A stretch of DNA of 63,515 bases, filler included, from an uncultured virus (IMG/VR IMGVR_UViG_2049941000_000851) (Duplodnaviria; Heunggongvirae; Uroviricota; Caudoviricetes). It is 11 parts of one record of this genome, joined end to end, with 100 filler letters (N's around TTAATTAATTAA, not from the genome) between each part and the next. Parts side by side here need not be neighbours in the genome. Positions count along the whole stretch, not along the records: positions 33,965 to 35,832 come from IMGVR_UViG_2049941000_000851; 10 more parts are not named here. One strand, written 5' to 3'. Every line of letters begins with the position of its first letter. Position 1 is the first letter of the stretch. The translations under genes and the position numbers were made by a program. Under the pieces are notes generated by a model. That model was not told where the DNA came from. It ran no database searches and saw nothing but the letters and a program-made list of their open reading frames with translations. This document shows, in pieces, positions 1-63,515 of the stretch.

Positions 1-402
1 ATGACAGAAGAAAACAAAGCCATTATCGGAGAAATGCGCCTTCAGGGTGTTGGATATAAAACACTGGCAAAAATGACAGGCTTGAATGTCGGGACAATCA
101 AAACCTACTGCATCCGGCATAGACTTGGGCAAAATGCGCGATTTGATAAATTCGAGACATTGCAGGCAAAGCGGTGTGATAACTGCGGCTGCTCCTTGGC
201 GGTATATCCAGGACGAAAAGTCCCAAGGTTCTGCTGCGATGCATGCAGGAATCAATGGTGGAATAAGCATGCCAAAGAAGCTGAACGGGAGAGCATGACC
301 AAATATGAATGCCCGACATGTGGTAAAATGTTCCGTGCATATGAAAAGAGACAGCGTAAGTATTGCTGTCACAGTTGCTACATTGCAGCACGATTCGGAT
401 AG
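1..402 (+). CDS. HTH plus zinc-ribbon protein of the type found near serine recombinases in Clostridia prophages/ICEs
   Basis: N-terminal HTH (GYKTLAKMTGLNVGTIKTYC) and CxxC clusters (CDNCG, FCCDACRNQWW, CPTCG, YCCHSCY). Confidence 0.6.
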   Translation: MTEENKAIIGEMRLQGVGYKTLAKMTGLNVGTIKTYCIRHRLGQNARFDKFETLQAKRCDNCGCSLAVYPGRKVPRFCCDACRNQWWNKHAKEAERESMTKYECPTCGKMFRAYEKRQRKYCCHSCYIAARFG

Positions 403-470
403 TAAAAAAGCCCGACGGTTTCATCGCCGCCGGGCCAGTCTTTCGTTATCTGAGCAGGAANNNNNNNNNN

Positions 471-1025
471 CACTCCGCAGGTACAAACTTCACATCTACC
501 TGCACCTTCTGCCCCGGATACTCCGCCCTCTGATACGGCTTATTCTTCCGGGGTTTTCGCCTCTTGTTCCCTTTCTCTGCTTTCAGTCTGGAGACGATTC
601 TCTTGGACCCGCCGTAACTGCGCCTGTATCCATGCTTCTCCAGCATCTCTTGGTACACCAGTATCAGGTCTTCCCACCGATGCTTCTTCGCCAGCCGCCG
701 GATCTGTTGTATCTCTTCCGGTGTGTGTGCACGCGGCGATCTGTGCGACCGCCGGCTTCTGTCCGTCAGACTTTGCCATGTCCCGTCGTACCGCTTCAGC
801 AACTTGTACAGCGTCTTGCGGCTGATCCCGTACCGTATCGCTGCCTCCGTCACATTCCCGTGCTTTCGATAATACTCCAAAACCCGTTGACGCGCATGCG
901 CCTCTTGTGCTATCCTGTTCATGCAGAGAACCTCCTTCGTGATAGCTTTGGTGTGGTAACCTTATTCTATCACTTGGCTCTCTCTTTTTTTCCTCTACCT
1001 GCTACCTTTCTATGGTACCAAAACA
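471..1025 (-). mobile_element. IS481-like insertion sequence, left end and transposase N-terminus (ORF starts 922, cut by gap)
   Basis: HTH (AAIRYGISRKTLYK), DRSRRSHRSP, start of rve core PGQKVQVDVKFVP; candidate 5'-TGT end at 1025. Confidence 0.7.
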
Positions 1026-1164
1026 GTGAACAGCCCCCTAATATATATCGTTTCTGTTTGCTATTCTCGGATATTTACAATATCGTAATTCTGTACGCGT
1101 AAACAGAGGAATAAACCAACTATATTATCATGGCTGGATTATGTGAGGCTTTTCCAAATTATGC

Positions 1165-3230
1165 TTACTGGGGACCGGGCTGTTCCATCTGGGCGCGTAT
1201 GCTTTTGATCGTCCTGAGCAAAAAGACGATGCTGGCCGCGAGGGACACCACCTCCGCCACCGGGAAGGAGATCCACACGGCGTCCAGGCCCCACAGGCGG
1301 CCAAACAGCCACGCCGCGGGCAGGAGCACCAGCAGCTGGCGGAAGATGGATACCAGCATGGAGTGGGCGGGATTGCCCACTGCCTGGAACACGGAGCCCA
1401 CGATGATGCAGAAGCCCGCCACGGGGAAGGTGGCCGCGATGATGCGCAGGCCAACCCTGCCGATGGAGAGCAGGTCGTCGCTGGCCTGGAACTGCNNNNN
1501 NNNNNNNNNNNNNNNNNNNNNNNNNNNNNNNNNNNNNNNNNNNNNNNNNNNNNNNNNNNNNNNNNNNNNNNNNNNNNNNNNNNNNNNNNNNNNNNNNNNN
1601 NNNNNNNNNNNNNNNNNNNNNNNNNNNNNNNNNNNNNNNNNNNNNNNNNNNNNNNNNNNNNNNNNNNNNNNNNNNNNNNNNNNNNNNNNNNNNNNNNNNN
1701 NNNNNNNNNNNNNNNNNNNNNNNNNNNNNNNNNNNNNNNNNNNNNNNNNNNNNNNNNNNNNNNNNNNNNNNNNNNNNNNNNNNNNNNNNNNNNNNNNNNN
1801 NNNNNNNNNNNNNNNNNNNNNNNNNNNNNNNNNNNNNNNNNNNNNNNNNNNNNNNNNNNNNNNNNNNNNNNNNNNNNNNNNNNNNNNNNNNNNNNNNNNN
1901 NNNNNNNNNNNNNNNNNNNNNNNNNNNNNNNNNNNNNNNNNNNNNNNNNNNNNNNNNNNNNNNNNNNNNNNNNNNNNNNNNNNNNNNNNNNNNNNNNNNN
2001 NNNNNNNNNNNNNNNNNNNNNNNNNNNNNNNNNNNNNNNNNNNNNNNNNNNNNNNNNNNNNNNNNNNNNNNNNNNNNNNNNNNNNNNNNNNNNNNNNNNN
2101 NNNNNNNNNNNNNNNNNNNNNNNNNNNNNNNNNNNNNNNNNNNNNNNNNNNNNNNNNNNNNNNNNNNNNNNNNNNNNNNNNNNNNNNNNNNNNNNNNNNN
2201 NNNNNNNNNNNNNNNNNNNNNNNNNAGCGCCGTAGTTGTAGGAAATAATGGGCACCATGCCGCTGTTCAGGCCGAACACGGGCATGAAGATAAAGGACTG
2301 CAGCTTGTAGTATATGCCGAAAAACGCGGTGGCCGTGTCGGTAAAGGAGATCAGGATCAGGTTCATCAGGTAGTTCATCACCGAGCCCACGCACTGCATG
2401 ATGATGGAGGGCAGGCCGATCTTGTAGATCTGCTTTACCGTGGGGCCGTGCCAGCGCATCTTTTTCACGTCCAGGCGCACTTCCTTCACCTTTGCCAGCA
2501 CGAACACGAGGGCCAGGCCGCCGGCCACGAACTGGCCGGTCACCGTGGCTACCGCGGCGCCCGTGACCTCCAGGGCGGGAATGCCCAGGCTGTCCACGCC
2601 GAAGATGAACACGGGGTCCAGAATGATGTTGGTCACCGCGCCGCACACCTGGCACAGCATGGCCAGGCGGCTGCGGCCCGTGGCCGTGAGCATGCGCTCA
2701 AAGGTGGACTGCAGGAAAAAGCCCATGGAGAAGCACAGGCACACCGTGCAGTAGGAGGTGCCGTAATCGATGATCTTCTGCACGCGGGCTTCTTCGGCAA
2801 GGCGGGCCGCTTCGTCCGCGATGAGGGCCGCCGCCTTCAGGGACGGGCTGTTGATGGAACGGAAATAAAACCCGGAAAACATCAGGCCGATCACCGCGAA
2901 CACCAGGCTGGTGACCACGGACAGGAACACGCCGGTGTTGGCGCTTCTTTCCGCCTCCAGGGGCTGTTTGGCGCCCAGGTAGCGGCTCAGCATGGCGTTG
3001 GTGCCCACCGCCGTGCCGATACCCACGCCGATCATCAGCGTCTGCAGCGGAAATGCCAGGGATACGGCGTTGAGCGCTTCCTGGCTCAGGCGTGAAACGT
3101 ACAGGCTGTCCACCACGTTGTACAGGGCCTGCACCAGCATGGAGATCATCATGGGCAGGGCTGTGGCCATAAGCAGCGGGCCTATGGCGCGGGTGCCCAT
3201 CTCGTCCCGTCTGGCATTTTCCTTTTGCAT
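1165..3230 (-). CDS. MATE family efflux transporter (gapped)
   Basis: ALPMMISMLVQALYNVVDSLYVSRL, NIILDPVFIFG, PIISYNYGA motifs; GGAGG SD before ATG 3230. Confidence 0.9.
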
Positions 3231-3324
3231 ATCTTCCTCCGGAGCAAATGATGGCTGTATGATACACCCAAATTGAAATGTCCGTGAGAATAACAGATTA
3301 ATTATCGCTGACGCNNNNNNNNNN

Positions 3325-3546
3325 ACGACGTCCCTTGCAACGGTACAAGGCTGCCTGGACACCGGCGGTTATGCTGTGGCGAGTATGGGACCACCTTTTT
3401 GGACCTCAGGGGGTCACTTCATATGCATTTGGAAATACGACGGGGATTATATCTACGCAAATGATCCTGCGTCATCTAAACGCACTAAGCAGAAAATAAC
3501 CGATTTCATGAAGCAGCGTAAATGCTTCTTTTGTTTTTGGAGGTAG
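3325..3546 (+). CDS. C39-like peptidase (probable endolysin), C-terminal fragment
   Basis: Reads ASMGPPFWTSGGHFICIWKYDGDYIYANDPAS (GHF...NDP), directly upstream of holin. Confidence 0.65.
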   Translation, partial: TTSLATVQGCLDTGGYAVASMGPPFWTSGGHFICIWKYDGDYIYANDPASSKRTKQKITDFMKQRKCFFCFWR

Positions 3547-3552
3547 TTTTCT

Positions 3553-3978
3553 ATGAGAAACTTTTCTATCGACATCATCTGGGCAAAGATCCAGATCGCA
3601 ATCACCGCGCTGGGCGGCTGGCTCGGCTACTTCCTGGGCGGTATGGACGGCCTGCTGATCGCGCTGCTCGTTTTCGTGATCCTGGACTATGTGACCGGCG
3701 TCATGCGGGCAATAGCGGACCACGAACTGTCCAGTGCCATCGGCTTCAAAGGCATCTGCCGCAAAGTGCTCATTTTCGCGCTGGTGGGCGTGGGGCACGT
3801 GCTGGATACCCACGTAGTAGGCACCGGCTCAGCCCTTCGCTCCGCAGTCATCTGCTTCTACCTGAGCAACGAAGGAGTCAGCTTGTTGGAAAACGCGAGC
3901 CACCTTGGATTGCCAGTGCCGGATAAACTGAAAGCCATTCTCTCACAACTGCATAATAAGCAGGATCAAGACAAGTGA
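3553..3978 (+). CDS. Phage holin (toxin secretion/phage lysis holin family)
   Basis: GGWLGYFLGGMDGLL, LDYVTG, SSAIGFKGICRK, FYLSNEGVSLLEN, GLPVP. Confidence 0.9.
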   Translation: MRNFSIDIIWAKIQIAITALGGWLGYFLGGMDGLLIALLVFVILDYVTGVMRAIADHELSSAIGFKGICRKVLIFALVGVGHVLDTHVVGTGSALRSAVICFYLSNEGVSLLENASHLGLPVPDKLKAILSQLHNKQDQDK

Positions 3979-3984
3979 TCACAA

Positions 3985-4017
3985 TGGGCATCGTTTCGGC
4001 GGTGCCCAACTTTTTTA
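3985..4017 (+). terminator. Rho-independent terminator after holin
   Basis: TGGGCATCG-tttcgg-CGGTGCCCA hairpin followed by T run. Confidence 0.7.
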
Positions 4018-4073
4018 TACTCTTTTCTGAAAACCTCCTTTTTTGGCATTTCCCGTGGCTCAGCATTACGGCA

Positions 4074-4102
4074 TTGACAATTTCATAGTACACTATTATA
4101 AT
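4074..4102 (+). promoter_or_regulatory. Consensus sigma-A promoter of the Rrf2 gene
   Basis: TTGACA-17 nt-TATAAT. Confidence 0.8.
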
Positions 4103-4122
4103 AGACATAGAGGTGGTAAATA

Positions 4123-4572
4123 GTGCTTGTTTCGACCAAAGGGCGATATGCTACGCGGATGCTTATCGATATTGCTCTGAATCAGGCTGACGGATATGTT
4201 CCCATGAAGGATATAGCAAAGCGTCAGCAGATATCCAAGAAATACATGGAAGCGTTCACAGCACCGCTCGCGGCGGCGGGCATCCTTGCCATTCGCAGGG
4301 GAAAAGCAGGCGGCTACCGTTTAATGGTACCGCCCGAAAAAATCTGCTTATGGGATATCATCTGCATGACCGATGGGCCAATCCACGCTGTCAGTTGTCT
4401 CGCCTGCGAGGAAAACCGCTGCGCGCGTCATGAGTTCTGTATTACGCTGCCCGCTTGGGAGGGACTGGATAAAGTTGTGAGAGAATACCTGCAATCCGTC
4501 ACACTGAAACAGCTGATCGACAAGGCAAAACCGCAGCCGGAGAACCTGCAGGATTATCCCTGCGGGGTATGA
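4123..4572 (+). CDS. Rrf2 family (IscR/CymR-like) regulator
   Basis: STKGRYA, ISKKYME, RGKAGGY and three Cys (CLAC...C...C). Confidence 0.9.
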   Translation: MLVSTKGRYATRMLIDIALNQADGYVPMKDIAKRQQISKKYMEAFTAPLAAAGILAIRRGKAGGYRLMVPPEKICLWDIICMTDGPIHAVSCLACEENRCARHEFCITLPAWEGLDKVVREYLQSVTLKQLIDKAKPQPENLQDYPCGV

Positions 4573-4651
4573 TGCATACCGCTGAGTAAAGATGGAGCCT
4601 GCCGTTTTGAATGATGGCGGGCTCCTGTCTTATTTTCTGCGGCTACAGCGG

Positions 4652-5012
4652 TCAGTCTGATTTCTGCGGCAGTTTGCATGTTCTCTTCATCGCAACCGAA
4701 CAGGCGATGTCACCCAATACATTGCAGCAGGTAGCGCCGGCATCCACCAGTATGTTCACACTCACGTACATGCCCATGATCCCGGCAGGCAAACCGGCTA
4801 TGGCCGCAAGTGCGGCAAAAGAGGCGATCGCGCTGTTTGGCACACCCGGAGCGCCTATGCTCAAAAGCGTATTGCTCAGCAGTACAACAGCAAGCAATCC
4901 ATAGGACAGTTCCGTGCCGGTCGCATTGGCGAAGAAAACCACCATAAACGACATGACGATGGACACCGCATCCATGTTGATCGTAGCGCCGAGCGGCAGT
5001 GCGAGGGAGGAG
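4652..5012 (-). CDS. Dicarboxylate/amino acid:cation symporter, C-terminal fragment
   Basis: PLGATINMD, SIGAPGVP, TCCNVLGD. Confidence 0.8.
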
Positions 5013-5022
5013 NNNNNNNNNN

Positions 5023-5466
5023 GAATCTGAACCAGGCCATAACACAGTCTGACAATTCAAAGCTCAAGCCCATCGAACAGGCGCGCAGATACGTTCACGC
5101 CTTGCTGGACGAAAAGGGGCGCGACGCGGTGCCGCGGTGGGTTGTGCTTTGCAATTTTGAAGAATTCCATATCTACGATCTCGACACACCACGGAATGAA
5201 CCGGTGAAGGTACTGCTGAAAGACCTGCCGGATAAATACTATATGCTGGAATTCCTCGTGAAGAAGAAGACAATCATTCAAGAGGAAGAAGAAATATCCT
5301 TCCAGGCAGGCGCGATCGTGGGCAAGCTGTACGACGCCTTCCTGAAGGAGTACAAAGATCCCACGGACGAGCACAGCTTAAAGAGTCTCAACGCCCTGTG
5401 CGTGCGCCTCGTGTTCTGCCTCTACGCGGAGGACGCGGGCGTATTCGGCGGGCACTTGATGTTCCA
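5023..5466 (+). CDS. MmeI-like type IIL restriction-modification enzyme fragment
   Basis: PRWVVLCNFEEFHIYDLD and LCVRLVFCLYAEDAG. Confidence 0.7.
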
Positions 5467-5476
5467 NNNNNNNNNN

Positions 5477-5840
5477 CCAGTACGACTTCTGAGTCGGAAT
5501 ACATTCTGCCGCCCGCATCAACATAATACAGTTTTCTGAAACCCTGCAGCGACCTGGACAGATAGTTCTTCAGTGTTTTTCCGACAGCATCCCTGTCGCC
5601 GCTGTTCAATTCCTGCACATAGCTCAGCTGAATGATTGCATTCTTGTACTCCTGCAAAAGGGAATCGATCGCATCAGAAGCGTTTCTTGAAAGCTCCTCA
5701 TACTCGACGCGCTGCTTCTCATAAAGGACGTTAAAATGCAGCCTCCCCTGTACGATCATCAGTCCAAACGCCATCAAAAGGCCTGCAATCAGAAATGCGG
5801 CCAGCAGCTTTATAACTACACTGTGTCTCAGATTACTCAT
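5477..5840 (-). CDS. Sensor histidine kinase N-terminal fragment (YesM-like)
   Basis: TM helix plus extracellular segment; overlaps stop of the AraC regulator. Confidence 0.5.
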
Positions 5841-6474
5841 TGCCGCGGCCTTTTATCCTGTATTTTTGCGGTGTGATTCCGTAGTACTGCGTAAAATACT
5901 GCGAGAAATAACGCACATTGACGAAGCCGCATCTTTCGGCTATCAGGTAGATTTTCATATTCGTAGTCCTGAGCAGCTGCGCGGCTGCCTTCAGACGCTC
6001 CGTCTGGATATACTGCTTAAGCCCCGTTCCCGTTTCCTGTTTGAAGTATGTGCTCAGATATGCCGGACTCAGCTCCACCACATCCGCCAGCGTCTTCAGT
6101 GTCAAGTCCTGATCCAGATGTCCATCGATGTATTTTTTTACGTCTTCAACGACGCGGTTCGTTTTTGCCACGCTCAGCTGCTCCGTAAGCAGCGCTGCCT
6201 TCAGTATTATTTCTATCTCGTGTATCGATCCGGCTCCTCTGATCTGTGCTGCCAGCCTTGAGGAAGCCCCCATAACTGCTTGCACGCAATCCGTAAGCGT
6301 CTGTTTAGCCGCTTCAGGTTTTATTCTTTTCTCAATACAAAGAGCGGCAAAATCCCCGGGAAACGTCTCCATATTGCCGTTAATAAAGTTTTCATACCAG
6401 GCTGCGATCTTTTCCTTTTCGGGATCTGAAAACGTCCCGCCGTATAGAAGCCCACTCAGGCGGTAGATGGCCGG
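5833..6474 (-). CDS. AraC-type response regulator C-terminal fragment
   Basis: LSPAYLSTYFKQETG ... IAERCGF ... YGITPQKYR. Confidence 0.85.
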   Translation of the reverse strand, partial: PAIYRLSGLLYGGTFSDPEKEKIAAWYENFINGNMETFPGDFAALCIEKRIKPEAAKQTLTDCVQAVMGASSRLAAQIRGAGSIHEIEIILKAALLTEQLSVAKTNRVVEDVKKYIDGHLDQDLTLKTLADVVELSPAYLSTYFKQETGTGLKQYIQTERLKAAAQLLRTTNMKIYLIAERCGFVNVRYFSQYFTQYYGITPQKYRIKGRGNE

Positions 6475-6484
6475 NNNNNNNNNN

Positions 6485-6924
6485 TCGGTGAGCAGTTCGG
6501 CTCCCGGGGTCAGCGCCAGGCAAGCGCTATCCTCGCTGAGGCGCGACAGCTCTTCGCGGGCGGCGAACTGTCCGACGATGACAAGCTGGCTTTCCTGACT
6601 GAGATGCAGCAGCTGTTCATTGATTCCAAGGTCAGGGCAAAAAAATACACACCGAAGAAGTTCCTGCATGAGGACGGTAACGAGTGAGAGATTGATTGAG
6701 TGAAGTGTTTTGAGTGGAGTGATGGATAAGTGATTGAAAGGATATTTGAGCAGGCGCAGCGTCTTCGGAAAAGACACAAAACATCCGACCCATATGAGCT
6801 TCTTGATGCTATGGGAGCCATTGTTGTGAAGAGCAATTCGTATCCCCGCGACGGGCTGCGAGGCTACTGCACGATCATGAACAAAAGCAAGTACGTTGTC
6901 ATTAACCAGAAACAGCCCACTGAA
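6485..6924 (+). CDS. XRE repressor C-terminus (to 6688) and ImmA/IrrE metallopeptidase N-terminus (6730-6924)
   Basis: ALFAGGELSDDDKLAFL...KKYTPKK, then HKTSDPYELL...LRGYC...VVIN; ImmR/ImmA-like arrangement. Confidence 0.6.
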
Positions 6925-7024
6925 NNNNNNNNNNNNNNNNNNNNNNNNNNNNNNNNNNNNNNNNNNNNTTAATTAATTAANNNNNNNNNNNNNNNNNNNN
7001 NNNNNNNNNNNNNNNNNNNNNNNN

Positions 7025-7327
7025 AGAGCGAACAATTGCCATCAAACCCGCTCCGGTACCCGAATCGACATAAGCAACTGCAGTGAGAATGCTTCTACAT
7101 GAGTCCTTAATGCTGTCATTATCGTTATAACTTATCATAATACCTATGCTTGAAAGGGCTTTTTCTAAGATTTCTCTTTCATGCAAATCGATATTTTTGA
7201 GTCTGTTCTCATGTTCTTCAATTCTCTTTAGTTTTAAATTTGTCCGATTATTTACTACTGCAGTAATAACCGGTGCAATGATAGCTGCAAGTGCAGTAAT
7301 CAAAGATATAATCACAATGGTTTCCAT
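7025..7327 (-). CDS. Hypothetical membrane-anchored protein downstream of hsdS (truncated)
   Basis: N-terminal hydrophobic helix, AGGAGG SD. Confidence 0.5.
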
Positions 7328-7357
7328 GTTTTTCCTCCTGAACTGTTGCTTATAATC

Positions 7358-8515
7358 TCAGCCGAAGTATTGCTGCATTAGACTTTCGAACAATAATTTT
7401 GCTTTATCCAGTGCCTGCTGCACGACAACTTTTGATTTGTCGACCTGGGAAACGAAGATGGCGAACTGGTTTTGTTGCTCCTTTGGAGGCATCAAAACCT
7501 TCGCTTTCTTTATTTCACCAAGGTGTAAATTCGGAACGCCAATCCCTTTGAGACTGGCGTCAAATTGTCTTTTCGTCTCGGCTGAATTTATAGCTGCCCA
7601 TAGATATACTGGATGAACATCAATCGGCCTCAATAAAGCCAGACTGACGTAGATGTCAAACACATCATCTGTGTCCACAATTGCAGCTATACCAGTCGTC
7701 CCATTTTTTGCAAGAAGTATATCTCCCATCCTTGGCGCTATTCGAGCATACAGCTCATCATGAAGCGCTTTAGGGATATACTTGAGATGATGCCAGTCAA
7801 TTCTCCCGGAAGTAACATCCTTTGACGACAAGAACTTAAATCCGTTTATGGTGTCTTCGGTATATTCAGGTGTTTGATGCGTCCCATCCTTAATCTGTTC
7901 ACATACGTCCTGTAGACAAACTATCGGGAATCCTAACGGATTATTGTCAATAGTACCAAACATCTCGACAAATCGGGCTTTGATGAGGGTGTCGAGGGTG
8001 CGAAGTTGATTTTGCCTTACTTCTATAATTCTGCTTATCCTATCCAACAACTCCACGATTCTTGTTTGTTTGCCTATGTCATCCTCTATCTCAAGCTCAA
8101 TATCACCGAACTGTGTCTTGTTGATTATTGGGACTACTGGTGCATTGGCAACTGCCGTTAATCGTGGTTTCGCATACAAAATCGCGTACGCAAGATATCT
8201 GGGATTTACTTTTTCATTGGGAACAATTACATTTATCTGCTGGTTAAATGCATATTCTCCTGACGATGCAATGCCGATTTTACCAATACTTCCAATGCAC
8301 GTGACAAATATCGAGTCTTCCCCAACTACTCGGGCCTTTGATCTTGCAAACTCAGAGATATGCTCGTTTGTTTCGGCTATCACGGTGATTCCATAATCAG
8401 CAATTATATCTGGTTTAACAAAGCAAATGTCAGGAGAATCCCAGTATTCTTCGATTCCTTTACTGGGAGTATTTCCTGTTATAATTCTTCCCATTCTTTT
8501 CAAGGTTGTTCTCAT
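7358..8515 (-). CDS. hsdS: Type I R-M specificity subunit
   Basis: Two TRDs (TGNTPSK, GSIGK, NQQI; DGTHQTP, KNGTTG) with spacer ARFVEMFG and end SLMQQYFG. Confidence 0.92.
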   Translation of the reverse strand: MRTTLKRMGRIITGNTPSKGIEEYWDSPDICFVKPDIIADYGITVIAETNEHISEFARSKARVVGEDSIFVTCIGSIGKIGIASSGEYAFNQQINVIVPNEKVNPRYLAYAILYAKPRLTAVANAPVVPIINKTQFGDIELEIEDDIGKQTRIVELLDRISRIIEVRQNQLRTLDTLIKARFVEMFGTIDNNPLGFPIVCLQDVCEQIKDGTHQTPEYTEDTINGFKFLSSKDVTSGRIDWHHLKYIPKALHDELYARIAPRMGDILLAKNGTTGIAAIVDTDDVFDIYVSLALLRPIDVHPVYLWAAINSAETKRQFDASLKGIGVPNLHLGEIKKAKVLMPPKEQQNQFAIFVSQVDKSKVVVQQALDKAKLLFESLMQQYFG

Positions 8516-8539
8516 CCCAACATCCCCACAAATCCGAAT

Positions 8540-11213
8540 TTACAGCCCAAGCAATTCCCGCAGGGCATCCATTTCAGCGCTGATCTCCATTTCCAACTCG
8601 TCCAGCTTCGCCATGATTTCACTGGTGGGCGGATACTCCACAGCTACATACTCCGTCTGTTTGTACTTGTTGATGGAAAGATCATAGTCATTAGCGACGA
8701 TCTCGTCTTTCGGTACAAAGAAGCTCTGGTCTGTGCGCTTGCGTTCCTGCTCACCGTCTAGTGCATGGAATCGCGCGATGATATCTGGGATATCGTTTTC
8801 TTTGGTCTCGCTGCGCTTGTCGTCCAAACTGTAGCCGTCGGCTTTCATATCGTAGAACCACACTTTGTCTGTACCGCCGTGGCCTGTTTTAGTGAAGATC
8901 AGTACGGCGGTGGACACGCCGGCGTAGGGCTTAAACACGCCGGAGGGCATGGAAATAACAGCCTCTAAACGGTTGCTCTCGATGAGTTCTTTGCGGATGG
9001 CTTTATGTGCTGTGGAGGAGCCGAACAGCACGCCGTCCGGAACGATGCAGGCGCAGCGCCCGCCCACCTTGAGCATTCTTAAGAACAGCGCCAGGAACAG
9101 CAGTTCGGTCTTTCTGGTTTTGCAGACCTTCAGCAGATCGATGGAGACGATGTCCACATCGAGACTGCCTTTGAAGGGCGGATTGGCCAGGATCAGGGAG
9201 TACTTATCCTTGTCCGGGTTCTGATCGGAGAGGCTGTCCCGGTACTCGATGAAGGGATTGTCCACGCCGTGGGTCATCATGTTCATGGCCCCGATGCGCA
9301 GCATGGTACGGTCCATGTCGTAGCCGTGGAACATGTGGTTCATATAGTGGTCCTTGTTCTGGCGGTTGAAGAAGACTTCCTGTTTGCGGTTCTCCTTCAG
9401 GTAGTCGCTGACCGCCACAAGGAAGCCGGAGGTGCCGCAGGCCGGATCGCAGACGATCTCGTCCGCCTTGGGCTCCATCATGTCCANNNNNNNNNNNNNN
9501 NNNNNNNNNNNNNNNNNNNNNNNNNNNNNNNNNNNNNNNNNNNNNNNNNNNNNNNNNNNNNNNNNNNNNNNNNNNNNNNNNNNNNNNNNNNNNNNNNNNN
9601 NNNNNNNNNNNNNNNNNNNNNNNNNNNNNNNNNNNNNNNNNNNNNNNNNNNNNNNNNNNNNNNNNNNNNNNNNNNNNNNNNNNNNNNNNNNNNNNNNNNN
9701 NNNNNNNNNNNNNNNNNNNNNNNNNNNNNNNNNNNNNNNNNNNNNNNNNNNNNNNNNNNNNNNNNNNNNNNNNNNNNNNNNNNNNNNNNNNNNNNNNNNN
9801 NNNNNNNNNNNNNNNNNNNNNNNNNNNNNNNNNNNNNNNNNNNNNNNNNNNNNNNNNNNNNNNNNNNNNNNNNNNNNNNNNATCCATGTCGTAGCCGTGG
9901 AACATATGGTTCATATAATGATCCTTGTTCTGACGGTTGAAGAAAACTTCCTGCTTACGATTCTCCTTCAGATAATCGCTGACCGCGATAAGGAAGCCCG
10001 ATGTGCCGCAGGCCGGATCGCATACGACGTCGTCCGCTTTCGGCTCCATCATATCCACCATCATGCGGATGATGTGGCGGGGCGNNNNNNNNNNAGGTAT
10101 TCATAGACATCGCCGCGGGTGTCTGCCGCTTTGAGCTGCGCCATCTGTTCATAAATGCCGTCCATTGCCGTGACGATCTTGTCCAGCATCAGGGGCGTCG
10201 GAATCTTGAATATAGCGTCGCCCATGTACTTGGAGTAAGCGCTTTCCTTGTCGCCGTGCAGGTTTTTAATGAACGGGAATACCCATTCCTGCACTGTACT
10301 GTACATCTTCGCGGCGGGAAAATCATGGAACACACTCCATTTGAGCTGGCTGCAGTCGATTGTGCGGTCACCGATCTGTACTTCTTTGGCAAAAACGCTC
10401 TCGTAAGGTAAGCCGAGCATGGCGGCTTCCTTAGCCCTGGTGTTGTCGGAATCATCCAAGTCGTGGATGAACATGAGATAGGTCNNNNNNNNNNCACGGT
10501 ACCCGGCAATCTCTCGTTCGCTGCGACCCTTTGGGGTCGTTTTATTCATCACGATCTTCTTCAGCCGGTCATCAGTGGTAATGATTCCTTCAATACGGTT
10601 GGACGCCTCTGTGCTCTGGATTTTAGCTATTTCCAACAGCTCTGCGAGGGCATCTTTCTGCGCTTCCATAAACAAGTTTTGCTGGCCTTTCTGTTCATGG
10701 ATCTGCGCCAGATAGGATACGATCTCAGGTGTCAGCAGTTCCCTGTATTCCGTTTTGTAGTTAATCGTTCTCATCAGATTTCACCTTTATGAGCGGGGCA
10801 TAGTCACTGCGCTCCATTTTTACATGGTTACATAATACCACAGTGATCGCCAAAAGTCAAGTCAAGATAGCCATATAACTTCAAAATGGCTATCTTGAAC
10901 CACAGATTGGCGATAANNNNNNNNNNAAGATATGTCAGCGTTTGCACGAGCTTTCGGTAGATCTTGCTGGGGATCTCCGCCATCGCCACAGCGAAAAACA
11001 CTGCTGCGGGCGTAGTAATGGCCATTTTCAGAAGGCTGATGATCAGGGTGTTTTTGAGCACTCGCACGCAATACGGTGACTTGAAGAACTGCTCGAAGTA
11101 TTTGTACCATGGATGTTCATGGTCTNNNNNNNNNNGAGAGGATTGGTCAGACCACCGGTCCAGAAAACCTCCCAAAGGCTGTCGATTTTGCTTCTCAATT
11201 CGCCTGTTACCAT
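8540..11213 (-). CDS. hsdM: Type I R-M methyltransferase, split over several contigs with two alleles of one segment
   Basis: Start [14 protein letters not shown] (11213), [15 protein letters not shown]; 9881-10084 repeats 9310-9486 with substitutions. Confidence 0.9.
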
Positions 11214-11963
11214 GTTTCTACTCCTTATCCCAATTCCATGTATAGGAGGTATAGCGTCCTCCACTGATCTTGATGATCTCGCCGCTGTTCATTAGCTCTG
11301 TCAATGCTCGCTCCACTGTTCGTTGACTGATGTCCGGGCACTGCTTCATGATCTCATTTTTCGTGATCCGGCCGGTCGTACTGCGGATGAGCTCGCGCAC
11401 CCGTCCGGGTTTGGAAAGCCCCCTCGTGATCAAAACATCCACTCTGGATGCGAACTCACGGTAAGCAGCGATCACGATGCCGAGCATATAACGGACGAAG
11501 GGCAGATAATCGTTTTTACCTTCATGCCATCCTGTGGAACTATCCTGCAAAACATCATAGTAAGTTTCTTTGCTGTCAGCAATCAGCCGTTCGAGACTGA
11601 TGTATTTACCGACAAAGTATCCGGAACGGTACAACAACAGAAGCGTAAGCAGTCGGCTCATGCGCCCATTCCTGTCGTTAGATCGGAAGAGCGGTTCAGC
11701 AGGAATGCCGAGACCGATCTCNNNNNNNNNNTTCCTGAAAAGCGTTGCACAAAGATTCTATCGCTTCGGCTGTTTCCCACGCGGGAACAGGCTGGAACCG
11801 GACCCTTTTTGTTCCGTCCGGCAATTCTTCCGCAATGATGTTGTCGGAATTCTTGAAGTTGCCCCCGATCGAAGAGTTGCTGAATTTATACAGATCCCTA
11901 TGCAGCTGTAATATCATACCAGGTCTTATTCGGATAAAGTCATAGTCTTCGTGAATTGTATTC
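10495..11963 (-). CDS. Fic-domain protein upstream of hsdM (pieces 10495-10774, 11732-11963, 11218-11679)
   Basis: [19 protein letters not shown]-terminal HTH; stop 4 nt before the hsdM start on one contig. Confidence 0.8.
10927..11125 (-). CDS. Sugar ABC permease fragment (unrelated contig)
   Basis: [13 protein letters not shown]...[11 protein letters not shown]. Confidence 0.65.
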
Positions 11964-12152
11964 NNNNNNNNNNNNNNNNNNNNNNNNNNNNNNNNNNNNN
12001 NNNNNNNNNNNNNNNNNNNNNNNNNNNNNNNNNNNNNNNNNNNNNNNNNNNNNNNNNNNNNNNNNNNNNNNNNNNNNNNNNNNNNNNNNNNNNNNNNNNN
12101 NNNNNNNNNNNNNNNNNNNNNNNNNNNNNNNNNNNNNNNNNNNNNNNNNNNN

Positions 12153-12485
12153 GAAGCGGAAGTTGTCAGAACTGTTTTCGGGCTCTACAGAGTTGGAAAC
12201 AGCTTGGAAGCTATTCAGGGCTATTTATTCAACCAAGGGATTCCTTCTCCATCTGGAAAAACACAATGGAGCAGAGATGTGCTAAATAAGCTCTCAAACA
12301 ATGGAAAGTACACGAAAGGTATCATCGATTTTGATGAATACTGTGAAGTGTACTTTTTGAAAGGTGAAAACTGCCGGAATCCCAACCAAGCGAAAGTGGT
12401 GAAAACAGATGCCAAGAGCGACAAAAGAAGAACTGGAATGGGCATATGCGCTAACCAGAGAGAAGTTTTTAGTGCGTGTGAATAA
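12153..12485 (+). CDS. Small recombinase DNA-binding-domain-like protein (fragment)
   Basis: LFNQGIPSPSGKTQWSRDVLNKLSNNGKY. Confidence 0.5.
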   Translation, partial: EAEVVRTVFGLYRVGNSLEAIQGYLFNQGIPSPSGKTQWSRDVLNKLSNNGKYTKGIIDFDEYCEVYFLKGENCRNPNQAKVVKTDAKSDKRRTGMGICANQREVFSACE

Positions 12486-12579
12486 GCTGTCCCCAATCAG
12501 AGCAGCGGATTGGAATCGGTATTTGGACGTAATCTTTGAGTCAATTTTAAAAGACTAGGCGCCGATTTATGAGCCAAAG

Positions 12580-13032
12580 ATGAACGCCTATCTCGAAGAA
12601 ACGGTTGCCAAATATCTGCATCCGTCCGATGGCTATATTTCCTTGACCAAAATTGCNNNNNNNNNNNNNNNNNNNNNNNNNNNNNNNNNNNNNNNNNNNN
12701 NNNNNNNNNNNNNTCCAAGTTATTTAATTCAAAGCTGGTTGCGTAGTCGCAACACAGTTGAGTTCTTGGCAACATGGGAACGGAATAACAATCCGAAATT
12801 CAATGAAGCAGCGTTTCAAAGACTTGTGCTCGACGCCAAAACACCGCAGTTTACTCTGACACCCAAAAAGTGGATTGACCTAACAAATGCCACTGGCATT
12901 ACTTCAAAACAGGGCAAGAGCGGTGGTACAATGGCGCATCCTTTTATTGCCTGTGACTTTGAAATGTGGAATGATGCTGACTTCAGGTACGAGGTACTGA
13001 AGTGCTATACAACTGATAGTCATATTGAATAA
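12580..13032 (+). CDS. KilA-N domain protein
   Basis: YISLT, WLRSRNTVEFLATWE, TPKKWI, GKSGGTMAH. Confidence 0.85.
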   Translation: MNAYLEETVAKYLHPSDGYISLTKIXXXXXXXXXXXXXXXXXXXXPSYLIQSWLRSRNTVEFLATWERNNNPKFNEAAFQRLVLDAKTPQFTLTPKKWIDLTNATGITSKQGKSGGTMAHPFIACDFEMWNDADFRYEVLKCYTTDSHIE

Positions 13033-13045
13033 GTGAGGTTAAATC

Positions 13046-13675
13046 ATGGATTTTGTTGCACCAGATCATTTTATAGACCTTACAGATATAAAATCAGCAA
13101 AAATTGATTTTGAAAAAGAAGCGGATCAGTTACAGCAGATTCTCAATACGGCTACAAAGGAAAATGATATCCAACACTATATAAAACACAACAAAAAGTG
13201 GTTTATTCCCGCATCCTTGTTAAAAGACTACGATTTTGGGCATCATTCAGCGTATTTGGTTCCTGAACAGTCCTTGGGGGTAGAATACCGAGCCGATTAT
13301 ATGTTATTAGGACATAATTCCATTGGACATCAGATCGTCTTGGTTGAGTTTGAAGATGTTAATGTGGATTACACAATCAAATCTTCAAATAGCGAAACGT
13401 CAGCTGTCCGAAAAGGTTTGGCACAGATTCGTGATTGGAAACGGTGGATGGATGACAATAGAATGTATTTCCTAAGTAGCTGCGGACTGTCAGATATCGC
13501 AAATAGCATTCCATCTTGGGGGATTCATTATTGTTTGGTAGTTAGCCGACGCGCCAGAATGAATGAGATTTCCAACCAACTGCGCGGACAAATGCAACAT
13601 GAAACGCCGGAACTGCATATTGTTACATATGATAGATTGGTCGAAAATGTTCGTAAGCTCACAAACGGATTTTAA
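13046..13675 (+). CDS. Shedu SduA-like (DUF4263) nuclease
   Basis: E..LG.EYRADY, VLVEFED, GLAQIRDWKRW, SRR, IVTYDRL. Confidence 0.7.
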   Translation: MDFVAPDHFIDLTDIKSAKIDFEKEADQLQQILNTATKENDIQHYIKHNKKWFIPASLLKDYDFGHHSAYLVPEQSLGVEYRADYMLLGHNSIGHQIVLVEFEDVNVDYTIKSSNSETSAVRKGLAQIRDWKRWMDDNRMYFLSSCGLSDIANSIPSWGIHYCLVVSRRARMNEISNQLRGQMQHETPELHIVTYDRLVENVRKLTNGF

Positions 13676-13693
13676 TAAAAGTGAGGCTTTCTT

Positions 13694-14869
13694 ATGATTA
13701 GTGAGGATTCTATTACAAGAATATCACATCTATTCTGTGGGGATGAAGGTGGATATTACTCATACAAAACAGGCCCTAANNNNNNNNNNNNNNNNNNNNN
13801 NNNNNNNNNNNNNNNNNNNNNAGACAAAGCTGAACTGCATCCGGCAAATACTCCATATTATGTCTGAAGTACATAAAAGGGACATTATTCATAGAGATAT
13901 AAGTCCGAACAATGTTTTTATTATATCTGGAATGCTAAAAATTGCTGACTTTGGTCTTGGAAAGGATTTGCAAGTTTTTACGTCCCATCAAACTCTTCAC
14001 ACAAATTCCGTGGGGCAATACTATTATTGTGCTCCGGAACAGTTTATGATGCTTAAGGATGGAGATAAACGTAGTGATGTTTATTCTTTGGGGCGTTTGA
14101 TTAACTTTATCATGACAGGAGATGCCAGAGATTCGCATCATATTTACAGAAGTGTAGCGGAGAAGGCGACCAATTCTGACGCCGCCTATAGATATGCTGA
14201 TGCCAGTCAACTATCTTCATTCTTTGAAAAATCGGTTGAATTTCATGCCCAAGCGGAAAACAGAGAGCGGATTGAGCAAAAAATACGTAGCAGGATATAT
14301 GATGACGATGTAGAAAACTATATTTATGATATGAATCCAGAAAGAATCTCAAAAGCTCTTTTGAATAAACAGCCAGGGTTCGCTGATATGTTGATCTCTT
14401 TTATGCTTGAAAATGACGAGCAANNNNNNNNNNTTTCAATATCATTCTCAAAAAGGACTATCTGATTAGAGATCAAGGCATAACAGAAGTAGTTGCGGCT
14501 GAGTTATCAGAGAAAATAGTAGCAGAGATTAATAGGATTATTCAACAAGATCTTTGCAAGCTTACATTTGCCAGAGGACGCTTTCACTTAATGCGCGAAA
14601 GCGATGATCTTGTGTTCATTGGAAGCGGTGGATTTGCAAACGTATATCGGCAAAAATCCACTGGATTGGTGATAAAAAAGCTTAAAGATGATTTCCTCAC
14701 TGATGCGGGGGTCAGAAGTCGGTTTAAAAGAGAGTATAATATAACCAAATCTTTACAGGGGTCTGTTGGAATAATTCAGGTTTTCACCTTTGATGAAGGT
14801 AACTGTTCCTACAGTATGGAACCAGCGGAAACTACGTTGGAACGCTATGTACTTGACAACCAACTGAAT
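13694..14869 (+). CDS. Ser/Thr protein kinase, contigs out of order
   Basis: IGSGGFANVY, VIKK, HRDISPNN, KIADFGL, APEQ, SDVYSLG; N-terminus MISEDSITRISHLFCGDEGGYYSYKTGP at 13694. Confidence 0.85.
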
Positions 14870-14879
14870 NNNNNNNNNN

Positions 14880-15467
14880 GGAATGCACACATGGAAACGC
14901 TATGTGGACGCAAAACGAATGGAAATCTCCTGTGGAGAAGCCCCTTATTTGGTCAGTCGATATGATGCTACCACAGGCGAAATGATCCCAACTCAGGAAC
15001 GAATAGGTCTGCTGGACAGAAAGCTGCGCGTGGTCGGAGAAAACACACAAACCGAAGAGGACTGGATCAAATGGGGTATCCGTGCTGTCCAAAGCATTTA
15101 TGGATTCGAGTTTCAGGGAGACAGTCTGTTACTTGCCAGGGAGAATGTATTTTCTACTTTCATTGAATACTACTCAACCCGGTTCAACAGATTACCGGAT
15201 CAAAAGATTCTCCAACTGATCGCAAAGGTTATATCCTGGAATCTTTGGCAGATGGATGGGCTGAAATATGTAGTTCCCTTCAGCTGCAAGAATAAAGTGT
15301 GGGATGAACCAACTCTGATTGATGTCATTCATCATAACGAGCCTTGCCCGGGCTGTCATAACAATGATCCCACGAGCCATACCGGCATTTACTGCAAAAT
15401 CATGGACTGGCGCGATAAACAGAGTTTCCGCTACATAGATCTGGTGAAAGGGGAAAAGAAATCATGA
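14880..15467 (+). CDS. C-terminal half of an adenine-MTase-like subunit (N-half at 16679-17111)
   Basis: MEISCGEAPYLVSRYD, YGFEFQGDSLLLAREN, WNLWQMDG; this 728 bp contig fits the 791-N gap at 17112-17902. Confidence 0.75.
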   Translation, partial: GMHTWKRYVDAKRMEISCGEAPYLVSRYDATTGEMIPTQERIGLLDRKLRVVGENTQTEEDWIKWGIRAVQSIYGFEFQGDSLLLARENVFSTFIEYYSTRFNRLPDQKILQLIAKVISWNLWQMDGLKYVVPFSCKNKVWDEPTLIDVIHHNEPCPGCHNNDPTSHTGIYCKIMDWRDKQSFRYIDLVKGEKKS

Positions 15468-15926
15468 GCGCGTATGAATCTCCTGTATCGTACAAATTGA
15501 TCTATGTGTTCCGCGTTCCCTATGAAGATCATGCGGGACTTCTGAAAATCGGCGACGCGACGATCAAGACCTCCGCCAGCGCAGCGCAGCTCACACCGAA
15601 CTGCGACNNNNNNNNNNTATAGAACGTTCATTCCGTGACGTTTGCGGAAGATCCTTTGAGGCAAACGATCCTTTTGCCTCCTTTGCAGTTAGGGTGCTAA
15701 AGGGCAAGTTCTCATTTGTTGTCAAAGAAATAGCGGCAACGATTTTAAGGTATGTTGCATGGGATGTTAATAGGTTTTCTGCTCAGCATATGGTTGAAGA
15801 CCTGGTTTCATCAGGGATTGAACCGATGCTTGAAGATATTATTAAGAGTTAGTCTTTTGCTATGTCATACGATCAAGCTACTACACGATTCTTTATTGGT
15901 AGAACATACAGAAGGAGAAGGAAAAA

Positions 15927-16265
15927 TGGAATTAACACCCGAGGATAAAGCGCATCTGATCCACACAGGGTACGATGCTAATAAAGAGTATTTTCCGGAG
16001 AAGAGTTCATAAAACAGCTTGTGCAAGGAGATACCACTTTCATGGCCCGGGGTGTCGATATCATGGCCGGGGAGATCGTTTACAGGATGATTACACAAAA
16101 TCCGTCATGTTCACCCGGAACCGGTGCTTCGTTGACAATGCGGATATGCTGCTGGCGGCATACGATGGACAGACGGGTGGGACGCAGATGACCGTGAAGT
16201 ACGCAAAGCAGATGGGAAATTCAGGTGTGTACGATACCGCTGCTTCGGTGCTAAACTTGGAAGTG
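15927..16265 (+). pseudogene. SLOG/YspA (DUF1273-like) remnant
   Basis: RNRCFVDNADMLLAAYDGQTGGTQMTVKYA with the upstream frame broken by a stop. Confidence 0.5.
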
Positions 16266-16364
16266 GCCATGATGGGAAATCATTGTGGCTACTTGTTCTG
16301 TTTTTGATGGTGTTGATTGAACATACAACACGGAACTAATTTGGTTGAAAACGGACTTAAACAG

Positions 16365-16411
16365 TTGACTGCCTTTGGCTGATTTGGTATAATACAGAAT
16401 GTAGTATTATA
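16365..16411 (+). promoter_or_regulatory. Sigma-A promoter with overlapping palindromic operator
   Basis: TTGACT-17-TATAAT; TATAATAC-N8-GTATTATA inverted repeat at 16388-16411. Confidence 0.65.
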
Positions 16412-16448
16412 TCCGTGACTGATACACAAAGTTCATGGAGGGAAGCCA

Positions 16449-16676
16449 ATGGCAGTCAGTTATAGAAAGCTATGGCACTTGATGCTTGACAAGAAGGTCA
16501 ACAAAAGCGGCCTTGAAAAAATGGCAGGCATCTCACACCATGCAATGTTGAAAATGAACCGCGATGAAGATGTTTCTACCGAAGTGCTAACCAAAATTTG
16601 CAAAGCCTTAGATTGTGAGGTTCAGGACATTGTGGATTTTATCCCCGAAGATAATGAAGTAAAACCACAGCGGTAA
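16449..16676 (+). CDS. Cro/C1-type HTH regulator (controller-like)
   Basis: MAVSYRKLW...VLTKICKALDCEVQDI. Confidence 0.85.
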   Translation: MAVSYRKLWHLMLDKKVNKSGLEKMAGISHHAMLKMNRDEDVSTEVLTKICKALDCEVQDIVDFIPEDNEVKPQR

Positions 16677-16678
16677 AG

Positions 16679-17111
16679 ATGGATCATTCTATTTCTCCAG
16701 TGAAGGGATGTGAGAGAATGCTTGAGCAGTTTTTAGCGGATATCCTGGAAGATGATATCATGGAGTTAGAGCAGAACTTGCTCAGCATTCTTCTTTTTGA
16801 TCGTAGCGCCCGAAGGAACATTATCTGGGCAACGGATGATTACAGCGCCCTGGGCGAAAAATACCGGAAAGAAGCTGAAATACTGCCAGAACTGATTACT
16901 GGTGAGCACACCCTTCTTATCCGTCCAAGGACGGCGAAGGCGCTCGAAAACCAACAAAACCGTGTTCGCGACAAAGCCGAAGTTTTTACACCGCCCTGGA
17001 TTTGCAATGAGCAAAACAACCTGATCGATGAAGCCTGGTTTGGCAGAAGCAGTGCCTTCAACATTTCCGTGGGGCACTCGTGGCAAGCGATGACTGAACC
17101 GATTTCCTTCC
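16679..17111 (+). CDS. MTase-like subunit N-terminal half
   Basis: NIIWATDDY, RVRDKAEVFTPPWICNEQNN. Confidence 0.75.
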
Positions 17112-17902
17112 NNNNNNNNNNNNNNNNNNNNNNNNNNNNNNNNNNNNNNNNNNNNNNNNNNNNNNNNNNNNNNNNNNNNNNNNNNNNNNNNNNNNNNNNN
17201 NNNNNNNNNNNNNNNNNNNNNNNNNNNNNNNNNNNNNNNNNNNNNNNNNNNNNNNNNNNNNNNNNNNNNNNNNNNNNNNNNNNNNNNNNNNNNNNNNNNN
17301 NNNNNNNNNNNNNNNNNNNNNNNNNNNNNNNNNNNNNNNNNNNNNNNNNNNNNNNNNNNNNNNNNNNNNNNNNNNNNNNNNNNNNNNNNNNNNNNNNNNN
17401 NNNNNNNNNNNNNNNNNNNNNNNNNNNNNNNNNNNNNNNNNNNNNNNNNNNNNNNNNNNNNNNNNNNNNNNNNNNNNNNNNNNNNNNNNNNNNNNNNNNN
17501 NNNNNNNNNNNNNNNNNNNNNNNNNNNNNNNNNNNNNNNNNNNNNNNNNNNNNNNNNNNNNNNNNNNNNNNNNNNNNNNNNNNNNNNNNNNNNNNNNNNN
17601 NNNNNNNNNNNNNNNNNNNNNNNNNNNNNNNNNNNNNNNNNNNNNNNNNNNNNNNNNNNNNNNNNNNNNNNNNNNNNNNNNNNNNNNNNNNNNNNNNNNN
17701 NNNNNNNNNNNNNNNNNNNNNNNNNNNNNNNNNNNNNNNNNNNNNNNNNNNNNNNNNNNNNNNNNNNNNNNNNNNNNNNNNNNNNNNNNNNNNNNNNNNN
17801 NNNNNNNNNNNNNNNNNNNNNNNNNNNNNNNNNNNNNNNNNNNNNNNNNNNNNNNNNNNNNNNNNNNNNNNNNNNNNNNNNNNNNNNNNNNNNNNNNNNN
17901 NN

Positions 17903-20900
17903 GATATCCCACGCGAAAGTTCTTTGATACCGGAAGACCCAGCGAATGGTATCCTGTTGCGCTTCAAACCGCGATGAACGCAATCCGTGCCGTCAAAGAA
18001 GGCAGGAATGTATTGACGGAAGCGGAAAAGACCGAGGCGGAGAAAACGGATACCACCACGCCGAACCTCATTGATAAACCAGCAATTGTCCTGCGTGAAG
18101 AACAGGAGGACGCGGTCAGCAGAACGCAGAGCACCTTCAAGAAGAAGGACACAATGCTCTGGGACTGCAAGATGCGCTTCGGCAAGACCATCTCCGCCTG
18201 CTCTCTCGCTAAGGCATGCGGCTTCCAGAAAACTATCGTCGTGACACACCGCCCCGTTGTTGCTGATGGCTGGGCGAAAGACTATCATCTTGTGTTCGGT
18301 GACAGCGATGATCACGTTTTCCAGACCAAAATAAAAGGCGGTCAGGAAGTAGATTTTGACGCACATATTGACGCGGAGAACGCCCATGCCCTCCGCAATC
18401 TTGCCGCGTCCGGGAAACACTTCATGTACTTTGCGTCTATGCAGGACCTGCGTGAATCTGCCAGAGTAAAGCCCGGCGGCTACAAGAAGAATGATGTTGT
18501 CTTTGACATGGACTGGGATTTCATCATTTACGATGAAGCCCATGAAGGGACACAGACCGAACTCGGCCAGAAGGTGCAGGAATTACTGGAAGCTCCAAAG
18601 GGTGGCAAGACGCCCAAAGTGCTGTCCCTCTCCGGCACACCTTATAATATTCTCAGCAAATACGATGACAACGTCTACTCCTGGGACTATGTCATGGAAC
18701 AGCGTCGTAAACGCGAGTGGGACGAGAAATATCCCGGTGTGCCCAATCCGTATGCTGATCTGCCAGAGCTGCGCATTTTGACATTTGACCTGCGGGAAAG
18801 CATGCCGGAATCCTATCGCTATGAGACAGAGGATATGGCGTTTAACTTCAGGGAGTTTTTCCGTACCTGGACGGGCGACCCAAAGCAGGACTTCAGGCCG
18901 TTGCCCACAGGAGCAAAGATCGGCGACTTTGTGCACGAGGAAGATGTGAAGTCTTTTCTTAACCTGATCACGACAGACAGCGAGGGCAGTCTCTATCCCT
19001 TCTCCACCCACGAATACCGGGAGATGTTCAAGCACACCTTCTGGATGGTGCCGGGCGTGAAGGCCGCCGCCGCCCTGGCTGATTTGCTGCGCCATCACCC
19101 GGTGTTCGAGCACTACAAGGTAGCCAACGTCGCCGGGGACGGGGACGAGGAGAAAGCCTATGACGACGCGCTGAAGGAAGTCCGTGCCGCCATCCAGGAG
19201 AATCCCTATACCATTACCATTTCCTGTGGCAGGTTGACCACAGGCGTGACCGTGCCCGAGTGGACGGCGGTTATGATGCTGACTGGATCCGCTAACACTG
19301 CCGCCGCCGGATATATGCAGACCATCTTCCGCGTGCAATCCGCCGGATGCGTGGACGGCAAACAAAAGGAGATATGCTACGCTTTCGACTTTGCTCCAGA
19401 TCGCGCCATCAAGGTGCTTTCCGAAGTTCATGCGATTGGGAAAAAAAGCAAGAGCGGCGACAGTGAAGGTTACATTGCGCTAGGTGAATTCCTGAATTTC
19501 TGCCCTGTTTTGGCTGTGGACGGGACCGGCATGCATGAGTACGATGTACCGAAACTCATGCGGCAGATCAAGCGGCTGACAGTGGACAAGGCCATCAAGA
19601 GCGGCTTTGACGATGAATCCGTGTACAAGAGCGATACCGGCATCGTGATGGATGAACGGGATGTAGAGCTGTTCCACAAACTCGGCTCCATTCTCACCGG
19701 GCAGAAACAAGCTAAGACGCCGAAGAAGGTCAAGATAAACGATCAGGGCCTGACCGGCGAAGAGTACGACAAGGTCGAAAAAGCGAAGAACAAGCCCAAG
19801 CGGCAGCGCACCAAGGAAGAGGAAGCGCTGCTGGAAAAGGAACGGGAGCAGCGCAAGGAGCGGGAAAAGGTGATTCAGCTCCTCCGCAACATCTCAATTC
19901 GTCTGCCCTTGCTCATTTACGGCGCGGGTGTGGACTTAACGGAATCTATCCACATGAAGGACTTTATCACCTTGGTGGATGATGAATCCTGGGAGGAATT
20001 CATGCCCAAGGATGTGACAAAGGATCTGTTCCGCCAGCTGCTCAAATACTACGACGAGGACGTCATTGTCGGCGCGGGAATGCGCATCCGCCGCATGGCG
20101 AGGGCTGCTGACGAAATGCCACCGACGCAGCGTGTGCTTCGTATCGCCGAGATCTTCAGCCTGTTCCGCAATCCCGACAAGGAAACGGTGCTCACGCCCT
20201 GGCGGGTGGTCAATATGCACCTTTCCGACATGCTGGGCGGCTTCTGCTTCTATGACGAAACCTTTGTTCATCCGGATGGTTTGCTGGATGAACCGCGCCT
20301 GGTGGATCGGGGCGAGCCCAGCGANNNNNNNNNNGAACCCGGACGCGAAAATCCTCGAAATGAATTCCAAGAGTGGACTTTATCCGCTTTATATGGCATT
20401 TAGTATCTACGCCATGCGCCTGACCGGCAGCGAGGACACCGTTCAGCTGGAGGAAACTCAGCGGCTTTGGCAGGAGACCGTAGAGCAGAATATCTACGTG
20501 CTGTGCAAGACCAAGATGGCGCGCCAAATCACCATCCGCACGCTGGCTGGCTATCAGGGCTGGCCGGTCAATGCTATCTATTTGACGAAACTGATGGAAC
20601 GCATGCAGGATATGCCAAGACTTTCCAGAAAGCTGCGCAACCCAGAGACATGGGGAAAAGAAGGTGAGAAGATGAAGTTTGACGCTGTTGTAGGTAATCC
20701 TCCCTATCAGGAAATGGATGGTGGATCAAAAGCCAGCGCTGTACCTATGTATCACCATTTTATACGTCAAGCTAAAGATGTTGAGCCGCGCTATTTATCT
20801 ATGATTGTTCCCGCAAAATGGTATTCTGGCGGGCGTGGGCTGGATTCCTTCAGAGAAGAGATGATGAAAGACCATCGTTTCGCTAAAGTCGTGGATTATT

Positions 20901-21423
20901 CAAATTCCCAGGCATTATTTCCTACAGTTGATATTGCTGGTGGATTATGTTATTTCCTTTGGGACAGCGCGTATAATGGNNNNNNNNNNTGGAAGGAGCA
21001 CCAGAATCCCTAAGGTATTTGGATGAGCATGAGATTTTGATACGCAATAACGCAGCTATCTCCATTATTGAGAAGGTGAAGAGCCATTCCAATGAGTTTT
21101 TAAGCTCGTTAGTAAGTAAACAGCGCCCGTTTGGTTTGCGAACATATGTCCAGCCAGACGAAACAGGAGATCTTTATCTCCGTTGGAGCGGAGGCATTGG
21201 CCCTATATCTTCTCAAAAGGTATCGNNNNNNNNNNNNNNNNNNNNNNNNNNNNNNNNNNNNNNNNNNNNNNNNNNNNNNNNNNNNNNNNNNNNNNNNTCT
21301 TTTGCATTTGTACCGCTGCTTGATTTCACGAAGCAATGGACAGACGCAGAATTATACAAAGCATTTGATTTGAGCGAGAATGAGATTGCACTTATCGAAG
21401 GGTTAATCAAGCCGATAGAGTAA
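17903..21423 (+). CDS. Fused nuclease-SF2 helicase-N6 MTase-TRD restriction enzyme (Eco57I-domain type); N-terminus at 15464-15607
   Basis: LIYVF...LLKIG...EWY (GIY-YIG/T5orf172-like), KMRFGKT, DEAH, NPDKETVLTPW, GNPPYQ. Confidence 0.85.
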
Positions 21424-21454
21424 GATTCTATACTCACAGAAGGAGCACATCACC

Positions 21455-22409
21455 ATGGTGCAACTTGGCAAAAGCATCGATCTCTACCTGATGGACGGCA
21501 CTGCTGCCGGCCGTTGGCAGGCTACGCTCTCCAACTGGAATTGCAACGCCTATAAGATCCCCCGTGCAGATCTGAAGCATTGTGACGATCTGCCGGAGCT
21601 TCATGCACCGGGTGTGTATTTCCTCTTTGGCCGGGACGATGAGAGCGGACAGCCTTTTGTGTATGTCGGCGAAGGCGATGACACGCTGAAGCGTATCCTC
21701 CAGCCCCATACCTTTGAAAAGGACGGCAGCTACTGGACGGAGGTCGTGATTCTGGTTACGCCAGATGGCTCTTTGGATAAGGCAAAGATTAAATACCTGG
21801 AGAATCGCTTTCATCATATCGTCGTAGAGACCAATCGATATCTGATCAAGAACGGAAACACCCCTCCGCAGTCCCCTGTTCAGAAGAAGATACGGGACAT
21901 GCTGGAAGAGTTCATCATGAACACGCAGCTGATCATACCCGCGCTGGGGCACAAGGTGTTTGAGCCGCATCCTTCCGACGAGCATGAAGAAGCGGACGAG
22001 CTGCTGTACTTTACCCGCAACCAGGGCAAGGGCGGACGCGCCACCGGAAAGATCGCCGATGACGGTTTCTGGGTCCTGAAGGGAAGCTACATCTGCCCGG
22101 ATATGGCGGACTATCTCCCCACCGGTATCGTCAAAGCGAGGCAGCAATACGCGGATCAGATCGATCATCAGGGCATCCTGCTGCGGGATGTGTCTTTCGG
22201 CAGTCCCTCCTACGCAGCCTCGTTTGTGTGCGGCAAAAACGCCAACGGGNNNNNNNNNNCAGAACGGAGTGTTTACTGCGGATGTAACCTTCTCAAGCGC
22301 GTCAGCCGCAGCCGCGACCATCCTTGGCGGCGAGACAAACGGTCTGCTTGCGTGGAAAAGCGAGGATGGGATACCGCTGAAGCAGCTGTTGGCTGCGCAT
22401 AATCAGTAA
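21455..22409 (+). CDS. GIY-YIG nuclease with DUF4357 repeats
   Basis: PGVYFLFG...VYVGE; FGSPSYAASFVCGKNANG; FSSASAAAATILGGETNG. Confidence 0.85.
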
Positions 22410-22430
22410 TGGAGTAAAGGAGCTTGCGCA

Positions 22431-24747
22431 ATGGGCATCTATGAGAAAATTAAGACTGATATAGCCCAGCCGTACTATGTCGAGAACTTTCCAAATGAAG
22501 GACAGCGGTTTATCGCCTGGTACCTGCGGAACATTCACAATCTCGATACATATGAGGCGAAAGACTGCATCACAGATGGCCCGGGCGACAAGCAGATAGA
22601 TGCTGTATATATTGATGACCAGACGGAAACCATCTATATCATCCAGGGAAAATACTACAGCAGCGTTTCTGTTAACGCGACACCGCTGCGAGAAGTGCTG
22701 TCTTCGTGGACACAGATTCAGGACTTACAACATCTGCAGGAATCCGCCAATGACCATCTCCGGGCAAAAATTGCTGATATTGCTGATGCGCTTGCTGAGG
22801 GATACGAAGTTTCTTTTGAACTGATTACAACATCCACACTGACGGAAAGTGCCTCGCAGGATCTTGATCTGTTCCAGCGGACACTGTCATCTAATGAAGC
22901 GCTGAACGCAAACATGGTGGTCATCGATGAAGAAACATTACAAGTTCGGTACGATGAAGCGCTGAACAAAAACAGACCGTATATCAACCATGAGTTTTCT
23001 GTCGATCCAGCGCAGTGCCTGCAAATGACACTTGCAGGAACGAAGGTTATAATAGAGGCAATTCCGCTGAAAGAATGTGTCCGGATTCCCGGAATCAAGG
23101 ACGGTACACTGTTCCGGAAAAACGTGCGTCAGTCACTCGGCTCTACCAATAAGGTGAATAAGGGAATCGCGCGCACCATTCGGAAGAATGCGGATGAGTT
23201 CTTCTTTCTGCACAACGGCATCACCGCGATCTGCTCCTCCATGACATTGCATGGAAACATCCTCAGCGTGAAAGAACTGAACATTGTCAACGGTTGTCAG
23301 TCCCTCAGCACGATTTACAGTTGCAGCGAGGCGGCAAAGGCTGCCGGTGATGCCTTTATCATGTTTCGGTTTTACGAAATCAGCGATACCGAACGCGCCG
23401 ATGAAATCAGCACCTCCACAAACTCGCAGAGCGCCGTTAAAGCACGGGATCTCCGCAGCAACGATAAATTCGTTCTTGCTATGAAGAAAGCCTACGAGCG
23501 AGTTTTTCCGTACCTNNNNNNNNNNNNNNNNNNNNNNNNNNNNNNNNNNNNNNNNNNNNNNNNNNNNNNNNNNNNNNNNNNNNNNNNNNNNNNNNNNNNN
23601 NNNNNNNNNNNNNNNNNNNNNNNNNNNNNNNNNNNNNNNNNNNNNNNNNNNNNNNNNNNNNNNNNNNNNNNNNNNNNNNNNNNNNNNNNNNNNNNNNNNN
23701 NNNNNNNNNNNNNNNNNNNNNNNNNNNNNNNNNNNNNNNNNNNNNNNNNNNNNNNNNNNNNNNNNNNNNNNNNNNNNNNNNNNNNNNNNNNNNNNNNNNN
23801 NNNNNNNNNNNNNNNNNNNNNNNNNNNNNNNNNNNNNNNNNNNNNNNNNNNNNNNNNNNNNNNNNNNNNNNNNNNNNNNNNNNNNNNACGTCTCTCGGAA
23901 AATGGCTGATTTCCTGGCATTCACAGAGACCGACGATGGCTTACAGCGAAAATCGTGTGTTTGACGTGTACTTCAATCAGCTATTCCAGCGCGATTATGC
24001 GCCGGAGGATATCCAGGCGCTCAACGAGATTTATAAAGCGGTAGTGCCCTGCTGGGACAGCAACAACACGCATGGAATCAATGAAGCGCTGCTGGCGATA
24101 AAGGCCTATGGCACCTTCCACCAGNNNNNNNNNNGGTCGAGCACGGGTGAAGAAATAATGGTTACACCAGCCAACATTGTTGGTTATAATGATCATGCGG
24201 AAATACTTGAAGCAAGAAAGAAAATTATTACACAAAGGCTGTCAAAACTCAGCAGGCAACTCGAAGTGAAAAAGAAGGCTCAAATACTTGAAGATGAGCA
24301 ATTGTCCTTTTTCACAGCACCAAGTATGTTGGAAATTGCCAGCCAAAATATTGCAAGACTTCCACTCGATGCAATCGCTATTNNNNNNNNNNAATATCTG
24401 TTTTATTCTGCGAAATTAACAAGATGCAGGAACTGGTGCCTCGTCCATCCGTGGTTGTTGAAAAGCTGAATCAAAGCGGGCTGATGGACACCGTTGTTGA
24501 CCTGTCGATCCAATGCCTGAATATTGCGTTTGACACAGCATACGAAAACGCAACCGCAGACGGAAAAGTATTTTCCGCGCAGAACTGGAGCAAGTCAAAG
24601 ACGTCGTTGAAGGATATTCGCGGGCAAATCAAGCAGTATTTGTCATCATTGCGTCTGATGCCCGGTGGAAAGGATGTTCTTGATCAGCTGACCAAAGGTC
24701 TGCAAATGCCTAAGGAGGCATTCGAGAGTCGCTGGAGTGCGGATTGA
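22431..24747 (+). CDS. AIPR family protein (gapped)
   Basis: DGPGDKQIDA, IIQGKY, NVRQSLG, FFFLHNGITAIC, IVNGCQS, TNSQSAV. Confidence 0.88.
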
Positions 24748-24819
24748 GTTATCACAATCATATCAGTGAAAGATAACTGGAAAATATCACAGAATGTTTT
24801 TAGAAAGAAGGTGTGGGCA

Positions 24820-25836
24820 ATGGCTGATAGATCTGCAAGCACCGTCATGTTGGGCTTCAACTTTGAAATAAACGCCGCTATTGTCCTCATGCTGGAAAAC
24901 ATTGTGGATCTTCAATCTGTCCGTACTGAAGGTGAATACGAGGACATCGACTTGCGCCTTAACGATGGAAGCTGGATTTTTGCGCAGGCAAAGGCAGTAG
25001 TAAACGCAGAATCTGATTTCTCTCATGTGCGCGGGAACCTGAAGAAGGCATTGATCAGTCTGTCAGAAGCAGCGCAAAAGGCAACGAGCCCTATTCATCA
25101 TCTCGTGATGGTGACCAACTCAATAAATCCTCTAAACGATGTTGCAACAATGAATTGCTTTTATGGCCATGCGCATAAAGACTATAAGGACTTGCCTGAC
25201 AGAGCAAAGACGATTATCGATAAGATTATTACAAAAGCTGGAATACAGATTGATCTGTCAAAATTCCGGATTCAGGTGATACCTTTTGTAGGCGATGATG
25301 AAAGCGAACGTTATAAAGTTGTTCGAGAAGTAGTGAAAGCATTTCTTGGCAGAGCGGGCGTAAAAAACGCAAACCACGAACATCTCACTGACCAATTGCT
25401 CGAAGTCTGGCAGACTCAAGTGCTGCATAATGGAAGCACAAAGGCGAAAAGTGTAACCATTACAAAAGCCGGGATTATTTGGCCGCTCTTGGCAATCCTT
25501 ACTGACATACGTGGCGATGACGGGATTCGCCAAGATTATGATCCGGCAACGTATGATGAGATAATCAGATCTTACGGCGAGGTAATCAATTACAAGCAGG
25601 AGAAATTTGAATTCTATTCGAGAGTCCTCTACGATTTCCGCTCATACACCAGTTCGGGAAATGCGCGGGAGAAAATGAAGGCTTTCATCGGTAATGAATG
25701 GAAACAATATCTGGAGGACTTCCAAACACTGTCAGTAGATGAATCCGTAAGGGAGGACATTATCAAGATTACCATAGGAAGCATCATCCATCAGGTATTC
25801 GAAATCGATCGAATTAAGGAGAAATTGCGATTATGA
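24820..25836 (+). CDS. Cap4/DUF4297-like endonuclease effector (Lamassu LmuA-like)
   Basis: GFNFEINAAI, EGEYEDID, FAQAK PD-(D/E)xK pattern; ATGA overlap with the SMC-like gene. Confidence 0.65.
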   Translation: MADRSASTVMLGFNFEINAAIVLMLENIVDLQSVRTEGEYEDIDLRLNDGSWIFAQAKAVVNAESDFSHVRGNLKKALISLSEAAQKATSPIHHLVMVTNSINPLNDVATMNCFYGHAHKDYKDLPDRAKTIIDKIITKAGIQIDLSKFRIQVIPFVGDDESERYKVVREVVKAFLGRAGVKNANHEHLTDQLLEVWQTQVLHNGSTKAKSVTITKAGIIWPLLAILTDIRGDDGIRQDYDPATYDEIIRSYGEVINYKQEKFEFYSRVLYDFRSYTSSGNAREKMKAFIGNEWKQYLEDFQTLSVDESVREDIIKITIGSIIHQVFEIDRIKEKLRL

Positions 25837-26555
25837 AATTTGTGTCGATTAGAATCAAAGAAGGAACTTTTGAGAGAAAGTTCAACTTCTCGGATGCTAT
25901 TAATTTGATACACAGCGTCGAAAACACGCGTGGCAAGACAACCCTTCTGAGGTTTTTGCTCTATTCTATCGGTTATCCAATACCAAACACAAGGAACATA
26001 AATTTTGAAGCATGTGAAGTCGAAAGCGTTGTCGAATGCGGTATCGGAACGATTGCACTAACAAGGATAAGTCAGTATGCAATCGATGCGGTAATCAACG
26101 GTGAAAAAAGAACTTATATACTCCCGGCTGAACAATATAAGCTCCAAGGTATACTTTTTAGTACGGAAAACATAAATATCCTAAATAATCTTCTCGGATC
26201 TTTTTATCTGGATCAAGAAAAAGGATGGACGCTGCTGAATCGAGGAAAGGTCATCGGTTCAATCAGTTTTAACATTGAAGAACTTATTCGCGGATTATCT
26301 GATAGAAACTGCGACGAACTTTTGGCTCGGCAAAAAAAACTGGAAGCTGACAAAAAGAAGTACAGGCAGTTGTTAAGCATTTCCCAGTTCCGGGAGGAAA
26401 TCATCGAAGAACAGGGCAGCGTTCTCGGTGATGATTACGCAGAACGCGAAAAAATCCAAATTGAGGCACTTCTGTTGGAACAAGGAGAAGTGCGTGCTGA
26501 ATTGAGGAGAATTAATGAATCCATCCGTGGGAACAAGGAATTTATTAATTTCATT
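25833..26555 (+). CDS. SMC/Rad50-like ATPase (Lamassu LmuB-like); further pieces at 24135-24382 and 28539-28861
   Basis: Walker A NTRGKTT, YLDQEKGW, coiled coil, Walker B LPIILDSP. Confidence 0.7.
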
Positions 26556-26656
26556 TNNNNNNNNNNNNNNNNNNNNNNNNNNNNNNNNNNNNNNNNNNNN
26601 TTAATTAATTAANNNNNNNNNNNNNNNNNNNNNNNNNNNNNNNNNNNNNNNNNNNN

Positions 26657-28528
26657 AGCACAGCTCCCGGCAGCCACGGTGGCACTCGTCCCATCTGCTC
26701 ACAGACTGCCTGCAGATCCACACCCTCGCTGGCTTCTATGATCAGCTCATCATGCACATGTCCGCAGATGAAGCAGTGGCTCAGCGTTCGCATGACGTAA
26801 CACAGGATGTCCCTGCTGATTGCTTGAACAATGTTTTCCACAAATTTCGGCCCATAGCTTTCGATTCGTTCCCATTTTTTGGTGGTGCCGACGCCTTCAT
26901 AGGTGACGGATTCCCCGCCGAACTTGTTGATTCCAATCTTCGGTTTCACATAGGCCAACCGCCTGCCGGAGGGCAGGGTGATGAAAAGCATACCGCTTAA
27001 GCAGGTAAAGCGGAGGCCGTGTGTTTCTGTTTCTATCTTTTGCCGGACAGCTTTCTTTACCGATTCATCGACATCCCACCAGAAAGACACAATGTTGGGA
27101 TTGGATTCGCGCCACGCCGTGACCAGCGGCTGAAGTTCCTCCTCCTTCAAGCCCATGTCCAGAGCGCCCATGGCTTTTAAAGCGCCGACACTGCCGCCGT
27201 ATCCACAGTTGTGGACGAGCTTCCCCGATACGGTAAAACGGTGATGTGGTCCGGCATTTCGTATGTCATAAAGTCGAGCCGCGCACTGATGAGCCTCCAG
27301 TTCTTTCTTCTCTCGAGTACTGCCATCTCTGCGTCCCGAATGATCTCGTCTCTGGTCAACCCCTGTGAAAGTTTCCGGACAACAACGTTGCGGACATACG
27401 GCCAGTACTCCTGTGCGAATTCGCTCAGTACTGTATTTCTCCGGTTTGCTTGATTCTGCGCCCTGGTGACAAAGCGGATGTTCCCGGGGGCATAATGACT
27501 GTTCGTATATATCCGATCCAGTTCCAACGCTCTGTCCGGCAACCCGTATCTCCTGATCAGATAAAGTCCCGCTNNNNNNNNNNAGCCTCCGATCCAGCCA
27601 TTTCGGTATCCGCCGGGGCTGTGAACATGCCTGACAGCCTTGAGACTTTCCGCGGGTCAGCAGATCCATGAACTGCCACTGAACAGCGCCGCATCCCGTG
27701 CAGCGAGTCAGCACATAACAGTGATCCCATGTCCGGTTCCAGCGTTTCTCCGGACTGATAATGCTCACCCAGCCGTATTGCCTGCCCACCATTTCCGGTT
27801 TGTAAGAGATGTGCGCCGCTGGCGGCGGCGAATCCAAACTGTACGGGCTCCGATTCCCCCTCAATCCAGATGAAGTGGCCAGGTGTTGCTGTAAGTCCTT
27901 CATATGTGATAACCTCCCGGATTCCATTGTAGACAACGCCTTCATGCTGTACCCACGCTGTACCATCCCATACAAGATCGTCTAACAAAACATCTTCTAT
28001 GGGCTTTTCTCCATGGTTAGTGAGCACAAGTTGGCCTTCGGCAATGCAGGCGAGTTCTGCGATTTTTCCCTTTTGACGAAGATGTCCGTTGACGCCATGC
28101 TTTTCAACCGGAACTTTGAACATTTGACTGGCACTTTGACAGTAGATATCACCGCCACGGGCGAACAAATCTAATCGCCATTGCTCTCCGGCAAGATAAG
28201 CAATCACTCTGGCTTCAATGGCACTGAAGTCGCTGACGATAAACTTGTAACCCGGTTTCGGCACAAACGCCGTCCGGACCAGCTGGCTAAGGGTATCGGG
28301 CACATCCTCATACAGCAACCTGAACATTTCATAGTCGCCGGCCTTGACCAGACTGCGGGCCGCGGCAAGATCGGGAATGTGATTCTGCGGCAAATTCTGC
28401 AACTGCACCAGCCGTCCAGCCCAGCGCCCGGAGCGGTTGGCTCCGTAGAACTGAAACATTCCCCGGCAGCGCCCGTCAGCACAGACGCAATTCTCCATGG
28501 CGATGTACTTCTTCACGCTCGACCGGGC
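26657..28528 (-). CDS. Phage family A DNA polymerase, polymerase domain, intein-containing; N-terminal exonuclease part at 30368-31030
   Basis: FYGANRSGRWAGR, SDFSAIEARV (motif A), RQKGKIAELA/CGYGG (motif B), HVHDE (motif C). Confidence 0.92.
27177..27792 (-). CDS. HNH homing endonuclease in the +1 frame of the intein (start uncertain)
   Basis: MVGRQYGWV...CTGCG...LTRGKSQGCQAC and LELDRIYTNSHYAPGNIRFVTRAQNQANRR. Confidence 0.8.
27208..28048 (-). mobile_element. Intein in polymerase motif B
   Basis: Block A CIAEGQLV, block B TATPGH, blocks F/G LYDIRNAGPHHRFTVSGKLVHN then Cys; removal restores KIAELA-CGYGGSVGAL. Confidence 0.92.
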
Positions 28529-29001
28529 NNNNNNNNNNTGATAGTATCGACAAGCAATTGCAGGATGTACGTCAGCGAATCACTAATTCCACAAAAGTAA
28601 ATAACGCAATTGTCGATGAGCTTTTCAAAACTGCTTACAAGTATGCTGGAGAACTTGATCTTACAAAAGAGAAGCAGTTCCGGGAACTATACCTTTTCAC
28701 AAGCAATCTTAAAGAGCTATCAGGCGCGATCCTTCATAAAACAGTTTTTGCTTTCCGTCTTGCATACATTACTGCGATTGAAAAAGCCATAGGGATTAAA
28801 CTGCCAATTATACTTGATTCTCCGAGTGGGAAAGAGGTTGATCAGAAAAACATAGCAGCGANNNNNNNNNNNNNNNNNNNNNNNNNNNNNNNNNNNNNNN
28901 NNNNNNNNNNNNNNNNNNNNNNNNNNNNNNNNNNNNNNNNNNNNNNNNNNNNNNNNNNNNNNNNNNNNNNNNNNNNNNNNNNNNNNNNNNNNNNNNNNNN
29001 N

Positions 29002-30357
29002 ACGGCTTGAACGTGAGCCCGCCCAAGATTTCGTCGAATCGTTTTCTTCCGAGAAGCGCCTTCATGGCTGTGATGCCGAGTAGCTTCCTTTCATAGGGGT
29101 CTTCGCCTGCTGCTTTCACCGCGGCTGCCGCGGCTTCTTCGTCGGTGTATTTGGTGACGGATCGTCCCTCGACCAACTTGANNNNNNNNNNNNNNNNNNN
29201 NNNNNNNNNNNNNNNNNNNNNNNNNNNNNNNNNNNNNNNNNNNNNNNNNNNNNNNNNNNNNNNNNNNNNNNNNNNNNNNNNNNNNNNNNNNNNNNNNNNN
29301 NNNNNNNNNNNNNNNNNNNNNNNNNNNNNNNNNNNNNNNNNNNNNNNNNNNNNNNNNNNNNNNNNNNNNNNNNNNNNNNNNNNNNNNNNNNNNNNNNNNN
29401 NNNNNNNNNNNNNNCCGTTTCCGGCAGGTAGCTTTGACACTGCAGAACTGACAGTGCTCCCCGGCGCGGAATTCGCCCTCACCTTTGAAGGCTAACTGTG
29501 CTGTTGGTAAAAGAACAGTCTCTGCCCACCCCAGAAGGTCAGCTTTGCTCATTTCGAAGTTGGTTTCATTTTCCCGTCTCGGCTGAAAGATGCTCATCCT
29601 TATTGTGCGGACATCATAGATTCCGTCATAGGCTTCGAGCAGCCCCAGCGCGTAGCACATCATCTGAGGGTTGTGTTCTGCGCTCACCAGAATGCCGACG
29701 CCGTATTTAAGGTCGATCACCTGAAGAACATCGTCCGCCACGATGCAGGCGTCTCCGGTACCGAAACCCTCCGGAACCCAGCGGGAGAAGTCCAGCCGCT
29801 GTTCCACCAGTACGACGGGATCAGCGCAGTGCTTCTTTGCTTCAGCCAGCTGCTCCATTACAAAGGCGCAGTAGGCATCCGTGCAGTCGGCCATCTCCTG
29901 ATCGAAAAANNNNNNNNNNGCGTTCAAGTATGGGCTGACGGTCGGCGTCCACGATTCCAGGCGCGGTGCTGCTGTTGGCGTTGATNNNNNNNNNNNNNNN
30001 NNNNNNNNNNNNNNNNNNNNNNNNNNNNNTTAATTAATTAANNNNNNNNNNNNNNNNNNNNNNNNNNNNNNNNNNNNNNNNNNNNGCTTCCCTGTGTCAG
30101 GCGCTTCCTGTTCATCAGGCGCGAAGCAGACTTGCACATGGGCCACTGCCCGTATCAACTCTTCTCCGCACCTGACCAGTTGTTTTCCTACTTCATTCAG
30201 GTTGTCCAGTGTCGTTGCCAGTTCGCTCATTTTGCTCATGATTTGACTCCTTTCTCTGTTTTTCCAGTTTCCTTGCCAATCGTTTTGCCACTACGCTGAT
30301 TGCTATTAGCACGTCGATCAGCTCCTGCTCTTCGGCAGCTGTATTTGCCGTGTTCTC
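29002..30357 (-). CDS. Fragments of second-copy early genes: DUF2800, DUF2815 and two small hypotheticals
   Basis: Near-duplicates of 36492-37833 and 39059-39415 (EQRLDFS...GFGTGD...IDLKYG). Confidence 0.75.
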
Positions 30358-31484
30358 NNNNNNNNNNATTCGACTTCCATGCCGTGATCGGCAAGCCATT
30401 GTTTCATCTGCGCAACGGAGTTTGGATTCTCCATCTGCGTCAGCCGCTGCATCTCGGCGGAGAGCTCGTCCCGGGATAGATCGTCAAAGGCTATGGCCTG
30501 TCTGACCATCTCCCTGTCCAGTGCGATGCCCCTGTCGTTTATTTCTTCGGACAGATGGTATTCACTCCAAACGGAATCGGGAACAGGAAAGGCGGCCAGC
30601 TTTTTCTGTATNNNNNNNNNNNNNNNNNNNNNNNNNNNNNNNNNNNNNNNNNNNNNNNNNNNNNNCACCTCAACGTCTCGTTTATTATATTCCTTAAAAA
30701 CAGCCCATTTGTCGGGCGCGTGCTCCGGGAGATTCCATGTCCTGCCGCCGTTAGACGCGGTCGGCTTGCATGGCATGCAGAAATATCGGATGAGCGCCTT
30801 ACCCTCTGTCATTTTCTGGTCTTCCAGTTTCAGCACAGCGCCGACGCCCTGAAGCGATAACGGCAGACCCAGATAAGCCGACCACACCATGGAGCAGCGC
30901 CATGATCGCGGATCGAGATAATTGCCCACGGTGTCCTCCGGTATACCGTAACCACGAAACAGATCAGGACAGTGCTTCCCTAGCCACGCAGACAAACAGA
31001 TACGCTCAAATCCCGCATTAAATGCCCATTNNNNNNNNNNAGAAGCGCGGAAGGATTTCGAGGAGGCAGTTTCATCGACCCTGGAACCGATTCCCTTCGG
31101 AAGATACGATCTTGAGCCGTTCCCCGTAGAAGCCCTTCCCGAGGACATGGGAGATTATGTCCAAGCAGTAGCGGAAAGCACACAGACGGCTGTAGACATG
31201 GCGGGGANNNNNNNNNNNNNNNNNNNNNNNNNNNNNNNNNNNNNNNNNNNNNNNNNNNNNNNNNNNNNNNNNNNNNNNNNNNNNNNNNNNNNNNNNNNNN
31301 NNNNNNNNNNNNNNNNNNNNNNNNNNNNNNNNCCTCCGAATATCTACGCGAATATTATCGCGGAGCCTTCCGAGAGAAAATCCGCGGTACTGCACGCTAC
31401 GGCAAGTCCTCTTGACAACTACGAGGTCAACTACAACATTCAGAACGCGGCGCGTGTGGAAAGCTGCAAAATGANNNNNNNNNN

Positions 31485-32087
31485 ATAGCAAATCAAGCTG
31501 GCTTCGATTACCCTGTAACAGCGAATACACTTGCCGAATGGTGGGGTGAAGTAAGAAGATTCTCAACCTACGCTGAGAGAAGGGAATACATCTCCCAGTT
31601 GTTCTCCCCGTTGCTGAAAACCTTGAGTGAATCAGAAAACAACAGTGCCGTTGTGAGTTTTCAGAAGATTGCTACCAGATCTGGAACAATTCAAAAAGCA
31701 GTGGAAGACGCTGAGGTGTTTATTCGAGAAGGGAAATATGATTCCGCGCTGGATCGTGTACACACAGCATCTCATGGATATCTAAGGCAGTTGCTTACAG
31801 AACACGGGATAACATGCGAAGAAGAAGATGGACTTCCAGCTTTGTTTTCAAAGCTTCATGGTTATTATGGCGACTCAATTCAACCATCTGATGTTGGTGA
31901 GCGCGTGAAAGGAATACTGCGAAGTGCTGGTGGCATGATTAATGCAGTTAATGAACTGAGGAATAATAATACGATTGTTCATCCAAACGATCAATTAATT
32001 CAAGCTCGAGAAGCATGGCTTGTTATTCGGATTTTGAACGCAGTGGTTGATTATATAGAGGATGTGGAGAACAGTATAGGAGGTTAA
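31485..32087 (+). CDS. Abortive-infection C-terminal (Abi_C/HEPN-like) protein, 5' truncated
   Basis: ALDRVHTASHGYLR, NELRNNNTIVHPN. Confidence 0.7.
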   Translation: MANQAGFDYPVTANTLAEWWGEVRRFSTYAERREYISQLFSPLLKTLSESENNSAVVSFQKIATRSGTIQKAVEDAEVFIREGKYDSALDRVHTASHGYLRQLLTEHGITCEEEDGLPALFSKLHGYYGDSIQPSDVGERVKGILRSAGGMINAVNELRNNNTIVHPNDQLIQAREAWLVIRILNAVVDYIEDVENSIGG

Positions 32088-32091
32088 CGAG

Positions 32092-32877
32092 ATGCCATTC
32101 AAAAATGATATTCCAAATTATAGAGCATATCCGGATAGTGAACTGTATATGCATACGGTACCAGATGATGTGTGGACACCAGTAGAAAGTTTGATTCGCA
32201 AAGCATCTGATAATGCGAATAAATTGAAAGCAGTAATCAATAATATCGCAGAAATCTCTGGTGGGCAGATTACCACAAACTGGGGATGGGACTACCTAGA
32301 AAACGATATTTCCGGCTGCGTGATGTATTTAAGAAAAAAGGTAAATGGTGGGCGAATACAGCATTTCGAAGCCTTTATGGATTGCCTTGCTATTCTACAT
32401 GATGTCGGTTCTTTGGCCTGCGATGCTATCAATGAGTTTCTGGAAGACCATGGGATCGGATATAGGTGTAGCTCGATTCCTGAAGGTAAACTACGATGGA
32501 GCATTGTGGATGGTACAGGTGTGATTGAGGATATTATTACGACACAAGCCAAGATTAGACCATTATCACAGCAGGCCTATGATAGATTCGAAAGTGCTTT
32601 AAGACAGTTTGAGGATATAAATAGGGATGACCGAGTGAGAAAAGATGCTGTAAGATCTTGCGTTGATGCTATGGAGGCATTAATAAAGGAGCTTGGTGGG
32701 GATGATGAAATAGGTGAGGCAACCAAACATCTAAAAGACGAAGTAGACAGTCAAGGGAACCACGCCTGGGGCCCTGCAGAATTGGTGAAAGAAGGTAATA
32801 ATGTTTTTAATCTATTGCATCGCCTTTATCCGGATGTTAGACACGGCACGCAGGATTATAATACTGCTGATATGACC
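32092..32877 (+). CDS. AbiJ-like protein with HEPN-type C-terminus (3' truncated)
   Basis: DAVRSCVDAMEAL ... DVRHG. Confidence 0.55.
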
Positions 32878-32977
32878 NNNNNNNNNNNNNNNNNNNNNNN
32901 NNNNNNNNNNNNNNNNNNNNNTTAATTAATTAANNNNNNNNNNNNNNNNNNNNNNNNNNNNNNNNNNNNNNNNNNNN

Positions 32978-33083
32978 CCCGCAACTAAAAACGATTTCAC
33001 CGTGACGAACACTCTTGAAATTTTCTAATTCGATTCTTGTGATTCTAACTGTCGGAAGTTTATGCCCTTCACGCGGCTTCATA
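32978..33083 (-). CDS. ABC/AAA ATPase N-terminal fragment
   Basis: VRITRIELENFKSV. Confidence 0.5.
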
Positions 33084-33255
33084 TGGCACCTCTCCTCTTG
33101 AAATTCCAAATTGTATTCAAATATTATCACATCTATTGCTGTTTGTCAATCACTTAGTGTAAAATTTGAATATTTTATCCAATTAACACATTTGATGTAT
33201 TGACAACGGTTTATCAATCATATATAATTGCCGACACAATAACGTATCGGAGGTA

Positions 33256-33767
33256 ATGTCTATGGTGAATCGCCTGCTGACAGCAGAACAGGTAAAACAA
33301 TATCTCAACATCACCGACTTCCGCCATCTCAGTAAGGATAAGCTGATTGAGTTTGTTTCGGCGATACCTGAGATGGACAAGGACGTAGCCATCAGAATAA
33401 TCGAACAGTTTCCTGAATTCACAAGATGTGCAATGAGCTTGGTTAGCCACTACGAAACAATGTGCGAATCAATCCTCAGAGAAAATGGTGACAGCGTCCG
33501 GTACGTGATGGAAGGATACAAGCAGNNNNNNNNNNGAACACTCTTGGTGGCCTTGCCTTGGATGAGAAGCTTGATCCTGCAGACAGGCGTTACTTTGCGG
33601 AGAAGATGGTAAATGTAGCTGACAACATGGCTTCATTCGACACGAAAAATAAAGGCTTACTCGCGGGCATGACAAAATACATCACTTGGTTTATAGGTAG
33701 CGCACTTCTTCTCGGTGCGGTTGCCTTGGGCATCAAGATCAAAAGCACGAAAATTCCAAAACGCTAA
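33256..33767 (+). CDS. Hypothetical protein with C-terminal TM helix
   Basis: TTGACA-17-TATAAT promoter at 33200-33228, GGAGGT SD. Confidence 0.6.
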
Positions 33768-34158
33768 TCGATCCTCTTCCGAACATCAGCCTAAAGGTTG
33801 AGAGAAGAAGGAAACGATATAGAACTTTCACGTACTAAGTTTATGATCTCGGAGGATTAGTATGNNNNNNNNNNNNNNNNNNNNNNNNNNNNNNNNNNNN
33901 NNNNNNNNTTAATTAATTAANNNNNNNNNNNNNNNNNNNNNNNNNNNNNNNNNNNNNNNNNNNNGTTTCACATCCTTCAGCGTGACTTTGCTGACCATCA
34001 GATTATCATCGCCTCAATCTACGAATACGATCTTACAGAAGTATATAAAATTGAGATAATAAGTCGCCTTGTTGAATAAGCAATGCCTCTCCTCTGGCGT
34101 TCCGAAAGAGAGGCGCTGCTCACTGCTTCTGATAAAATCTGCACTCATNNNNNNNNNN

Positions 34159-34552
34159 GGATGCATTCCATACCATCCACAACTACATCGATACCAATGA
34201 AATGATTCTCAGAAAAGGTGCCATCGCTGCTCATAAAGGTGAAAAGGTACTGATCCCCATCAACATGCGCGACGGGAGTATTCTTGCCATCGGAAAGGGT
34301 AATGAAGACTGGAACTTCTCTGCTCCTCACGGTGCTGGGCGCATCATGTCGCGTACTGCGGCAAAAGAACGCCTTGACATGGAGGAATACCGCAGAGAGA
34401 TGGCCGGTGTGTACACCACGTCAGTCAGTGAGGCCACTCTGGATGAAGCGCCTATGGCTTATAAGTCGCTGGCAGACATCATCGATGTGATCAGTGAGAG
34501 TGTAGACATCATAGAAGTATTGAAACCTATATACAACTTTAAGGCGAACTGA
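34159..34552 (+). CDS. rtcB: RtcB RNA ligase, C-terminal part
   Basis: HNYID, RKGAI, SAPHGAGRIMSR, DEAPMAYK. Confidence 0.92.
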
Positions 34553-34597
34553 GCCGGTTCCTTTCCGGCTCTTCGCCGGAACAGGAGCGGAAATAAA

Positions 34598-34855
34598 ATG
34601 AATCAGATACCGGTCATAGACATGACCGCAACCGGAATAAACATAACCCGCTTGCGAGTAAACGCGGGTATGACAGTGAGAGACCTTCAGGACATTTTCG
34701 GTTTTACCACTCCGCAGGCTATATACAAGTGGCAGCGCGGAACGGCCTTGCCGACGGTAGACAATCTCGTGGTTCTCGCAGTGGTTTTCGGGGTACGGAT
34801 TGACGACATTCTCATTTTTCAAAGGAATGCACAACAGACCCGAATCACCGCATGA
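34598..34855 (+). CDS. XRE-family HTH regulator
   Basis: TVRDLQDIFGFTTPQAIYKWQRGTALPTVDNL. Confidence 0.88.
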   Translation: MNQIPVIDMTATGINITRLRVNAGMTVRDLQDIFGFTTPQAIYKWQRGTALPTVDNLVVLAVVFGVRIDDILIFQRNAQQTRITA

Positions 34856-34887
34856 ATAGACCTCAGCTCTGGCAACAGGGCTGACAT

Positions 34888-34961
34888 GACCCCTTCGACT
34901 AACAGGTCAGGTCACCGCCCTTTCAAGGCGGCAATGCTCGGTTCGAATCCGGCAGGGGCCA
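34888..34961 (+). tRNA. tRNA-Glu(TTC), imperfect
   Basis: Anticodon arm CCGCC-CTTTCAA-GGCGG, TTCGAAT loop; A:C mismatch in acceptor stem, irregular T stem. Confidence 0.75.
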
Positions 34962-34970
34962 TTACAGTAT

Positions 34971-35044
34971 AGTTCCGTAGTGAAGTTGGCTATCACGCCT
35001 GCCTGTCACGCAGGAGATCGTGGGTTCGAGCCCCGTCGGAACTG
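34971..35044 (+). tRNA. tRNA-Asp(GTC)
   Basis: AGTTCCG/CGGAACT acceptor, CCTGC-CTGTCAC-GCAGG, G discriminator. Confidence 0.88.
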
Positions 35045-35050
35045 GAATAT

Positions 35051-35123
35051 GCGTCTTTAGCTCAGTTGGAAGAGCATCGCACTTTTAATGCGAGGGTCCG
35101 GAGTCCGAGCCTCCGAAGGCGCA
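35051..35123 (+). tRNA. tRNA-Lys(TTT), atypical T loop
   Basis: GCGTCTT/AAGGCGC acceptor, TCGCA-CTTTTAA-TGCGA; T loop TCCGAGC. Confidence 0.8.
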
Positions 35124-35131
35124 CTGGTTAT

Positions 35132-35209
35132 GGTGCAGGTAGCTCAGTTGATTAGAGCGCCGGGTTGTGGCCCCGGAGGTCAGCGGTTCGAATCCGCTCT
35201 TGCACCCCA
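35132..35209 (+). tRNA. tRNA-His(GTG) with G-1 and encoded CCA
   Basis: G-GTGCAGG/CTTGCAC-C-CCA, CCGGG-TTGTGGC-CCCGG. Confidence 0.9.
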
Positions 35210-35279
35210 TAGTGCTTTACCGATTCCTCATTTTATCAGGTAATCGCCAATATAAGAGACCAGACTTTTGAGTTTAGCC

Positions 35280-35832
35280 TCAGTCTTTCTTATAAAACTC
35301 GCACTCATATCCATCCGCCCTCAATACTGCCCCTGAAATCCACGGTGGAACGCGGCCCATCTGCCTCTTGAAATTCCAAATTGTATTCNNNNNNNNNNGT
35401 GCCAGCCTCAATAATTAGTTCATCGTGGATGTGTCCGCAGATGAAACAGTGGCTCAGCGTCTGCATTGCATAGCACAGGATGTCTCTGCTGGTCGCCTGC
35501 ACGATGTTTTCAACGAACTTCGGACCATAGCTTTCGATCCGCTCCCATTTTTTCATAGTGCCGACGCCTTCGTAGGTGACAGATTCACCGCCGAACTTGT
35601 TTACACCGATTTTTGGCTTCACATAAGCCAGCCGCCTGCCGGACGGGAGTTGTATGAACAGCATGCTGCTCTTATAAACGAATTGTAAGCCGTGCGTTTC
35701 TGTCATCGTCTGTCCACGGATCGCCTGCTTCACCGCGTCGTCCACATCCCACCATAGCGCCACGATGTTTGGATTGGATTGCCGCCACGCGTTGACCAGC
35801 GGCTGGAGCTCCTCTTCCTTTAATCCCATATC
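35280..35832 (-). CDS. Second family A DNA polymerase copy, C-terminus
   Basis: ESYGPKFVENIVQA, HIHDE, ends LRADGYECEFYKKD*; another polA end (ECRFYQKQ*) lies near 34120-34148. Confidence 0.85.
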
Positions 35833-35932
35833 NNNNNNNNNNNNNNNNNNNNNNNNNNNNNNNNNNNNNNNNNNNNTTAATTAATTAANNNNNNNNNNNN
35901 NNNNNNNNNNNNNNNNNNNNNNNNNNNNNNNN

Positions 35933-36477
35933 TCGTCTTCGGTATCGAAGTCGTCCTCAGCCCGGCTGCGGCTGCCCAGTGGCTCACCGTCGCGGATCTT
36001 CTGCAGGTTGTTCAGGCCGCAGGCGATGCCCCGGTTGCCGTTGCTGTTGAAGGCATACAGCGTGATGCTGGCCCGGCCGTAGACGCCGGAGTACACCTCG
36101 GAACGTTCGAGAATGGGTTGACGGTCGGCGTCCACGATTCCAGGCGCGGTGCTGCTGTTGGCGTTGATGAACATGCACCCTGCATATGTGGGATCGCCCT
36201 TGCGCTCCTTGTCGCCATCGCGAAGCGGGATTTTTATGTCCTCGAGCGCAGGCATGTACTTGCTGGTGCCTTTCAGCTTGCTCTGGCCTTCCTCGTACGC
36301 GGCGCGTATAGCGTTGTTGATCTTCTCGATGGTCGCGGTATCCGTTTTCGGAATGATCAGGGAGATGGAGAACTTGGGTGTCCCGCCGTTTATGGAGCGG
36401 GCCTCCCACACGTTTGCGTAGGACCAGCGGGTGTTGGGACCGGTTATTACTTTGCAGGGATTTACGAACTTACTCAT
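35933..36477 (-). CDS. DUF2815 phage ssDNA-binding protein
   Basis: TRWSYANVWE, PLRDGD, VYSGVYGR, GLNNLQKIRDGEPLG, acidic tail. Confidence 0.9.
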
Positions 36478-36491
36478 GGATGGTATCCTCC

Positions 36492-37754
36492 TCAAAATCG
36501 TTTTTCGCTGTAGTCATGGCCGGACGCTTGTCNNNNNNNNNNNNNNNNNNNNNNNNGATAGTGCGTGCCTGAGACTGCCTGCCGCAGCGCATACTCCTTC
36601 ACGTCACCGCCCCACGCGATCAGCTCATCGATCCGGGGCAGGATTGCGGCGATCTCGTCATTGGTGAGTTCGGACGGAACCTCAAAGTCATACCGGGCCA
36701 TCTCCAGGTTGTACTCCGTNNNNNNNNNNNNNNNNNNNNNNNNNNNNNNNNNNNNNNNNNNNNNNNNNNNNNNNNNNNNNNNNNNNNNNNNNNNNNNNNN
36801 NNNNNNNNNNNNNNNNNNNNNNNNNNNNNNNNNNNNNNNNNNNNNNNNNNNNNNNNNNNNNNNNNNNNNNNNNNNNNNNNNNNNNNNNNNNNNNNNNNNN
36901 NNNNNNNNNNNNNNNNNNNNNNNNNNNNNNNNNNNNNNNNNNNNNNNNNNNNNNNNNNNNNNNNNNNNNNNNNNNNNNNNNNNNNNNNNNNNNNNNNNNN
37001 NNNNNNNNNNNNNNNNNNNNNNNNNNNNNNNNNNNNNNNNNNNNNNNNNNNNNNNNNNNNNNNNNNNNNNNNNNNNNNNNNNNNNNNNNNNNNNNNNNNN
37101 NNNNNNNNNNNNNNNNNNNNNNNNNNNNNNNNNNNNNNNNNNNNNNNNNNNNNNNNNNNNNNNNNNNAAGGCTAACTGTGCTGTTGGTAGAAGAACAGTC
37201 TCTGCCCACTTCAGTAGGTCAGCCTTGCTCATTTCGAAGGTAGATACACTTTCCCGTCTCGGCTGAAAGATGCTCATCCTTATCGTGCGGACATCATAGA
37301 TTCCGTCGAAGGCTTCCAGGAGGCCCAATGTGTAGCACATCATTTGCGGATTGCGTTCTGCGCTCACCAGGATGCCTACACCGTATTTCAGGTCAATCAC
37401 GTGAAGCACATCGTCCGCCACGATGCAGGTATCCCCGGTTCCGAAACCTTCAGGCACCCAGCGGGAGAAGTCCAGCCGCTGTTCCACCAGTACGATGGGA
37501 TCGGCGCAGTGCTTCTTTGCTTCAGCCAGCTGCTCCATCACAAAGGCGCAGTAGGCATCCGTGCAGTCGGCCATCTCCTGATCGAAAAACTCCAGGCTCC
37601 CGGTCAGGTCTTTTGCGTCCATGCCCAGAGCCTTCATCACCTTATAAGCGGCAAGGCTGTGTGCTTCCGTGCCCTGCTGGGCATAAGGCGATGTTCTGTC
37701 AGGATGCGCCGCGCAGAGTTTTGCGCTGGGCGGGCAGGCCAGCCAGCGATGGCT
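36492..37754 (-). CDS. DUF2800 (Cas4/RecB-like) nuclease, gapped
   Basis: WLACP, EQRLDFS, GFGTGD, IDLKYG, NPQMMCY. Confidence 0.85.
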   Translation of the reverse strand, partial: SHRWLACPPSAKLCAAHPDRTSPYAQQGTEAHSLAAYKVMKALGMDAKDLTGSLEFFDQEMADCTDAYCAFVMEQLAEAKKHCADPIVLVEQRLDFSRWVPEGFGTGDTCIVADDVLHVIDLKYGVGILVSAERNPQMMCYTLGLLEAFDGIYDVRTIRMSIFQPRRESVSTFEMSKADLLKWAETVLLPTAQLAXXXXXXXXXXXXXXXXXXXXXXXXXXXXXXXXXXXXXXXXXXXXXXXXXXXXXXXXXXXXXXXXXXXXXXXXXXXXXXXXXXXXXXXXXXXXXXXXXXXXXXXXXXXXXXXXXXXXXXXXXXXXXXXXXXXXXXXXXXXXXXXXXXXXXXTEYNLEMARYDFEVPSELTNDEIAAILPRIDELIAWGGDVKEYALRQAVSGTHYXXXXXXXXXQASGHDYSEKRF

Positions 37755-37853
37755 NNNNNNNNNNGACGCTGATTGCTATCAGCACGTCGATCAGCTCCTG
37801 CTCTTCGGCAGCTGTATTTGCCGTGTTCTCCATCGCGTGAACCTCCTTTCACT

Positions 37854-38096
37854 GGCTATGTAGCCAACTGGGTAGTTTTTCCGGTCTCCGGAAAACTTTT
37901 TTTGAAGGGGCGCTGTGTTTTCGCCCTCTCATCGGCTATGTAGCCAAAGAAGCCGAGTTTCCGGTATGCCATCAAAAAAATACAGGCGTCACGGTTCATG
38001 TACCGCGACGCCGTTTTTATAAATCGGAAGTCGTTTGACGAAACAAAAGTAAATCTCCATGCTGACCGGAAAAATCGTGTGCATGGCTACATAGCC
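37854..38096. promoter_or_regulatory. Three copies of bipartite motif ACCGG-N14-TGGCTACATAGCC at a divergent gene junction
   Basis: 37854-37885 and 37934-37965 on minus, 38065-38096 on plus; identical spacing. Confidence 0.75.
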
Positions 38097-38180
38097 GGTA
38101 GAGAGGCCAATCCATCCTCTACTATCACACGAAAGGAGCTATTTGCGCATGAATTTGAAAAGAAATGGAGGTGCAGTCAG

Positions 38181-41076
38181 ATGACGCGTGAGCTGAAAAT
38201 AGCTCTCGGCCGCAGCGCTGACGCCCTTAAATGGACGAACAGCACGATCAGCTGGGAAGAGCTCTGTCAAAAGCTGAAGTCCACGATACGAACGCGCGAG
38301 ACGGTCGAACAGTATCACGCCATGAGCCGCGATGAGAAGGAGAAGATAAAAGACATCGGCGGCTTCGTCGGCGGGCATCTGAAGAACGCAAGACGTTTGG
38401 CGAAGAATGTGATATGCCAGTCACTGCTTACGCTCGACTCAGATTCAGCGGACACAGGTTTTCTGAAGAGGTTTCTCAGCCAGTGCAGATACGCGGCTGT
38501 GGTCTACACCACGCACGGACACACACCCGAAGCCCCCAGGTACAGGATAGTAATCCCCTTCGAGGAGGACATCACTCCGGACTGCTACAACGCGGTCGCC
38601 AGATACTATGCTGCCCAGTGGGGCATCGATCAGTTTGATGTGTGTTCCTACAAGGTCAACCAGCTGATGTACTGGCCGTCGACGCCATCTGATGGTGAGT
38701 ATATCTGCGAGGTAATTGACGGCCCCTTCTTAAACGCCATGGATTTCCTTGCTGCATATCCGGACTGGCGGGATATTTCGAAGCTGCCGACTGCCAGCAA
38801 GGAAAAGCCGCTGCGAGCCTCTGATGGCAGAAAACAGGAAGACCCGCTCACCAAAAGCGGTATCGTCGGAGCATTCTGCCGCACCTACACTATCNNNNNN
38901 NNNNAAGCGCCTTCATCACCTTATAAGCGGCAAGGCTGTGCGCCTCCGTACCCTGCTGGGCATATGGCGATGTGGTATCAGGATGCGCCGCGCAGAGCTT
39001 AGCGCTGGGCGGACAGGACAGCCAGCGGTGGCTGGAGGAAGCGGATAGTAAAGCATGATCAGGCATGAAACTTTTGCGCCTCCTCCGCCAAGGCCGGATA
39101 GCGCGCCGGGTCGATGTCCGTCAGGCTACCGCCGTTTGCGTACTTCTTGACCAGTGCTTTGGCTTCTTCTCGGAAGCCAGCCTGCGAGAGATCCGCCAGC
39201 AGCGCCCGAATTTCTTCTTTTGTGTACGTCTTCGATGTTGTTACTTCCGGGGCTTCTTCCTGCTTTCCTGTGTCAGGCGCTTCCTGTTCGTTGGGCGCGA
39301 AGCAGGCTTGCACATGGGCCACTGCCCGTATCAACTCTTCTCCGCACCCGACCAGTTGTTTTCCTACTTCATTCAGGTTGTCCAGTGTCATTGCCAGTTC
39401 GCTCATTTTGCTCATGATTTGACTCCTTTCTCTGTTTTTCNNNNNNNNNNCTTCCCTGAAGGAAGGCCGCTATGATTACATCCCCGGCGAAGGCACAGCG
39501 GGCGTCGTGATCTATGATGACAAGTTTGCCTACAGCCATCACGCGACAGATCCGGCGGGCGGAAAACTGCTTAACGCCTTCGATCTTGTCCGGCTGCACC
39601 GGTTCGGTGATGAGGAGGGATCGTTCCAGCAAATGTGCGCATTGGCTGAAGAGGATGAAGCGGTCAGCAAAATGCTGCAGGCTGAGAGGATCGAACAGGC
39701 ACAGAAGGATTTCGAAGAAGTGTCCTCCTCATGGGAGGAGCCGATTCCCTTTGGCAAACATACTATTACCGCATTTCCTGTAGACGCGCTGCCCCGTGTT
39801 CTGGCGGACTACGTAAACGCCTACTCTGAAAGCATTCAGGTGCCGCCAGACATGGTAGGCTGCAGCGTTCTTAGCACAGATGGTANNNNNNNNNNNNNNN
39901 NNNNNNNNNNNNNNNNNNNNNNNNNNNNNNNNNNNNNNNNNNNNNNNNNNNNNNNNNNNNNNNNNNNNNNNNNNNNNNNNNNNNNNNNNNNNNNNNNNNN
40001 NNNNNNNNNNNNNNNNNNNNNNNNNNNNNNNNNNNNNNNNNNNNNNNNNNNNNNNNNNNNNNNNNNNNNNNNNNNNNNNNNNNNNNNNNNNNNNNNNNNN
40101 NNNNNNNNNNNNNNNNNNNNNNNNNNNNNNNNNNNNNNNNNNNNNNNNNNNNNNNNNNNNNNNNNNNNNNNNNNNNNNNNNNNNNNNNNNNNNNNNNNNN
40201 NNNNNNNNNNNNNNNNNNNNNNNNNNNNNNNNNNNNNNNNNNNNNNNNNNNNNNNNNNNNNNNNNNNNNNNNNNNNNNNNNNNNNNNCGTATACTGGAAA
40301 AACGCATGCGGGCAATCGAAGACAAAGCCGCCAAAGGCAATGCGGATAACGGAGAGGTTGAGCGCATTGCGCAGGAGCTCGCTGAATTTGTGGAGGAAAA
40401 GCCCATACGCCTGTATGTGGATGATATTACGACCGAAAAGCTTGTATCCACTATGTCTTCAAACAACGGACGGGCGGCGCTGGTTTCCAGTGAGGGCGGC
40501 ATTTTCGATACGCTAGCAGGCATCTATACACACAACGTCAATATCGATGTTATGTTGAAAGGCTATTCCGGCGACACAATCCGTGTCGACCGTATCGGTA
40601 GGGAGAGCGAAAGCGTCATGCACCCGACGCTCACGATATTGCTCATGACCCAGCCAAAGGTGATCTCGGATGTTCTGAGCAACGTGACTTTCCGGGGACG
40701 CGGTCTGACCGCCCGCTTTCTGTACTGCATGCCCAGTTCATCAGTGGGAAAACGCAGATTCCAGAGTGAAACTGTGCCGGCTGATGTGTATACGCGATAT
40801 GAAAGGAAGATGGTTGATATGCTTGAGGAAGAATATCCAAAAAAGCCTGAAGTGATCACGCTGTCTTCTGAGGCGTCGCGCCTTCTGACCGATTTCGCTG
40901 AGGAGATCGAGCCGAAGATTAAAACGGAGTATGCGGAGATAGCCGACTGGGTCGGCAAGCTTGTCGGCAATACACTGCGTATCGCGGGACTCCTCTGCCG
41001 CGCAAGTGTGTTCCGTGCGCCCGAGTTCCTGACGGTGAACGAGCCGCTGATCGTGTCCGATGAAACGATGGCAAAC
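38181..41076 (+). CDS. Primase N-domain fused to DUF3987 (YfjI-like) helicase; second allele fragment at 31041-31474
   Basis: KDIGGFVGG, YTTHGHTPEAPRYR, YSHHATDP, LNAFDLVR, then DDITTEKL, SSEGG, RVDRIGR, GRGLTARF. Confidence 0.8.
39059..39415 (-). CDS. Conserved phage early hypothetical protein
   Basis: MSKMSEL..., TKEEIRALLA...LTDIDPARYPAL; directly upstream of a DUF2800 start. Confidence 0.7.
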   Translation of the reverse strand: MSKMSELAMTLDNLNEVGKQLVGCGEELIRAVAHVQACFAPNEQEAPDTGKQEEAPEVTTSKTYTKEEIRALLADLSQAGFREEAKALVKKYANGGSLTDIDPARYPALAEEAQKFHA

Positions 41077-42001
41077 NNNNNNNNNNNNNNNNNNNNNNNN
41101 NNNNNNNNNNNNNNNNNNNNNNNNNNNNNNNNNNNNNNNNNNNNNNNNNNNNNNNNNNNNNNNNNNNNNNNNNNNNNNNNNNNNNNNNNNNNNNNNNNNN
41201 NNNNNNNNNNNNNNNNNNNNNNNNNNNNNNNNNNNNNNNNNNNNNNNNNNNNNNNNNNNNNNNNNNNNNNNNNNNNNNNNNNNNNNNNNNNNNNNNNNNN
41301 NNNNNNNNNNNNNNNNNNNNNNNNNNNNNNNNNNNNNNNNNNNNNNNNNNNNNNNNNNNNNNNNNNNNNNNNNNNNNNNNNNNNNNNNNNNNNNNNNNNN
41401 NNNNNNNNNNNNNNNNNNNNNNNNNNNNNNNNNNNNNNNNNNNNNNNNNNNNNNNNNNNNNNNNNNNNNNNNNNNNNNNNNNNNNNNNNNNNNNNNNNNN
41501 NNNNNNNNNNNNNNNNNNNNNNNNNNNNNNNNNNNNNNNNNNNNNNNNNNNNNNNNNNNNNNNNNNNNNNNNNNNNNNNNNNNNNNNNNNNNNNNNNNNN
41601 NNNNNNNNNNNNNNNNNNNNNNNNNNNNNNNNNNNNNNNNNNNNNNNNNNNNNNNNNNNNNNNNNNNNNNNNNNNNNNNNNNNNNNNNNNNNNNNNNNNN
41701 NNNNNNNNNNNNNNNNNNNNNNNNNNNNNNNNNNNNNNNNNNNNNNNNNNNNNNNNNNNNNNNNNNNNNNNNNNNNNNNNNNNNNNNNNNNNNNNNNNNN
41801 NNNNNNNNNNNNNNNNNNNNNNNNNNNNNNNNNGAAAAAACAAAGGCGTAGCCCCCGTAGATACGATATAAAAGGATCGTCCATGAGCGTGAAAGAGTAT
41901 CTGAACCGGGCTTACAGGCTTGAAACGAACATAAATAATAAGATCGATCAGCTCAAGCATTTGAAAGCCTTGTCGAAACGTGTGACTGCCGNNNNNNNNN
42001 N

Positions 42002-42970
42002 TTCAAAAGCTGGCATGCTAAACGATTCAAGAGCCTTATGAAAGTGCGTCCACGCGTGAAGCGCATTGTGGGACTGACAGGCACGCCCAGCAGTAACGGA
42101 CTTATGGATCTGTTTGCAGAGTTCAAATTGCTGGATATGGGCAAAAGGCTGGGCAGGTTCATAGGACAGTACCGAAACGCGTTTTTCACGCCTGAGCGGA
42201 TGAACGGACCGATCGTGTACAGCTATAAGACTCTGCCCGGCGCGGAAGAGGAAATCTACCGCAGGATCGGCGACATCACGATCAGCATGAAGGCATGCGG
42301 TCAACTTCGGATGCCGGAGCTCATCACCACGAATTATGAGGTCGAAATGTCTTTCTCGGAGATAAGGCAGTACGCGAAAATGAAGCGTGAGCTGATGTTG
42401 TCCCTTCCGGACGGAGAAGTGACCGCAAGCAACGCGGCTGTGCTGACGGGCAAGCTCCTGCAGCTGTCGAGCGGCGCGATCTACGCAGATGACGGGAGCG
42501 TGATGCGCATTCATGACCGGAAGCTGGACGCGCTGGAGGACATTATCGAGGGCATGAACGGAAAGCCGCTGCTGGTAGCGTACTGGTTTAAACACGATTA
42601 CGAACGTATCGCAAAGCGGCTGACTAAACTGGGCATCGCCTTTGAACGCCTTGAGTCCGAAGCTTCGATGCGGCGCTGGAATGCCGGGCAGATACAGGTA
42701 GCGCTCGCGCACCCAGCATCCACCGGTCACGGGCTTAACCTGCAGGAAGGTGGCAGCACCATCTGCTGGTTCACGCCTACCTGGTCGCTTGAGTTGTACC
42801 AGCAGATGAACGCGCGGCTTTACCGTCAGGGGCAAACGGCCGATACGGTTGTGATCATGCACATCGTGACGAAAGACACTGTAGATTCGAGAGTATTGAA
42901 GGCACTGTCGGAGAAGGACAGGATTCAGGAAGCGCTTATAGAGGCTGTGAAAGCGGAGGTAAAAGCGTAA
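42002..42970 (+). CDS. SNF2-type helicase, C-terminal part
   Basis: GLTGTP, HPASTGHGLNLQ, QMNARLYRQGQ. Confidence 0.92.
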   Translation, partial: FKSWHAKRFKSLMKVRPRVKRIVGLTGTPSSNGLMDLFAEFKLLDMGKRLGRFIGQYRNAFFTPERMNGPIVYSYKTLPGAEEEIYRRIGDITISMKACGQLRMPELITTNYEVEMSFSEIRQYAKMKRELMLSLPDGEVTASNAAVLTGKLLQLSSGAIYADDGSVMRIHDRKLDALEDIIEGMNGKPLLVAYWFKHDYERIAKRLTKLGIAFERLESEASMRRWNAGQIQVALAHPASTGHGLNLQEGGSTICWFTPTWSLELYQQMNARLYRQGQTADTVVIMHIVTKDTVDSRVLKALSEKDRIQEALIEAVKAEVKA

Positions 42971-43321
42971 TGGAAACCGAGAAAGAGATATTCAGGGATC
43001 TTTGGAATTACCTGANNNNNNNNNNCACAGCCGCAACGTCGGCTCCATGGAGGACGCGGTTATCCGGATCATGGAAGCGGAAACCGCGCTCACCGCCCAG
43101 ATCGATAAGCTCGTGGATGTGCGAAAGGAGATTCAGGAGACCATTGATCTTGTAGCGGACAAAGATTGCCAGACCCTCCTAAACCTCCGGTACATGGGCA
43201 TGAACGCGTGGGACGATATCTGCGGCAAGATGGAAATGAGCGGCACTCATGTGTTCAGACTTCACAGGACGGCCCTCTCTATGGTTGAGACGGTACTGAA
43301 AACACAAGGGAGGATCGCCGT

Positions 43322-43750
43322 ATGAGCACCAGGGAAATAGTGTCGCTGAACAGCCTCCAGGTGTATAACCTCGCCAAGGCAGTTGCTGGAAAGTACGGTT
43401 TGCGAAAACCTGATTATGGGGTGTTGCGCAGAGAGATGTTCGGCAAATATCCGCAGCCTGTCATTCTGGACAATCACAGCGGAAGACTCTGGGTCGACAG
43501 GTATTACGTAGCTTATCAGCTGAGCGGCTCTCCCGAAGTCAAATATGTGTATGCAGCAAAACATCATATCCTCGAAGAAATGGCTTCTTACAGGACGGCG
43601 GCGAAGCGTGAAGACACCATGTATACCATACCGGAAGAGATCGCCCGGCAATTCAGGATTATTCGTCAGAAGATGTATGCGTCAGGCACAGAAATATGGG
43701 TAGACTCCGATGAAGATTCATGCGGAATTAACACAAGAAAGGCAGTTTGA
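43322..43750 (+). CDS. Hypothetical protein (second copy 44698-45006)
   Basis: Conserved in both element copies, start overlaps regulator stop. Confidence 0.65.
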   Translation: MSTREIVSLNSLQVYNLAKAVAGKYGLRKPDYGVLRREMFGKYPQPVILDNHSGRLWVDRYYVAYQLSGSPEVKYVYAAKHHILEEMASYRTAAKREDTMYTIPEEIARQFRIIRQKMYASGTEIWVDSDEDSCGINTRKAV

Positions 43751-44269
43751 CAGTTAATGGCAGTTAAGGTAGTGGTACAATGCTACCATGTTGAAGAATA
43801 CGGAAAGGGCTTTGCTGAGAAGCGGGGCCTTTTCTCTTTGGAGGAAACAGCATGTTTGAGAAAGTGAATCCCTCTCACCCCGATAAAATTGCCGACCGGA
43901 TCGCTGGCGCACTCGTTGACCTGGCTTACAGAAAAGCGGCGGACCCTCGCATCGCGGTGGAGGTGCTGATAGGCCACGGCGTGTGCAACATCATTTGCGA
44001 GACTTCGGTCAGGCTACCGGAAAAGGAAGTGTACAAAGCCGTTCGACGGATCGCCGGGAATGTGTACGTTAATCTTCGTCAGCTGCCCCAGGACGAAAAG
44101 CTCGCCGCCAATCAGAAAGGACGACTGCGCTGCGGCGACAACGGTATATTCTGTGGCTANNNNNNNNNNCACCGCGGGACAGGCGATAGCGAACGTCATG
44201 CGTGAAGAGAAAAAGCAGAGACGCGCCGGAAGACGCAGCCCGCGCAGATTTGACTTCAACGGATCTGTC

Positions 44270-44701
44270 ATGAGCGCGAAAGAGTACCTGAACCGCGCTT
44301 ACAGGCTGGATACGGACATAAACAATAAGATCGATCAGCTTAAACATCTGAAAGCGCTGTCAAAACGCGTGACCGCCGCCTACGGAACCGAAGTTGTGTC
44401 GCACAGCCGCAACGTCGACTCCATGGAGGATGCGGTGATCAGGATCGTGGAGGCTGAAGCCGCGCTCACTGCCCAGATCGATAAACTCGTGGATGTGCGT
44501 AAGGAAATACAGGAAACCATTGATCTCGTGGCGGACAAGGACTGTCAGACCCTCCTCAATCTCCGGTACATGGGCATGAACGCCTGGGATGATATCTGCG
44601 GTAAGATGGAAATGAGCGGCACGCATGTGTACAGGCTGCACAGAACAGCCCTCTCCATGGTGGAGACAGTGCTGAAAACGCAAGGAAGGATCGCGGTATG
44701 A
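44270..44701 (+). CDS. DUF1492/RinA-ArpU-like late regulator (other copies 41883-41991, 43026-43325)
   Basis: AKEYLNRAYRLD...LLNLRY...WDDIC...HRTAL. Confidence 0.75.
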   Translation: MSAKEYLNRAYRLDTDINNKIDQLKHLKALSKRVTAAYGTEVVSHSRNVDSMEDAVIRIVEAEAALTAQIDKLVDVRKEIQETIDLVADKDCQTLLNLRYMGMNAWDDICGKMEMSGTHVYRLHRTALSMVETVLKTQGRIAV

Positions 44702-45109
44702 GCGCAAGAGAGATAGCGTCACTGAACAGTCTGCAGGTGTACAACCTCGCCAGGACTGTTGCGGGAAAGTACGGTTTGAGAAAGCCGGACTATGGTATGC
44801 TGCGCAGAGAGATGTTCGGCAAATATCCGCAGCCGGTGATCCTTGACAGCCACAGCGGACGACTCTGGATCGACAGGTACTACGTGGCTTATCAGCTGAG
44901 CGGCTGCCCNNNNNNNNNNCGCCAGAAGATGCGCGCATCCGGTACGGATATTTGGGTAGATCACGATGAAGATTCACAGGGAATTAACACAAAAAGGGCA
45001 GTCTGACAGTTAATGGCAGTTAAGGTAGTGGTATTATGCTATCATGTTGAAAAATACGGAGAGGGCTCTGCTGAACAGCGGGGCCCTTTCTCTGTGCAGG
45101 AGGCAAAGC

Positions 45110-45903
45110 ATGTTTGAAAAAGTAAATCCGTCGCACCCGGATAAAATCGCAGACAGAATAGCCGGCGCGCTGGTGGATATGGCTTATCGCAAAGCCAGGA
45201 ACCCGCGCATCGCCGTGGAAGTCCTGATCGGCCACGGTGTGTGCAACATCATCTGCGAGACCTCGGTCAGGCTACCAGAGAAGGAAGTGTACAAGGCTGT
45301 CCACAGGATCGCCGGGAATGTGTATGTAAACCTGAGACAACTGCCCCAGGATGAAAAACTAGCCGCCAACCAAAAGAGCCGGCTGCGCTGCGGAGATAAC
45401 GGCATCTTCTGCGGTTATCCCGTGACGCACGAACAGAAGCTGCTCACTTGTATTGCTCGCAGGCTGTATCATGTATTCCCGCATGACGGGAAGTACATCC
45501 TCGACGGCGGCAGGCTTATCATCTGCCAGAGCAACGCGCGCACAGACGATCTGAAAAAGCTGTATCCCCGGGCGGAGATCAATCCCCTTGGCGACTGGAC
45601 AGGCGGCACGGATGTGGATACCGGCGCGGTCAACCNNNNNNNNNNCCCGCGAGCAGAAGGTGCTCGCCTGCATTGCCCGCAGGCTGTATCATACGTTCCT
45701 TTGCGATGGAAAATGCATTCTCGACGGCAAACGGCTGATCATCTGCCAGAGCAACGCGGCAACGGAAGACATCGAAGAAATGTATCCCGAAGCGGAGGTT
45801 AATCCCTTGGGCGACTGGACAGGCGGTACGGATGTAGATACCGGCGCGGTCAACCGGAAGCTTGGCAGCGATATGGGCGATTCGGTTACCGGCGGTGGAC
45901 TGC
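45110..45903 (+). CDS. metK: Phage-type S-adenosylmethionine synthetase (second copy from 43852)
   Basis: EKVNPSHPDKIADRI, CGDNG, DGK, INPLGDWTGG, DTGAVNRKL. Confidence 0.88.
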
Positions 45904-46182
45904 NNNNNNNNNNNNNNNNNNNNNNNNNNNNNNNNNNNNNNNNNNNNTTAATTAATTAANNNNNNNNNNNNNNNNNNNNNNNNNNNNNNNNNNNNNNNNN
46001 NNNAATTCGGGGTCGACTTCTTTGCACCAGCGTTCCCGGCGTTCCGGGCTGATCTGCAGGGCCTGGGTCAGGAGATCCTCCTTGGCGTTGATGATGTTCA
46101 CCAGGTTACGTAAGGTCTTAGGGGTGTGGTTTCCAAGGCCGATGTGCACGTGGATGCCGCAGGAGGAGTGTGNNNNNNNNNN

Positions 46183-46541
46183 ACGGCAAATACCGTTACG
46201 TCTGGTTGTATAAATGCCGTGCAAATCTCATTACAGAAAGTTACGAAACGAAAAAAGGGCCGTCGCATTCGCGTCAGGAACCGGAGATCGAATTTGAAGC
46301 GCTCAGGCTTCGAAGCAGCGGCGTGTACCAGGCTGTAGCGGATGAGGATCGTACGAGACCGGACATTGCGTGGACTTTCCTGTCGAACGTATACGGTTAC
46401 CGTGGCGACTGTTCGCTGGTTCTGGACGCGGTCCATTACCGGGTAAGCAGAAACAATACGGCGCTGCTATTGGATTCCGACGAATCCGCGGTTTACAGGG
46501 TTACCGGCCTAGGCAGCGCTATCATCATAACTACAGCATAG
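46183..46541 (+). CDS. phi13-like major tail domain with C-terminal extension (fragment)
   Basis: GKYRYVWLYKCRA...YQAVADED aligns with GKFRFVWLYKVRA...YQAVADE at 59820-59985. Confidence 0.65.
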
Positions 46542-46555
46542 ACAGGAGGCAGAAC

Positions 46556-47640
46556 ATGGCAGTATATGACCGCGTCACGATCGATGGTATTACAAAGCTT
46601 CTGGCAGACGGAGCGAACCTTTCCGGGTACACCGAAGTATCTTCTGTCGCCGCTTATACCCACGCGGCAGGGAGCTGCTTCACGCTTAACGGGCTTTTGT
46701 ACAAAGCAACGGTCACGATCAGCGAAGGCAGCGATATTATTGAGCACACAAACTGTGAAAGAGCCTACGTTGCAGATGCCATATCGGACGTTGAGGAGAA
46801 TACAAATAAGAAACTTGCAGGTTTTATTACCGACATCGGAACGCTTAACGGCGTGATCTTCGAGCGCGGCATAAATCTTTACGACCCCAGTCTCCAGACG
46901 CCGGAGACCATCTCGCCGCACTACTACGTGAACGGCGTTCCCTACTCTTCGACCCAGTTCGACAACGCCTATAACTGCACCGCGCTCATACCGATAGAGC
47001 CGAACACCACATACACGATCGGGCTGATCGGCAGCAGCCTGACCAATCCGTGGGGCAGCGCCACCCAGCGCGGCTGGAGCTACGACGCCAACGGCGACTA
47101 TATCTCCGGAAGCAACTGGCAGAGCAACACCTTCACCACGCCCGCAAACGCGGCGTTCATACGCTTCAACTACTACATTTCGGGCGGCATGGTGACGCTC
47201 GACACGCTCAAAAACAAGTGCATGCTGGTAAAGGGCGACACGCTGCCGGAGCAGTACTCGCCCTACGTGGCGCCCCGGACGCTGAGGGACGACGTGGAAG
47301 ACCTGGAAGACGCGCTGGACGAGGCCGACCTGCCGGGCATGGAAACGGACATACAGACCGCGCTGGCGAAAGCCACCGCGCCGCTGCGGGCCATAGTCAA
47401 CGCGGACGGCACCGCCGTGACNNNNNNNNNNAACGGGCTTGTGGACTTCCGTACCTTCGCGCTGATCAGCAACAGCGCGGAAGAGCTTTCTGCGGACGCT
47501 GAGGATGCTGTGGAATTCTTCTCCACCTCTAGCGACTGGCACGCGCCGTTCATAGTAAAGGCAAAGGAGAACGGAGACGGCGGGCATCCCGACAGCGAGT
47601 ACTTTACCGGCGGCTCCCACCAGTACAACAACAGCGGCAG
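46556..47640 (+). CDS. Putative tail fibre/receptor-binding protein (truncated)
   Basis: LNGLLYKATVTI, INLYDP...EPNTTYTI...FTTPANAAFIRF carbohydrate-binding-like segments. Confidence 0.5.
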
Positions 47641-48022
47641 CGGGCCCCCCCCCCCCGCCCGGGGGGNNNNNNNNNNNNNNNNNNNNNNNNNNNNNNNNNN
47701 NNNNNNNNNNNNNNNNNNNNNNNNNNNNNNNNNNNNNNNNNNNNNNNNNNNNNNNNNNNNNNNNNNNNNNNNNNNNNNNNNNNNNNNNNNNNNNNNNNNN
47801 NNNNNNNNNNNNNNNNNNNNNNNNNNNNNNNNNNNNNNNNNNNNNNNNNNNNNNNNNNNNNNNNNNNNNNNNNNNNNNNNNNNNNNNNNNNNNNNNNNNN
47901 NNNNNNNNNNNNNNNNNNNNNNNNNNNNNNNNNNNNNNNNNNNNNNNNNNNNNNNNNNNNNNNNNNNNNNNNNNNNNNNNNNNNNNNNNNNNNNNNNNNN
48001 NNNNNNNNNNNNNNNNNNNNNN

Positions 48023-48644
48023 CGTCCTGCTCCAGTTCGCTGATGGCTGTTTCGATTTGAAAGCGGATGTCAGACTCGGTGATGGTGGCGGGGTACTTTT
48101 TCATGGGTGCCTCCTTAATTCAAAAGCTGTGCGCGCAGGCGCTTTATGAGCCTGTCGCTCTCGCGATGTGTCGGGCCTACGATTTCGAGGTCGTTGCGGC
48201 CGTTGACGGTGGCCATCAGGATTTCGAAGAGTTCCGTCTTGAAGTCCGGGGCTGTGTTTTCCGGGTCTTCTGCCCGGCTCTCCATCCAGTCCCTGCGGAT
48301 TTGAGAGAGTGTGTAAACGCACTCGTCGTTGAGGTCCTTGAACGTCATTCTGTGTGCCTCCTTCCGATTCAGGAGCCGCCGCTTCAGCGGCTCCGCACAA
48401 TGGTCAGCTGGAATTCTCTGCCGTCCGGCAGGGCGATTACCAAGCCCTTGTTGTAGGTCAGTACCCCGGCCTCCTCAAAAGTGTTCACGCGCAGGTTCTC
48501 CCAGCAGATTTCAGAGCTGTCGTACCCATCAGTGATGAGCTCCCGCAGGGCGTCCTGCAGTGTGCTTTCGTCGAGCTCTTCCTCGACGAGCTGTTGCTCA
48601 TTGTCGTAGTTGCTGTCGTAGTTGTCGTCGTAGTTGTATGCCAT
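48023..48644 (-). CDS. Three small hypothetical proteins downstream of the amidoligase
   Basis: ORFs 48384-48644, 48115-48348 and from 48104, each with an SD. Confidence 0.6.
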
Positions 48645-48764
48645 GGTGTGTTCCTTTCCGGGCTGTGCCCTGTGTTTTTCTGCGGCTTCCCGCGACCGGG
48701 TTGTGTGCCCGGTTTCGGCCGGATGCCGTCCGGCGCTCGTCAGGCGGGTGTGCTTCGGCCGGGC

Positions 48765-49052
48765 TCAGGCCGTGCGGCGCTGTGTTTCCGCGCCGTTCCT
48801 CCAGGCCGCGTTGCCGGGCAGGTGCTTGAGGAGGTGTGTCCGGGCGGTCTTGAACTCCTCGCCGTTCAGGCCGAGCCTGAGGAGCCAGCACCGGAAGGTG
48901 TACGCCGGGTTGTCGGTGGTCGGCGGGGTCGGGCTGGCGGTGCTGACCGTCAGGGCTTGGTGGCTTACCGCCATGCAAAGCTGTATGTAGGCCTTTATCT
49001 CTCCGGCGTGGAGCGTGCTGTTGAAAGCCCGGAACTCGATGGTGCCTTTCTG
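48765..49052 (-). CDS. Putative amidoligase C-terminus (N-part at 46004-46172)
   Basis: SCGIHVHIG; GTIEFRAFNST; NPAYTFRCWLLRLG. Confidence 0.85.
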   Translation of the reverse strand, partial: QKGTIEFRAFNSTLHAGEIKAYIQLCMAVSHQALTVSTASPTPPTTDNPAYTFRCWLLRLGLNGEEFKTARTHLLKHLPGNAAWRNGAETQRRTA

Positions 49053-49151
49053 NNNNNNNNNNNNNNNNNNNNNNNNNNNNNNNNNNNNNNNNNNNNTTAA
49101 TTAATTAANNNNNNNNNNNNNNNNNNNNNNNNNNNNNNNNNNNNNNNNNNN

Positions 49152-50220
49152 NAAGACACATTGAAATTGCGTGTTCGCCGCGATCATGTGATGTATGATA
49201 AATGGGAAAAGCTGGGGTTCCTGCATACGACAGAAGGCAATGTGGTGCATTACGGGTTCATAGAGCAGTACATCCTTCAGCTGGGCGAACGGTTCAACAT
49301 CCGGGAGATCGCCTACGATCGCTGGAACGCCGCGATGATGGTGCAGGCGTTGGAAGACGANNNNNNNNNNNNNNNNNNNNNNNNNNNNNNNNNNNNNNNN
49401 NNNNNNNNNNNNNNNNNNNNNNNNNNNNNNNNNNNNNNNNNNNNNNNNNNNNNNNNNNNNNNNNNNNNNNNNNNNNNNNNNNNNNNNNNNNNNNNNNNNN
49501 NNNNNNNNNNNNNNNNNNNNNNNNNNNNNNNNNNNNNNNNNNNNNNNNNNNNNNNNNNNNNNNNNNNNNNNNNNNNNNNNNNNNNNNNNNNNNNNNNNNN
49601 NNNNNNNNNNNNNNNNNNNNNNNNNNNNNNNNNNNNNNNNNNNNNNNNNNNNNNNNNNNNCTCAGTTCCTGGAGACCCGGAAATTCCAGGTAGAGGAAAT
49701 CTGCCGAATCTACCGTGTTCCGCCGCATATGATCGGGGATCTGGAGCACGCTACTTTCTCGAACATCGAGCATGTGCGACCGGAAATGTCGCTACTGAAA
49801 AGCAAACTAAGGTANNNNNNNNNNTCTCAAGTACCAGCGACCTGACCGCTATGGTGCTGGTGTTCCCGCCAGTGGACAATGATGATAAATACATCATCGT
49901 ACCCCACTTCTGGCTACCGAAAGATACGCTGAAGCTCAGGGTGCGGCGGGATCACGTGATGTACGATAAATGGGAAAAGCTGGGTTTCCTGCATACGACC
50001 GAAGGCAATGTGGTGCATTACGGCTTCATAGAACAGTATATCCTTCAGCTCGGCGAGCGGTTCAACATACGGGAGATCGCCTACGACCGCTGGAACGCCG
50101 CCATGATGGTGCAGGCACTGCAGGATGACGGTTTCACCATGGTTCCGTTNNNNNNNNNNCATGAAGAGTCAAGGTGGCGAATCCGTCTACAATGAAAGAG
50201 GATTTCTTGTCCTCGGATAG
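49152..50220 (+). CDS. Terminase large subunit, nuclease-domain fragments from two alleles
   Basis: SSTSDLTA, PHFWLP, EIAYDRWNA; ends SVYNERGFLVLG* at 50220. Confidence 0.88.
49661..49814 (+). mobile_element. Second portal allele with group II intron 5' junction at 49774
   Basis: FSNIEH then GTGCGACCGGAAATGTCG..., 41 nt identical to 52546 onward. Confidence 0.9.
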
Positions 50221-50228
50221 GAGGTATC

Positions 50229-50506
50229 ATGCCGAACAAACCGAAACGACCCTGCCGCTATCCCGGTTGTCCGGGTTTCTGCGAGCAGGGCCAGGTATTC
50301 TGCAAGGAGCACATGGCTTGGAGCAGTGACCGGCTGCGCGGCGGAGCGGATGCCCGCGGGTATGACGCCCGTTGGCGAACGGCGAGGAAGCGGTTTCTGC
50401 GCTATCACCCGCTGTGCGTGGAGTGCATGAAGAAGAACAAACTGACTCCTGCAACGGTGGTCGATCACATCATTCCGCACAGAGGAGACCAAGGTCTGTT
50501 TTGGGA
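50229..50506 (+). CDS. Terminase-associated HNH endonuclease
   Basis: PCRYPGC, RGYDARW, PLCVEC, VVDHIIPHRGD. Confidence 0.9.
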
Positions 50507-50516
50507 NNNNNNNNNN

Positions 50517-50976
50517 GCTCAAGGTACTTGAAGGCGACAGGGGCAAAGGCAGGCGGCCGTTGAACAGGGATGAGCCGGTCCCACCCCAGAATGATATCAA
50601 ATGCCCGGACTGGCTGCTGCCCGAGGCAAAAAAAGAATGGAAGCGCCTGGCGTCCTCGCTGATCGCGATGGGCGTGCTGACCGAGCATGACATGGAAGCC
50701 TTTGCAGGATATTGTCAGGCATACGCGAGATGGCGTGAAGCAGAGGAGTTCCTGTCCCAGCACGGGACCATTTTTAAGACGCCTTCCGGTTATGTGCAGC
50801 AGGTACCGCAGGTCAGTATTGCTATGCAGAACCTGAAAATCATGCAGTCGTTTTGCTCGGAGTTTGGGCTGACCCCGGCGTCGCGTGCAAGGTTGTATGC
50901 GAACGCTGGAGATCAGAACACCGAGGACGATCCCATGGAGCAGGTGTTCAGCGGAGGCTGGCGGGATGTTCAGTGA
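50517..50976 (+). CDS. Terminase small subunit, P27 family
   Basis: CPDWLLPEAKKEW, YCQAY, EFGLTPASR. Confidence 0.92.
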
Positions 50977-51218
50977 AGCCAAGGCCCGCCGGGTCACGCA
51001 GTTCATTGAGTGCCTGAAACACACCAAAGGCGAATTCCACGGAAAGCCTTTTAAGCTGCTGCCCTGGCAGGAAAAGATCATAAGGGATGTATTTGGCACG
51101 GTTCGGGACGAGGATCCTACCATGCGGCAGTATAACACCGCATACATAGAAATCCCCAAAAAGAACGGTAAAAGTGAGCTGGGCGCAGCCGTCGCGCTCA
51201 ATATGCTCTGCAACGACG
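50966..51218 (+). CDS. Terminase large subunit N-terminus, no intein at Walker A
   Basis: LLPWQ, EIPKKNGKSEL. Confidence 0.92.
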
Positions 51219-51319
51219 NNNNNNNNNNNNNNNNNNNNNNNNNNNNNNNNNNNNNNNNNNNNTTAATTAATTAANNNNNNNNNNNNNNNNNNNNNNNNNN
51301 NNNNNNNNNNNNNNNNNNA

Positions 51320-51983
51320 CAGCGAAGAGATGCGAAAAGCCATACAGCTGCTGGACGAAGTGAAAGAAAGTATCATAAACGCCTACCAAATCAAGACGGG
51401 TCTGAGCCGTGCAAAGCTCTCTCACCTCATGGACAGCGAGACCTGGATGAACGCGAAGAAGGCGAAAGAGCTTGGCTTCTGCGACGAGATCCTGTATACC
51501 GGAGAAAACGAACTGCCTGACGAGGTGTCGGGCTTTTCTTTTGGCCGCAGAGCAGCGGCCGCCTGTCTCATGAACCGGGTGATTGCCGCGCTGCCCAAGC
51601 TAGAACCCGAGCATCCGCCCGATCCTGAACCCATCCCCGAACCACAATCCGAACCTACACCTGAACCAATACCCGACAATCGGGTGAAAGCGGCGGACCT
51701 TGAGAAGAGGCTGTCGCTTTTGAAATAAAAACAAGGAGAAAAACGATATGAATCAGATCCTTACATTGCGCGAAAAGCGCGCCAATCTGTGGAACGAGAC
51801 CAAGGCTTTCCTGGACAGCCACCGCGGCGAGGACGGCATGGTCTCCGCTGAAGACAACGCTACCTACGAAAAGATGGAGGCTGACGTCGTAGCGCTCGGC
51901 AAAGAGATCGAGCGCCTGGAACGCCAAGCCGCCATTGACCGTGAACTTGACCAGCCAACCGCGTCGCCGCTGGTCTCCCGGCC
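51320..51983 (+). CDS. Clp head protease C-terminus and capsid N-terminus of a more distant phage
   Basis: MDSETWMNAKKAKELGFCDEI; MNQILTLREKRANLW. Confidence 0.8.
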
Positions 51984-51993
51984 NNNNNNNNNN

Positions 51994-54900
51994 CGGGCAG
52001 ACTGTGCTGCTGGCTCCAGAAGAGGTGCTTCACATCCCCGGCCTCGGTTTCGACGGCGTTATGGGCTACAGTCCCATCGCGCTGGAAAAGAACGCTATCG
52101 GCCTGGGCATCGCTTCTGAGGAATATGGCAGTAAGTTCTTCTCCAACGGCGCGCGGCCTTCCGGTAGGCGCAGCCTACTACTTCATTTTGCATCCATATA
52201 TACTCAACACACTTGATTGGTTGGCAAACAACCTTGCGTTTTCATTCGTGATCGGCTATTTCTTNNNNNNNNNNTCCTTCCGGTATCCTGACGCACCCGA
52301 ACACGGTCAAGAATCCAAAAGCGCTCAGGGAGAGCTGGAACGCGGCTTACGGTGGTTCGTCCAATGCCAACCGCGTGGCAATCCTCGAAGAAGGGATGCG
52401 CTTCGAACCCATCGCGATCCCCAACAACGAAGCGCAGTTTCTCGAGACCCGGAAGTTTCAGGTGGACGAGATCTGCCGCATATTTCGTGTACCTCCGCAT
52501 CTCGTGGGCGATCTGGAGCACGCTACGTTTTCGAACATCGAGCACGTGCGACCGGAAATGTCGCTACTGAAAAGCAAACTAAGGTAATGCGCCGCACATC
52601 AGAGCGGCAGTCAACCTGCCTCACCGCAAGGCGAAAGCCGGATGCAGAGCAATCTGCTGCGGGAACATAGCACGGCAGGAAAGCGGATAACGCGAAAGGA
52701 TATTCAGCGAACAAGGTCCGCAATGACAAAGAAGCATAAGGATAAGGCTGGATTGCCAAAGCAAAGGTTCGTCCCTCTTATGTTGAGGATGCGGAAATTA
52801 TCCTGAAACCGCATTTGTGGCAAACCATGGATACGGTGTTCGTCCATGGGTCTGATAAATAAACGCCACATGACACGCACGAGATTGTGATGAAAGAACC
52901 AAAATGCTATCCGACAGCTTCTACACCTATCAGTAGCGGTAACCGGTGATGACCTAAATGGGCATGCCGCCACAAAGGCGGCTATGGCAGAGGTCTGAAT
53001 AGCCCACATGGTTACGGAACACCCATAGTAGTCTGAGATGGGTAACGCCCATTACATGGCGAAGGGGTGTAGTAAATTCATTCCAAAATGGGAAGATGAA
53101 GGGGAGGAGAAACCTCAATGAATCCAACATCAGAAGTTTTGGAGCGTATCAACAGGAGTTCCAATCAACATCATGATGGGGTCTTCACAAGGCTCTATCG
53201 CTATCTTCTGAGGGAAGATATCTACTATGCGGCTTACCAAAAGCTGTACAGTAACAAGGGTTCAGTAACCAAAGGGGTCGATGATGATACGGCAGATGGA
53301 TTCGGGGACGAATACGTTGCGTCAATCATCGAAGACCTGAAGAACGAAACATTTAAGCCCAAGCCGGTCAGGAGAAAGTATATCCTGAAAGCCAATGGAA
53401 AGCAACGCCCGCTGGGGATTCCATCCTTCCGGGACAAGTTGGTACAGGAAGCGGTCAGAATGATACTGGAAGCTATCTATGAGCCTGTGTTCTACGACCA
53501 GTCTCATGGCTTCCGGCCTAATCGGAGTTGCCACACGGCCTTGAAACAGATCAAGATTGATTTTCATGGCGCAAAATGGTTCATAGAGGGCGACATCAGA
53601 GGATGCTTTGATAACATTAACCACAATGTACTCATTGCTACCCTGGGGAAGAAGATAAAGGACAGTAAATTCCTGAATCTTATAAGGTTATTCCTGAAAG
53701 CTGGGTATGTGGAGGACTTTGAATATCATTCCACGATATCGGGAACTCCACAAGGAGGAATTATTTCTCCCATACTGGCCAATATCTACCTGCATGAACT
53801 GGATGCTAAGGTGATGGAAATCAAAGCCGGTTTCGACTGCCCTTCATCCCGAAGCCAAACGAAGGAATACGTGCATCTGCACACAATAAAGCAGACGTTA
53901 CGGAAGAAAATCGGCGTGGCACAGGGAGAAGAACGGGAAGAATTAATCCGCCAATACAAGGAAGCGGACAAGGCAATGAAATCTACCCCCGCCAAGTGTC
54001 AGGACGATAAGAAGATCGTCTATGTGCGCTATGCGGATGATTTCCTGATCGGCGTTTTCGGATCCCGCAAGGATGCAGAAAGCATAAAGGCCGCTCTGAA
54101 GCAGTTCCTTGCGGATGAATATACGTTGGAACTGAGTGAAGAGAAAACGAAGATCACGCACACGTCGGAACGCGTCCGATTCCTCGGATACGATATAGCG
54201 GTGCGTAGAGACCAAACCTTAAAACGTAGAAAAGACGGAAGAACAGGCAGAACCCTCCTGAACACCGTCGAGTTGACTGCACCCCTCGAAGATAAGGTAA
54301 CAAAGTATCTGTTTGCCCATGAGTTGGTAGCACAGACGCCAGAGGGCAAAATCATACCGATTTCCGTCCCGAGACTGCGCTATCTCCCAGAGGCAGATAT
54401 CGTCAGAAGTTTTGATGCGCAATTCAGAGGTATTTGCAATTATTACCGTCTGGCGGCAAATTACGACAGGCTGATTTTCCTCCAATACATCATGGAATAC
54501 AGCTGTCTGAAAACTTTGGCATCTAAGTTCGACACCACCATCTCAAAGCTGATTAAGAAATATCGGATTAAGGGTGGGTGGGGAATCCCCTACAAGACCA
54601 GAAAAGGTGAAGGGATTGCGAAGATGTCGAAGTTGGCGGACTGTCGTAACGGGAAGCTTTGTATTGATGTTAATCCCTGGTCTTATGTTTCCTACAGAGA
54701 TGGCGCTCTTTCAATACAGAAAAGGCTCTCAACTCACACATGCGAGCTTTGCGGAACGTACTGTGAGCATGTGAAAGTATACCATGCAGGCAGCATGAAG
54801 GAGCTTGATCTGGCTACGCCGTGGGGAGCGAAGATGAAGGCTATTCGGCGCAAAACGCTGGTAGTCTGCGGTGATTGCTATGAACGCATTCACAGNNNNN

Positions 54901-55534
54901 NNNNNNNNNNNNNNNNNNNNNNNNNNNNNNNNNNNNNNNNNNNNNNNNNNNNNNNNNNNNNNNNNNNNNNNNNNNNNNNNNNNNNNNNNNNNNNNNNNNN
55001 NNNNNNNNNNNNNNNNNNNNNNNNNNNNNNNNNNNNNNNNNNNNNNNNNNNNNNNNNNNNNNNNNNNNNNNNNNNNNNNNNNNNNNNNNNNNNNNNNNNN
55101 NNNNNNNNNNNNNNNNNNNNNNNTCCGGTTCTGGAGGGGGTATACGCAAACCTATCGTCGTAAGGCGATAAGGCGGCATGTACCTACCTCACCAGTCCAT
55201 TGATTTCGCCGTGCACTGCATACGGCCATGGCTTGTACGAATCGAACAGTCCATAAACCGGGCGCTCTTTTCCGAACAGGAGAAAGGGCGTTTCTATTGT
55301 CAGTTCAATCTTGACGGACTCATGCGCGGCTCATATAAGGAGCGCATGGAAGGTTATGCAATAGGTCGTCAAAACGGCTTTCTGTCCGCCAACGACATCC
55401 GGCGACTGGAGAATCAGAATCCGATCCCGGCGTCTGAGGGTGGCGATGCCTATCTCGTGAACGGGAATATGCTTGCAATTTCAACCATACTCCAAAACCG
55501 GAGCAAAGAACAGAAATCAGGTGATAACAATTGA
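51994..55534 (+). CDS. HK97-family portal protein interrupted by a group II intron (other 3' exon allele at 58324-58657)
   Basis: EVLHI...GYSPI, FFSNGARPSG, ICRIFRVPPHL, FSNIEH|QSIDFAVHCIRPW. Confidence 0.92.
52546..55192 (+). mobile_element. Group IIA (Ll.LtrB-like) intron
   Basis: 5' GTGCG, 3' CCTACCTCAC, D5/D6 at 55124-55192, EBS2 52780-52784, EBS1 52836-52841. Confidence 0.95.
53118..54895 (+). CDS. ltrA: Intron-encoded RT/maturase with C-terminal En-like domain (stop in gap; about 598 aa judged from copy 2)
   Basis: FTRLYRYLLREDIY, RPLGIP, GTPQGGIISP, RYADD, CELCG...TLVVC. Confidence 0.95.
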
Positions 55535-56376
55535 GAGAAATACAACTAAACGGCTACATCGACGATGAGGTGTGGTTCGGTGATGAGATTACGCCGGATG
55601 CGCTGCACGATCTGTTGTATGCCGAGCGCAAGGACAGGACGGATGATGTTCATATCAGGCTCAACTCCTATGGCGGTTCCTGCAATGCAGCCGTCCGCAT
55701 GCATGATGACCTGGTGGCTTATCCGGGAAAGGTGACCATCACGGTCTCGGGCACGGCTGCCTCCGCTGCTACAGTACTGTGCATGGCTGCGGACAGGCTG
55801 GAGATGACGCCGGGTTCGCTTTGGATGATCCACGATCCATCGATCATAGCTATGGGCAATATCCTCGACCTGAAAGACGCGATCCGTCTTTTGGAAGTCT
55901 GTAAGGAATCCATCCTGAATGTCTATGAGCGTCGCATCAAGATTACCCGTGAACAGGCCGGAACGCTCATGGCAAAGACCACCTGGATGGATGCACAGAA
56001 GGCGCTTGAAGACGGCTTTATCGATGAAATCCTGAGTGTGCGACAGGCAGGCCCAAGCGATTGTGTCGTTTCACAGGCCGATGCCGAAAAGAAAGTGACT
56101 GCGTGGCTGGACAGGCACAGAATCAGCGCGTCGGCAATCGTGGAACGTCCGCATAGGAAGGCCGGAGTGCTCACGGAGACGGATGCGTCGCCCAAGCCAA
56201 CGGTGGCGGACGAAGAAGCTTCTGCTCCGTTGGACGACGACAATAACAACAGCGAACACAACAGCGATGAACCCAACCCCATGCCACAAGGTACCCCAAT
56301 CAGTCAGCTGCAGAAGCGGCTGGCTTTAATTATGCCCTCAGAGGCGAAACGAAAAGGAGAAGACACCCATGAGTAA
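55531..56376 (+). CDS. ClpP-like head maturation protease (second allele from 58654)
   Basis: LNSYGG, AASAAT, MIHDP, TWMDAQKALEDGFIDEI. Confidence 0.92.
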   Translation: MREIQLNGYIDDEVWFGDEITPDALHDLLYAERKDRTDDVHIRLNSYGGSCNAAVRMHDDLVAYPGKVTITVSGTAASAATVLCMAADRLEMTPGSLWMIHDPSIIAMGNILDLKDAIRLLEVCKESILNVYERRIKITREQAGTLMAKTTWMDAQKALEDGFIDEILSVRQAGPSDCVVSQADAEKKVTAWLDRHRISASAIVERPHRKAGVLTETDASPKPTVADEEASAPLDDDNNNSEHNSDEPNPMPQGTPISQLQKRLALIMPSEAKRKGEDTHE

Positions 56377-57571
56377 GATCCAGGACATGAGAATCAAGCG
56401 CGGCGAGATCTGGGACCAGGCAAAAGCCTTCCTCGACGCGCACCAGGACGAGAACGGCGTCATGAGCGCCGAAGACACCCAGACCTATGAGAAAATGGAA
56501 CAGGATGTGGTCGATCTCGGCCACGCCATCGACCGGCTCGAACGTGCGGAGCAGATGGACAGGGAGATGAACGTCGACGCTGTCAATCCCGCTCTCGTAG
56601 GCAGGCCCGAAAAACCGGACCGTCAGGATACCCGCCGAGGTATTGCCAGCGACGCCTACAAGAAGGCGTTCTGGGCACAGCTGCGCGGCCGCACGTCCTA
56701 CGAGATCCGTGATGCCCTGCAGGTGGGCGAGCTGTCCGAGGGCGGCTATACTGTTCCGAATGAGTTTGAGCACCAGCTGGTAGAAGCGCTGCAAGAAGAG
56801 AACATCATGCGTGGGCTGGTGCACGTGATCACCACGGCGTCGGGTGACCGGAAGATCCCGCTGGTGACGAATTATGGCAACGCCAGCTGGGTCGAAGAGG
56901 AGAATCCGATCCCCGAGACGGATGTGGCATTCGGGCAGGTCTCCCTGGGCGCACATAAGCTGGCTACCGCCATCCGCATTAGCCAGGAATTGCTCCAGGA
57001 CTCCGCCTTCGATATGGCATCGTTCATCACCCACGAGTTCCAGCGCAGGGCCGGCGCAGCGGAAGAAGAGGCCATCATCTCCGGCGACGGCTCCCACAAG
57101 CCCATTGGCTTGCTGCACGCCACGCTGGGCGCGCAGGTGGGTGTGACCACCGCGTCCTCCACGGCGATCACCGCAGATGAGATGATCGACCTGCAGCACA
57201 GTCTGAAGAGCGGCTACCGCAGAAAGGCCGCGTTCATCATGAACGACGCCGCCATCAAGGCGCTGCGCAAGCTGAAGGACGGACAAGGACAGTATCTGTG
57301 GCAGCCCTCCATCCGGGAAGGCGTACCGGACATGATCCTGAACACCCGGGTATATATGTCGAACTATATGCCCCTAGTGGAAGCGGGCAACAAAGTGGTA
57401 CTGTACGGCGACTACAGCTACTACTGGCTGGCCGACCGTGCAGGCAGGACCCTGCAGCGGCTGAACGAACTGTATGCCATGACCGATCAGATCGGCTTTA
57501 AACTGACGGAGCGTCTTGATGGACGCCTGATTCTGCCCGAAGCCGTGAAGGTCCTGCAGATGAAAGCGTAA
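56369..57571 (+). CDS. HK97-fold major capsid protein
   Basis: EGGYTVP, ISQELLQDS, LKDGQGQYLWQP, GDYSYY, RLDG. Confidence 0.95.
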   Translation: MSKIQDMRIKRGEIWDQAKAFLDAHQDENGVMSAEDTQTYEKMEQDVVDLGHAIDRLERAEQMDREMNVDAVNPALVGRPEKPDRQDTRRGIASDAYKKAFWAQLRGRTSYEIRDALQVGELSEGGYTVPNEFEHQLVEALQEENIMRGLVHVITTASGDRKIPLVTNYGNASWVEEENPIPETDVAFGQVSLGAHKLATAIRISQELLQDSAFDMASFITHEFQRRAGAAEEEAIISGDGSHKPIGLLHATLGAQVGVTTASSTAITADEMIDLQHSLKSGYRRKAAFIMNDAAIKALRKLKDGQGQYLWQPSIREGVPDMILNTRVYMSNYMPLVEAGNKVVLYGDYSYYWLADRAGRTLQRLNELYAMTDQIGFKLTERLDGRLILPEAVKVLQMKA

Positions 57572-57801
57572 GTACCTGAGAGAGAAATGTGAGGCGGGCC
57601 AGTCAGCATAAGGCCGGTCCGCCGGAAAGGAAAAAGAAATGCCCAATACACACATCACGAAAAACTATGCCGCACATGGCGGAGACGAGTGGGTCATCGG
57701 CGGGAAACTCACCTTCCTCGAAGGCGCGANNNNNNNNNNTGAGGGAGGAATTAATGGCGAACCGGTCAGCATAAAGCCGGTTCGCCGGAAAGGGAAAAGA
57801 T

Positions 57802-58156
57802 ATGTCCAATACACATACTACCAAAAACTACTTTGCCCACGGCGGAGATACCCTTGTGATCGGCGGCAAGCTGACCTTTCTCGACGGCGCGACGGTCGAG
57901 GGCGGCGAAGGCCTGTTTGACAGTGAAACGGAAAACACGATCACTCCCGCGGCTTACCAGGCGGACAGCACCGCGTCCAGTTATACCGCGCTGAAGGAAG
58001 ACTTCAACGCCCTGCTGGCAAAACTCCGCGCCGCCGGGCTCATGGAGGCGACCGCGCCTGCCGAGACGCCAGCCCCCGAGGAAACGCCCGGCGAGGGTGA
58101 AGGCGGCGGTACCTGATGCTCATAAGCCTTGAGGAAGCCAAGACGCACCTGCGCAT
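57802..58156 (+). CDS. Head fibre/decoration protein, then head-tail connector start (58116)
   Basis: KNY..GGD.LVIGGKL, DFNALLAKLRAAGLM; MLISLEEAKTHLR; allele fragment at 57639-57728. Confidence 0.75.
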
Positions 58157-59447
58157 NNNNNNNNNNGGATGATGTGTACGACCATTATCCCGCCGACCGG
58201 CTGATGGTGGACATCCCCATCGCCCTGATGGCTGTGCAGACGGCGACGACAGAGGCCCTGTCCGAATTCCCTATGAAGCCGACAGCGACGGAAACGAAGA
58301 GCGACTGACGCTGNNNNNNNNNNCGATTTTGCGGTGCATTGCATACGGCCGTGGCTGGTACGAATTGAACAGTCTATAAACAGAGCGCTCTTTTCGGAAA
58401 AGGAAAAAGGGCGCTTTTACTGTCAATTCAATCTGGACGGGCTGATGCGCGGTTCATATAAGGAGCGTATGGAGGGCTATGCCATTGGACGGCAAAACGG
58501 TTTCCTGTCCGCTAACGACATCAGACGATTGGAGAATCAGAACCCGATCCCGGCATCAGAGGGAGGAGATGCTTACCTCGTGAATGGGAACATGCTTGCC
58601 ATATCAACCATACTTTCCAACGGGAGTAAAGAACAGAAATCAGGTGATAACAATTGAGAGAAATACAACTAAATGGCTACATAGACGATGAGGTGTGGTT
58701 CGGCGATGAGATCACGCCGGACGCACTTCATGATTTGCTGTATGCCGAAACCAAGGATCACACCGAGGATGTGCATATACGCCTGAACTCTTACGGGGGT
58801 TCGTGCAACGCGGCTGTACGAATGCACGATGATCTGGCGGCGTATCCCGGAAAGGTGATCATAACCATCTCAGGCACGGCTGCTTCCGCGGCGACGGTAT
58901 TTTGCATGGCTGCGGATCAACTGGAAATGACGCCCGGGTCGCTGTGGATGATCCACGATCCGTCCATCATTGCAATGGGCAACGTGCATGACCTGAAGGA
59001 TGCCATCCATTTGCTCGAGGCTTGCAAGNNNNNNNNNNNNNNNNNNNNNNNNNNNNNNNNNNNNNNNNNNNNNNNNNNNNNNNNNNNNNNNNNNNNNNNN
59101 NNNNNNNNNNNNNNNNNNNNNNNNNNNNNNNNNNNNNNNNNNNNNNNNNNNNNNNNNNNNNNNNNNNNNNNNNNNNNNNNNNNNNNNNNNNNNNNNNNNN
59201 NNNNNNNNNNNNNNNNNNNNNNNNNNNNNNNNNNNNNNNNNNNNNNNNNNNNNNNNNNNNNNNNNNNNNNNNNNNNNNNNNNNNNNNNNNNNNNNNNNNN
59301 NNNNNNNNNNNNNNNNNNNNNNNNNNNNNNNNNNNNNNNNNNNNNNNNNNNNNNNNNNNNNNNNNNNNNNNNNNNNNNNNNNNNNNNNNNNNNNNNNNNN
59401 NNNNNNNNNNNNNNNNNNNNNNNNNNNNNNNNNNNNCTTTAAAGACT

Positions 59448-59986
59448 ATGCCTAACAATACTCCTACCGCTTCCCCCAAAGTATCCTCCACGATCGGCTT
59501 GAAGAATGTAGTGATCGCGCCGCTTCTGACCGATACCGATGAGGGCCACACCTACGGCGATCTGCAGCTGGTCGCCGGCGCTATCGAGGCCAGTGTTACC
59601 CCGGACAATACTGATCCAGAGGTCCAATTCGCCGACGACACCGAGTTTGATACCCTGTATGCTGACCCTGAAATCAGCTTCAAGCTCAAGATGGCGGATA
59701 TTCCCCTGACTATACAGGAGATGCTTTTTGCCAACGCGATCGACGACAACGGCGTGCTGATCAGGACCGCCCAGGACAAGCCGCCTTACTTCGCCGTGGG
59801 CTTCAAGTCTGAAAAGAGCGACGGCAAGTTCCGCTTTGTCTGGCTGTACAAAGTCCGCGCAAAGCTGCTCACCGAGAACTTCGCCACCAAGGAAGGCAAG
59901 ACAATCAACCGCCAGACGCCGGAAGTGGAATTCACCGCGATCAAGCGTACCCACGACGGTAGGTACCAGGCCGTAGCCGATGAAGG
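59448..59986 (+). CDS. Major tail protein, phi13 family
   Basis: TIGLKN, FADD, PPYFAVGFKSEKSDGKFRFVWLYK. Confidence 0.88.
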
Positions 59987-59996
59987 NNNNNNNNNN

Positions 59997-60738
59997 GACC
60001 ATCGCCTGCGGGGCAGCCATGTGGTGGTTCGATATGTGGGGCGGCTGGTACAGAACACCTGCCTATATGGAATGCATCAGGCGTTCGCTTGCGCTCTACA
60101 GGCAGCAGGCGAATGAGCGCTCTGTCGCCTCGGTGGCGCTGGTCTTCGACCCCTATGCCGGCGGACAGTACATCGGCGCCTGCGGGATCGGGCAGCTGCT
60201 TCAGCCGCTTGCTGCAAGCGGCACGGCGTTTGAACAGTTCACATTGGCCGATTTCGGCTTACTGGATCCCGATGATTACCGCGCCGTGGTTTTTTTGAAC
60301 GTCCGTACACCGATTAAGCAGATCGACCGCTGGCGGAGCTCCTGCCGCTCGTTGGTATACGTAAACTGTGCCTGCGAATTCGACGCTGCGGGCGGATATA
60401 CCGCGACGTCGGAGAACGGCTGCGTCAGAGTGCACAACGACTGGCAGGCGTACAGATTTGACTCGGTGCCGTGCGCGTCGCTCCTGCGCGAAGCATTTCT
60501 GACGGCCGGCGCACATATATACGCGTTCACCGACGATTTCATATACGCATACGGCACGATGGTTGCGATCCATGCGGCGACGGACGGCGAGAAAAGGATA
60601 TACCTCCCGCACAGAGCCTCGCTCGTCGACGCATATACGGACGAGCGGCCCGAGCCCTGTGAGCATTTTACGGATTTTTATATGAAGAAGGGCGAAACGC
60701 GCATTTTTACGGTTGTGCCTGCGCGGAAGGATCGATGA
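59997..60738 (+). CDS. Glycoside hydrolase-like C-terminal fragment (host contig)
   Basis: WWFDMWGGWY, AGAHIY, KGETRIF. Confidence 0.45.
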
Positions 60739-60849
60739 GGACGAATGGCAGATCGCCGTATCGGTCAACAACGGCAAAATGATCTGAATCCATTCCGGTT
60801 TGGCCGGCAAATCCTGCAAATGTATGAAAAGAGATGGGAGTAAAACACA

Positions 60850-61259
60850 ATGAGTACGGAAGGAGCAAATATGAAATACCAATACAAAGAAATGCCTGAA
60901 TCCATGAGGGGGACATACGGAGAATTTGCAAAGAACTTCGGGTTTGACTGGAAAGAGTTTATAATGGGAATACCGACACCGATGTTTCTTGTCACAACAT
61001 ATAAATCCAACGGACAGCCAAATGCTACGATGCAGTCATGGGCAGGGTTTACGAGTGCGAATCACGGAGGCGGGTATTACGTGATTCTATGCAGCGTGAA
61101 TAAGTGCGGACATCTTTACCAAAGCCTAAATGAAAAGAAGGCAGCCGTGCTGAATTTCATGTCTCCTGATTTATACAAAGCCTGCATGAAGATGATACAG
61201 AACAATCACTTCGAGACGGATGAGATAACTTCATCAGGGCTTACTGTGGAAAAAGCTTC
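60850..61259 (+). CDS. Flavin reductase-like protein (truncated)
   Basis: PMFLVTTYKSNGQPNA..SW, VLNF. Confidence 0.6.
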
Positions 61260-61269
61260 NNNNNNNNNN

Positions 61270-61651
61270 CTGGGGAATTCCTTATAAAACCAGAAAAGGT
61301 GAAGGAATTGCGAAAATGTCGAAGTTGGCAGACTGTCGTAACGGGAAGCTTTGTATTGATGTAAATCCCTGGTCTTATGTTTCCTACAGAGATGGCGCTC
61401 TCTCAATACAGAAAAGGCTCTCAACTCACACATGCGAACTTTGCGGAACGTACTGCGAGCATGTGAAAGTATACCATGCAGGCAGCATGAAGGAGCTGGA
61501 TCTGGCTACGCCGTGGGGAACAAAGATGAAGGCTATCCGGCGCAAAACGCTGGTAGTCTGCGGTGATTGCTATGAACGCATTCACAGGGGAAACTCTAAA
61601 AACTGATATGTCAAGAATTTATGGGGAGCCGGATACCTCGAGAGGGGTAAG
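61270..61651 (+). mobile_element. 3' part of a second group II intron copy (IEP end and D5)
   Basis: Differs from 54580-54895 mostly at synonymous sites; GAGCCGGATACCTCGAGAGGGGTAAG domain 5. Confidence 0.9.
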
Positions 61652-61751
61652 NNNNNNNNNNNNNNNNNNNNNNNNNNNNNNNNNNNNNNNNNNNNTTAAT
61701 TAATTAANNNNNNNNNNNNNNNNNNNNNNNNNNNNNNNNNNNNNNNNNNNN

Positions 61752-62295
61752 GTTAGGCATATCATTCATAGCATCTTCGTATGTCAGTTTCTGTCCGTTC
61801 CGGATCACGTAAACGTCCGTTGAAGCATCGTCCAAAGAACGGTACCTCTGCACCGCAACGTCTACAAATTTGGGCTCGAGCTCTATTCCAAAACACGTTC
61901 TGCCCAGCTGCTCGCAGGCTATGAGCGTGGACGCGGAACCTAAAAAGCCGTCCAGCACTACGCCGTTGGTCTGGGTGCACTGCTCTATAAGGTANNNNNN
62001 NNNNCCTGCCCAGTTGCTCGCAGGCAATGAGCGTCGAAGCGGAGCCCAGGAAGCCGTCCAGCACTACGCCGTTGGTCTGGGTGCACTGCTCTATAAGGTA
62101 CGCGATCAGCGGGATCGGTTTGCTTGACGGATGTCCGCAGCCGTCCTCCTTCGCGTTTTTGATGCGGTCGAACTCGAATACGGTGGTCTGCTTCTGGTCG
62201 CCGTACCAGCGGTGGCGGCCGTCCTTCCGCCAGCCCCATATGATGGGCTCGTGATTGTATTTCCAGTCAGTGCGCGTCAGCACCAGCCGATCTTT
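61752..62295 (-). CDS. Phage DNA methylase (N6/N4) C-terminus, two alleles
   Basis: HEPIIWGW, HPSSKP, VLDGFLGSASTLIACEQ. Confidence 0.88.
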
Positions 62296-62514
62296 NNNNN
62301 NNNNNNNNNNNNNNNNNNNNNNNNNNNNNNNNNNNNNNNNNNNNNNNNNNNNNNNNNNNNNNNNNNNNNNNNNNNNNNNNNNNNNNNNNNNNNNNNNNNN
62401 NNNNNNNNNNNNNNNNNNNNNNNNNNNNNNNNNNNNNNNNNNNNNNNNNNNNNNNNNNNNNNNNNNNNNNNNNNNNNNNNNNNNNNNNNNNNNNNNNNNN
62501 NNNNNNNNNNNNNN

Positions 62515-63021
62515 CCGTTCCCGAGCCAGAAGCCGTATACGTACGGATCGACAGGGAGGTCCCTTTCCGGCATCGAAAGCGCTTTTGCCACGGGTATGCG
62601 TATAACAGATCTGTTTTCCCGGCAGCCTGCGTGCCGGCGTCTGTAAGCGCATGTGGCTTCATAGATATCCCTCGTGCTGAGCAGTTTTTCCCGGTTGCCG
62701 TTGTTCGTCACCTGCACGTTCCNNNNNNNNNNTGCTGCGCGTATGCCTGCGCCTGTACGCCGTGGTCGCCTCATATATGTCCCGCGTGCTGAGCAGTTTT
62801 TCCCGGTTGCCGTTGTTCGTCACCTGCACGTTCCACAGGTGGCGCTCGCCTGCGTCTATGTGCGACCCGTCGCGGAAGACCAGGCGGTAGCACTGCTCCG
62901 TATCGTCCACACTGCTGAAGGCAACTATATTACACGGCATGCCGTTTTCATCAAACACACGGTCGCTCAGTGTCAGCGTGCCCATGGTTTTCCAGCCGTT
63001 CGCCGTGAAAACGGGCGTGTC
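62515..63021 (-). mobile_element. N-terminal part of a LAGLIDADG-type intein, two overlapping alleles
   Basis: DTPVFTANGWKTMG...AGERHLW and LPVDPYVYGFWLGNG. Confidence 0.85.
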
Positions 63022-63031
63022 NNNNNNNNNN

Positions 63032-63515
63032 TCTACCCGTTTATCCAGAACGTCCAGCTCGGACATGTCTTTTTTGATCTGGCTGTTCAGCTGACCGAAC
63101 CCCGCCTGAGACGCGGTGTCCGCCATATCGGTAAGCGCCGAGCGTGTCGACTCTGTCATGCTCCTGAACGAGGAGACATAACTGTCTATGGTTTCCTTCG
63201 TCTCTATGGTCTCGTCGGCCCACTCTGTCGTGAGCGAGGACATCCAGTTCTTAGCCGAGCGTACGCCCTGCACGAAGTCCGCTGCTTCCAGCCCGAACGC
63301 CTCAAGGCCTTTGGACTCGGAGTAAAATGTGTTAGCCTGGTTGCTCTTCCAGTCGTCCGCGGTATCGTTTAGGCTTTGGAGCGCGTCCCTCGCCGCCTTC
63401 GCCCCGCTGGCGTAGTCGTACAGTTTGACGGCACCGTATACCGCCGCGGCGATCAAGCCCAGCATGGCTATCCTCGAATGTCCTATAACGCTTGCAAGGC
63501 CCTTGATACCGCCGC
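63032..63515 (-). CDS. Probable tape measure protein fragment
   Basis: Ala/Gly-rich hydrophobic patch followed by a helical region; no stop across the contig. Confidence 0.5.

Follow-up and report, generated by a model that had tools for sequence, protein, structure and literature searches.

A phage polA intein with an overlapping, out-of-frame HNH-like endonuclease open reading frame

INTRODUCTION

Endonucleases encoded out of frame or antisense inside inteins are already in print (1998, 2025-26), and the HNH gene P46 that lies inside the polymerase intein of APSE-1 is annotated in its GenBank record. The original prediction for the locus described here, which took its layout to be without precedent, was mistaken on that point. 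Each of the closest known cases shares some features with the present locus and departs from it in others.

In actinobacteriophage inteins, according to the published account, the Hint blocks enclose a nuclease open reading frame (ORF) that is on the same strand but differs in frame, the intein itself reads through without stops over a middle that has no recognizable structure, and invasion by a free-standing endonuclease gene is proposed as the origin. These are all likenesses to our locus. The nuclease there is Endo VII-like and sits in "frame 3," whereas ours is HNH-like and in the +1 frame, and the host genes are those for terminase, capsid, thymidylate synthase, and an actinophage DNA polymerase, as opposed to motif B of polA in Bacillota prophages. 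A report on a cyanobacterial dnaX intein (bioRxiv 10.64898/2026.09.14.751524), which cites Gorbalenya 1998, likewise presents two overlapping frames, that of the endonuclease under purifying selection and that of the intein relaxed, as well as full, mini, and empty alleles found together; that endonuclease is of the LAGLIDADG type, in the +2 frame, and in a cellular gene, while the one considered here is HNH-like, in the +1 frame, and in a phage polA.

Two other published arrangements resemble the locus in part. The ShiLan-type HNH insertions in phage DNA methylases (PMC11855218) also hide an HNH ORF in another frame of a host gene that reads through without stops, but they have no detectable splicing domain, whereas the flanks of our ORF comprise a Hint fold with Cys1, His-Asn, and Cys+1. 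The fractured genes reported by Dassa et al. (2009) similarly place a free-standing-type endonuclease gene between two Hint halves; in our case the host gene is unbroken, and 66 of 67 loci have an uninterrupted intein frame. We considered a fractured gene with a split intein for our locus and rejected it, since the host gene would then be two ORFs, each having a stop or start of its own, and the polA frame is continuous across the intein.

Related nucleases come from other phage polA genes. In APSE-1 (NC_000935.1 annotation), the polA-type polymerase P45 contains a Cys...HN|C insert in which an ORF of the same strand, P46, is nested in the +1 frame; P46 is annotated as an HNH endonuclease and is homologous to our HNH family (hhalign probability, 97.2%; E, 3.8e-11). 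The APSE-1 insertion site is further downstream (...GGKS|C...HN|CENI), and P46 is shorter (140 amino acids [aa]) and lacks the N-terminal Cys-rich part. The Salmonella Jerseyvirus phages SETP3 and VT223 and EBPR siphovirus 2 also have a polA motif B intein, no stops in frame 0, and a related HNH ORF nested out of frame (SETP3 ORF against our family: hhalign probability, 99.4%; E, 4.5e-21), but their HNH is in the +2 frame. The insertion of SETP3 and VT223 lies four residues upstream of ours (GKA|C), while that of EBPR siphovirus 2 is at the same site (SELA|C). A limited search of the literature, covering main texts, found no published account of nested out-of-frame HNH genes in polA or Jerseyvirus inteins.

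RESULTS

An intein in motif B of a phage-type polA gene

The locus lies on the minus strand of a 63,515-nucleotide stretch (here called the window) made up of 11 parts of one record of an uncultured Caudoviricetes virus genome (IMGVR_UViG_2049941000_000851). Two contigs, separated by a gap of 10 N's, carry the gene and its insert, which divide as follows.

28049..28528, minus strand: polA N-extein fragment, a family A polymerase up to motif B (...RQKGKIAELA), cut at 28528 by the contig end (Pfam DNA_pol_A, E 4e-13; phrog_10285 positions 1-124, E 3.6e-36)
27208..28048, minus strand: class-1-type intein, Cys1...His-Asn then Cys+1, from translation (927 nt, including 96 nt under the 10-N gap at 27574-27583)
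27797..28048, minus strand: predicted Hint N-lobe, intein codons 1-84, with a TATPGH block-B-like motif (AF2 of closest relative, pLDDT 84-91)
27292..27796, minus strand: intein-frame linker, codons 85-281, gap included, stop-free (pLDDT ~27 over residues 85-281)
27208..27291, minus strand: predicted Hint C-lobe, codons 282-309, ...ARLYDIRNAGPHHRFTVSGKLVHN (pLDDT 71-83; invariant columns L288-N309)
26657..27207, minus strand: polA C-extein fragment, CGYGG... up to the contig end (phrog_10285 positions 122-304, E 4.5e-71)

Translation puts the start of the Cys1 codon at 28048 (KIAELA|CIAEGQ) and the end of the Asn codon at 27208 (...LVHN, followed by CGYGG), so that the insert interrupts motif B of a phage-type polA exactly where the original prediction had placed it. 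The intein frame, here frame 0, has no stops in the visible letters of either contig (27584-28528 and 26657-27573), again as had been claimed for the two sides of the gap, while the +2 control frame has 3 + 3 stops over the same visible stretch. The exteins continue one another along phrog_10285 (positions 1-124 and 122-304 on either side of the insert). Intein-free phage polA genes are contiguous across this insertion site, and among the 20 polA matches listed, 11 stop at the site and pick up again just after it, which makes them intein-free. C1, H308, and N309 are invariant in 37/37 sequences.

The AF2 model of the closest relative (L043) has two confident Hint halves with a 197-residue unstructured loop between them. 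In a Foldseek search of the PDB with this model, the matches listed were all inteins, hedgehog domains, or BIL Hint domains (probability, 0.72 to 1.00; best E, 1e-3), the modest E-values reflecting the fact that two-thirds of the model is disordered. Curated Hint and intein models of Pfam and NCBIfam gave no match at E up to 1 with the frame-0 inteins of L043 and L047 or with the window pieces, and a PDB sequence search with the intein profile returned weak matches only (E ~0.3), which included a split-intein protein as well as an NpuDnaE chain. Taken together, the class 1 residues and the predicted Hint fold support the identification of the insert as an intein, and splicing is predicted.

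Homologous loci gave the basis for comparison. Among 80 such loci, 67 have a scorable pair of junctions; the 13 left out are L008, L011, L012, L013, L050, L060, L070, and L074 (N- or C-junction incompletely matched), L049 (N-extein match in another frame than the rest), and L004 to L007, which were too distant and were treated separately (SS3e, L005, has frame breaks and went unused). The intein is exactly 927 nt long, with the same layout, in 47 relatives, which represent 40 distinct sequences. In every full-length locus, tblastn assigns IntN and IntC to the frame of the exteins, and the two HNH pieces to the frame that follows it.

An HNH-like ORF in the +1 frame

The second reading frame of the insert contains the following features.

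27177..27903, minus strand: HNH-like endonuclease ORF, +1 frame (~270 aa from ATG 27903 or 233 aa from ATG 27792, 32 gap codons counted)
27625..27702, minus strand: four-cysteine cluster, C31, C34...C53, C56 (CTGCG...GCQAC), all four Cys invariant in 36/36 relatives
27444..27518, minus strand: HNH-like core, DRIY-x4-Y-x2-GN-x-RFV-x4-N-x2-N, from translation and alignment of relatives

The +1 translation reads MVGRQYGW...CTGCG...GCQAC upstream of the gap and ...LELDRIYTNSHYAPGNIRFVTRAQNQANRR... downstream of it, with the same offset on each contig separately, and the ORF runs through the C-terminal splice junction to a TAA at 27179-27177, 10 codons beyond the junction and inside the C-extein. 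The +1-frame HNH with these two motifs, its constant offset across the gap, and its end at 27177 had all been anticipated from the window, and translation bears them out. Profile searches answered the expectation of recognizable domains in part. The window HNH piece matches the PHROG HNH family phrog_374 (E 1.2e-8), and the ORFs of 36/36 relatives match PHROG families annotated as HNH endonuclease (phrog_374; best E, 4.4e-27); the HNH models of Pfam and NCBIfam matched neither the window pieces nor the full-length relatives, and no Hint model of either collection matched either frame. By sequence, the ORF is a homologue of phage proteins that carry the HNH annotation, and its product would be a putative nuclease. 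The Cys4 cluster is a putative zinc-binding part, as in many HNH enzymes.

Structure comparison with the HNH model gave a weak match to a solved HNH enzyme. As regards the beta-beta-alpha topology expected of such enzymes, DSSP assigns strands at 119-122 and 134-137 and a helix at 139-146, with N133, N142, and N145 invariant. The best nuclease match by VIA-align was PacI (3m7k; Z 4.4; rmsd 3.2; 74 residues aligned), which falls within the noise range of the tool, as does the top match overall, an unrelated axonemal chain (Z 6.1). The N-terminal 50 residues of the model resemble SH3/Tudor-like barrels (Z ~4), also within noise. Foldseek with the same model returned nothing at E 0.001 or better, and a PDB sequence search with the HNH profile gave 0 matches at E up to 1.

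The core motif of the relatives is D-R-I-(D/N), with an Arg invariant in 36/36 at the presumed first-His column (a column assigned by motif reading, not by alignment), so that the catalytic first His of H-N-H, expected where the first beta strand ends, is absent as far as this reading of the column goes. The same DR is found at this motif position in SETP3, EBPR siphovirus 2, and APSE-1 P46. An Arg at this place means that nuclease chemistry is not assured.

The window copy itself departs from its family at position 124, where it has Tyr while 36/36 relatives have Asp or Asn, which suggests that it may be impaired. Runs X3 and X7 read C for A at 27509, restoring Asp at that position. One could suppose on this basis that the nested nuclease of the window copy is already inactive, at a late stage of the homing cycle, and that for the host gene nothing but the open intein frame still counts. 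Decay is seen among the relatives: 38 of the 40 distinct sequences have an HNH ORF that remains intact at least as far as codon 220; L001 and L052 have premature stops; HNH fragments are retained in 8 of the 15 mini-inteins found at the same site; and L035 is 97% identical to L009 save for a clean 489-nt deletion. The visible ORF of the window copy is intact, however, and keeps all 55 of the 55 visible residues that are invariant in the family, and we regard an inactive copy as unlikely.

The mini-inteins also bear on how the arrangement arose. Empty, mini-intein, and full-intein alleles coexist, and the original prediction had a free-standing HNH gene invading a mini-intein. Such an invasion is plausible, but the HNH fragments in 8/15 mini-inteins mark these as deletion derivatives, not as the ancestors of the full element. 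Mini-intein-like joints were also noticed in metagenome contigs, with skips of 501 nt (X1) and 607 nt (X4); their flanks are shorter than 30 letters, and they carry no evidential weight.

Two frames under different constraints

Of the 67 loci in which both junctions could be scored, 66 lack any stop in frame 0, whereas 4 to 31 stops fall in the +2 frame; the sole exception, L071, is 806 nt long, has IntN and IntC in different frames, and contains 1 stop. Synonymous shuffling of the HNH codons would be expected to leave a mean of 9.5 frame-0 stops (5.3 to 15), compared to 0 seen in 40/40 distinct sequences (P of 0 stops, ≤0.0015 per distinct sequence, the 40 sequences being related and not independent trials). 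Even for the window alone, shuffles of the visible HNH codons gave a mean of 3.8 frame-0 stops (P of 0 stops, 0.0066). On this evidence the intein frame avoids stops, and selection keeps the dual-frame layout in dozens of relatives.

Across the 40 distinct sequences, codon-position entropy has the pattern of frame 0 up to about nt 180, that of the +1 frame from there to about nt 900, and that of frame 0 again beyond this point, and amino acid identity over the HNH core is 0.344 in frame 0, 0.674 in +1, and 0.341 in +2. Entropy periodicity and per-frame identity thus point to an overlap in which the +1 frame is under purifying selection and the constraint on the intein frame is relaxed. Both frames stay open in the homologues, and between about nt 180 and nt 900 the third-position variability is that of the +1 frame, as would be expected of the overlapping genes first proposed. 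The featureless look of the middle of the intein frame is likewise upheld by the low pLDDT of the linker and by a frame-0 identity no higher than that of the +2 frame.

It might be argued that the frame-0 middle is a functional, fast-evolving disordered domain of the intein that does more than permit read-through, given that it is translated whenever the polymerase is made and is never interrupted. We consider this very unlikely, because it matches the untranslated +2 frame in amino acid identity, it shows the codon periodicity of the +1 frame, and the mini-inteins that have no such middle keep the polA frame open all the same. The linker is, by these measures, better described as a frame-0 read-through of the HNH gene, stop-free and without amino acid constraint.

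The start of the nuclease ORF

Besides ATG 27903 (27901-27903), two elements bear on the start.

27913..27918, minus strand: Shine-Dalgarno (SD)-like GGGAGG, within Hint codons R-E-V...T-Y-E, 9 nt upstream of ATG 27903
27790..27792, minus strand: second candidate start, ATG, exactly at the end of the Hint N-lobe

The Glu codon of the SD-like site is GAG in 36 of 38 relatives, against a background of 52 GAG to 151 GAA, and TAT makes up 37 of the 40 Tyr codons that give the +1 ATG, where the background is 5 TAT to 20 TAC (these sequences are related, so the counts are not independent trials). The favored synonymous codons are thus those that spell out a GAGG and a +1-frame ATG, a pattern that suggests internal initiation and lends indirect support to the earlier proposal that the endonuclease is expressed apart from the polymerase. 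The second ATG is present in 34 of the 40 distinct relatives, the other six having ATT (3), ATA, ATC, or CTG. Both ATG 27792 and a TTG near 27840 had been put forward as starts; the former stays as an alternative, and the sequence makes ATG 27903 likelier than the TTG.

Programmed frameshifting would be another route to a nuclease, either by a +1 shift near the end of the Hint N-lobe and a return before the C-lobe, giving an in-frame HNH, or by a single shift giving an N-extein-IntN-HNH fusion. In its favor, nt ~200 to 256 are conserved at all codon positions (entropy, 0.76/0.28/0.48 over nt 180 to 240; nucleotide identity, 0.79) and could hide a recoding signal. The same conservation is also explained by constraint on both frames there (aa identity, 0.70 and 0.67). 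Two shifts would make a stop-free frame 0 over ~190 codons needless, yet this is the strongest signal in the data, and the SD-ATG pair is upheld by synonymous bias. Frameshifting therefore seems to us highly improbable.

Gap and assembly

Bridging contigs from two studies (runs X1 and X3) close the 10-N gap with exactly 96 nt (32 codons), and no indels are listed in them. The sum of 465 + 96 + 366 nt is 927 nt, which equals the length in the 47 relatives, and the stretch of these full-length relatives that matches the window gap has no frame-0 stops. The scaffold set is highly fragmented (91 N runs) and the finding spans a gap, but the notion that the HNH is truly in frame, as in a canonical intein, and was shifted by two compensating indels in a poor draft has next to no likelihood, given that the +1 offset is present within each contig independently, that the contigs of two studies agree without indels on a gap that is a multiple of three, that 47 full-length relatives, complete genomes among them, have the same layout, and that a stop-free frame 0 would be left unexplained. 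The out-of-frame layout is not an assembly error.

DISCUSSION

The locus is, in our view, probably an intein in a prophage or phage polA, with Hint sequence at both ends and an out-of-frame HNH-like gene between them that is made separately and serves homing. Only the ends of the intein, ~84 + 28 codons, would encode the Hint splicing fold, and the ~197 codons of the middle would be a free-standing-type HNH-like endonuclease gene set one base out of step. Ribosomes on polA would read through this middle in the intein frame and produce an unstructured loop, around which the Hint halves would fold and splice the polymerase. A separate, internal start in the +1 frame, most probably at ATG 27903 downstream of GGAGG or alternatively at ATG 27792, would yield the nuclease, and the nuclease would cut intein-less polA alleles, leading to the copying in of the whole element.

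The HNH family occurs in polA inteins at at least three sites (that of the window, the one four residues upstream in SETP3, and the downstream one in APSE-1) and in either alternative frame; the window family and APSE-1 have it in +1, SETP3 and EBPR siphovirus 2 in +2. Because of these sites and frames, and because the SD and start in the Bacillota lineage lie in synonymous codons of the Hint N-lobe, we tentatively raise the idea, itself rather doubtful, that the family is an autonomous mobile gene for which Hint inteins serve as safe harbors, in which case out-of-frame nesting may be a stable outcome maintained by selection instead of a transitional stage toward in-frame fusion.

Gene callers and curators have annotated these loci as one long polymerase and missed the nested gene; no HNH coding sequence is annotated in the 3 Streptococcus and Gardnerella records examined. 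The GAG and TAT codon bias yields a directly testable prediction of internal initiation. The 40 distinct, gap-free 927-nt sequences from many Bacillota prophages amount to a clean natural data set that bears on how two proteins can share one stretch of DNA, on how a homing endonuclease is expressed from inside an intein, and on the entry of endonucleases into inteins as free-standing genes, the "splicing first" view.

Out-of-frame layout of the polA intein

The intein in the phage-type polA and the HNH-like ORF nested in it form a real, selected overlap, and both the observation in the original prediction and its main interpretation are right. The parts of the feature are as follows, frame 0 being the polymerase and intein frame, +1 that of the HNH-like ORF, and +2 the unused frame.

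27584-28528 and 26657-27573, minus: the two contigs carrying the feature, with a 10-N gap between them
polA, frame 0, minus: phage-type family A polymerase (Pfam DNA_pol_A, E 4e-13)
polA exteins, either side of the insert: phrog_10285 positions 1-124 and 122-304
N-junction, minus: ...RQKGKIAELA, then CIAEGQLVLT..., with the Cys1 codon at 28048
C-junction, minus: ...GKLVHN, ending at 27208, then CGYGG
+1 ORF before the gap, minus: MVGRQYGWVSIISPEKRW...CTGCG...GCQAC...KWLDRR, a conserved protein
+1 ORF after the gap, minus: ...LELDRIYTNSHYAPGNIRFVTRAQNQANRR..., with TAA at 27179-27177, ten codons inside the C-extein

Three-frame translation of the two contigs bore out the predicted intein (C1 at 28048, HN/C at 27208; the slash marks the junction). 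It gave no frame-0 stop on either side of the gap, as had been claimed, and placed the HNH in the +1 frame, running past the splice junction to the predicted end at 27177. The +2 frame over the same stretch has 3 + 3 stops. In PHROG, the post-gap +1 piece matches three families that carry the annotation HNH endonuclease (best E, 1.2e-8). For the polA intein and its nested ORF, we infer splicing, expression, and cleavage.

The window sequence is present in rumen and gut metagenome runs, and the gap at 27573/27584 is bridged by one contig from run X1 and one from run X3, which come from different studies, with exactly 96 letters. X1 is possibly the sample from which the window came. Together with the visible intein parts of 465 and 366 nt, the 96 letters give an intein of 927 nt (309 codons) and thereby fix how the frames on the two sides of the gap relate. 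No insertions or deletions are listed for the bridging contigs; compensating indels that put the HNH in frame were what the original prediction had named as refuting. The out-of-frame layout is not an assembly artefact. Apart from these, a single X1 contig skips 501 nt of the intein middle (27292-27794) and a single contig from run X4 skips 607 nt (27272-27880), each with flanks of <30 letters; these skips are possibly co-occurring mini-intein alleles, but the flanks are too short for them to count as evidence.

The window as a whole is a string of very short contigs. It contains 91 N runs (7722 N in total) and many 10-N scaffold gaps, its scaffolds are joined by eleven N44-TTAATTAATTAA-N44 linkers, and its adjacent pieces are not necessarily neighbours in the organism. 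Within the polA scaffold, a 323-nt piece (28539-28861; GC 0.39, against 0.53-0.57 in neighbouring pieces) belongs to a plus-strand ORF (28558-29010) unrelated to polA and looks like a scaffolding error or a foreign contig. On another scaffold, the minus-strand ORF 30318-31148 resembles the exonuclease part at the N terminus of this type of polA (WAFNA.FERICLS; compare the related locus L001). Because a further minus-strand ORF (29091-29927) lies between it and the polA fragment, the scaffold order departs from the phage gene order (DUF2800, DUF2815, polA).

Relatives, alleles, and decay

In blastn against phage genomes, matches that reach into the insert come from Streptococcus phages Javan101/104/107/113/255 and PhiSdyV1524 and from Gardnerella phage vB_Gva_AB1. 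Their annotated "DNA polymerase" coding sequences (960-967 aa) have the same layout as the window, with an open intein frame, a middle rich in K/R/S/Q, and a conserved HNH ORF in +1. A wider search, with the 131-aa HNH piece of the window as query, brought up 35 viral and 38 genome contigs. Their hosts belong to the Bacillota (Megasphaera, Acetobacterium, Allobaculum, Eubacterium plexicaudatum, Acidaminococcus, and Succiniclasticum) and include many rumen metagenome-assembled genomes; the nearest relative is locus L043 (82% identity). Six window-derived probes (tblastn) place the N-extein, IntN, IntC, and C-extein of every full-length locus in a shared frame, and the two HNH probes match in the frame after it; the opposite, homologues all carrying an in-frame HNH, would have refuted the original prediction. 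Both junctions could be placed in 67 loci, after exclusion of 13 in which a junction was unplaceable or which were too distant.

Intein classes among the 67 loci
927 nt: 47 loci (40 distinct sequences)
915 nt: 2 loci
930 nt: 2 loci
Mini-intein, 360-438 nt: 15 loci
Irregular: 1 locus (L071)

Frame 0 is free of stops in 66 of these loci, and the +2 frame has 4 to 31. In L071, IntN and IntC are separated by 806 nt and out of frame with each other, and there is one stop; in L049 (Eubacterium plexicaudatum ASF492, about 2439-2568), the N-extein match is out of frame with the intein and C-extein. Both may be broken copies.

Intein-free alleles are common: 11 of the 20 phage matches listed end at query 474-482, the insertion site, and resume directly beyond it. 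Mini-inteins are decay products of full inteins: pieces of the HNH ORF persist in 8 of the 15 found at this site, and one of the mini-inteins (L035) matches the full intein of L009 at 97% identity apart from a clean 489-nt deletion. In two full-length copies only the HNH frame is cut short by a premature stop, at codon 158 in L001 (OQ418408.1) and at codon 180 in L052, with the intein frame still open; here the nested gene is decaying within an intein that can still be read. The window copy keeps 55/55 visible invariant residues. Its HNH position 124 is Tyr, against Asp or Asn in 36/36 relatives; the underlying base, 27509, is A in the window and X1 (Tyr) and C in X3 and run X7 (Asp). Empty, full, and decaying alleles side by side are what a homing element would be expected to show; its ancestral event may or may not have been the invasion of a mini-intein.

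Selection on the two frames

We compared the 40 distinct 927-nt inteins in a gapless alignment. As the original prediction had asked, variation does follow the HNH frame, the +1 third position being the most variable over nt 180-900.

Variability and conservation by frame, in intein coordinates
Entropy maximum, nt 0-180: frame-0 third position
Entropy maximum, nt 180-900: +1-frame third position
Entropy maximum, nt 900-927: frame-0 third position
Mean pairwise aa identity, nt 146-256: frame 0, 0.70; +1, 0.67; +2, 0.56
Mean pairwise aa identity, nt 256-830 (HNH core): frame 0, 0.344; +1, 0.674; +2, 0.341
Mean pairwise aa identity, nt 830-927: frame 0, 0.77; +1, 0.76; +2, 0.67

Frames 0 and +1 are both conserved in the two flanking segments (nt 146-256 and 830-927), and in the HNH core the intein frame is conserved no better than the unused one. 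Synonymous-codon shuffling of the core, with protein and codon usage kept, predicts 5.3 to 15 frame-0 stops per sequence (mean, 9.5; P(0) ≤0.0015 in each); 40/40 sequences have 0, and the +2 frame is as simulated. The visible codons of the window alone would be expected to hold 3.8 stops (P(0) = 0.0066). The 40 sequences are related and are not 40 independent trials, but the direction and size of this stop avoidance are unambiguous.

An ATG at 27792, exactly at the end of the Hint N-lobe, opens the conserved core and is present in 34/40 relatives, the remaining six having ATT, ATA, ATC, or CTG. A further +1 ATG at 27903, 37 codons upstream within the Hint codons T-Y-E, is present in 38/40, and no sequence lacks both ATGs; in the window, GGGAGG precedes the upstream one at 9 nt. 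The two frame-0 codons that make up the Shine-Dalgarno-like and ATG signals are strongly biased: Glu is GAG 36 : GAA 2 (same-region background, 52 : 151) and Tyr is TAT 37 : TAC 3 (background, 5 : 20). This codon choice argues indirectly for an internal ribosome-binding site kept by selection, and it makes ATG 27903 a better candidate than the TTG start originally proposed.

Predicted folds and family assignment

AlphaFold2, given a 37-sequence alignment, models L043's frame-0 intein confidently at residues 1-84 and 282-309 and with a pLDDT of about 27 at residues 85-281. The PDB matches of this model among those listed by Foldseek are all inteins or other Hint domains (gp41-1, Ssp DnaB, Npu DnaE, Mtu RecA, and hedgehog; best E, 1e-3; probability, 1.00). 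The +1 ORF model (mean pLDDT, 80.8) opens with a beta barrel at the N terminus, also has helices, and forms a strand-strand-helix unit where the DRID...GN.RFV...N..N motif lies. Its sole nuclease match is PacI, a weak one (Z 4.4), and Foldseek returned no nuclease match. The 36 +1 ORFs tested all match families that PHROG annotates as HNH endonuclease (best E, 4.4e-27), but Pfam and NCBIfam gave no match, and Arg occupies the column taken to be the catalytic His in 36/36; "HNH-like" is therefore used as a homology label, with catalysis putative.

The window's HNH piece also matches about 145 Salmonella phage records and EBPR siphovirus 2 (tblastn), always within the polymerase gene. Four of these records were examined (SETP3, VT223, EBPR siphovirus 2, and SS3e); three are compared here with APSE-1.

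SETP3 and VT223: intein 299 aa, 0 frame-0 stops; nested ORF 248 aa, +2; GKA/C, four residues upstream of the window's site
EBPR siphovirus 2: intein 291 aa, 0 frame-0 stops; nested ORF 264 aa, +2; SELA/C, the window's site
APSE-1: 0 frame-0 stops; P46, annotated "HNH endonuclease," +1; ...GGKS/C...HN/CENI, a different polymerase site from the window's

The SETP3 ORF (hhalign probability 99.4%, E 4.5e-21) and APSE-1 P46 (97.2%, E 3.8e-11) are homologous to the window family. SS3e (NC_006940.2, 532-3632), whose polymerase region is annotated as three ORFs (polymerase/HNH endonuclease/polymerase), is broken in frame when set against SETP3, whether through old sequencing errors or genuine frameshifts, and was left out of the comparison. 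In SETP3, the neighbouring helicase (4830-5135) is annotated with a Hint domain too, which puts inteins in two replication genes of this phage.

Precedent, which the original prediction had left to be checked, is already in print. Out-of-frame or antisense endonucleases inside inteins are credited by citing papers to Gorbalenya 1998; a cyanobacterial dnaX intein is described with a +2-frame LAGLIDADG endonuclease and per-frame dN/dS (bioRxiv 10.64898/2026.09.14.751524); and ShiLan elements are described as out-of-frame HNH insertions, in phage DNA methylases, that have no splicing domain (PMC11855218). The literature searched yielded no description of a polA or Jerseyvirus out-of-frame HNH case. 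This kind of overlap has thus been described before, and the window's case differs in nuclease family, host gene, and phage lineage. Two things may be new: the bias in synonymous codons as evidence that the nested ORF has an internal start, and the finding that a single nuclease family occupies both alternative frames across several polA sites.

Follow-up and report, generated by a model that had tools for sequence, protein, structure and literature searches.

Background

Long tRNA arrays (L-arrays) of 26-43 genes, as described in PMC8421152 and PMC10272220, spread horizontally, occur on phages as well and share their control with rtcB through a small repressor, the arrays being silent until translational stress induces them; the roles proposed there are to supply and repair tRNAs under such stress. 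According to a section of PMC7824862, RtcB-type ligases accompany phage tRNAs, including those of jumbo phages. In addition, portions of PMC10264068, PMC11555353 and PMC11464382 report that phage tRNAs rescue infection from tRNA-cutting defences and that T4 mends tRNA-Lys cut by PrrC, and the first of the three treats anticodon-loop changes relative to host tRNAs as a counter-defence trait. In PMC11555353 and PMC11464382, on Retron-Eco7 and PARIS, single phage tRNAs neutralise one or the other system experimentally, with no ligase needed.

Here we analyse an rtcB-HTH-tRNA cassette in DNA from an uncultured virus of the Caudoviricetes (IMGVR_UViG_2049941000_000851). The window, that is, the whole stretch analysed, has a length of 63,515 nt and consists of 11 scaffolds with ten 100-base linkers between them, every scaffold having inner N gaps.

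Gene content of the cassette

The gap-free stretch carrying the cassette is 1230 bases long (34159-35388). At its left end lies the 3' end of rtcB on the plus strand (34160-34552; the last 130 codons plus the stop), the gene being truncated by a 10-N gap at 34149-34158. The fragment matches the Pfam family RtcB (PF01139) over positions 289-425 of 426 (E 3e-25; 89.7 bits, cut-off 27) and the PHROG tRNA splicing ligase (E 1e-54), so that the rtcB of the initial annotation is borne out as the C-terminal part of the protein. It aligns to residues 371-464 of P. horikoshii RtcB and retains the nucleotide-accepting HGAGR histidine: the codon at 34328-34330 corresponds to residue 404 of the P. horikoshii enzyme, the histidine that carries GMP. 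The RtcB proteins of relatives have 403-431 residues. As the window holds the last 130 codons only, it is the loose ends of the contigs, which run on as coding sequence upstream of 34159, that point to an intact rtcB. A quick RtcB tree over 130 columns placed the window copy among host genes, with no strongly supported fork nearby, and PADLOC has no model matching RtcB.

The next gene (34598-34855, plus strand, 85 codons) had been annotated as XRE, and its product indeed matches Pfam HTH_3 (34.1 bits, cut-off 23), as well as HTH_26 (23 bits, cut-off 22). For the same protein PADLOC gave only a weak match to RmrA (17.9 bits), confined to the HTH part. A homolog lies 30-300 bases 3' of rtcB in 41 of the 73 bacterial and seven of the 81 viral loci examined; the HTH gene is a conserved partner of rtcB. 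The GCAA-loop hairpin noticed earlier at 34863-34884 (plus strand) ends two bases 5' of tRNA-Glu and was recovered by folding, with nine pairs including one G-U, an MFE of -14.9 and a z score of -4.75 against shuffles. In the related locus L004 every stem position is paired, and a stable hairpin is present at the equivalent place in 14 of 19 loci, with unrelated stem sequences; it is place and structure that are conserved, and not sequence. A consensus scan of 34159-35388 revealed neither a promoter-like site nor a plus-strand terminator in the interval from rtcB to the tRNAs. The Rfam scan of the scaffold returned tRNAs and nothing further, and around rtcB in eight relatives the same search added to the tRNAs no more than one cobalamin riboswitch, in L001.

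Four tRNA genes follow on the plus strand. ARAGORN located them at 34887-35209 with the anticodons previously assigned, all with U35: tRNA-Glu(UUC) (34887-34962; Rfam 47.2 bits), tRNA-Asp(GUC) (34970-35045; 61.8 bits), tRNA-Lys(UUU) (35051-35124; 63.0 bits) and tRNA-His(GUG) (35133-35209; 65.5 bits). Their Rfam scores of 47.2-65.5 bits are above the gathering score of 29, and the anticodon loops are of standard form. Both G-1 and CCA are encoded in tRNA-His. Full function of the set is an assumption, because CCA is not encoded in the other three genes, tRNA-Glu has one non-standard pair (A2-C71), and the T loop of tRNA-Lys has C at position 55, where U55 is usual. In the independent run X3, tRNA-Asp is missing from one contig.

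Relatives in chromosomes and phages

The synteny search proposed in the initial annotation showed that the unit of rtcB, HTH gene, hairpin and tRNAs recurs in Clostridia, mostly in chromosomes and among housekeeping genes. The arrays have a recurrent order, with tRNA-Glu(UUC) usually first and tRNA-Tyr last. The closest relatives are the loci L094 and L004, with 90% identity in RtcB and 91-92% in the HTH protein, where rtcB, the HTH gene and the hairpin are followed by 18 and 17 tRNAs, respectively. The four tRNAs of the window keep the order of these two arrays, and the array copies are their best matches at 76-87% identity (86-87% between tRNA-Glu and the first tRNA of both arrays). L094 is a core chromosome locus, flanked by EF-Ts and TrmO on one side and by RlmN, RsmB, Fmt, PriA and CdaA on the other. 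Its genome (G006), which has the cassette closest to that of the window, contains 41 tRNAs outside the array covering 19 amino acids, and the array is therefore redundant.

In the related phage L010 the order is polA, two ORFs, rtcB, HTH gene, deoxyribosyltransferase and primase-helicase, and tRNAs are absent. There polA and the cassette are co-directional, whereas they are convergent in the window; linkage of polA to rtcB-HTH is also seen in L012 and L013. G001 is listed as viral; it has a mosaic make-up, with recombinase genes on either side of its cassette. Searches with the polA fragment of the window gave no match in G001, G003 and G004 and only distant polymerases (39-45% identity) in the L094-L097 and L170 genomes; these records are incomplete, and the negatives are therefore no evidence of absence.

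The polA junction and the assembly

The convergent polA gene of the initial annotation is present next to the cassette as its 3' end (35280-35363, minus strand; the last 27 codons plus the stop), of the phage-type family-A kind. Of the 27 residues encoded at 35283-35363, 20 are the same as in the C-terminus of the L010 polA, and the tail also matches the C-terminus of the other polA copy in the window. The stop codon (35280-35282) lies 70 bases past tRNA-His, and the spacer is unique. Reading 35283-35360 as a short free-standing ORF, preceded by a ribosome-binding site of its own, was rejected, since the segment matches the polA C-terminus. Because the last 27 codons and the stop lie on the gap-free piece of the cassette, the junction is independent of the 10-N gap beyond it. 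On the far side of this gap, a 144-codon body fragment of the same polA (35399-35832, minus strand), which ends in the motif HDELIIEA, matches the PHROG DNA polymerase phrog_10285 (positions 138-282 of 321, E 3e-58); its identity is 83% to the other polA copy of the window (26659-27573) and 71-73% to the L010 and L012 polA. The description of the locus as one contig thus holds for 34159-35388; outside it, 10-N gaps cut off rtcB and the polA body.

Read data, called for earlier as a check on the junction, gave a divided answer. Contigs from X1 and X2 (35158/35162-35311), two runs of one sample that is probably the source of the window, join tRNA-His to polA without a mismatch, and contigs of both runs bridge the polA body across the gap to 35294. 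Depth is similar in the two, at 15-16 in the contigs joining tRNA-His to polA and 12.7-14.2 in the polA contig. In the independent run X3, however, tRNA-His is followed by other sequence and not by polA. Scaffold stretches without contig cover in X3 and X6 were not counted as absence. In one sample, then, the gap-free piece and the bridging contigs make the cassette physically continuous with the C-terminus of a phage polA.

The window is strain-mixed, with short scaffolds joined end to end and several phages within. The first piece of the scaffold (33965-34148, 184 bases, no strand assigned) is foreign and not part of the cassette: in X1 it lies within a 4615-base contig (depth 22.6), followed by 116 other letters and then a polA variant 84% like 35432-35643, and the cassette is not between them. 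It belongs beside this different polA variant, and the scaffold is wrongly joined there. At the opposite edge of the gap-free stretch, 24 bases (35365-35388, no strand assigned) are not readable as polA. They recur at 33085-33118 on another scaffold (blastn, 91% over 35 bases), and the gap-bridging contigs of X1 and X2 differ from them at 10-12 clustered positions; the segment is probably an assembly tip or a variant. In a strain-mixed bin, neighbourhoods across N gaps need read support. In the RNA runs X19 and X20, a fraction of 0.05 of the sampled words was present.

The initial annotation had regarded the cassette as element-borne, and had named a core-chromosomal location at an att site or a chimeric join as grounds for abandoning this view. 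The unit is indeed core-chromosomal in many Clostridia and one join in the scaffold is wrong; the element-borne view is still supported by the contiguous polA 3' end, by the contigs of X1 and X2 and by the rtcB-HTH pair in the replication module of phage L010. A host flank at an att site was rejected for the window, because the neighbour there is polA; in L094 a Xer-like integrase follows the array, and then core genes. The word prophage goes further than these data.

Possible origin and function

On balance, and with reserve, we favour the cassette being a shortened phage-borne copy of a bacterial operon of RtcB plus spare tRNAs, captured from a host. A rumen phage would have taken up the chromosomal Clostridia unit of rtcB, XRE-type regulator gene, hairpin and spare tRNA array, placed it tail-to-tail with its family-A polA, and kept four of roughly 17-18 tRNAs in their original order. 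We suggest that a single transcript covers rtcB, the HTH gene and the tRNAs, starting at a promoter 5' of rtcB which the HTH protein may control. RNase P cutting at the 5' end of tRNA-Glu would leave an mRNA ending in the hairpin, which could shield the rtcB-HTH message from 3' exonucleases. The four tRNAs would supplement decoding of Glu, Asp, Lys and His codons, and RtcB would seal breaks in tRNAs or rRNA that have a 2',3'-cyclic phosphate and a 5'-OH. In combination, these parts might sustain translation during infection, when shortage could arise from the codon demand of the phage or from tRNA-cutting defences of the host. Calling it a tRNA repair and replacement module, as was done earlier, agrees with the parts and with a type of system already described (PMC7824862, PMC8421152). 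The cassette would be a translation-maintenance module of that known type, for which an anti-defence role is plausible.

A dedicated counter-defence function may be entertained tentatively. Here U35 tRNAs with modified wobble bases would replace the classes most often cut by anticodon nucleases, and RtcB would reseal the broken ones. The U35 bias first noted in the four window tRNAs extends to relatives, at 28 of the 34 tRNAs in 14 small arrays after rtcB-HTH and, in the L094 genome, at 10 of 18 in the array against eight of 41 among the dispersed tRNAs (Fisher p 0.012), but these counts are not independent, since the arrays share ancestry. Moreover, four U35 tRNAs out of four would be drawn at random from the relatives' arrays with a chance of 0.07-0.09, and the long arrays also contain Leu, Ser, Phe, Cys, Trp, Met and Arg tRNAs. 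Glu-UUC, Asp-GUC, Lys-UUU and His-GUG are classes cut by known nucleases. At position 38 the Glu and His anticodon loops of the array and window copies are unlike those of the housekeeping copies, whereas the Lys loop is unchanged and the Asp loop of the window is the same as the housekeeping Asp loop, with G006 as stand-in host. In G001 the surroundings of the cassette include a defence island that encodes a HEPN protein. However, the module is mostly chromosomal, and there it cannot be anti-host.

Plain codon supply is a possibility that we hold just as loosely: a phage of lower GC content than its host would need more decoders of GAA, AAA and other frequent codons, with rtcB and the HTH gene carried along as neighbours. 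In the phage ORFs of the window (54% GC), a mixture of several phages, GAA and AAA occur at 38.4 and 23.4 per 1000 codons, compared with 13.4 and 11.9 in the housekeeping genes of G006 (63% GC), the closest host candidate, which was chosen for its cassette alone and may not be the host of the phage. This 2-3-fold higher use fits codon supply equally well as the U35 bias fits counter-defence. In addition, of the Glu and Lys isoacceptors in the relatives' arrays the phage has retained UUC and UUU and not CUC and CUU, and 19.9% of its codons are for Glu, Asp or Lys. On the other hand, His is rare (2.1%), with the same use of CAC and CAT in the phage ORFs and in G006, and phage L010 keeps rtcB-HTH without any tRNA, which argues that rtcB is no mere passenger.

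A broader reading, which appears improbable, would see RtcB-linked spare arrays in Clostridia and their phages as a specialised replace-and-repair answer to anticodon-loop RNases. The RNases countered would be of the PrrC/RloC-like or HEPN kind, with type VI CRISPR effectors, through their collateral activity, as a further possibility; the arrays would be enriched in NAN-decoding tRNAs preferred by such RNases, with the XRE protein as the switch. Through the conserved hairpin just 5' of the first tRNA, ligase mRNA stability might be tied to the cutting of the array by RNase P, and phages would steal a minimal version against tRNA cleavage in abortive infection.

It is quite unlikely that the cassette is host chromosome and its polA neighbourhood an assembly chimera or a prophage-host border: although its relatives are chromosomal, the cassette of the mosaic G001 is flanked by recombinase genes and the strain-mixed scaffold has one demonstrated wrong join and a doubtful gap edge, tRNA-His, the spacer and the 27 polA codons share one gap-free piece, single contigs of X1 and X2 span 35158-35311 at the depths given above, and polA is a replication-module gene, linked elsewhere to rtcB-HTH, and not the usual end of a prophage.

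A compact operon in cis, common to Clostridia of gut and rumen and to phages of these bacteria, would offer a tractable model both for translation in cells and viruses with scarce or cut tRNAs and for the way phages acquire such kits from hosts. The recurrent order and the U35 bias would give a testable hint at the tRNAs at risk in these bacteria.

Comparison with known systems

The cassette resembles the L-arrays in its redundant tRNA set, its tie to rtcB, its small DNA-binding regulator (predicted here), its horizontal spread and its occurrence in phages. Redundancy to a complete housekeeping set, as in L-arrays, was found in the relative G006. In contrast to the L-arrays, rtcB, the regulator gene and the array stand here in cis in one apparent operon, the regulator is of the XRE/HTH_3 and not the ribbon-helix-helix type, and the hosts are Clostridia, although the L-array neighbourhood tables of PMC8421152 might already include Clostridia. 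The arrays are also shorter, with four tRNAs in the window, 17 in L004 and 18 in L094, all below the range of L-arrays.

With the RtcR-controlled rtcBA operon of E. coli and Salmonella (PMC7790460) the cassette shares RtcB as the RNA-repair effector for damaged tRNA. It differs in having neither rtcA nor the sigma-54 activator RtcR, in the small HTH gene downstream and in the tRNA genes within the unit.

Like T4 with Pnk/Rnl1 against PrrC, and like jumbo phages with RtcB-like ligases, the phage would combine tRNAs of its own with a ligase that can rejoin cleaved tRNAs. Unlike those sets, the cassette is small, has no known cognate nuclease and sits in a phage of apparently ordinary size whose replication module has a family-A polA; evidently it was copied from a host operon, regulator and hairpin included. 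The Retron-Eco7 and PARIS cases likewise involve phage-borne tRNA copies of classes depleted by a defence, Tyr and, reportedly, Lys in those instances. The window differs in being without tRNA-Tyr, a common member of the relatives' arrays, and in that the role of its tRNAs is read from sequence.

Gene content of the cassette

The gap-free piece at 34159-35388 begins inside rtcB, whose last 130 residues (34160-34552, + strand) match positions 289-425 of 426 in Pfam RtcB (E 3e-25). This fragment was aligned to residues 371-464 of P. horikoshii RtcB, and its HGAGR histidine falls on residue 404, the residue that carries GMP. An 85-residue Pfam HTH_3 protein is encoded downstream on the same strand (34598-34855), so that both the rtcB and the XRE gene reported upstream of the tRNAs in the initial annotation are present; PADLOC holds no model for the window RtcB or HTH protein. 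The four tRNAs named there were also recovered by ARAGORN, all on the + strand and exactly four in the whole window, with Rfam scores well above the tRNA gathering score of 29: tRNA-Glu(UUC) at 34887-34962 (47.2 bits), tRNA-Asp(GUC) at 34970-35045 (61.8 bits), tRNA-Lys(UUU) at 35051-35124 (63.0 bits) and tRNA-His(GUG) at 35133-35209 (65.5 bits). The T loop of tRNA-Lys has C in place of the near-universal U55, and the encoded CCA is missing from three of the four genes and present in all host-array copies. A scan of 34159-35388 found zero promoter-like sites and zero + strand terminators.

Scaffold structure and the polA junction

The cassette had been described as lying on one contig, which holds for the gap-free piece 34159-35388 but not for the window, which is 11 scaffolds separated by ten 100-base linkers (44 N, TTAATTAATTAA, 44 N), with further N gaps inside each scaffold. 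The cassette scaffold has 1868 bases (33965-35832) in three pieces, 33965-34148, 34159-35388 and 35399-35832. In a PHROG scan of 86 ORFs, phage genes were spread over the whole window, and several functions were repeated across different scaffolds: three polA pieces (26659-28528, 30369-31028 and 35399-35832), two exonuclease pieces, and portal plus protease at both 55172-56373 and 58325-59028. Because of this recurrence, and because the polA piece beside the cassette is 83% identical to the window copy at 26659-27573, the window is judged to be a strain-mixed or multi-phage bin. Other scaffolds of the bin carry an AbiU-like abortive-infection protein at 22410-23513 (PADLOC 109 bits; PHROG Abi alpha-like) and, amid head genes, a group II intron-type reverse transcriptase at 53100-54893 (PHROG reverse transcriptase E 4e-109; PADLOC 'HEase' 626 bits).

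The polA body (35399-35832, - strand; PHROG DNA polymerase, E 3e-58) lies beyond a 10-N gap, and the 27 C-terminal residues before the stop codon are encoded at 35283-35363 (- strand) in another frame. Of these 27 residues, 20 are shared with the polA C-terminus of L010, a related phage, and the other window copy also matches them; the polA end therefore shares the gap-free piece with the tRNAs, 70 bases from tRNA-His, in the convergent arrangement first proposed. At the gap edge, 24 bases (35365-35388) give no polA reading; they are found again on another scaffold at 33085-33118, in the intergenic region upstream of a - strand gene starting near 33085.

Part of the cassette piece is present in twenty public sequencing runs. 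The best were bovine gut metagenomes, X1 and X2, with 0.92 and 0.65 of the sampled words, both from one sample. When Logan contigs of X1, X2, X3 and X6 were aligned to the cassette scaffold, tRNA-His was joined to polA with zero mismatch by X1 record 6 (35158-35311) and X2 record 14 (35162-35311), and the gap was bridged by X1 record 7 (35294-35777) and X2 record 15 (35294-35806). The bridging contigs are 7 letters shorter than the window, lack the shared stretch of ~25 bases and show 10-12 differences clustered in 35368-35387. It follows that polA is continuous, and the edge is probably an assembly-graph tip, a variant or a recombination joint. In X1 the listed cassette contigs have depths of 14-21, similar to the polA contig (12.7). 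The junction that the initial annotation asked to have checked is supported by contigs of one sample, probably the window's own source. The first join of the scaffold is without support, since the piece 33965-34148 is part of a 4615-base X1 contig (depth 22.6) that continues with 116 other letters into a polA variant 84% like 35432-35643. In X3, an independent bovine gut study, rtcB-HTH is found at 96-99% identity and tRNA-His is followed by other sequence. One X3 contig runs from tRNA-Glu to the spacer just before tRNA-Lys, skipping tRNA-Asp (window 34957-35047); therefore, array content differs between strains. The initial annotation was largely right, but placed too much trust in the scaffold.

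Recurrence of the unit

The RtcB fragment matched 359 viral contigs and, in bacterial genomes, 576 places; the best 80 of each were kept. The tally was limited to loci with 700 bases or more of sequence after rtcB, which removed two viral and seven bacterial loci, and duplicates (L084-L088) were left out. Within these best-match sets, an HTH homolog lies 30-300 bases after rtcB in 41 of 73 bacterial and 7 of 81 viral loci, and a tRNA array follows rtcB-HTH directly in 14 and 3 of them. Glu(UUC) is the first tRNA in 12 of these 17 arrays. The 14 arrays with six tRNAs or fewer hold 34 tRNAs in total, namely Glu-UUC (11), Tyr-GUA (10), Glu-CUC, His-GUG and Ser-GCU (3 each), and single copies of Phe, Leu-CAG, Ser-UGA and Lys-UUU. 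In nine bacterial loci (L100, L104, L116, L117, L119, L135, L155, L164 and L170) a tRNA also lies directly upstream of rtcB, ~1.1-1.5 kb before its stop (Lys-UUU in four, Leu-UAG in three); rtcB-HTH therefore appears to be embedded in a tRNA operon. The closest relatives among the best matches are L004, a viral contig, and L094, in a Clostridiales genome (RtcB 90%, HTH 91-92% identity), with arrays of 17 and 18 tRNAs in which the window's four keep their relative order. The tRNA-Asp of the L094 array (4962-5035) has the anticodon loop CUGUCUA, with U37 where a purine is usual.

A conserved hairpin before the first tRNA

The GCAA-loop hairpin at 34863-34884 (+ strand) folds as first described, with 9 pairs, MFE -14.9 and z -4.75, and together with tRNA-Glu aligns directly to L004. 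The 32 bases that precede the first tRNA were folded in 19 loci, namely the window, the 17 loci with arrays, and L110. A stable hairpin (z < -2, MFE -11 to -15.7), with its end 2-7 bases from the first tRNA, forms in 14 of the 19 loci: the window, L004, L094, L105, L110, L117-L119, L124, L130, L135, L150, L153 and L170. Stems are of unrelated sequence between loci and loops are often GNRA, so the hairpin is conserved in structure, not in sequence. The pre-tRNA segments also differ in fold stability from coding sequence of these loci, sampled as 744 windows (Mann-Whitney p 3e-8). Among the five exceptions, L006 and L097 have tRNA-like sequence just upstream of the first called tRNA, a sign that in at least these two the real first tRNA escaped ARAGORN. 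No T run follows the hairpin, and it is therefore not a standard terminator. It might instead protect an mRNA 3' end created by an RNase P cut; alternatively, it might be a processing site. In a narrow literature search we came across no published description of a conserved hairpin before the first tRNA after rtcB-HTH.

Host chromosome or phage

According to Pfam annotation, the flanks of the examined bacterial loci are ordinary chromosomal neighbours: GreA and LysRS (L170); pyrD, pyrE and cysteine synthesis genes (L118); glycoside hydrolases (L105, L164); a two-component system and a bile-salt-hydrolase-like gene (L106); and HflX and a sugar kinase (L123). L094 is flanked on one side by EF-Ts, a sigma factor and TrmO, and on the other by PP2C, RlmN, RsmB, Fmt, PriA and CdaA. 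Its genome, G006, the closest host candidate, has 58 tRNA matches above cut-off. Outside the array, ARAGORN typed 41 tRNAs that cover 19 amino acids, with Glu-UUC, Asp, both Lys, His and Tyr among them. This makes the rtcB-linked array redundant and its tRNAs a spare set. The window tRNAs are 76-87% identical to the L094/L004 array copies versus 64-74% to the dispersed copies.

The viral side is mixed. G001, the record listed as viral that holds L004 and L089-L091, is a 56.7 kb mosaic, with tail genes, two serine recombinases and unknown ORFs before the cassette, and a recombinase, a defence island (HamA with helicase, a type III restriction-modification system, HEPN_Swt1 and SNF2) and phage recombination genes after it; part of the record is probably host DNA lying between integrated elements. 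A cobalamin riboswitch in L001, deposited as phage (19690-19893, 96 bits), hints at bacterial chromosome there as well. L010, a provirus by its source's label, encodes on one strand polA, two small ORFs, rtcB, HTH, a nucleoside deoxyribosyltransferase and a primase-helicase, and is without tRNAs. With its polA 71% identical to that of the window, this layout indicates that rtcB-HTH is truly phage-borne in this polA lineage. In a quick RtcB tree (111 fragments, 130 columns, leaving out viral L031-L083 and matches no longer than 120 residues), the window groups with L094, L095, L096 and L004, and L010, L012 and L013 stand elsewhere, beside L162, with no strongly supported fork near the window. 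This suggests, but does not establish, that the two lineages took up rtcB separately from hosts. On balance, we lean towards a small cassette that is carried by a phage and derived from a chromosomal operon of RtcB and spare tRNAs.

What the tRNAs are for

That the tRNAs were kept for codon supply is a plausible reading, though less likely than not: GAA and AAA are 2.9 and 2.0 times as frequent in the phage ORFs (54% GC) as in housekeeping genes of G006 (63% GC), taken as a stand-in host, and the UUC and UUU isoacceptors are those the phage kept. The same codon usage and kept isoacceptors weaken a purely defensive reading, and a role in counter-defence against tRNA-cutting host systems is about as likely as codon supply. 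The tendency of the window tRNAs to have U at anticodon position 35, on which that proposal drew, is real and extends to relatives, with 28 of 34 tRNAs in the small arrays after rtcB-HTH and, in the L094 genome, 10 of 18 array tRNAs versus 8 of 41 dispersed copies (Fisher p 0.012), counts that share ancestry in both cases; four such tRNAs would, however, be drawn by chance from the relatives' arrays with a probability of 0.07-0.09. When anticodon loops of array and window copies are compared with those of the housekeeping tRNAs, position 38 of Glu and His is the only difference.

Comparison with known systems

Within a narrow search of the literature, no description turned up of the cis order rtcB-XRE-hairpin-tRNA in Clostridia, or of a phage copy. 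According to PMC7824862, the tRNAs of jumbo phages come with RtcB-like and ATP-grasp ligases as a supplement, and these ligases rejoin tRNAs that have been cleaved. Phage tRNAs are an established answer to tRNA-cutting defences (PMC10264068, PMC11555353, PMC11464382 and PMC12673091). Long tRNA arrays (L-arrays), according to PMC8421152 and PMC10272220, spread horizontally, occur on plasmids, conjugative elements and phages, and are silent until translation stress, with the repressor TrcR co-regulating them with rtcB. The window cassette resembles these arrays as a putatively spare tRNA set tied to rtcB, and resembles the phage tRNA and ligase sets as phage-carried tRNAs with an RtcB ligase gene; both systems are known, and the cassette is a variant of them.

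Follow-up and report, generated by a model that had tools for sequence, protein, structure and literature searches.

A probable mobile group IIA intron of the Ll.LtrB lineage within the portal gene of a Heliusvirales-like prophage

What interrupts the portal gene of this uncultured caudovirus (IMG/VR IMGVR_UViG_2049941000_000851), and can the gene still yield a complete protein? The window, that is, the whole 63,515-nt stretch of DNA analysed here, consists of 92 sequence pieces in 63.5 kb, short scaffolds separated by many gaps; all features given below lie on its plus strand. A contig that begins within the gene carries 90 portal codons ending in ...FSNIEH (52276..52545), which match Pfam Phage_portal at profile positions 160-251 of 321 (E 2.4e-33) and TIGR01537 portal_HK97 at 174-263, and are 84% identical in amino acid sequence to the portal of PV036454.1. 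A second portal segment (55193..55534) runs from QSIDFAVHC... to the stop codon and matches Phage_portal at 252-321 (E 5.4e-22) and TIGR01537 at 265-342. The two exons meet at profile positions 251/252, in agreement with the original prediction of a phage portal gene; the portal is of the HK97 type (PF04860, TIGR01537), and either half alone scores below the 112-bit cut-off that TIGR01537 sets for the whole protein. Exon 2 overlaps the start of a gene for a ClpP-type prohead protease (55531-56376; Pfam CLP_protease, 2.4e-27), and an HK97-type major capsid gene is found at 56369-57571 (Pfam Phage_capsid, 2.1e-81).

The sequence between the two exons has the termini of a group II intron (52546..55192). 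From 52528 to 55200 the locus reads ...TTT TCG AAC ATC GAG CAC / GTGCGACC ... CCTACCTCAC / CAG TCC ATT GAT TTC. The 5' end, GTGCG (52546-50), and the 3' end, ...CAC at 55192, match the GUGYG and AY ends of group II introns, and reading across the junction confirms that excision of 52546-55192 restores FSNIEH/QSIDF in phase 0, as had been proposed. Domains I-IV were aligned to Ll.LtrB and three relatives, and this sequence alignment is the basis of the class-level comparison; the Ll.LtrB reference is the copy in the relaxase gene of pAH82 (L001). The first 572 nt are 71% identical to the intron of a Ruminococcus MAG (L009) described below. A run of N inside the intron, between the visible end of the intron-encoded protein (IEP) frame and the 3' half of domain V, is counted in the length as written; the actual intron probably measures about 2.48 kb.

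The IEP (53118..54895) remains open for 592 codons up to the N run and includes reverse transcriptase (RT) and maturase (X) domains and the start of an HNH domain, with YADD at residue 305. Residues 1-590 align to residues 1-593 of LtrA (PDB 5g2x) with an E-value of 3.9e-185, and the protein is 49% identical to LtrA of pAH82. Pfam detects RVT_1, Intron_maturas2, and AI2M-like_HNH, while TIGR04416 scores 298.7 bits on the gap-shortened ORF, slightly below its 300-bit cut-off. Weak NCBIfam matches to Drt3a, retron, and Drt2 RTs, all far under their cut-offs, are what could be cited for a different RT element (a retron, a DGR, an Abi/DRT defence RT, or a ribozyme-less group-II-like RT) lying beside portal fragments. 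However, the match to LtrA is full-length and includes the maturase X domain, and the GTGCG end, the domain V/VI matches, and the covarying target pairings presented below are those of a ribozyme. As exact excision also restores the portal frame, this alternative is in effect refuted, and we assign it a negligible probability.

In group IIA introns, delta lies next to EBS1 and pairs with the first base of the 3' exon; in IIB and IIC introns, EBS3 is located elsewhere. At the end of exon 1 (52534..52545), IBS2 (AACAT, 52534-38) and IBS1 (GAGCAC, 52540-45) are separated by an unpaired C at -7. EBS1 (GTGTTC, 52836-41) forms six of six pairs with IBS1, one of them G.U; EBS2 (ATGTT, 52780..52784) forms five of five with IBS2 at -12 to -8; and the delta G (52835) pairs with C 55193, the first 3'-exon base. 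Delta and EBS1 (52835..52841) share an 11-nt loop on a 7-bp stem (52825-31 with 52843-49), and EBS2 lies in the loop of a CCTC/GAGG hairpin, in alignment columns shared with EBS2 of Ll.LtrB. Both stems, CCATGGA/TCCATGG and CCTC/GAGG, are present and fold as hairpins with the EBS loops open, so that each pairing of the original prediction stands. Its group IIA assignment is likewise sustained, by the LtrA-like IEP over its full length and by a delta that adjoins EBS1 and pairs with position +1.

All 12 pairs are satisfied at only 3 of the 109,376 N-free positions on both strands of the window. This frequency and the homology of the loop positions to those of Ll.LtrB indicate that the pairings exceed chance. 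Among 17 related introns, EBS1 forms a mean of 5.53 of 6 pairs with its own exon, versus 2.83 in 270 cross-combinations, and EBS2 forms 4.59 of 5, versus 2.38 in 268. The delta-delta' pairing occurs in 15 of 15 related introns, with five pair types, versus 54% of cross-combinations.

The 3' end of the intron (55124..55192) comprises the 3' half of domain V (55124-31) and domain VI, and yields a partial match to RF00029 (model positions 29-77 of 77, 19.9 bits, E 0.026; gathering score 40) that ends at 55192, exactly the intron 3' end. The 5' half of domain V is hidden by the N run. A second intron copy, described below, contains this 5' half with GAGCC (model positions 1-28, 18.7 bits, E 0.052, also below gathering), and we infer from it that the catalytic core of the first copy is intact. 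All four relatives scanned have full RF00029 matches above gathering. Domain VI (55132-55192) has a minimum free energy of -27.8 kcal/mol (z -5.18), with none of 200 shuffled sequences as stable, and its only unpaired A (55186), seven bases from the intron end, is placed like the bulged branch-point A of group II introns (7-8 nt from the 3' end). Rfam at gathering scores returned only four tRNAs and no group II family in the entire window, and its evalue mode returned only four chance snoRNA/lncRNA-like matches (E 1.6-9.1) in 52400-55300. These nulls arise because the N run hides half of domain V and because the D1-D4 models miss this lineage; they give no match even for the Ll.LtrB copy in L001.

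The window includes parts of a second allele. One piece with gaps on both sides (49663..49814) contains the tail of a second portal exon 1 (49663-49773, ...FSNIEH), identical to the first at 90 of 111 nt, followed by the first 41 nt of an intron (49774-49814), identical at 41 of 41. Another contig begins just past the insertion site and encodes exon 2 from its tenth base (58324..58657; Phage_portal profile 256-321), with 280 of 330 nt as in the first copy and three amino acid changes; a second protease gene comes next. A third fragment (61271..61651) encodes the IEP C-terminus with HNH (Pfam AI2M-like_HNH, 1.9e-9) and its stop codon (to 61606), followed by the 5' half of domain V (61624-61651) at the contig end; 302 of 317 nt match 54579-54895. 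Between alleles, the portal exons have a dS of 1.29-1.57 and an omega of 0.014-0.038, whereas the IEP C-terminus has a dS of 0.24 and an omega of 0.017 (14 synonymous changes and one non-synonymous). Because the intron copies are far closer than the portal exons (dS 0.24 versus 1.3-1.6), the sequences point to recent homing of the intron into a diverged portal allele and suggest a transfer between two diverged phages. The alleles may derive from two co-binned strains rather than one cell.

A search for portal homologs with empty and occupied sites, which had been put forward as a check, recovered both. Two related gut phages, PV036454.1 (32888/32889) and PV036419.1, are contiguous at the site, and in PV036454.1 the empty site (IBS2 AACAT, IBS1 GAACAT, C at +1) is fully compatible with the intron. 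Occupied sites at the same position are found in the Ruminococcus MAG (L009), whose IEP is 69% identical, and in an 82.5-kb metagenome contig (L058), whose IEP is 68% identical. As in the window, the insertion is ...ATFSNIEH/GTGCG, the 3' exon begins CAATC..., and EBS1 and EBS2 are GTGTTC and ATGTT; synonymous exon changes are taken up as G.U pairs. Portal exon 1 is 69% identical to that of the window in L009 and 59% in L058. The L009 exon-1 frame is intact over about 300 codons (Pfam portal profile 2-251), and 28 nt downstream this locus has an additional group II intron, which belongs to a different class. The identity of EBS1 and EBS2 in four further occupied portal alleles upholds the proposal that the intron is adapted to the portal gene.

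A blastn search with the intron against "phages" returned five records, none with at least 80% query coverage and none in a portal gene, and a degenerate pattern of FSNIEH codons followed by GTGCG had no match in viral contigs. In metagenome contigs the same pattern had 12 matches, of which one (L058) is real; the other 11 were rejected as chance occurrences in unrelated reading frames.

As the assembly is fragmentary, it is necessary to consider whether the portal halves, or the 5' and 3' parts of the intron, come from different loci or copies and were wrongly scaffolded. The window was built from short, gapped scaffolds, one gap falls within the intron itself, the intron is present in at least two copies and the portal gene in at least two alleles, and scaffold order is unreliable; neighbouring joins are visibly wrong, including one of the capsid N-terminus to the middle of the portal. 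However, exon 1 and 2,350 nt of the intron are in one ungapped piece (52275-54895), 69 nt of the intron and exon 2 are in another (55124-57729), and both junctions fall at one codon (Pfam 251/252). The gap is also bridged in a public run (X1), where one contig spans 54639, the N run, and the intron 3' end, although X1 is possibly the source of the window and hence not independent. Even with swapped pieces, both alleles have the intron at this site, and the whole arrangement occurs on ungapped contigs in L009 and L058. We consider such an artefact very improbable.

Apart from the intron interruption, the window contains only part of the portal gene. In a tblastn search with the 437-aa PV036454.1 portal, residues 208-297 and 297-393 were matched, and residues 1-153 had no match within the window. 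Residues 154-214 are encoded on a piece that lies across a gap, and after ...ARPSG this piece continues into 95 nt of non-portal sequence (52170-52264), for which Rfam returned nothing better than E 8.8 and blastn in "phages" returned nothing. An apparent 9-nt target-site duplication (CCTTCCGGT) is more plausibly a repeat of the same PSG codons in two contigs, and no insertion sequence is claimed here. Assembly may be the cause of the missing parts, and they could also mean that the prophage is defective for other reasons.

These missing parts are among the evidence for a dead insertion, in which the intron once retrohomed and no longer splices, leaving a portal pseudogene in a defective prophage. 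The window lacks the portal N-terminus, and the middle piece runs out into 95 unrelated nt; the L058 IEP, shortened to 542 aa without its HNH domain, indicates that decay occurs in this lineage; and a study of Clostridium clostridioforme prophages takes such insertions as gene disruptions (PMC11318856, in the portion available). Spliced RNA was also not seen in three RNA libraries: their contigs, which cannot prove absence, contain no ligated junction of the window's own exons (52545 to 55193). Alignments ending at 52544/52545 were rejected as splicing, as they run on into diverged portal alleles that lack the intron and also occur in the DNA run. An apparent 105-nt skip (52686-52792) in X19 and X21 is not a splice either, since 108 other letters occupy this position and the sub-domain is replaced in relatives. 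RNA-library contigs from X19 are 99-100% identical to 52802-53091, and those from X16 are 96% identical over 52584-53125; these matches only demonstrate the presence of intron-like sequence in those libraries.

Against loss of function, the exons are in frame and under strong purifying selection (the omega of 0.014-0.038 given above), and the IEP is open over its 592 codons, retains YADD, and has an omega of 0.017 between copies. The 12 target pairs, the bulged A of domain VI, and both halves of domain V appear intact, and a fragmentary assembly is a simpler reason for the missing portal parts. We judge a dead insertion unlikely. The sequence evidence instead argues with high confidence that 52546-55192 is a genuine group IIA intron, mobile and probably still active, which belongs to the Ll.LtrB lineage and separates the H and Q codons of the conserved motif ...FSNIEH/QSIDF... 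in the HK97-type portal gene of a Heliusvirales-like prophage from a Clostridia-type gut host. The intron is probably self-splicing.

In the model that we propose, the late operon would be transcribed through the intron, and the IEP, translated from domain IV, would serve as a maturase by binding the intron RNA. The bulged A (55186) would attack the 5' splice site, held in place by the EBS1/IBS1 and EBS2/IBS2 pairings, and the exons would be ligated to form the expected junction ...AACATCGAGCAC/CAGTCCATT... Because the intron lies between two portal codons, only spliced mRNA would yield a complete portal protein and, with it, a fillable head; from this gene structure it follows that particle assembly would depend on splicing, as originally suggested. 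For mobility, the lariat-IEP particle would enter intron-less portal alleles by reverse splicing wherever the 12-nt pairing site is retained, the HNH domain would nick the bottom strand, and the RT would copy the intron in. Such retrohoming would explain the near-identical intron in two diverged portal alleles.

The distribution of related introns only partly follows the expectation that Ll.LtrB relatives reside in conjugation genes. Introns with IEPs 50-54% identical do so (VirB4/TraG-like and coupling-protein genes), but the nearest relatives, at 63-69%, are in portal, capsid, and prohead-protease genes, and these form one clade (support 100/100). A Ll.LtrB-type sub-lineage may have moved out of conjugative elements and become specialised for the HK97-type head module (portal, prohead protease, and major capsid) of temperate phages of gut Clostridia, spreading by retrohoming between co-resident phages. 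As the RNP would cut intron-free versions of an essential head gene, the intron might also serve as a weapon in phage-phage competition, and IEP-dependent splicing could act as a late-gene checkpoint. We offer this scenario tentatively and regard it as rather less probable than not.

The portal is the sole protein through which all phage DNA passes, and here it is interrupted by a cleanly defined IIA intron. The locus also provides natural controls in the form of empty sites, further occupied alleles, and wobble-tolerated exon changes. When Ca. Heliusvirales genomes were curated, those with split marker genes were set apart and were not recovered by re-calling genes with alternative codes (PMC11283538), and the word "intron" is absent from that paper. 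Given this handling, intron-split portals may be lost from such surveys or mis-called as pseudogenes. A short, readable target code and an LtrA-like IEP would also make this intron a candidate targetron-type tool for gut Clostridia.

The closest well-characterised system is Ll.LtrB. The two introns share an IEP with RT-X-(D)-HNH organisation over its full length, the ends GTGCG ... CAC, an EBS2 hairpin and a 7-bp stem with an 11-nt delta-EBS1 loop in the same alignment columns, the spacing of IBS2 (-12 to -8), IBS1 (-6 to -1), and delta' (+1), and domain VI motifs with the branch A. They differ in that the IEPs are just 49% identical and that the host gene of Ll.LtrB is a conjugative relaxase rather than a phage portal; the ribozymes are too diverged for blastn except in the domain IVa region (77% identity over 112 nt). 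LtrA recognises the distal exon positions T-23, G-21, A-20, and T+5, and these positions of the Ll.LtrB target are absent at the portal site. Splicing and mobility have been demonstrated for Ll.LtrB and are predicted for the portal intron.

Group I introns in phages offer a functional parallel. They belong to another ribozyme class and move by a DNA-level homing endonuclease, while group II introns move by reverse splicing and reverse transcription. Splicing of group I introns in capsid and tail genes is described for Cluster J mycobacteriophages (in the portion of PMC3706429 available), and as proposed here, interruption of an essential virion gene by a self-splicing intron makes virion production require splicing.

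Group II introns were believed to be absent from phages until 2025, when Merk, Jones and Eddy catalogued them (Nucleic Acids Res 2025; PMC12350094). According to the available portions of that study, conserved phage genes are interrupted, intron boundaries were set via intron-less homologues with EBS/IBS and delta pairings as support, and splicing is likewise predicted. Three of its 20 isolate-phage introns are IIA, and host genes with structural or packaging roles include those for a minor tail protein and TerL; the word "portal" has 0 occurrences in the main text and supplementary file as available. It reports 9,229 IMG/VR contigs with hits, whose host genes are not discussed in the available Results, and the Rfam D1-D4 models of its search miss the portal-intron lineage. 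Phage group II introns are thus already known, and the portal intron adds one member. What is new relative to that catalogue is a pair of alleles occupied at a single site, with signs that the intron was transferred recently, together with a clade restricted to head genes.

On the plus strand, 52528–55200 reads ...TTT TCG AAC ATC GAG CAC / GTGCGACC ... CCTACCTCAC / CAG TCC ATT GAT TTC, and excising 52546–55192 yields ...FSNIEH/QSIDF... in phase 0, the boundaries and frame of the original prediction. The upstream portal exon (52276–52545, +; 90 codons) matches positions 160–251 of the Pfam Phage_portal profile (E 2.4e-33) and the downstream exon (55193–55531, +; 113 codons) matches positions 252–321 (E 5.4e-22), so the two exons abut to the residue; NCBIfam portal_HK97 agrees with this split (profile 174–263 and 265–342). 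A ClpP-type prohead protease gene and then an HK97-type capsid gene (Pfam) lie 3' of the portal gene. Reference portal residues 1–153 have no match anywhere in the window. The piece encoding portal residues 154–214 leaves the frame right after ...ARPSG and continues for 95 nt (52170–52264) with no match in Rfam or the phage collection, and the piece following this stretch and its gap resumes at the same PSG codons. These 95 nt may come from the border of a further insertion into one allele of the portal gene, or reflect a branch in the assembly.

The predicted pairings of EBS1 with IBS1, EBS2 with IBS2, and delta with the first 3'-exon base can all be read in the sequence, and the EBS hairpins fold with both loops open. 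The EBS2 loop, as well as a 7-bp stem with an 11-nt loop carrying delta and EBS1, occupies the same alignment columns as in Ll.LtrB (L001, the copy in the pAH82 relaxase gene; intron start 2041). A chance fit to all 12 pairs occurs at 3 of 109,376 N-free window positions. To the 5' 570–650 nt of 17 aligned introns, comprising the window intron and 16 relatives with a 5' boundary in the retrieved DNA, we applied the window's EBS columns; L004, L016–L018, and L020–L022 were left out for want of a 5' boundary, and L014 (a fragment), L002, and L058 (identified later) are also outside this alignment. EBS1 forms a mean of 5.53 of 6 pairs with its own IBS1, versus 2.83 in 270 cross-combinations, and EBS2 forms 4.59 of 5 with its own IBS2, versus 2.38 in 268. 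Imperfect introns include L005 and L026 (EBS1, just 4/6) and L012 (EBS2, just 3/5). Among introns with both boundaries known, thus omitting L011 and L025, whose 3' boundary was not located, delta and the first 3'-exon base pair in 15 of 15, with five pair types, compared to 54% of cross-combinations.

The IEP reading frame (53118–54895, +) is open for 592 codons as far as the N run in the intron and contains RVT_1, Intron_maturas2, and AI2M-type HNH domains (Pfam), with YADD at residue 305. It matches LtrA of Ll.LtrB (PDB 5g2x) end to end (residues 1–590 versus 1–593, E 3.9e-185) and is 49% identical to LtrA of plasmid pAH82. Rfam group II families, proposed as a check, are not detected in the whole window at gathering scores, nor in 52400–55300 in evalue mode. 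This is explained by the N run, which hides half of domain V, and by the D1–D4 models, which miss even Ll.LtrB itself. Scanned alone, the visible pieces give truncated RF00029 matches below the gathering score: 55124–55192 aligns to model positions 29–77, its match terminating right at 55192 (19.9 bits, E 0.026), and the paralogous piece 61624–61651 aligns to positions 1–28 (18.7 bits, E 0.052). RF00029 also matches all four relatives scanned (L009, L003, L010, and the Ll.LtrB copy L001). The domain VI fold (55132–55192; -27.8 kcal/mol, z -5.18, none of 200 shuffles as good) carries a single bulged A at 55186.

The window is discontinuous, with 7,722 N in 91 runs that include 44-N/TTAATTAATTAA/44-N inter-scaffold linkers and many 10-N gaps; one such run interrupts the intron itself, separating the point where the IEP frame ceases to be visible from the 3' half of domain V. 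The scaffold at 51319–51993 opens with the C-terminus of a second ClpP protease and the N-terminus of a capsid protein, which a 10-N gap links to the mid-portion of the portal gene. No single head module can have this order, so fragments from two related prophages are interleaved here. Likewise, another scaffold (49153–51218) carries a second portal::intron junction followed by TerL and TerS fragments. Phage replication genes also occur in duplicate (DUF2800 nuclease at 29415–29909 and 37170–37754), alongside a PolA fragment plus an SSB of the Enc34 type, which again points to two related prophages in the window. Elsewhere, four tRNA genes cluster at 34888–35206 (+, 47–65 bits) beside an RtcB ligase fragment (34160–34549), and many fragments of defense-type genes are spread across 5024–32084: MmeI-like (5024–5464), type I R-M S and M subunits (7361–9484), Shedu SduA_C (13043–13672), a protein kinase (13824–14423), a ResIII helicase (17905–20322), an Eco57I-type methylase (20336–20977), AIPR (22410–23513), and Abi_C (31485–32084).

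Self-comparison of the window detects a second allele in three pieces. One (49663–49814) is a diverged portal exon 1 tail ending ...FSNIEH and followed by the intron start (90/111 exon and 41/41 intron nt identical); the others are a second portal exon 2 starting 9 bases past the insertion site (58324–58657; 280/330 nt identical) and a second IEP C-terminus that runs to its stop codon and is followed by domain V's 5' half (61271–61651; 302/317 nt identical). By Nei-Gojobori estimates, dS between alleles is 1.29–1.57 for the portal exons (omega 0.014–0.038) and 0.24 for the IEP C-terminus (omega 0.017; 14 synonymous, 1 non-synonymous), so the intron copies are only about one-fifth as old as the genes that host them. 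Judged from these ratios, both the portal exons and the IEP are under purifying selection. Most simply, the intron would have homed into at least one allele after the phages diverged, and the IEP would still be needed. Gene conversion between copies may also be involved, as may the merging of two strains in one bin.

Between 76 and 82% of sampled words of 52276–54895 are present in runs labeled bovine gut metagenome, which may be the source sample. One 395-letter contig of sequencing run X1 covers 54639–54895 and then 74 letters from 55124, arithmetically leaving ~64 letters between 54895 and 55124 rather than 228; this spacing fits the length in the second intron copy. Among contigs of three RNA libraries, none contains the window's own exons joined, and contigs leaving exon 1 at 52544/52545 go on into portal alleles (...QSIDFVVHTL...) that are diverged, lack the intron, and occur in the DNA run as well; splicing is thus inferred. 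In X19, a bovine-gut metatranscriptome library, contigs are 99–100% identical to 52802–53091 (domain I–IV region), and none at this identity lies over the portal exons. These intron-only matches would fit stable excised intron RNA, or possibly DNA carry-over.

A search of portal homologs for empty and occupied sites, also proposed, found both. With the two exon halves queried against 50,697 phage records (tblastn), the halves are directly adjacent in PV036454.1 (32619–32888, 84% amino acid identity; 32889–33176, 77%) and likewise in PV036419.1, both Christensenellales phages of Ca. Heliusvirales. The PV036454.1 site retains AACAT, GAACAT, and the +1 C, so it would pair in full with the window intron. 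L009, a Ruminococcus MAG contig whose IEP is the nearest match in the genome collection (69% identical), has its portal gene interrupted at the same point (...GDLEHATFSNIEH/GTGCG), and its portal exon 1 is an intact frame of ~300 codons (Pfam profile 2–251). A degenerate junction scan returned no matches in viral_contigs and 12 in metagenome_contigs, one of them a real portal::intron junction (L058, an 82.5-kb contig). The L058 IEP is 68% identical to that of the window, is truncated after 542 residues, and lacks the HNH domain; this intron may no longer be capable of endonuclease-dependent mobility. It spans 3219–5700, with domains V and VI retained. L009 and L058 share EBS1 GTGTTC and EBS2 ATGTT with the window intron, and their synonymous exon differences (GAACAT, GAGCAT, AATAT) are absorbed as G.U or A-U pairs. 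The L009 portal gene contains an additional group II intron, from a different class (5445–8190), just 28 nt past the first, recognized by Rfam group-II-D1D4-5 (153 bits, 5513–5722) and RF00029 (8096–8180); the exon frame (QSLEFVKYT / LDPWLVRWEQ) is kept across both.

Pfam searches of 26 flanking reading frames place the relatives with the most similar IEPs (63–69% identical) in a portal (L009), a major capsid (L010), and a ClpP-type prohead protease (L003) gene. More distant IEPs (~50–54%) interrupt VirB4/TraG-like ATPases (L011, L025, L004, L016, L017), coupling proteins (L022, L026), Amidase_2 (L012, L013), and a serine recombinase (L015, L019), and Ll.LtrB itself (49%) interrupts a relaxase; the flanks of L005–L007, L023, and L024 match no Pfam family. 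In a tree of 26 IEPs (IQ-TREE; midpoint-rooted for drawing only, with L003 and L010 on long branches), the window, L009, L003, and L010 form one clade (100/100), sister (99/95) to the VirB4-borne pair L011/L025. The remark that relatives sit in conjugation genes is thus true of the wider family, but the window intron's nearest kin lie in head genes. In gut phages, another Ll.LtrB-like intron (IEP 49–51% identical; L002, PV036457.1, 3660–6400, and L005–L007) occupies the tail module, flanked by genes for a tail protein and the tape measure, where the IEP is annotated as "reverse transcriptase" and small hypothetical opposite-strand ORFs cover the ribozyme. Identical or near-identical IEPs occur under very different labels, namely a Eubacteriaceae and a "Bathyarchaeota" MAG (L012/L013, Amidase_2 in both), a Heliusvirales phage and a Bacillota MAG (L002/L023), and an IMG/VR contig and a Ruminococcus genome (L004/L017), which suggests bin contamination or very recent spread.

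Full-text searches of open-access papers and bioRxiv yielded no account of a portal gene split by a group II intron. For isolate phages, Merk, Jones and Eddy (NAR 2025; PMC12350094) list 20 group II introns, of which three are IIA, with hosts including minor tail protein and TerL genes; they also describe 9,229 IMG/VR contigs with group II matches; the accessible parts of its text and supplementary file contain no splicing experiments and do not use the word "portal". A Clostridium clostridioforme study took such prophage insertions as disruptions (PMC11318856), and the Heliusvirales paper curated split marker genes separately, with no mention of introns (PMC11283538). The group IIA intron in the portal gene is confirmed as an observation, and its interpretation as adapted to an essential virion gene, such that particle assembly would depend on splicing, is supported; what adds interest is that a second allele is present, that the portal homing site is conserved, and that introns in head genes form a clade.
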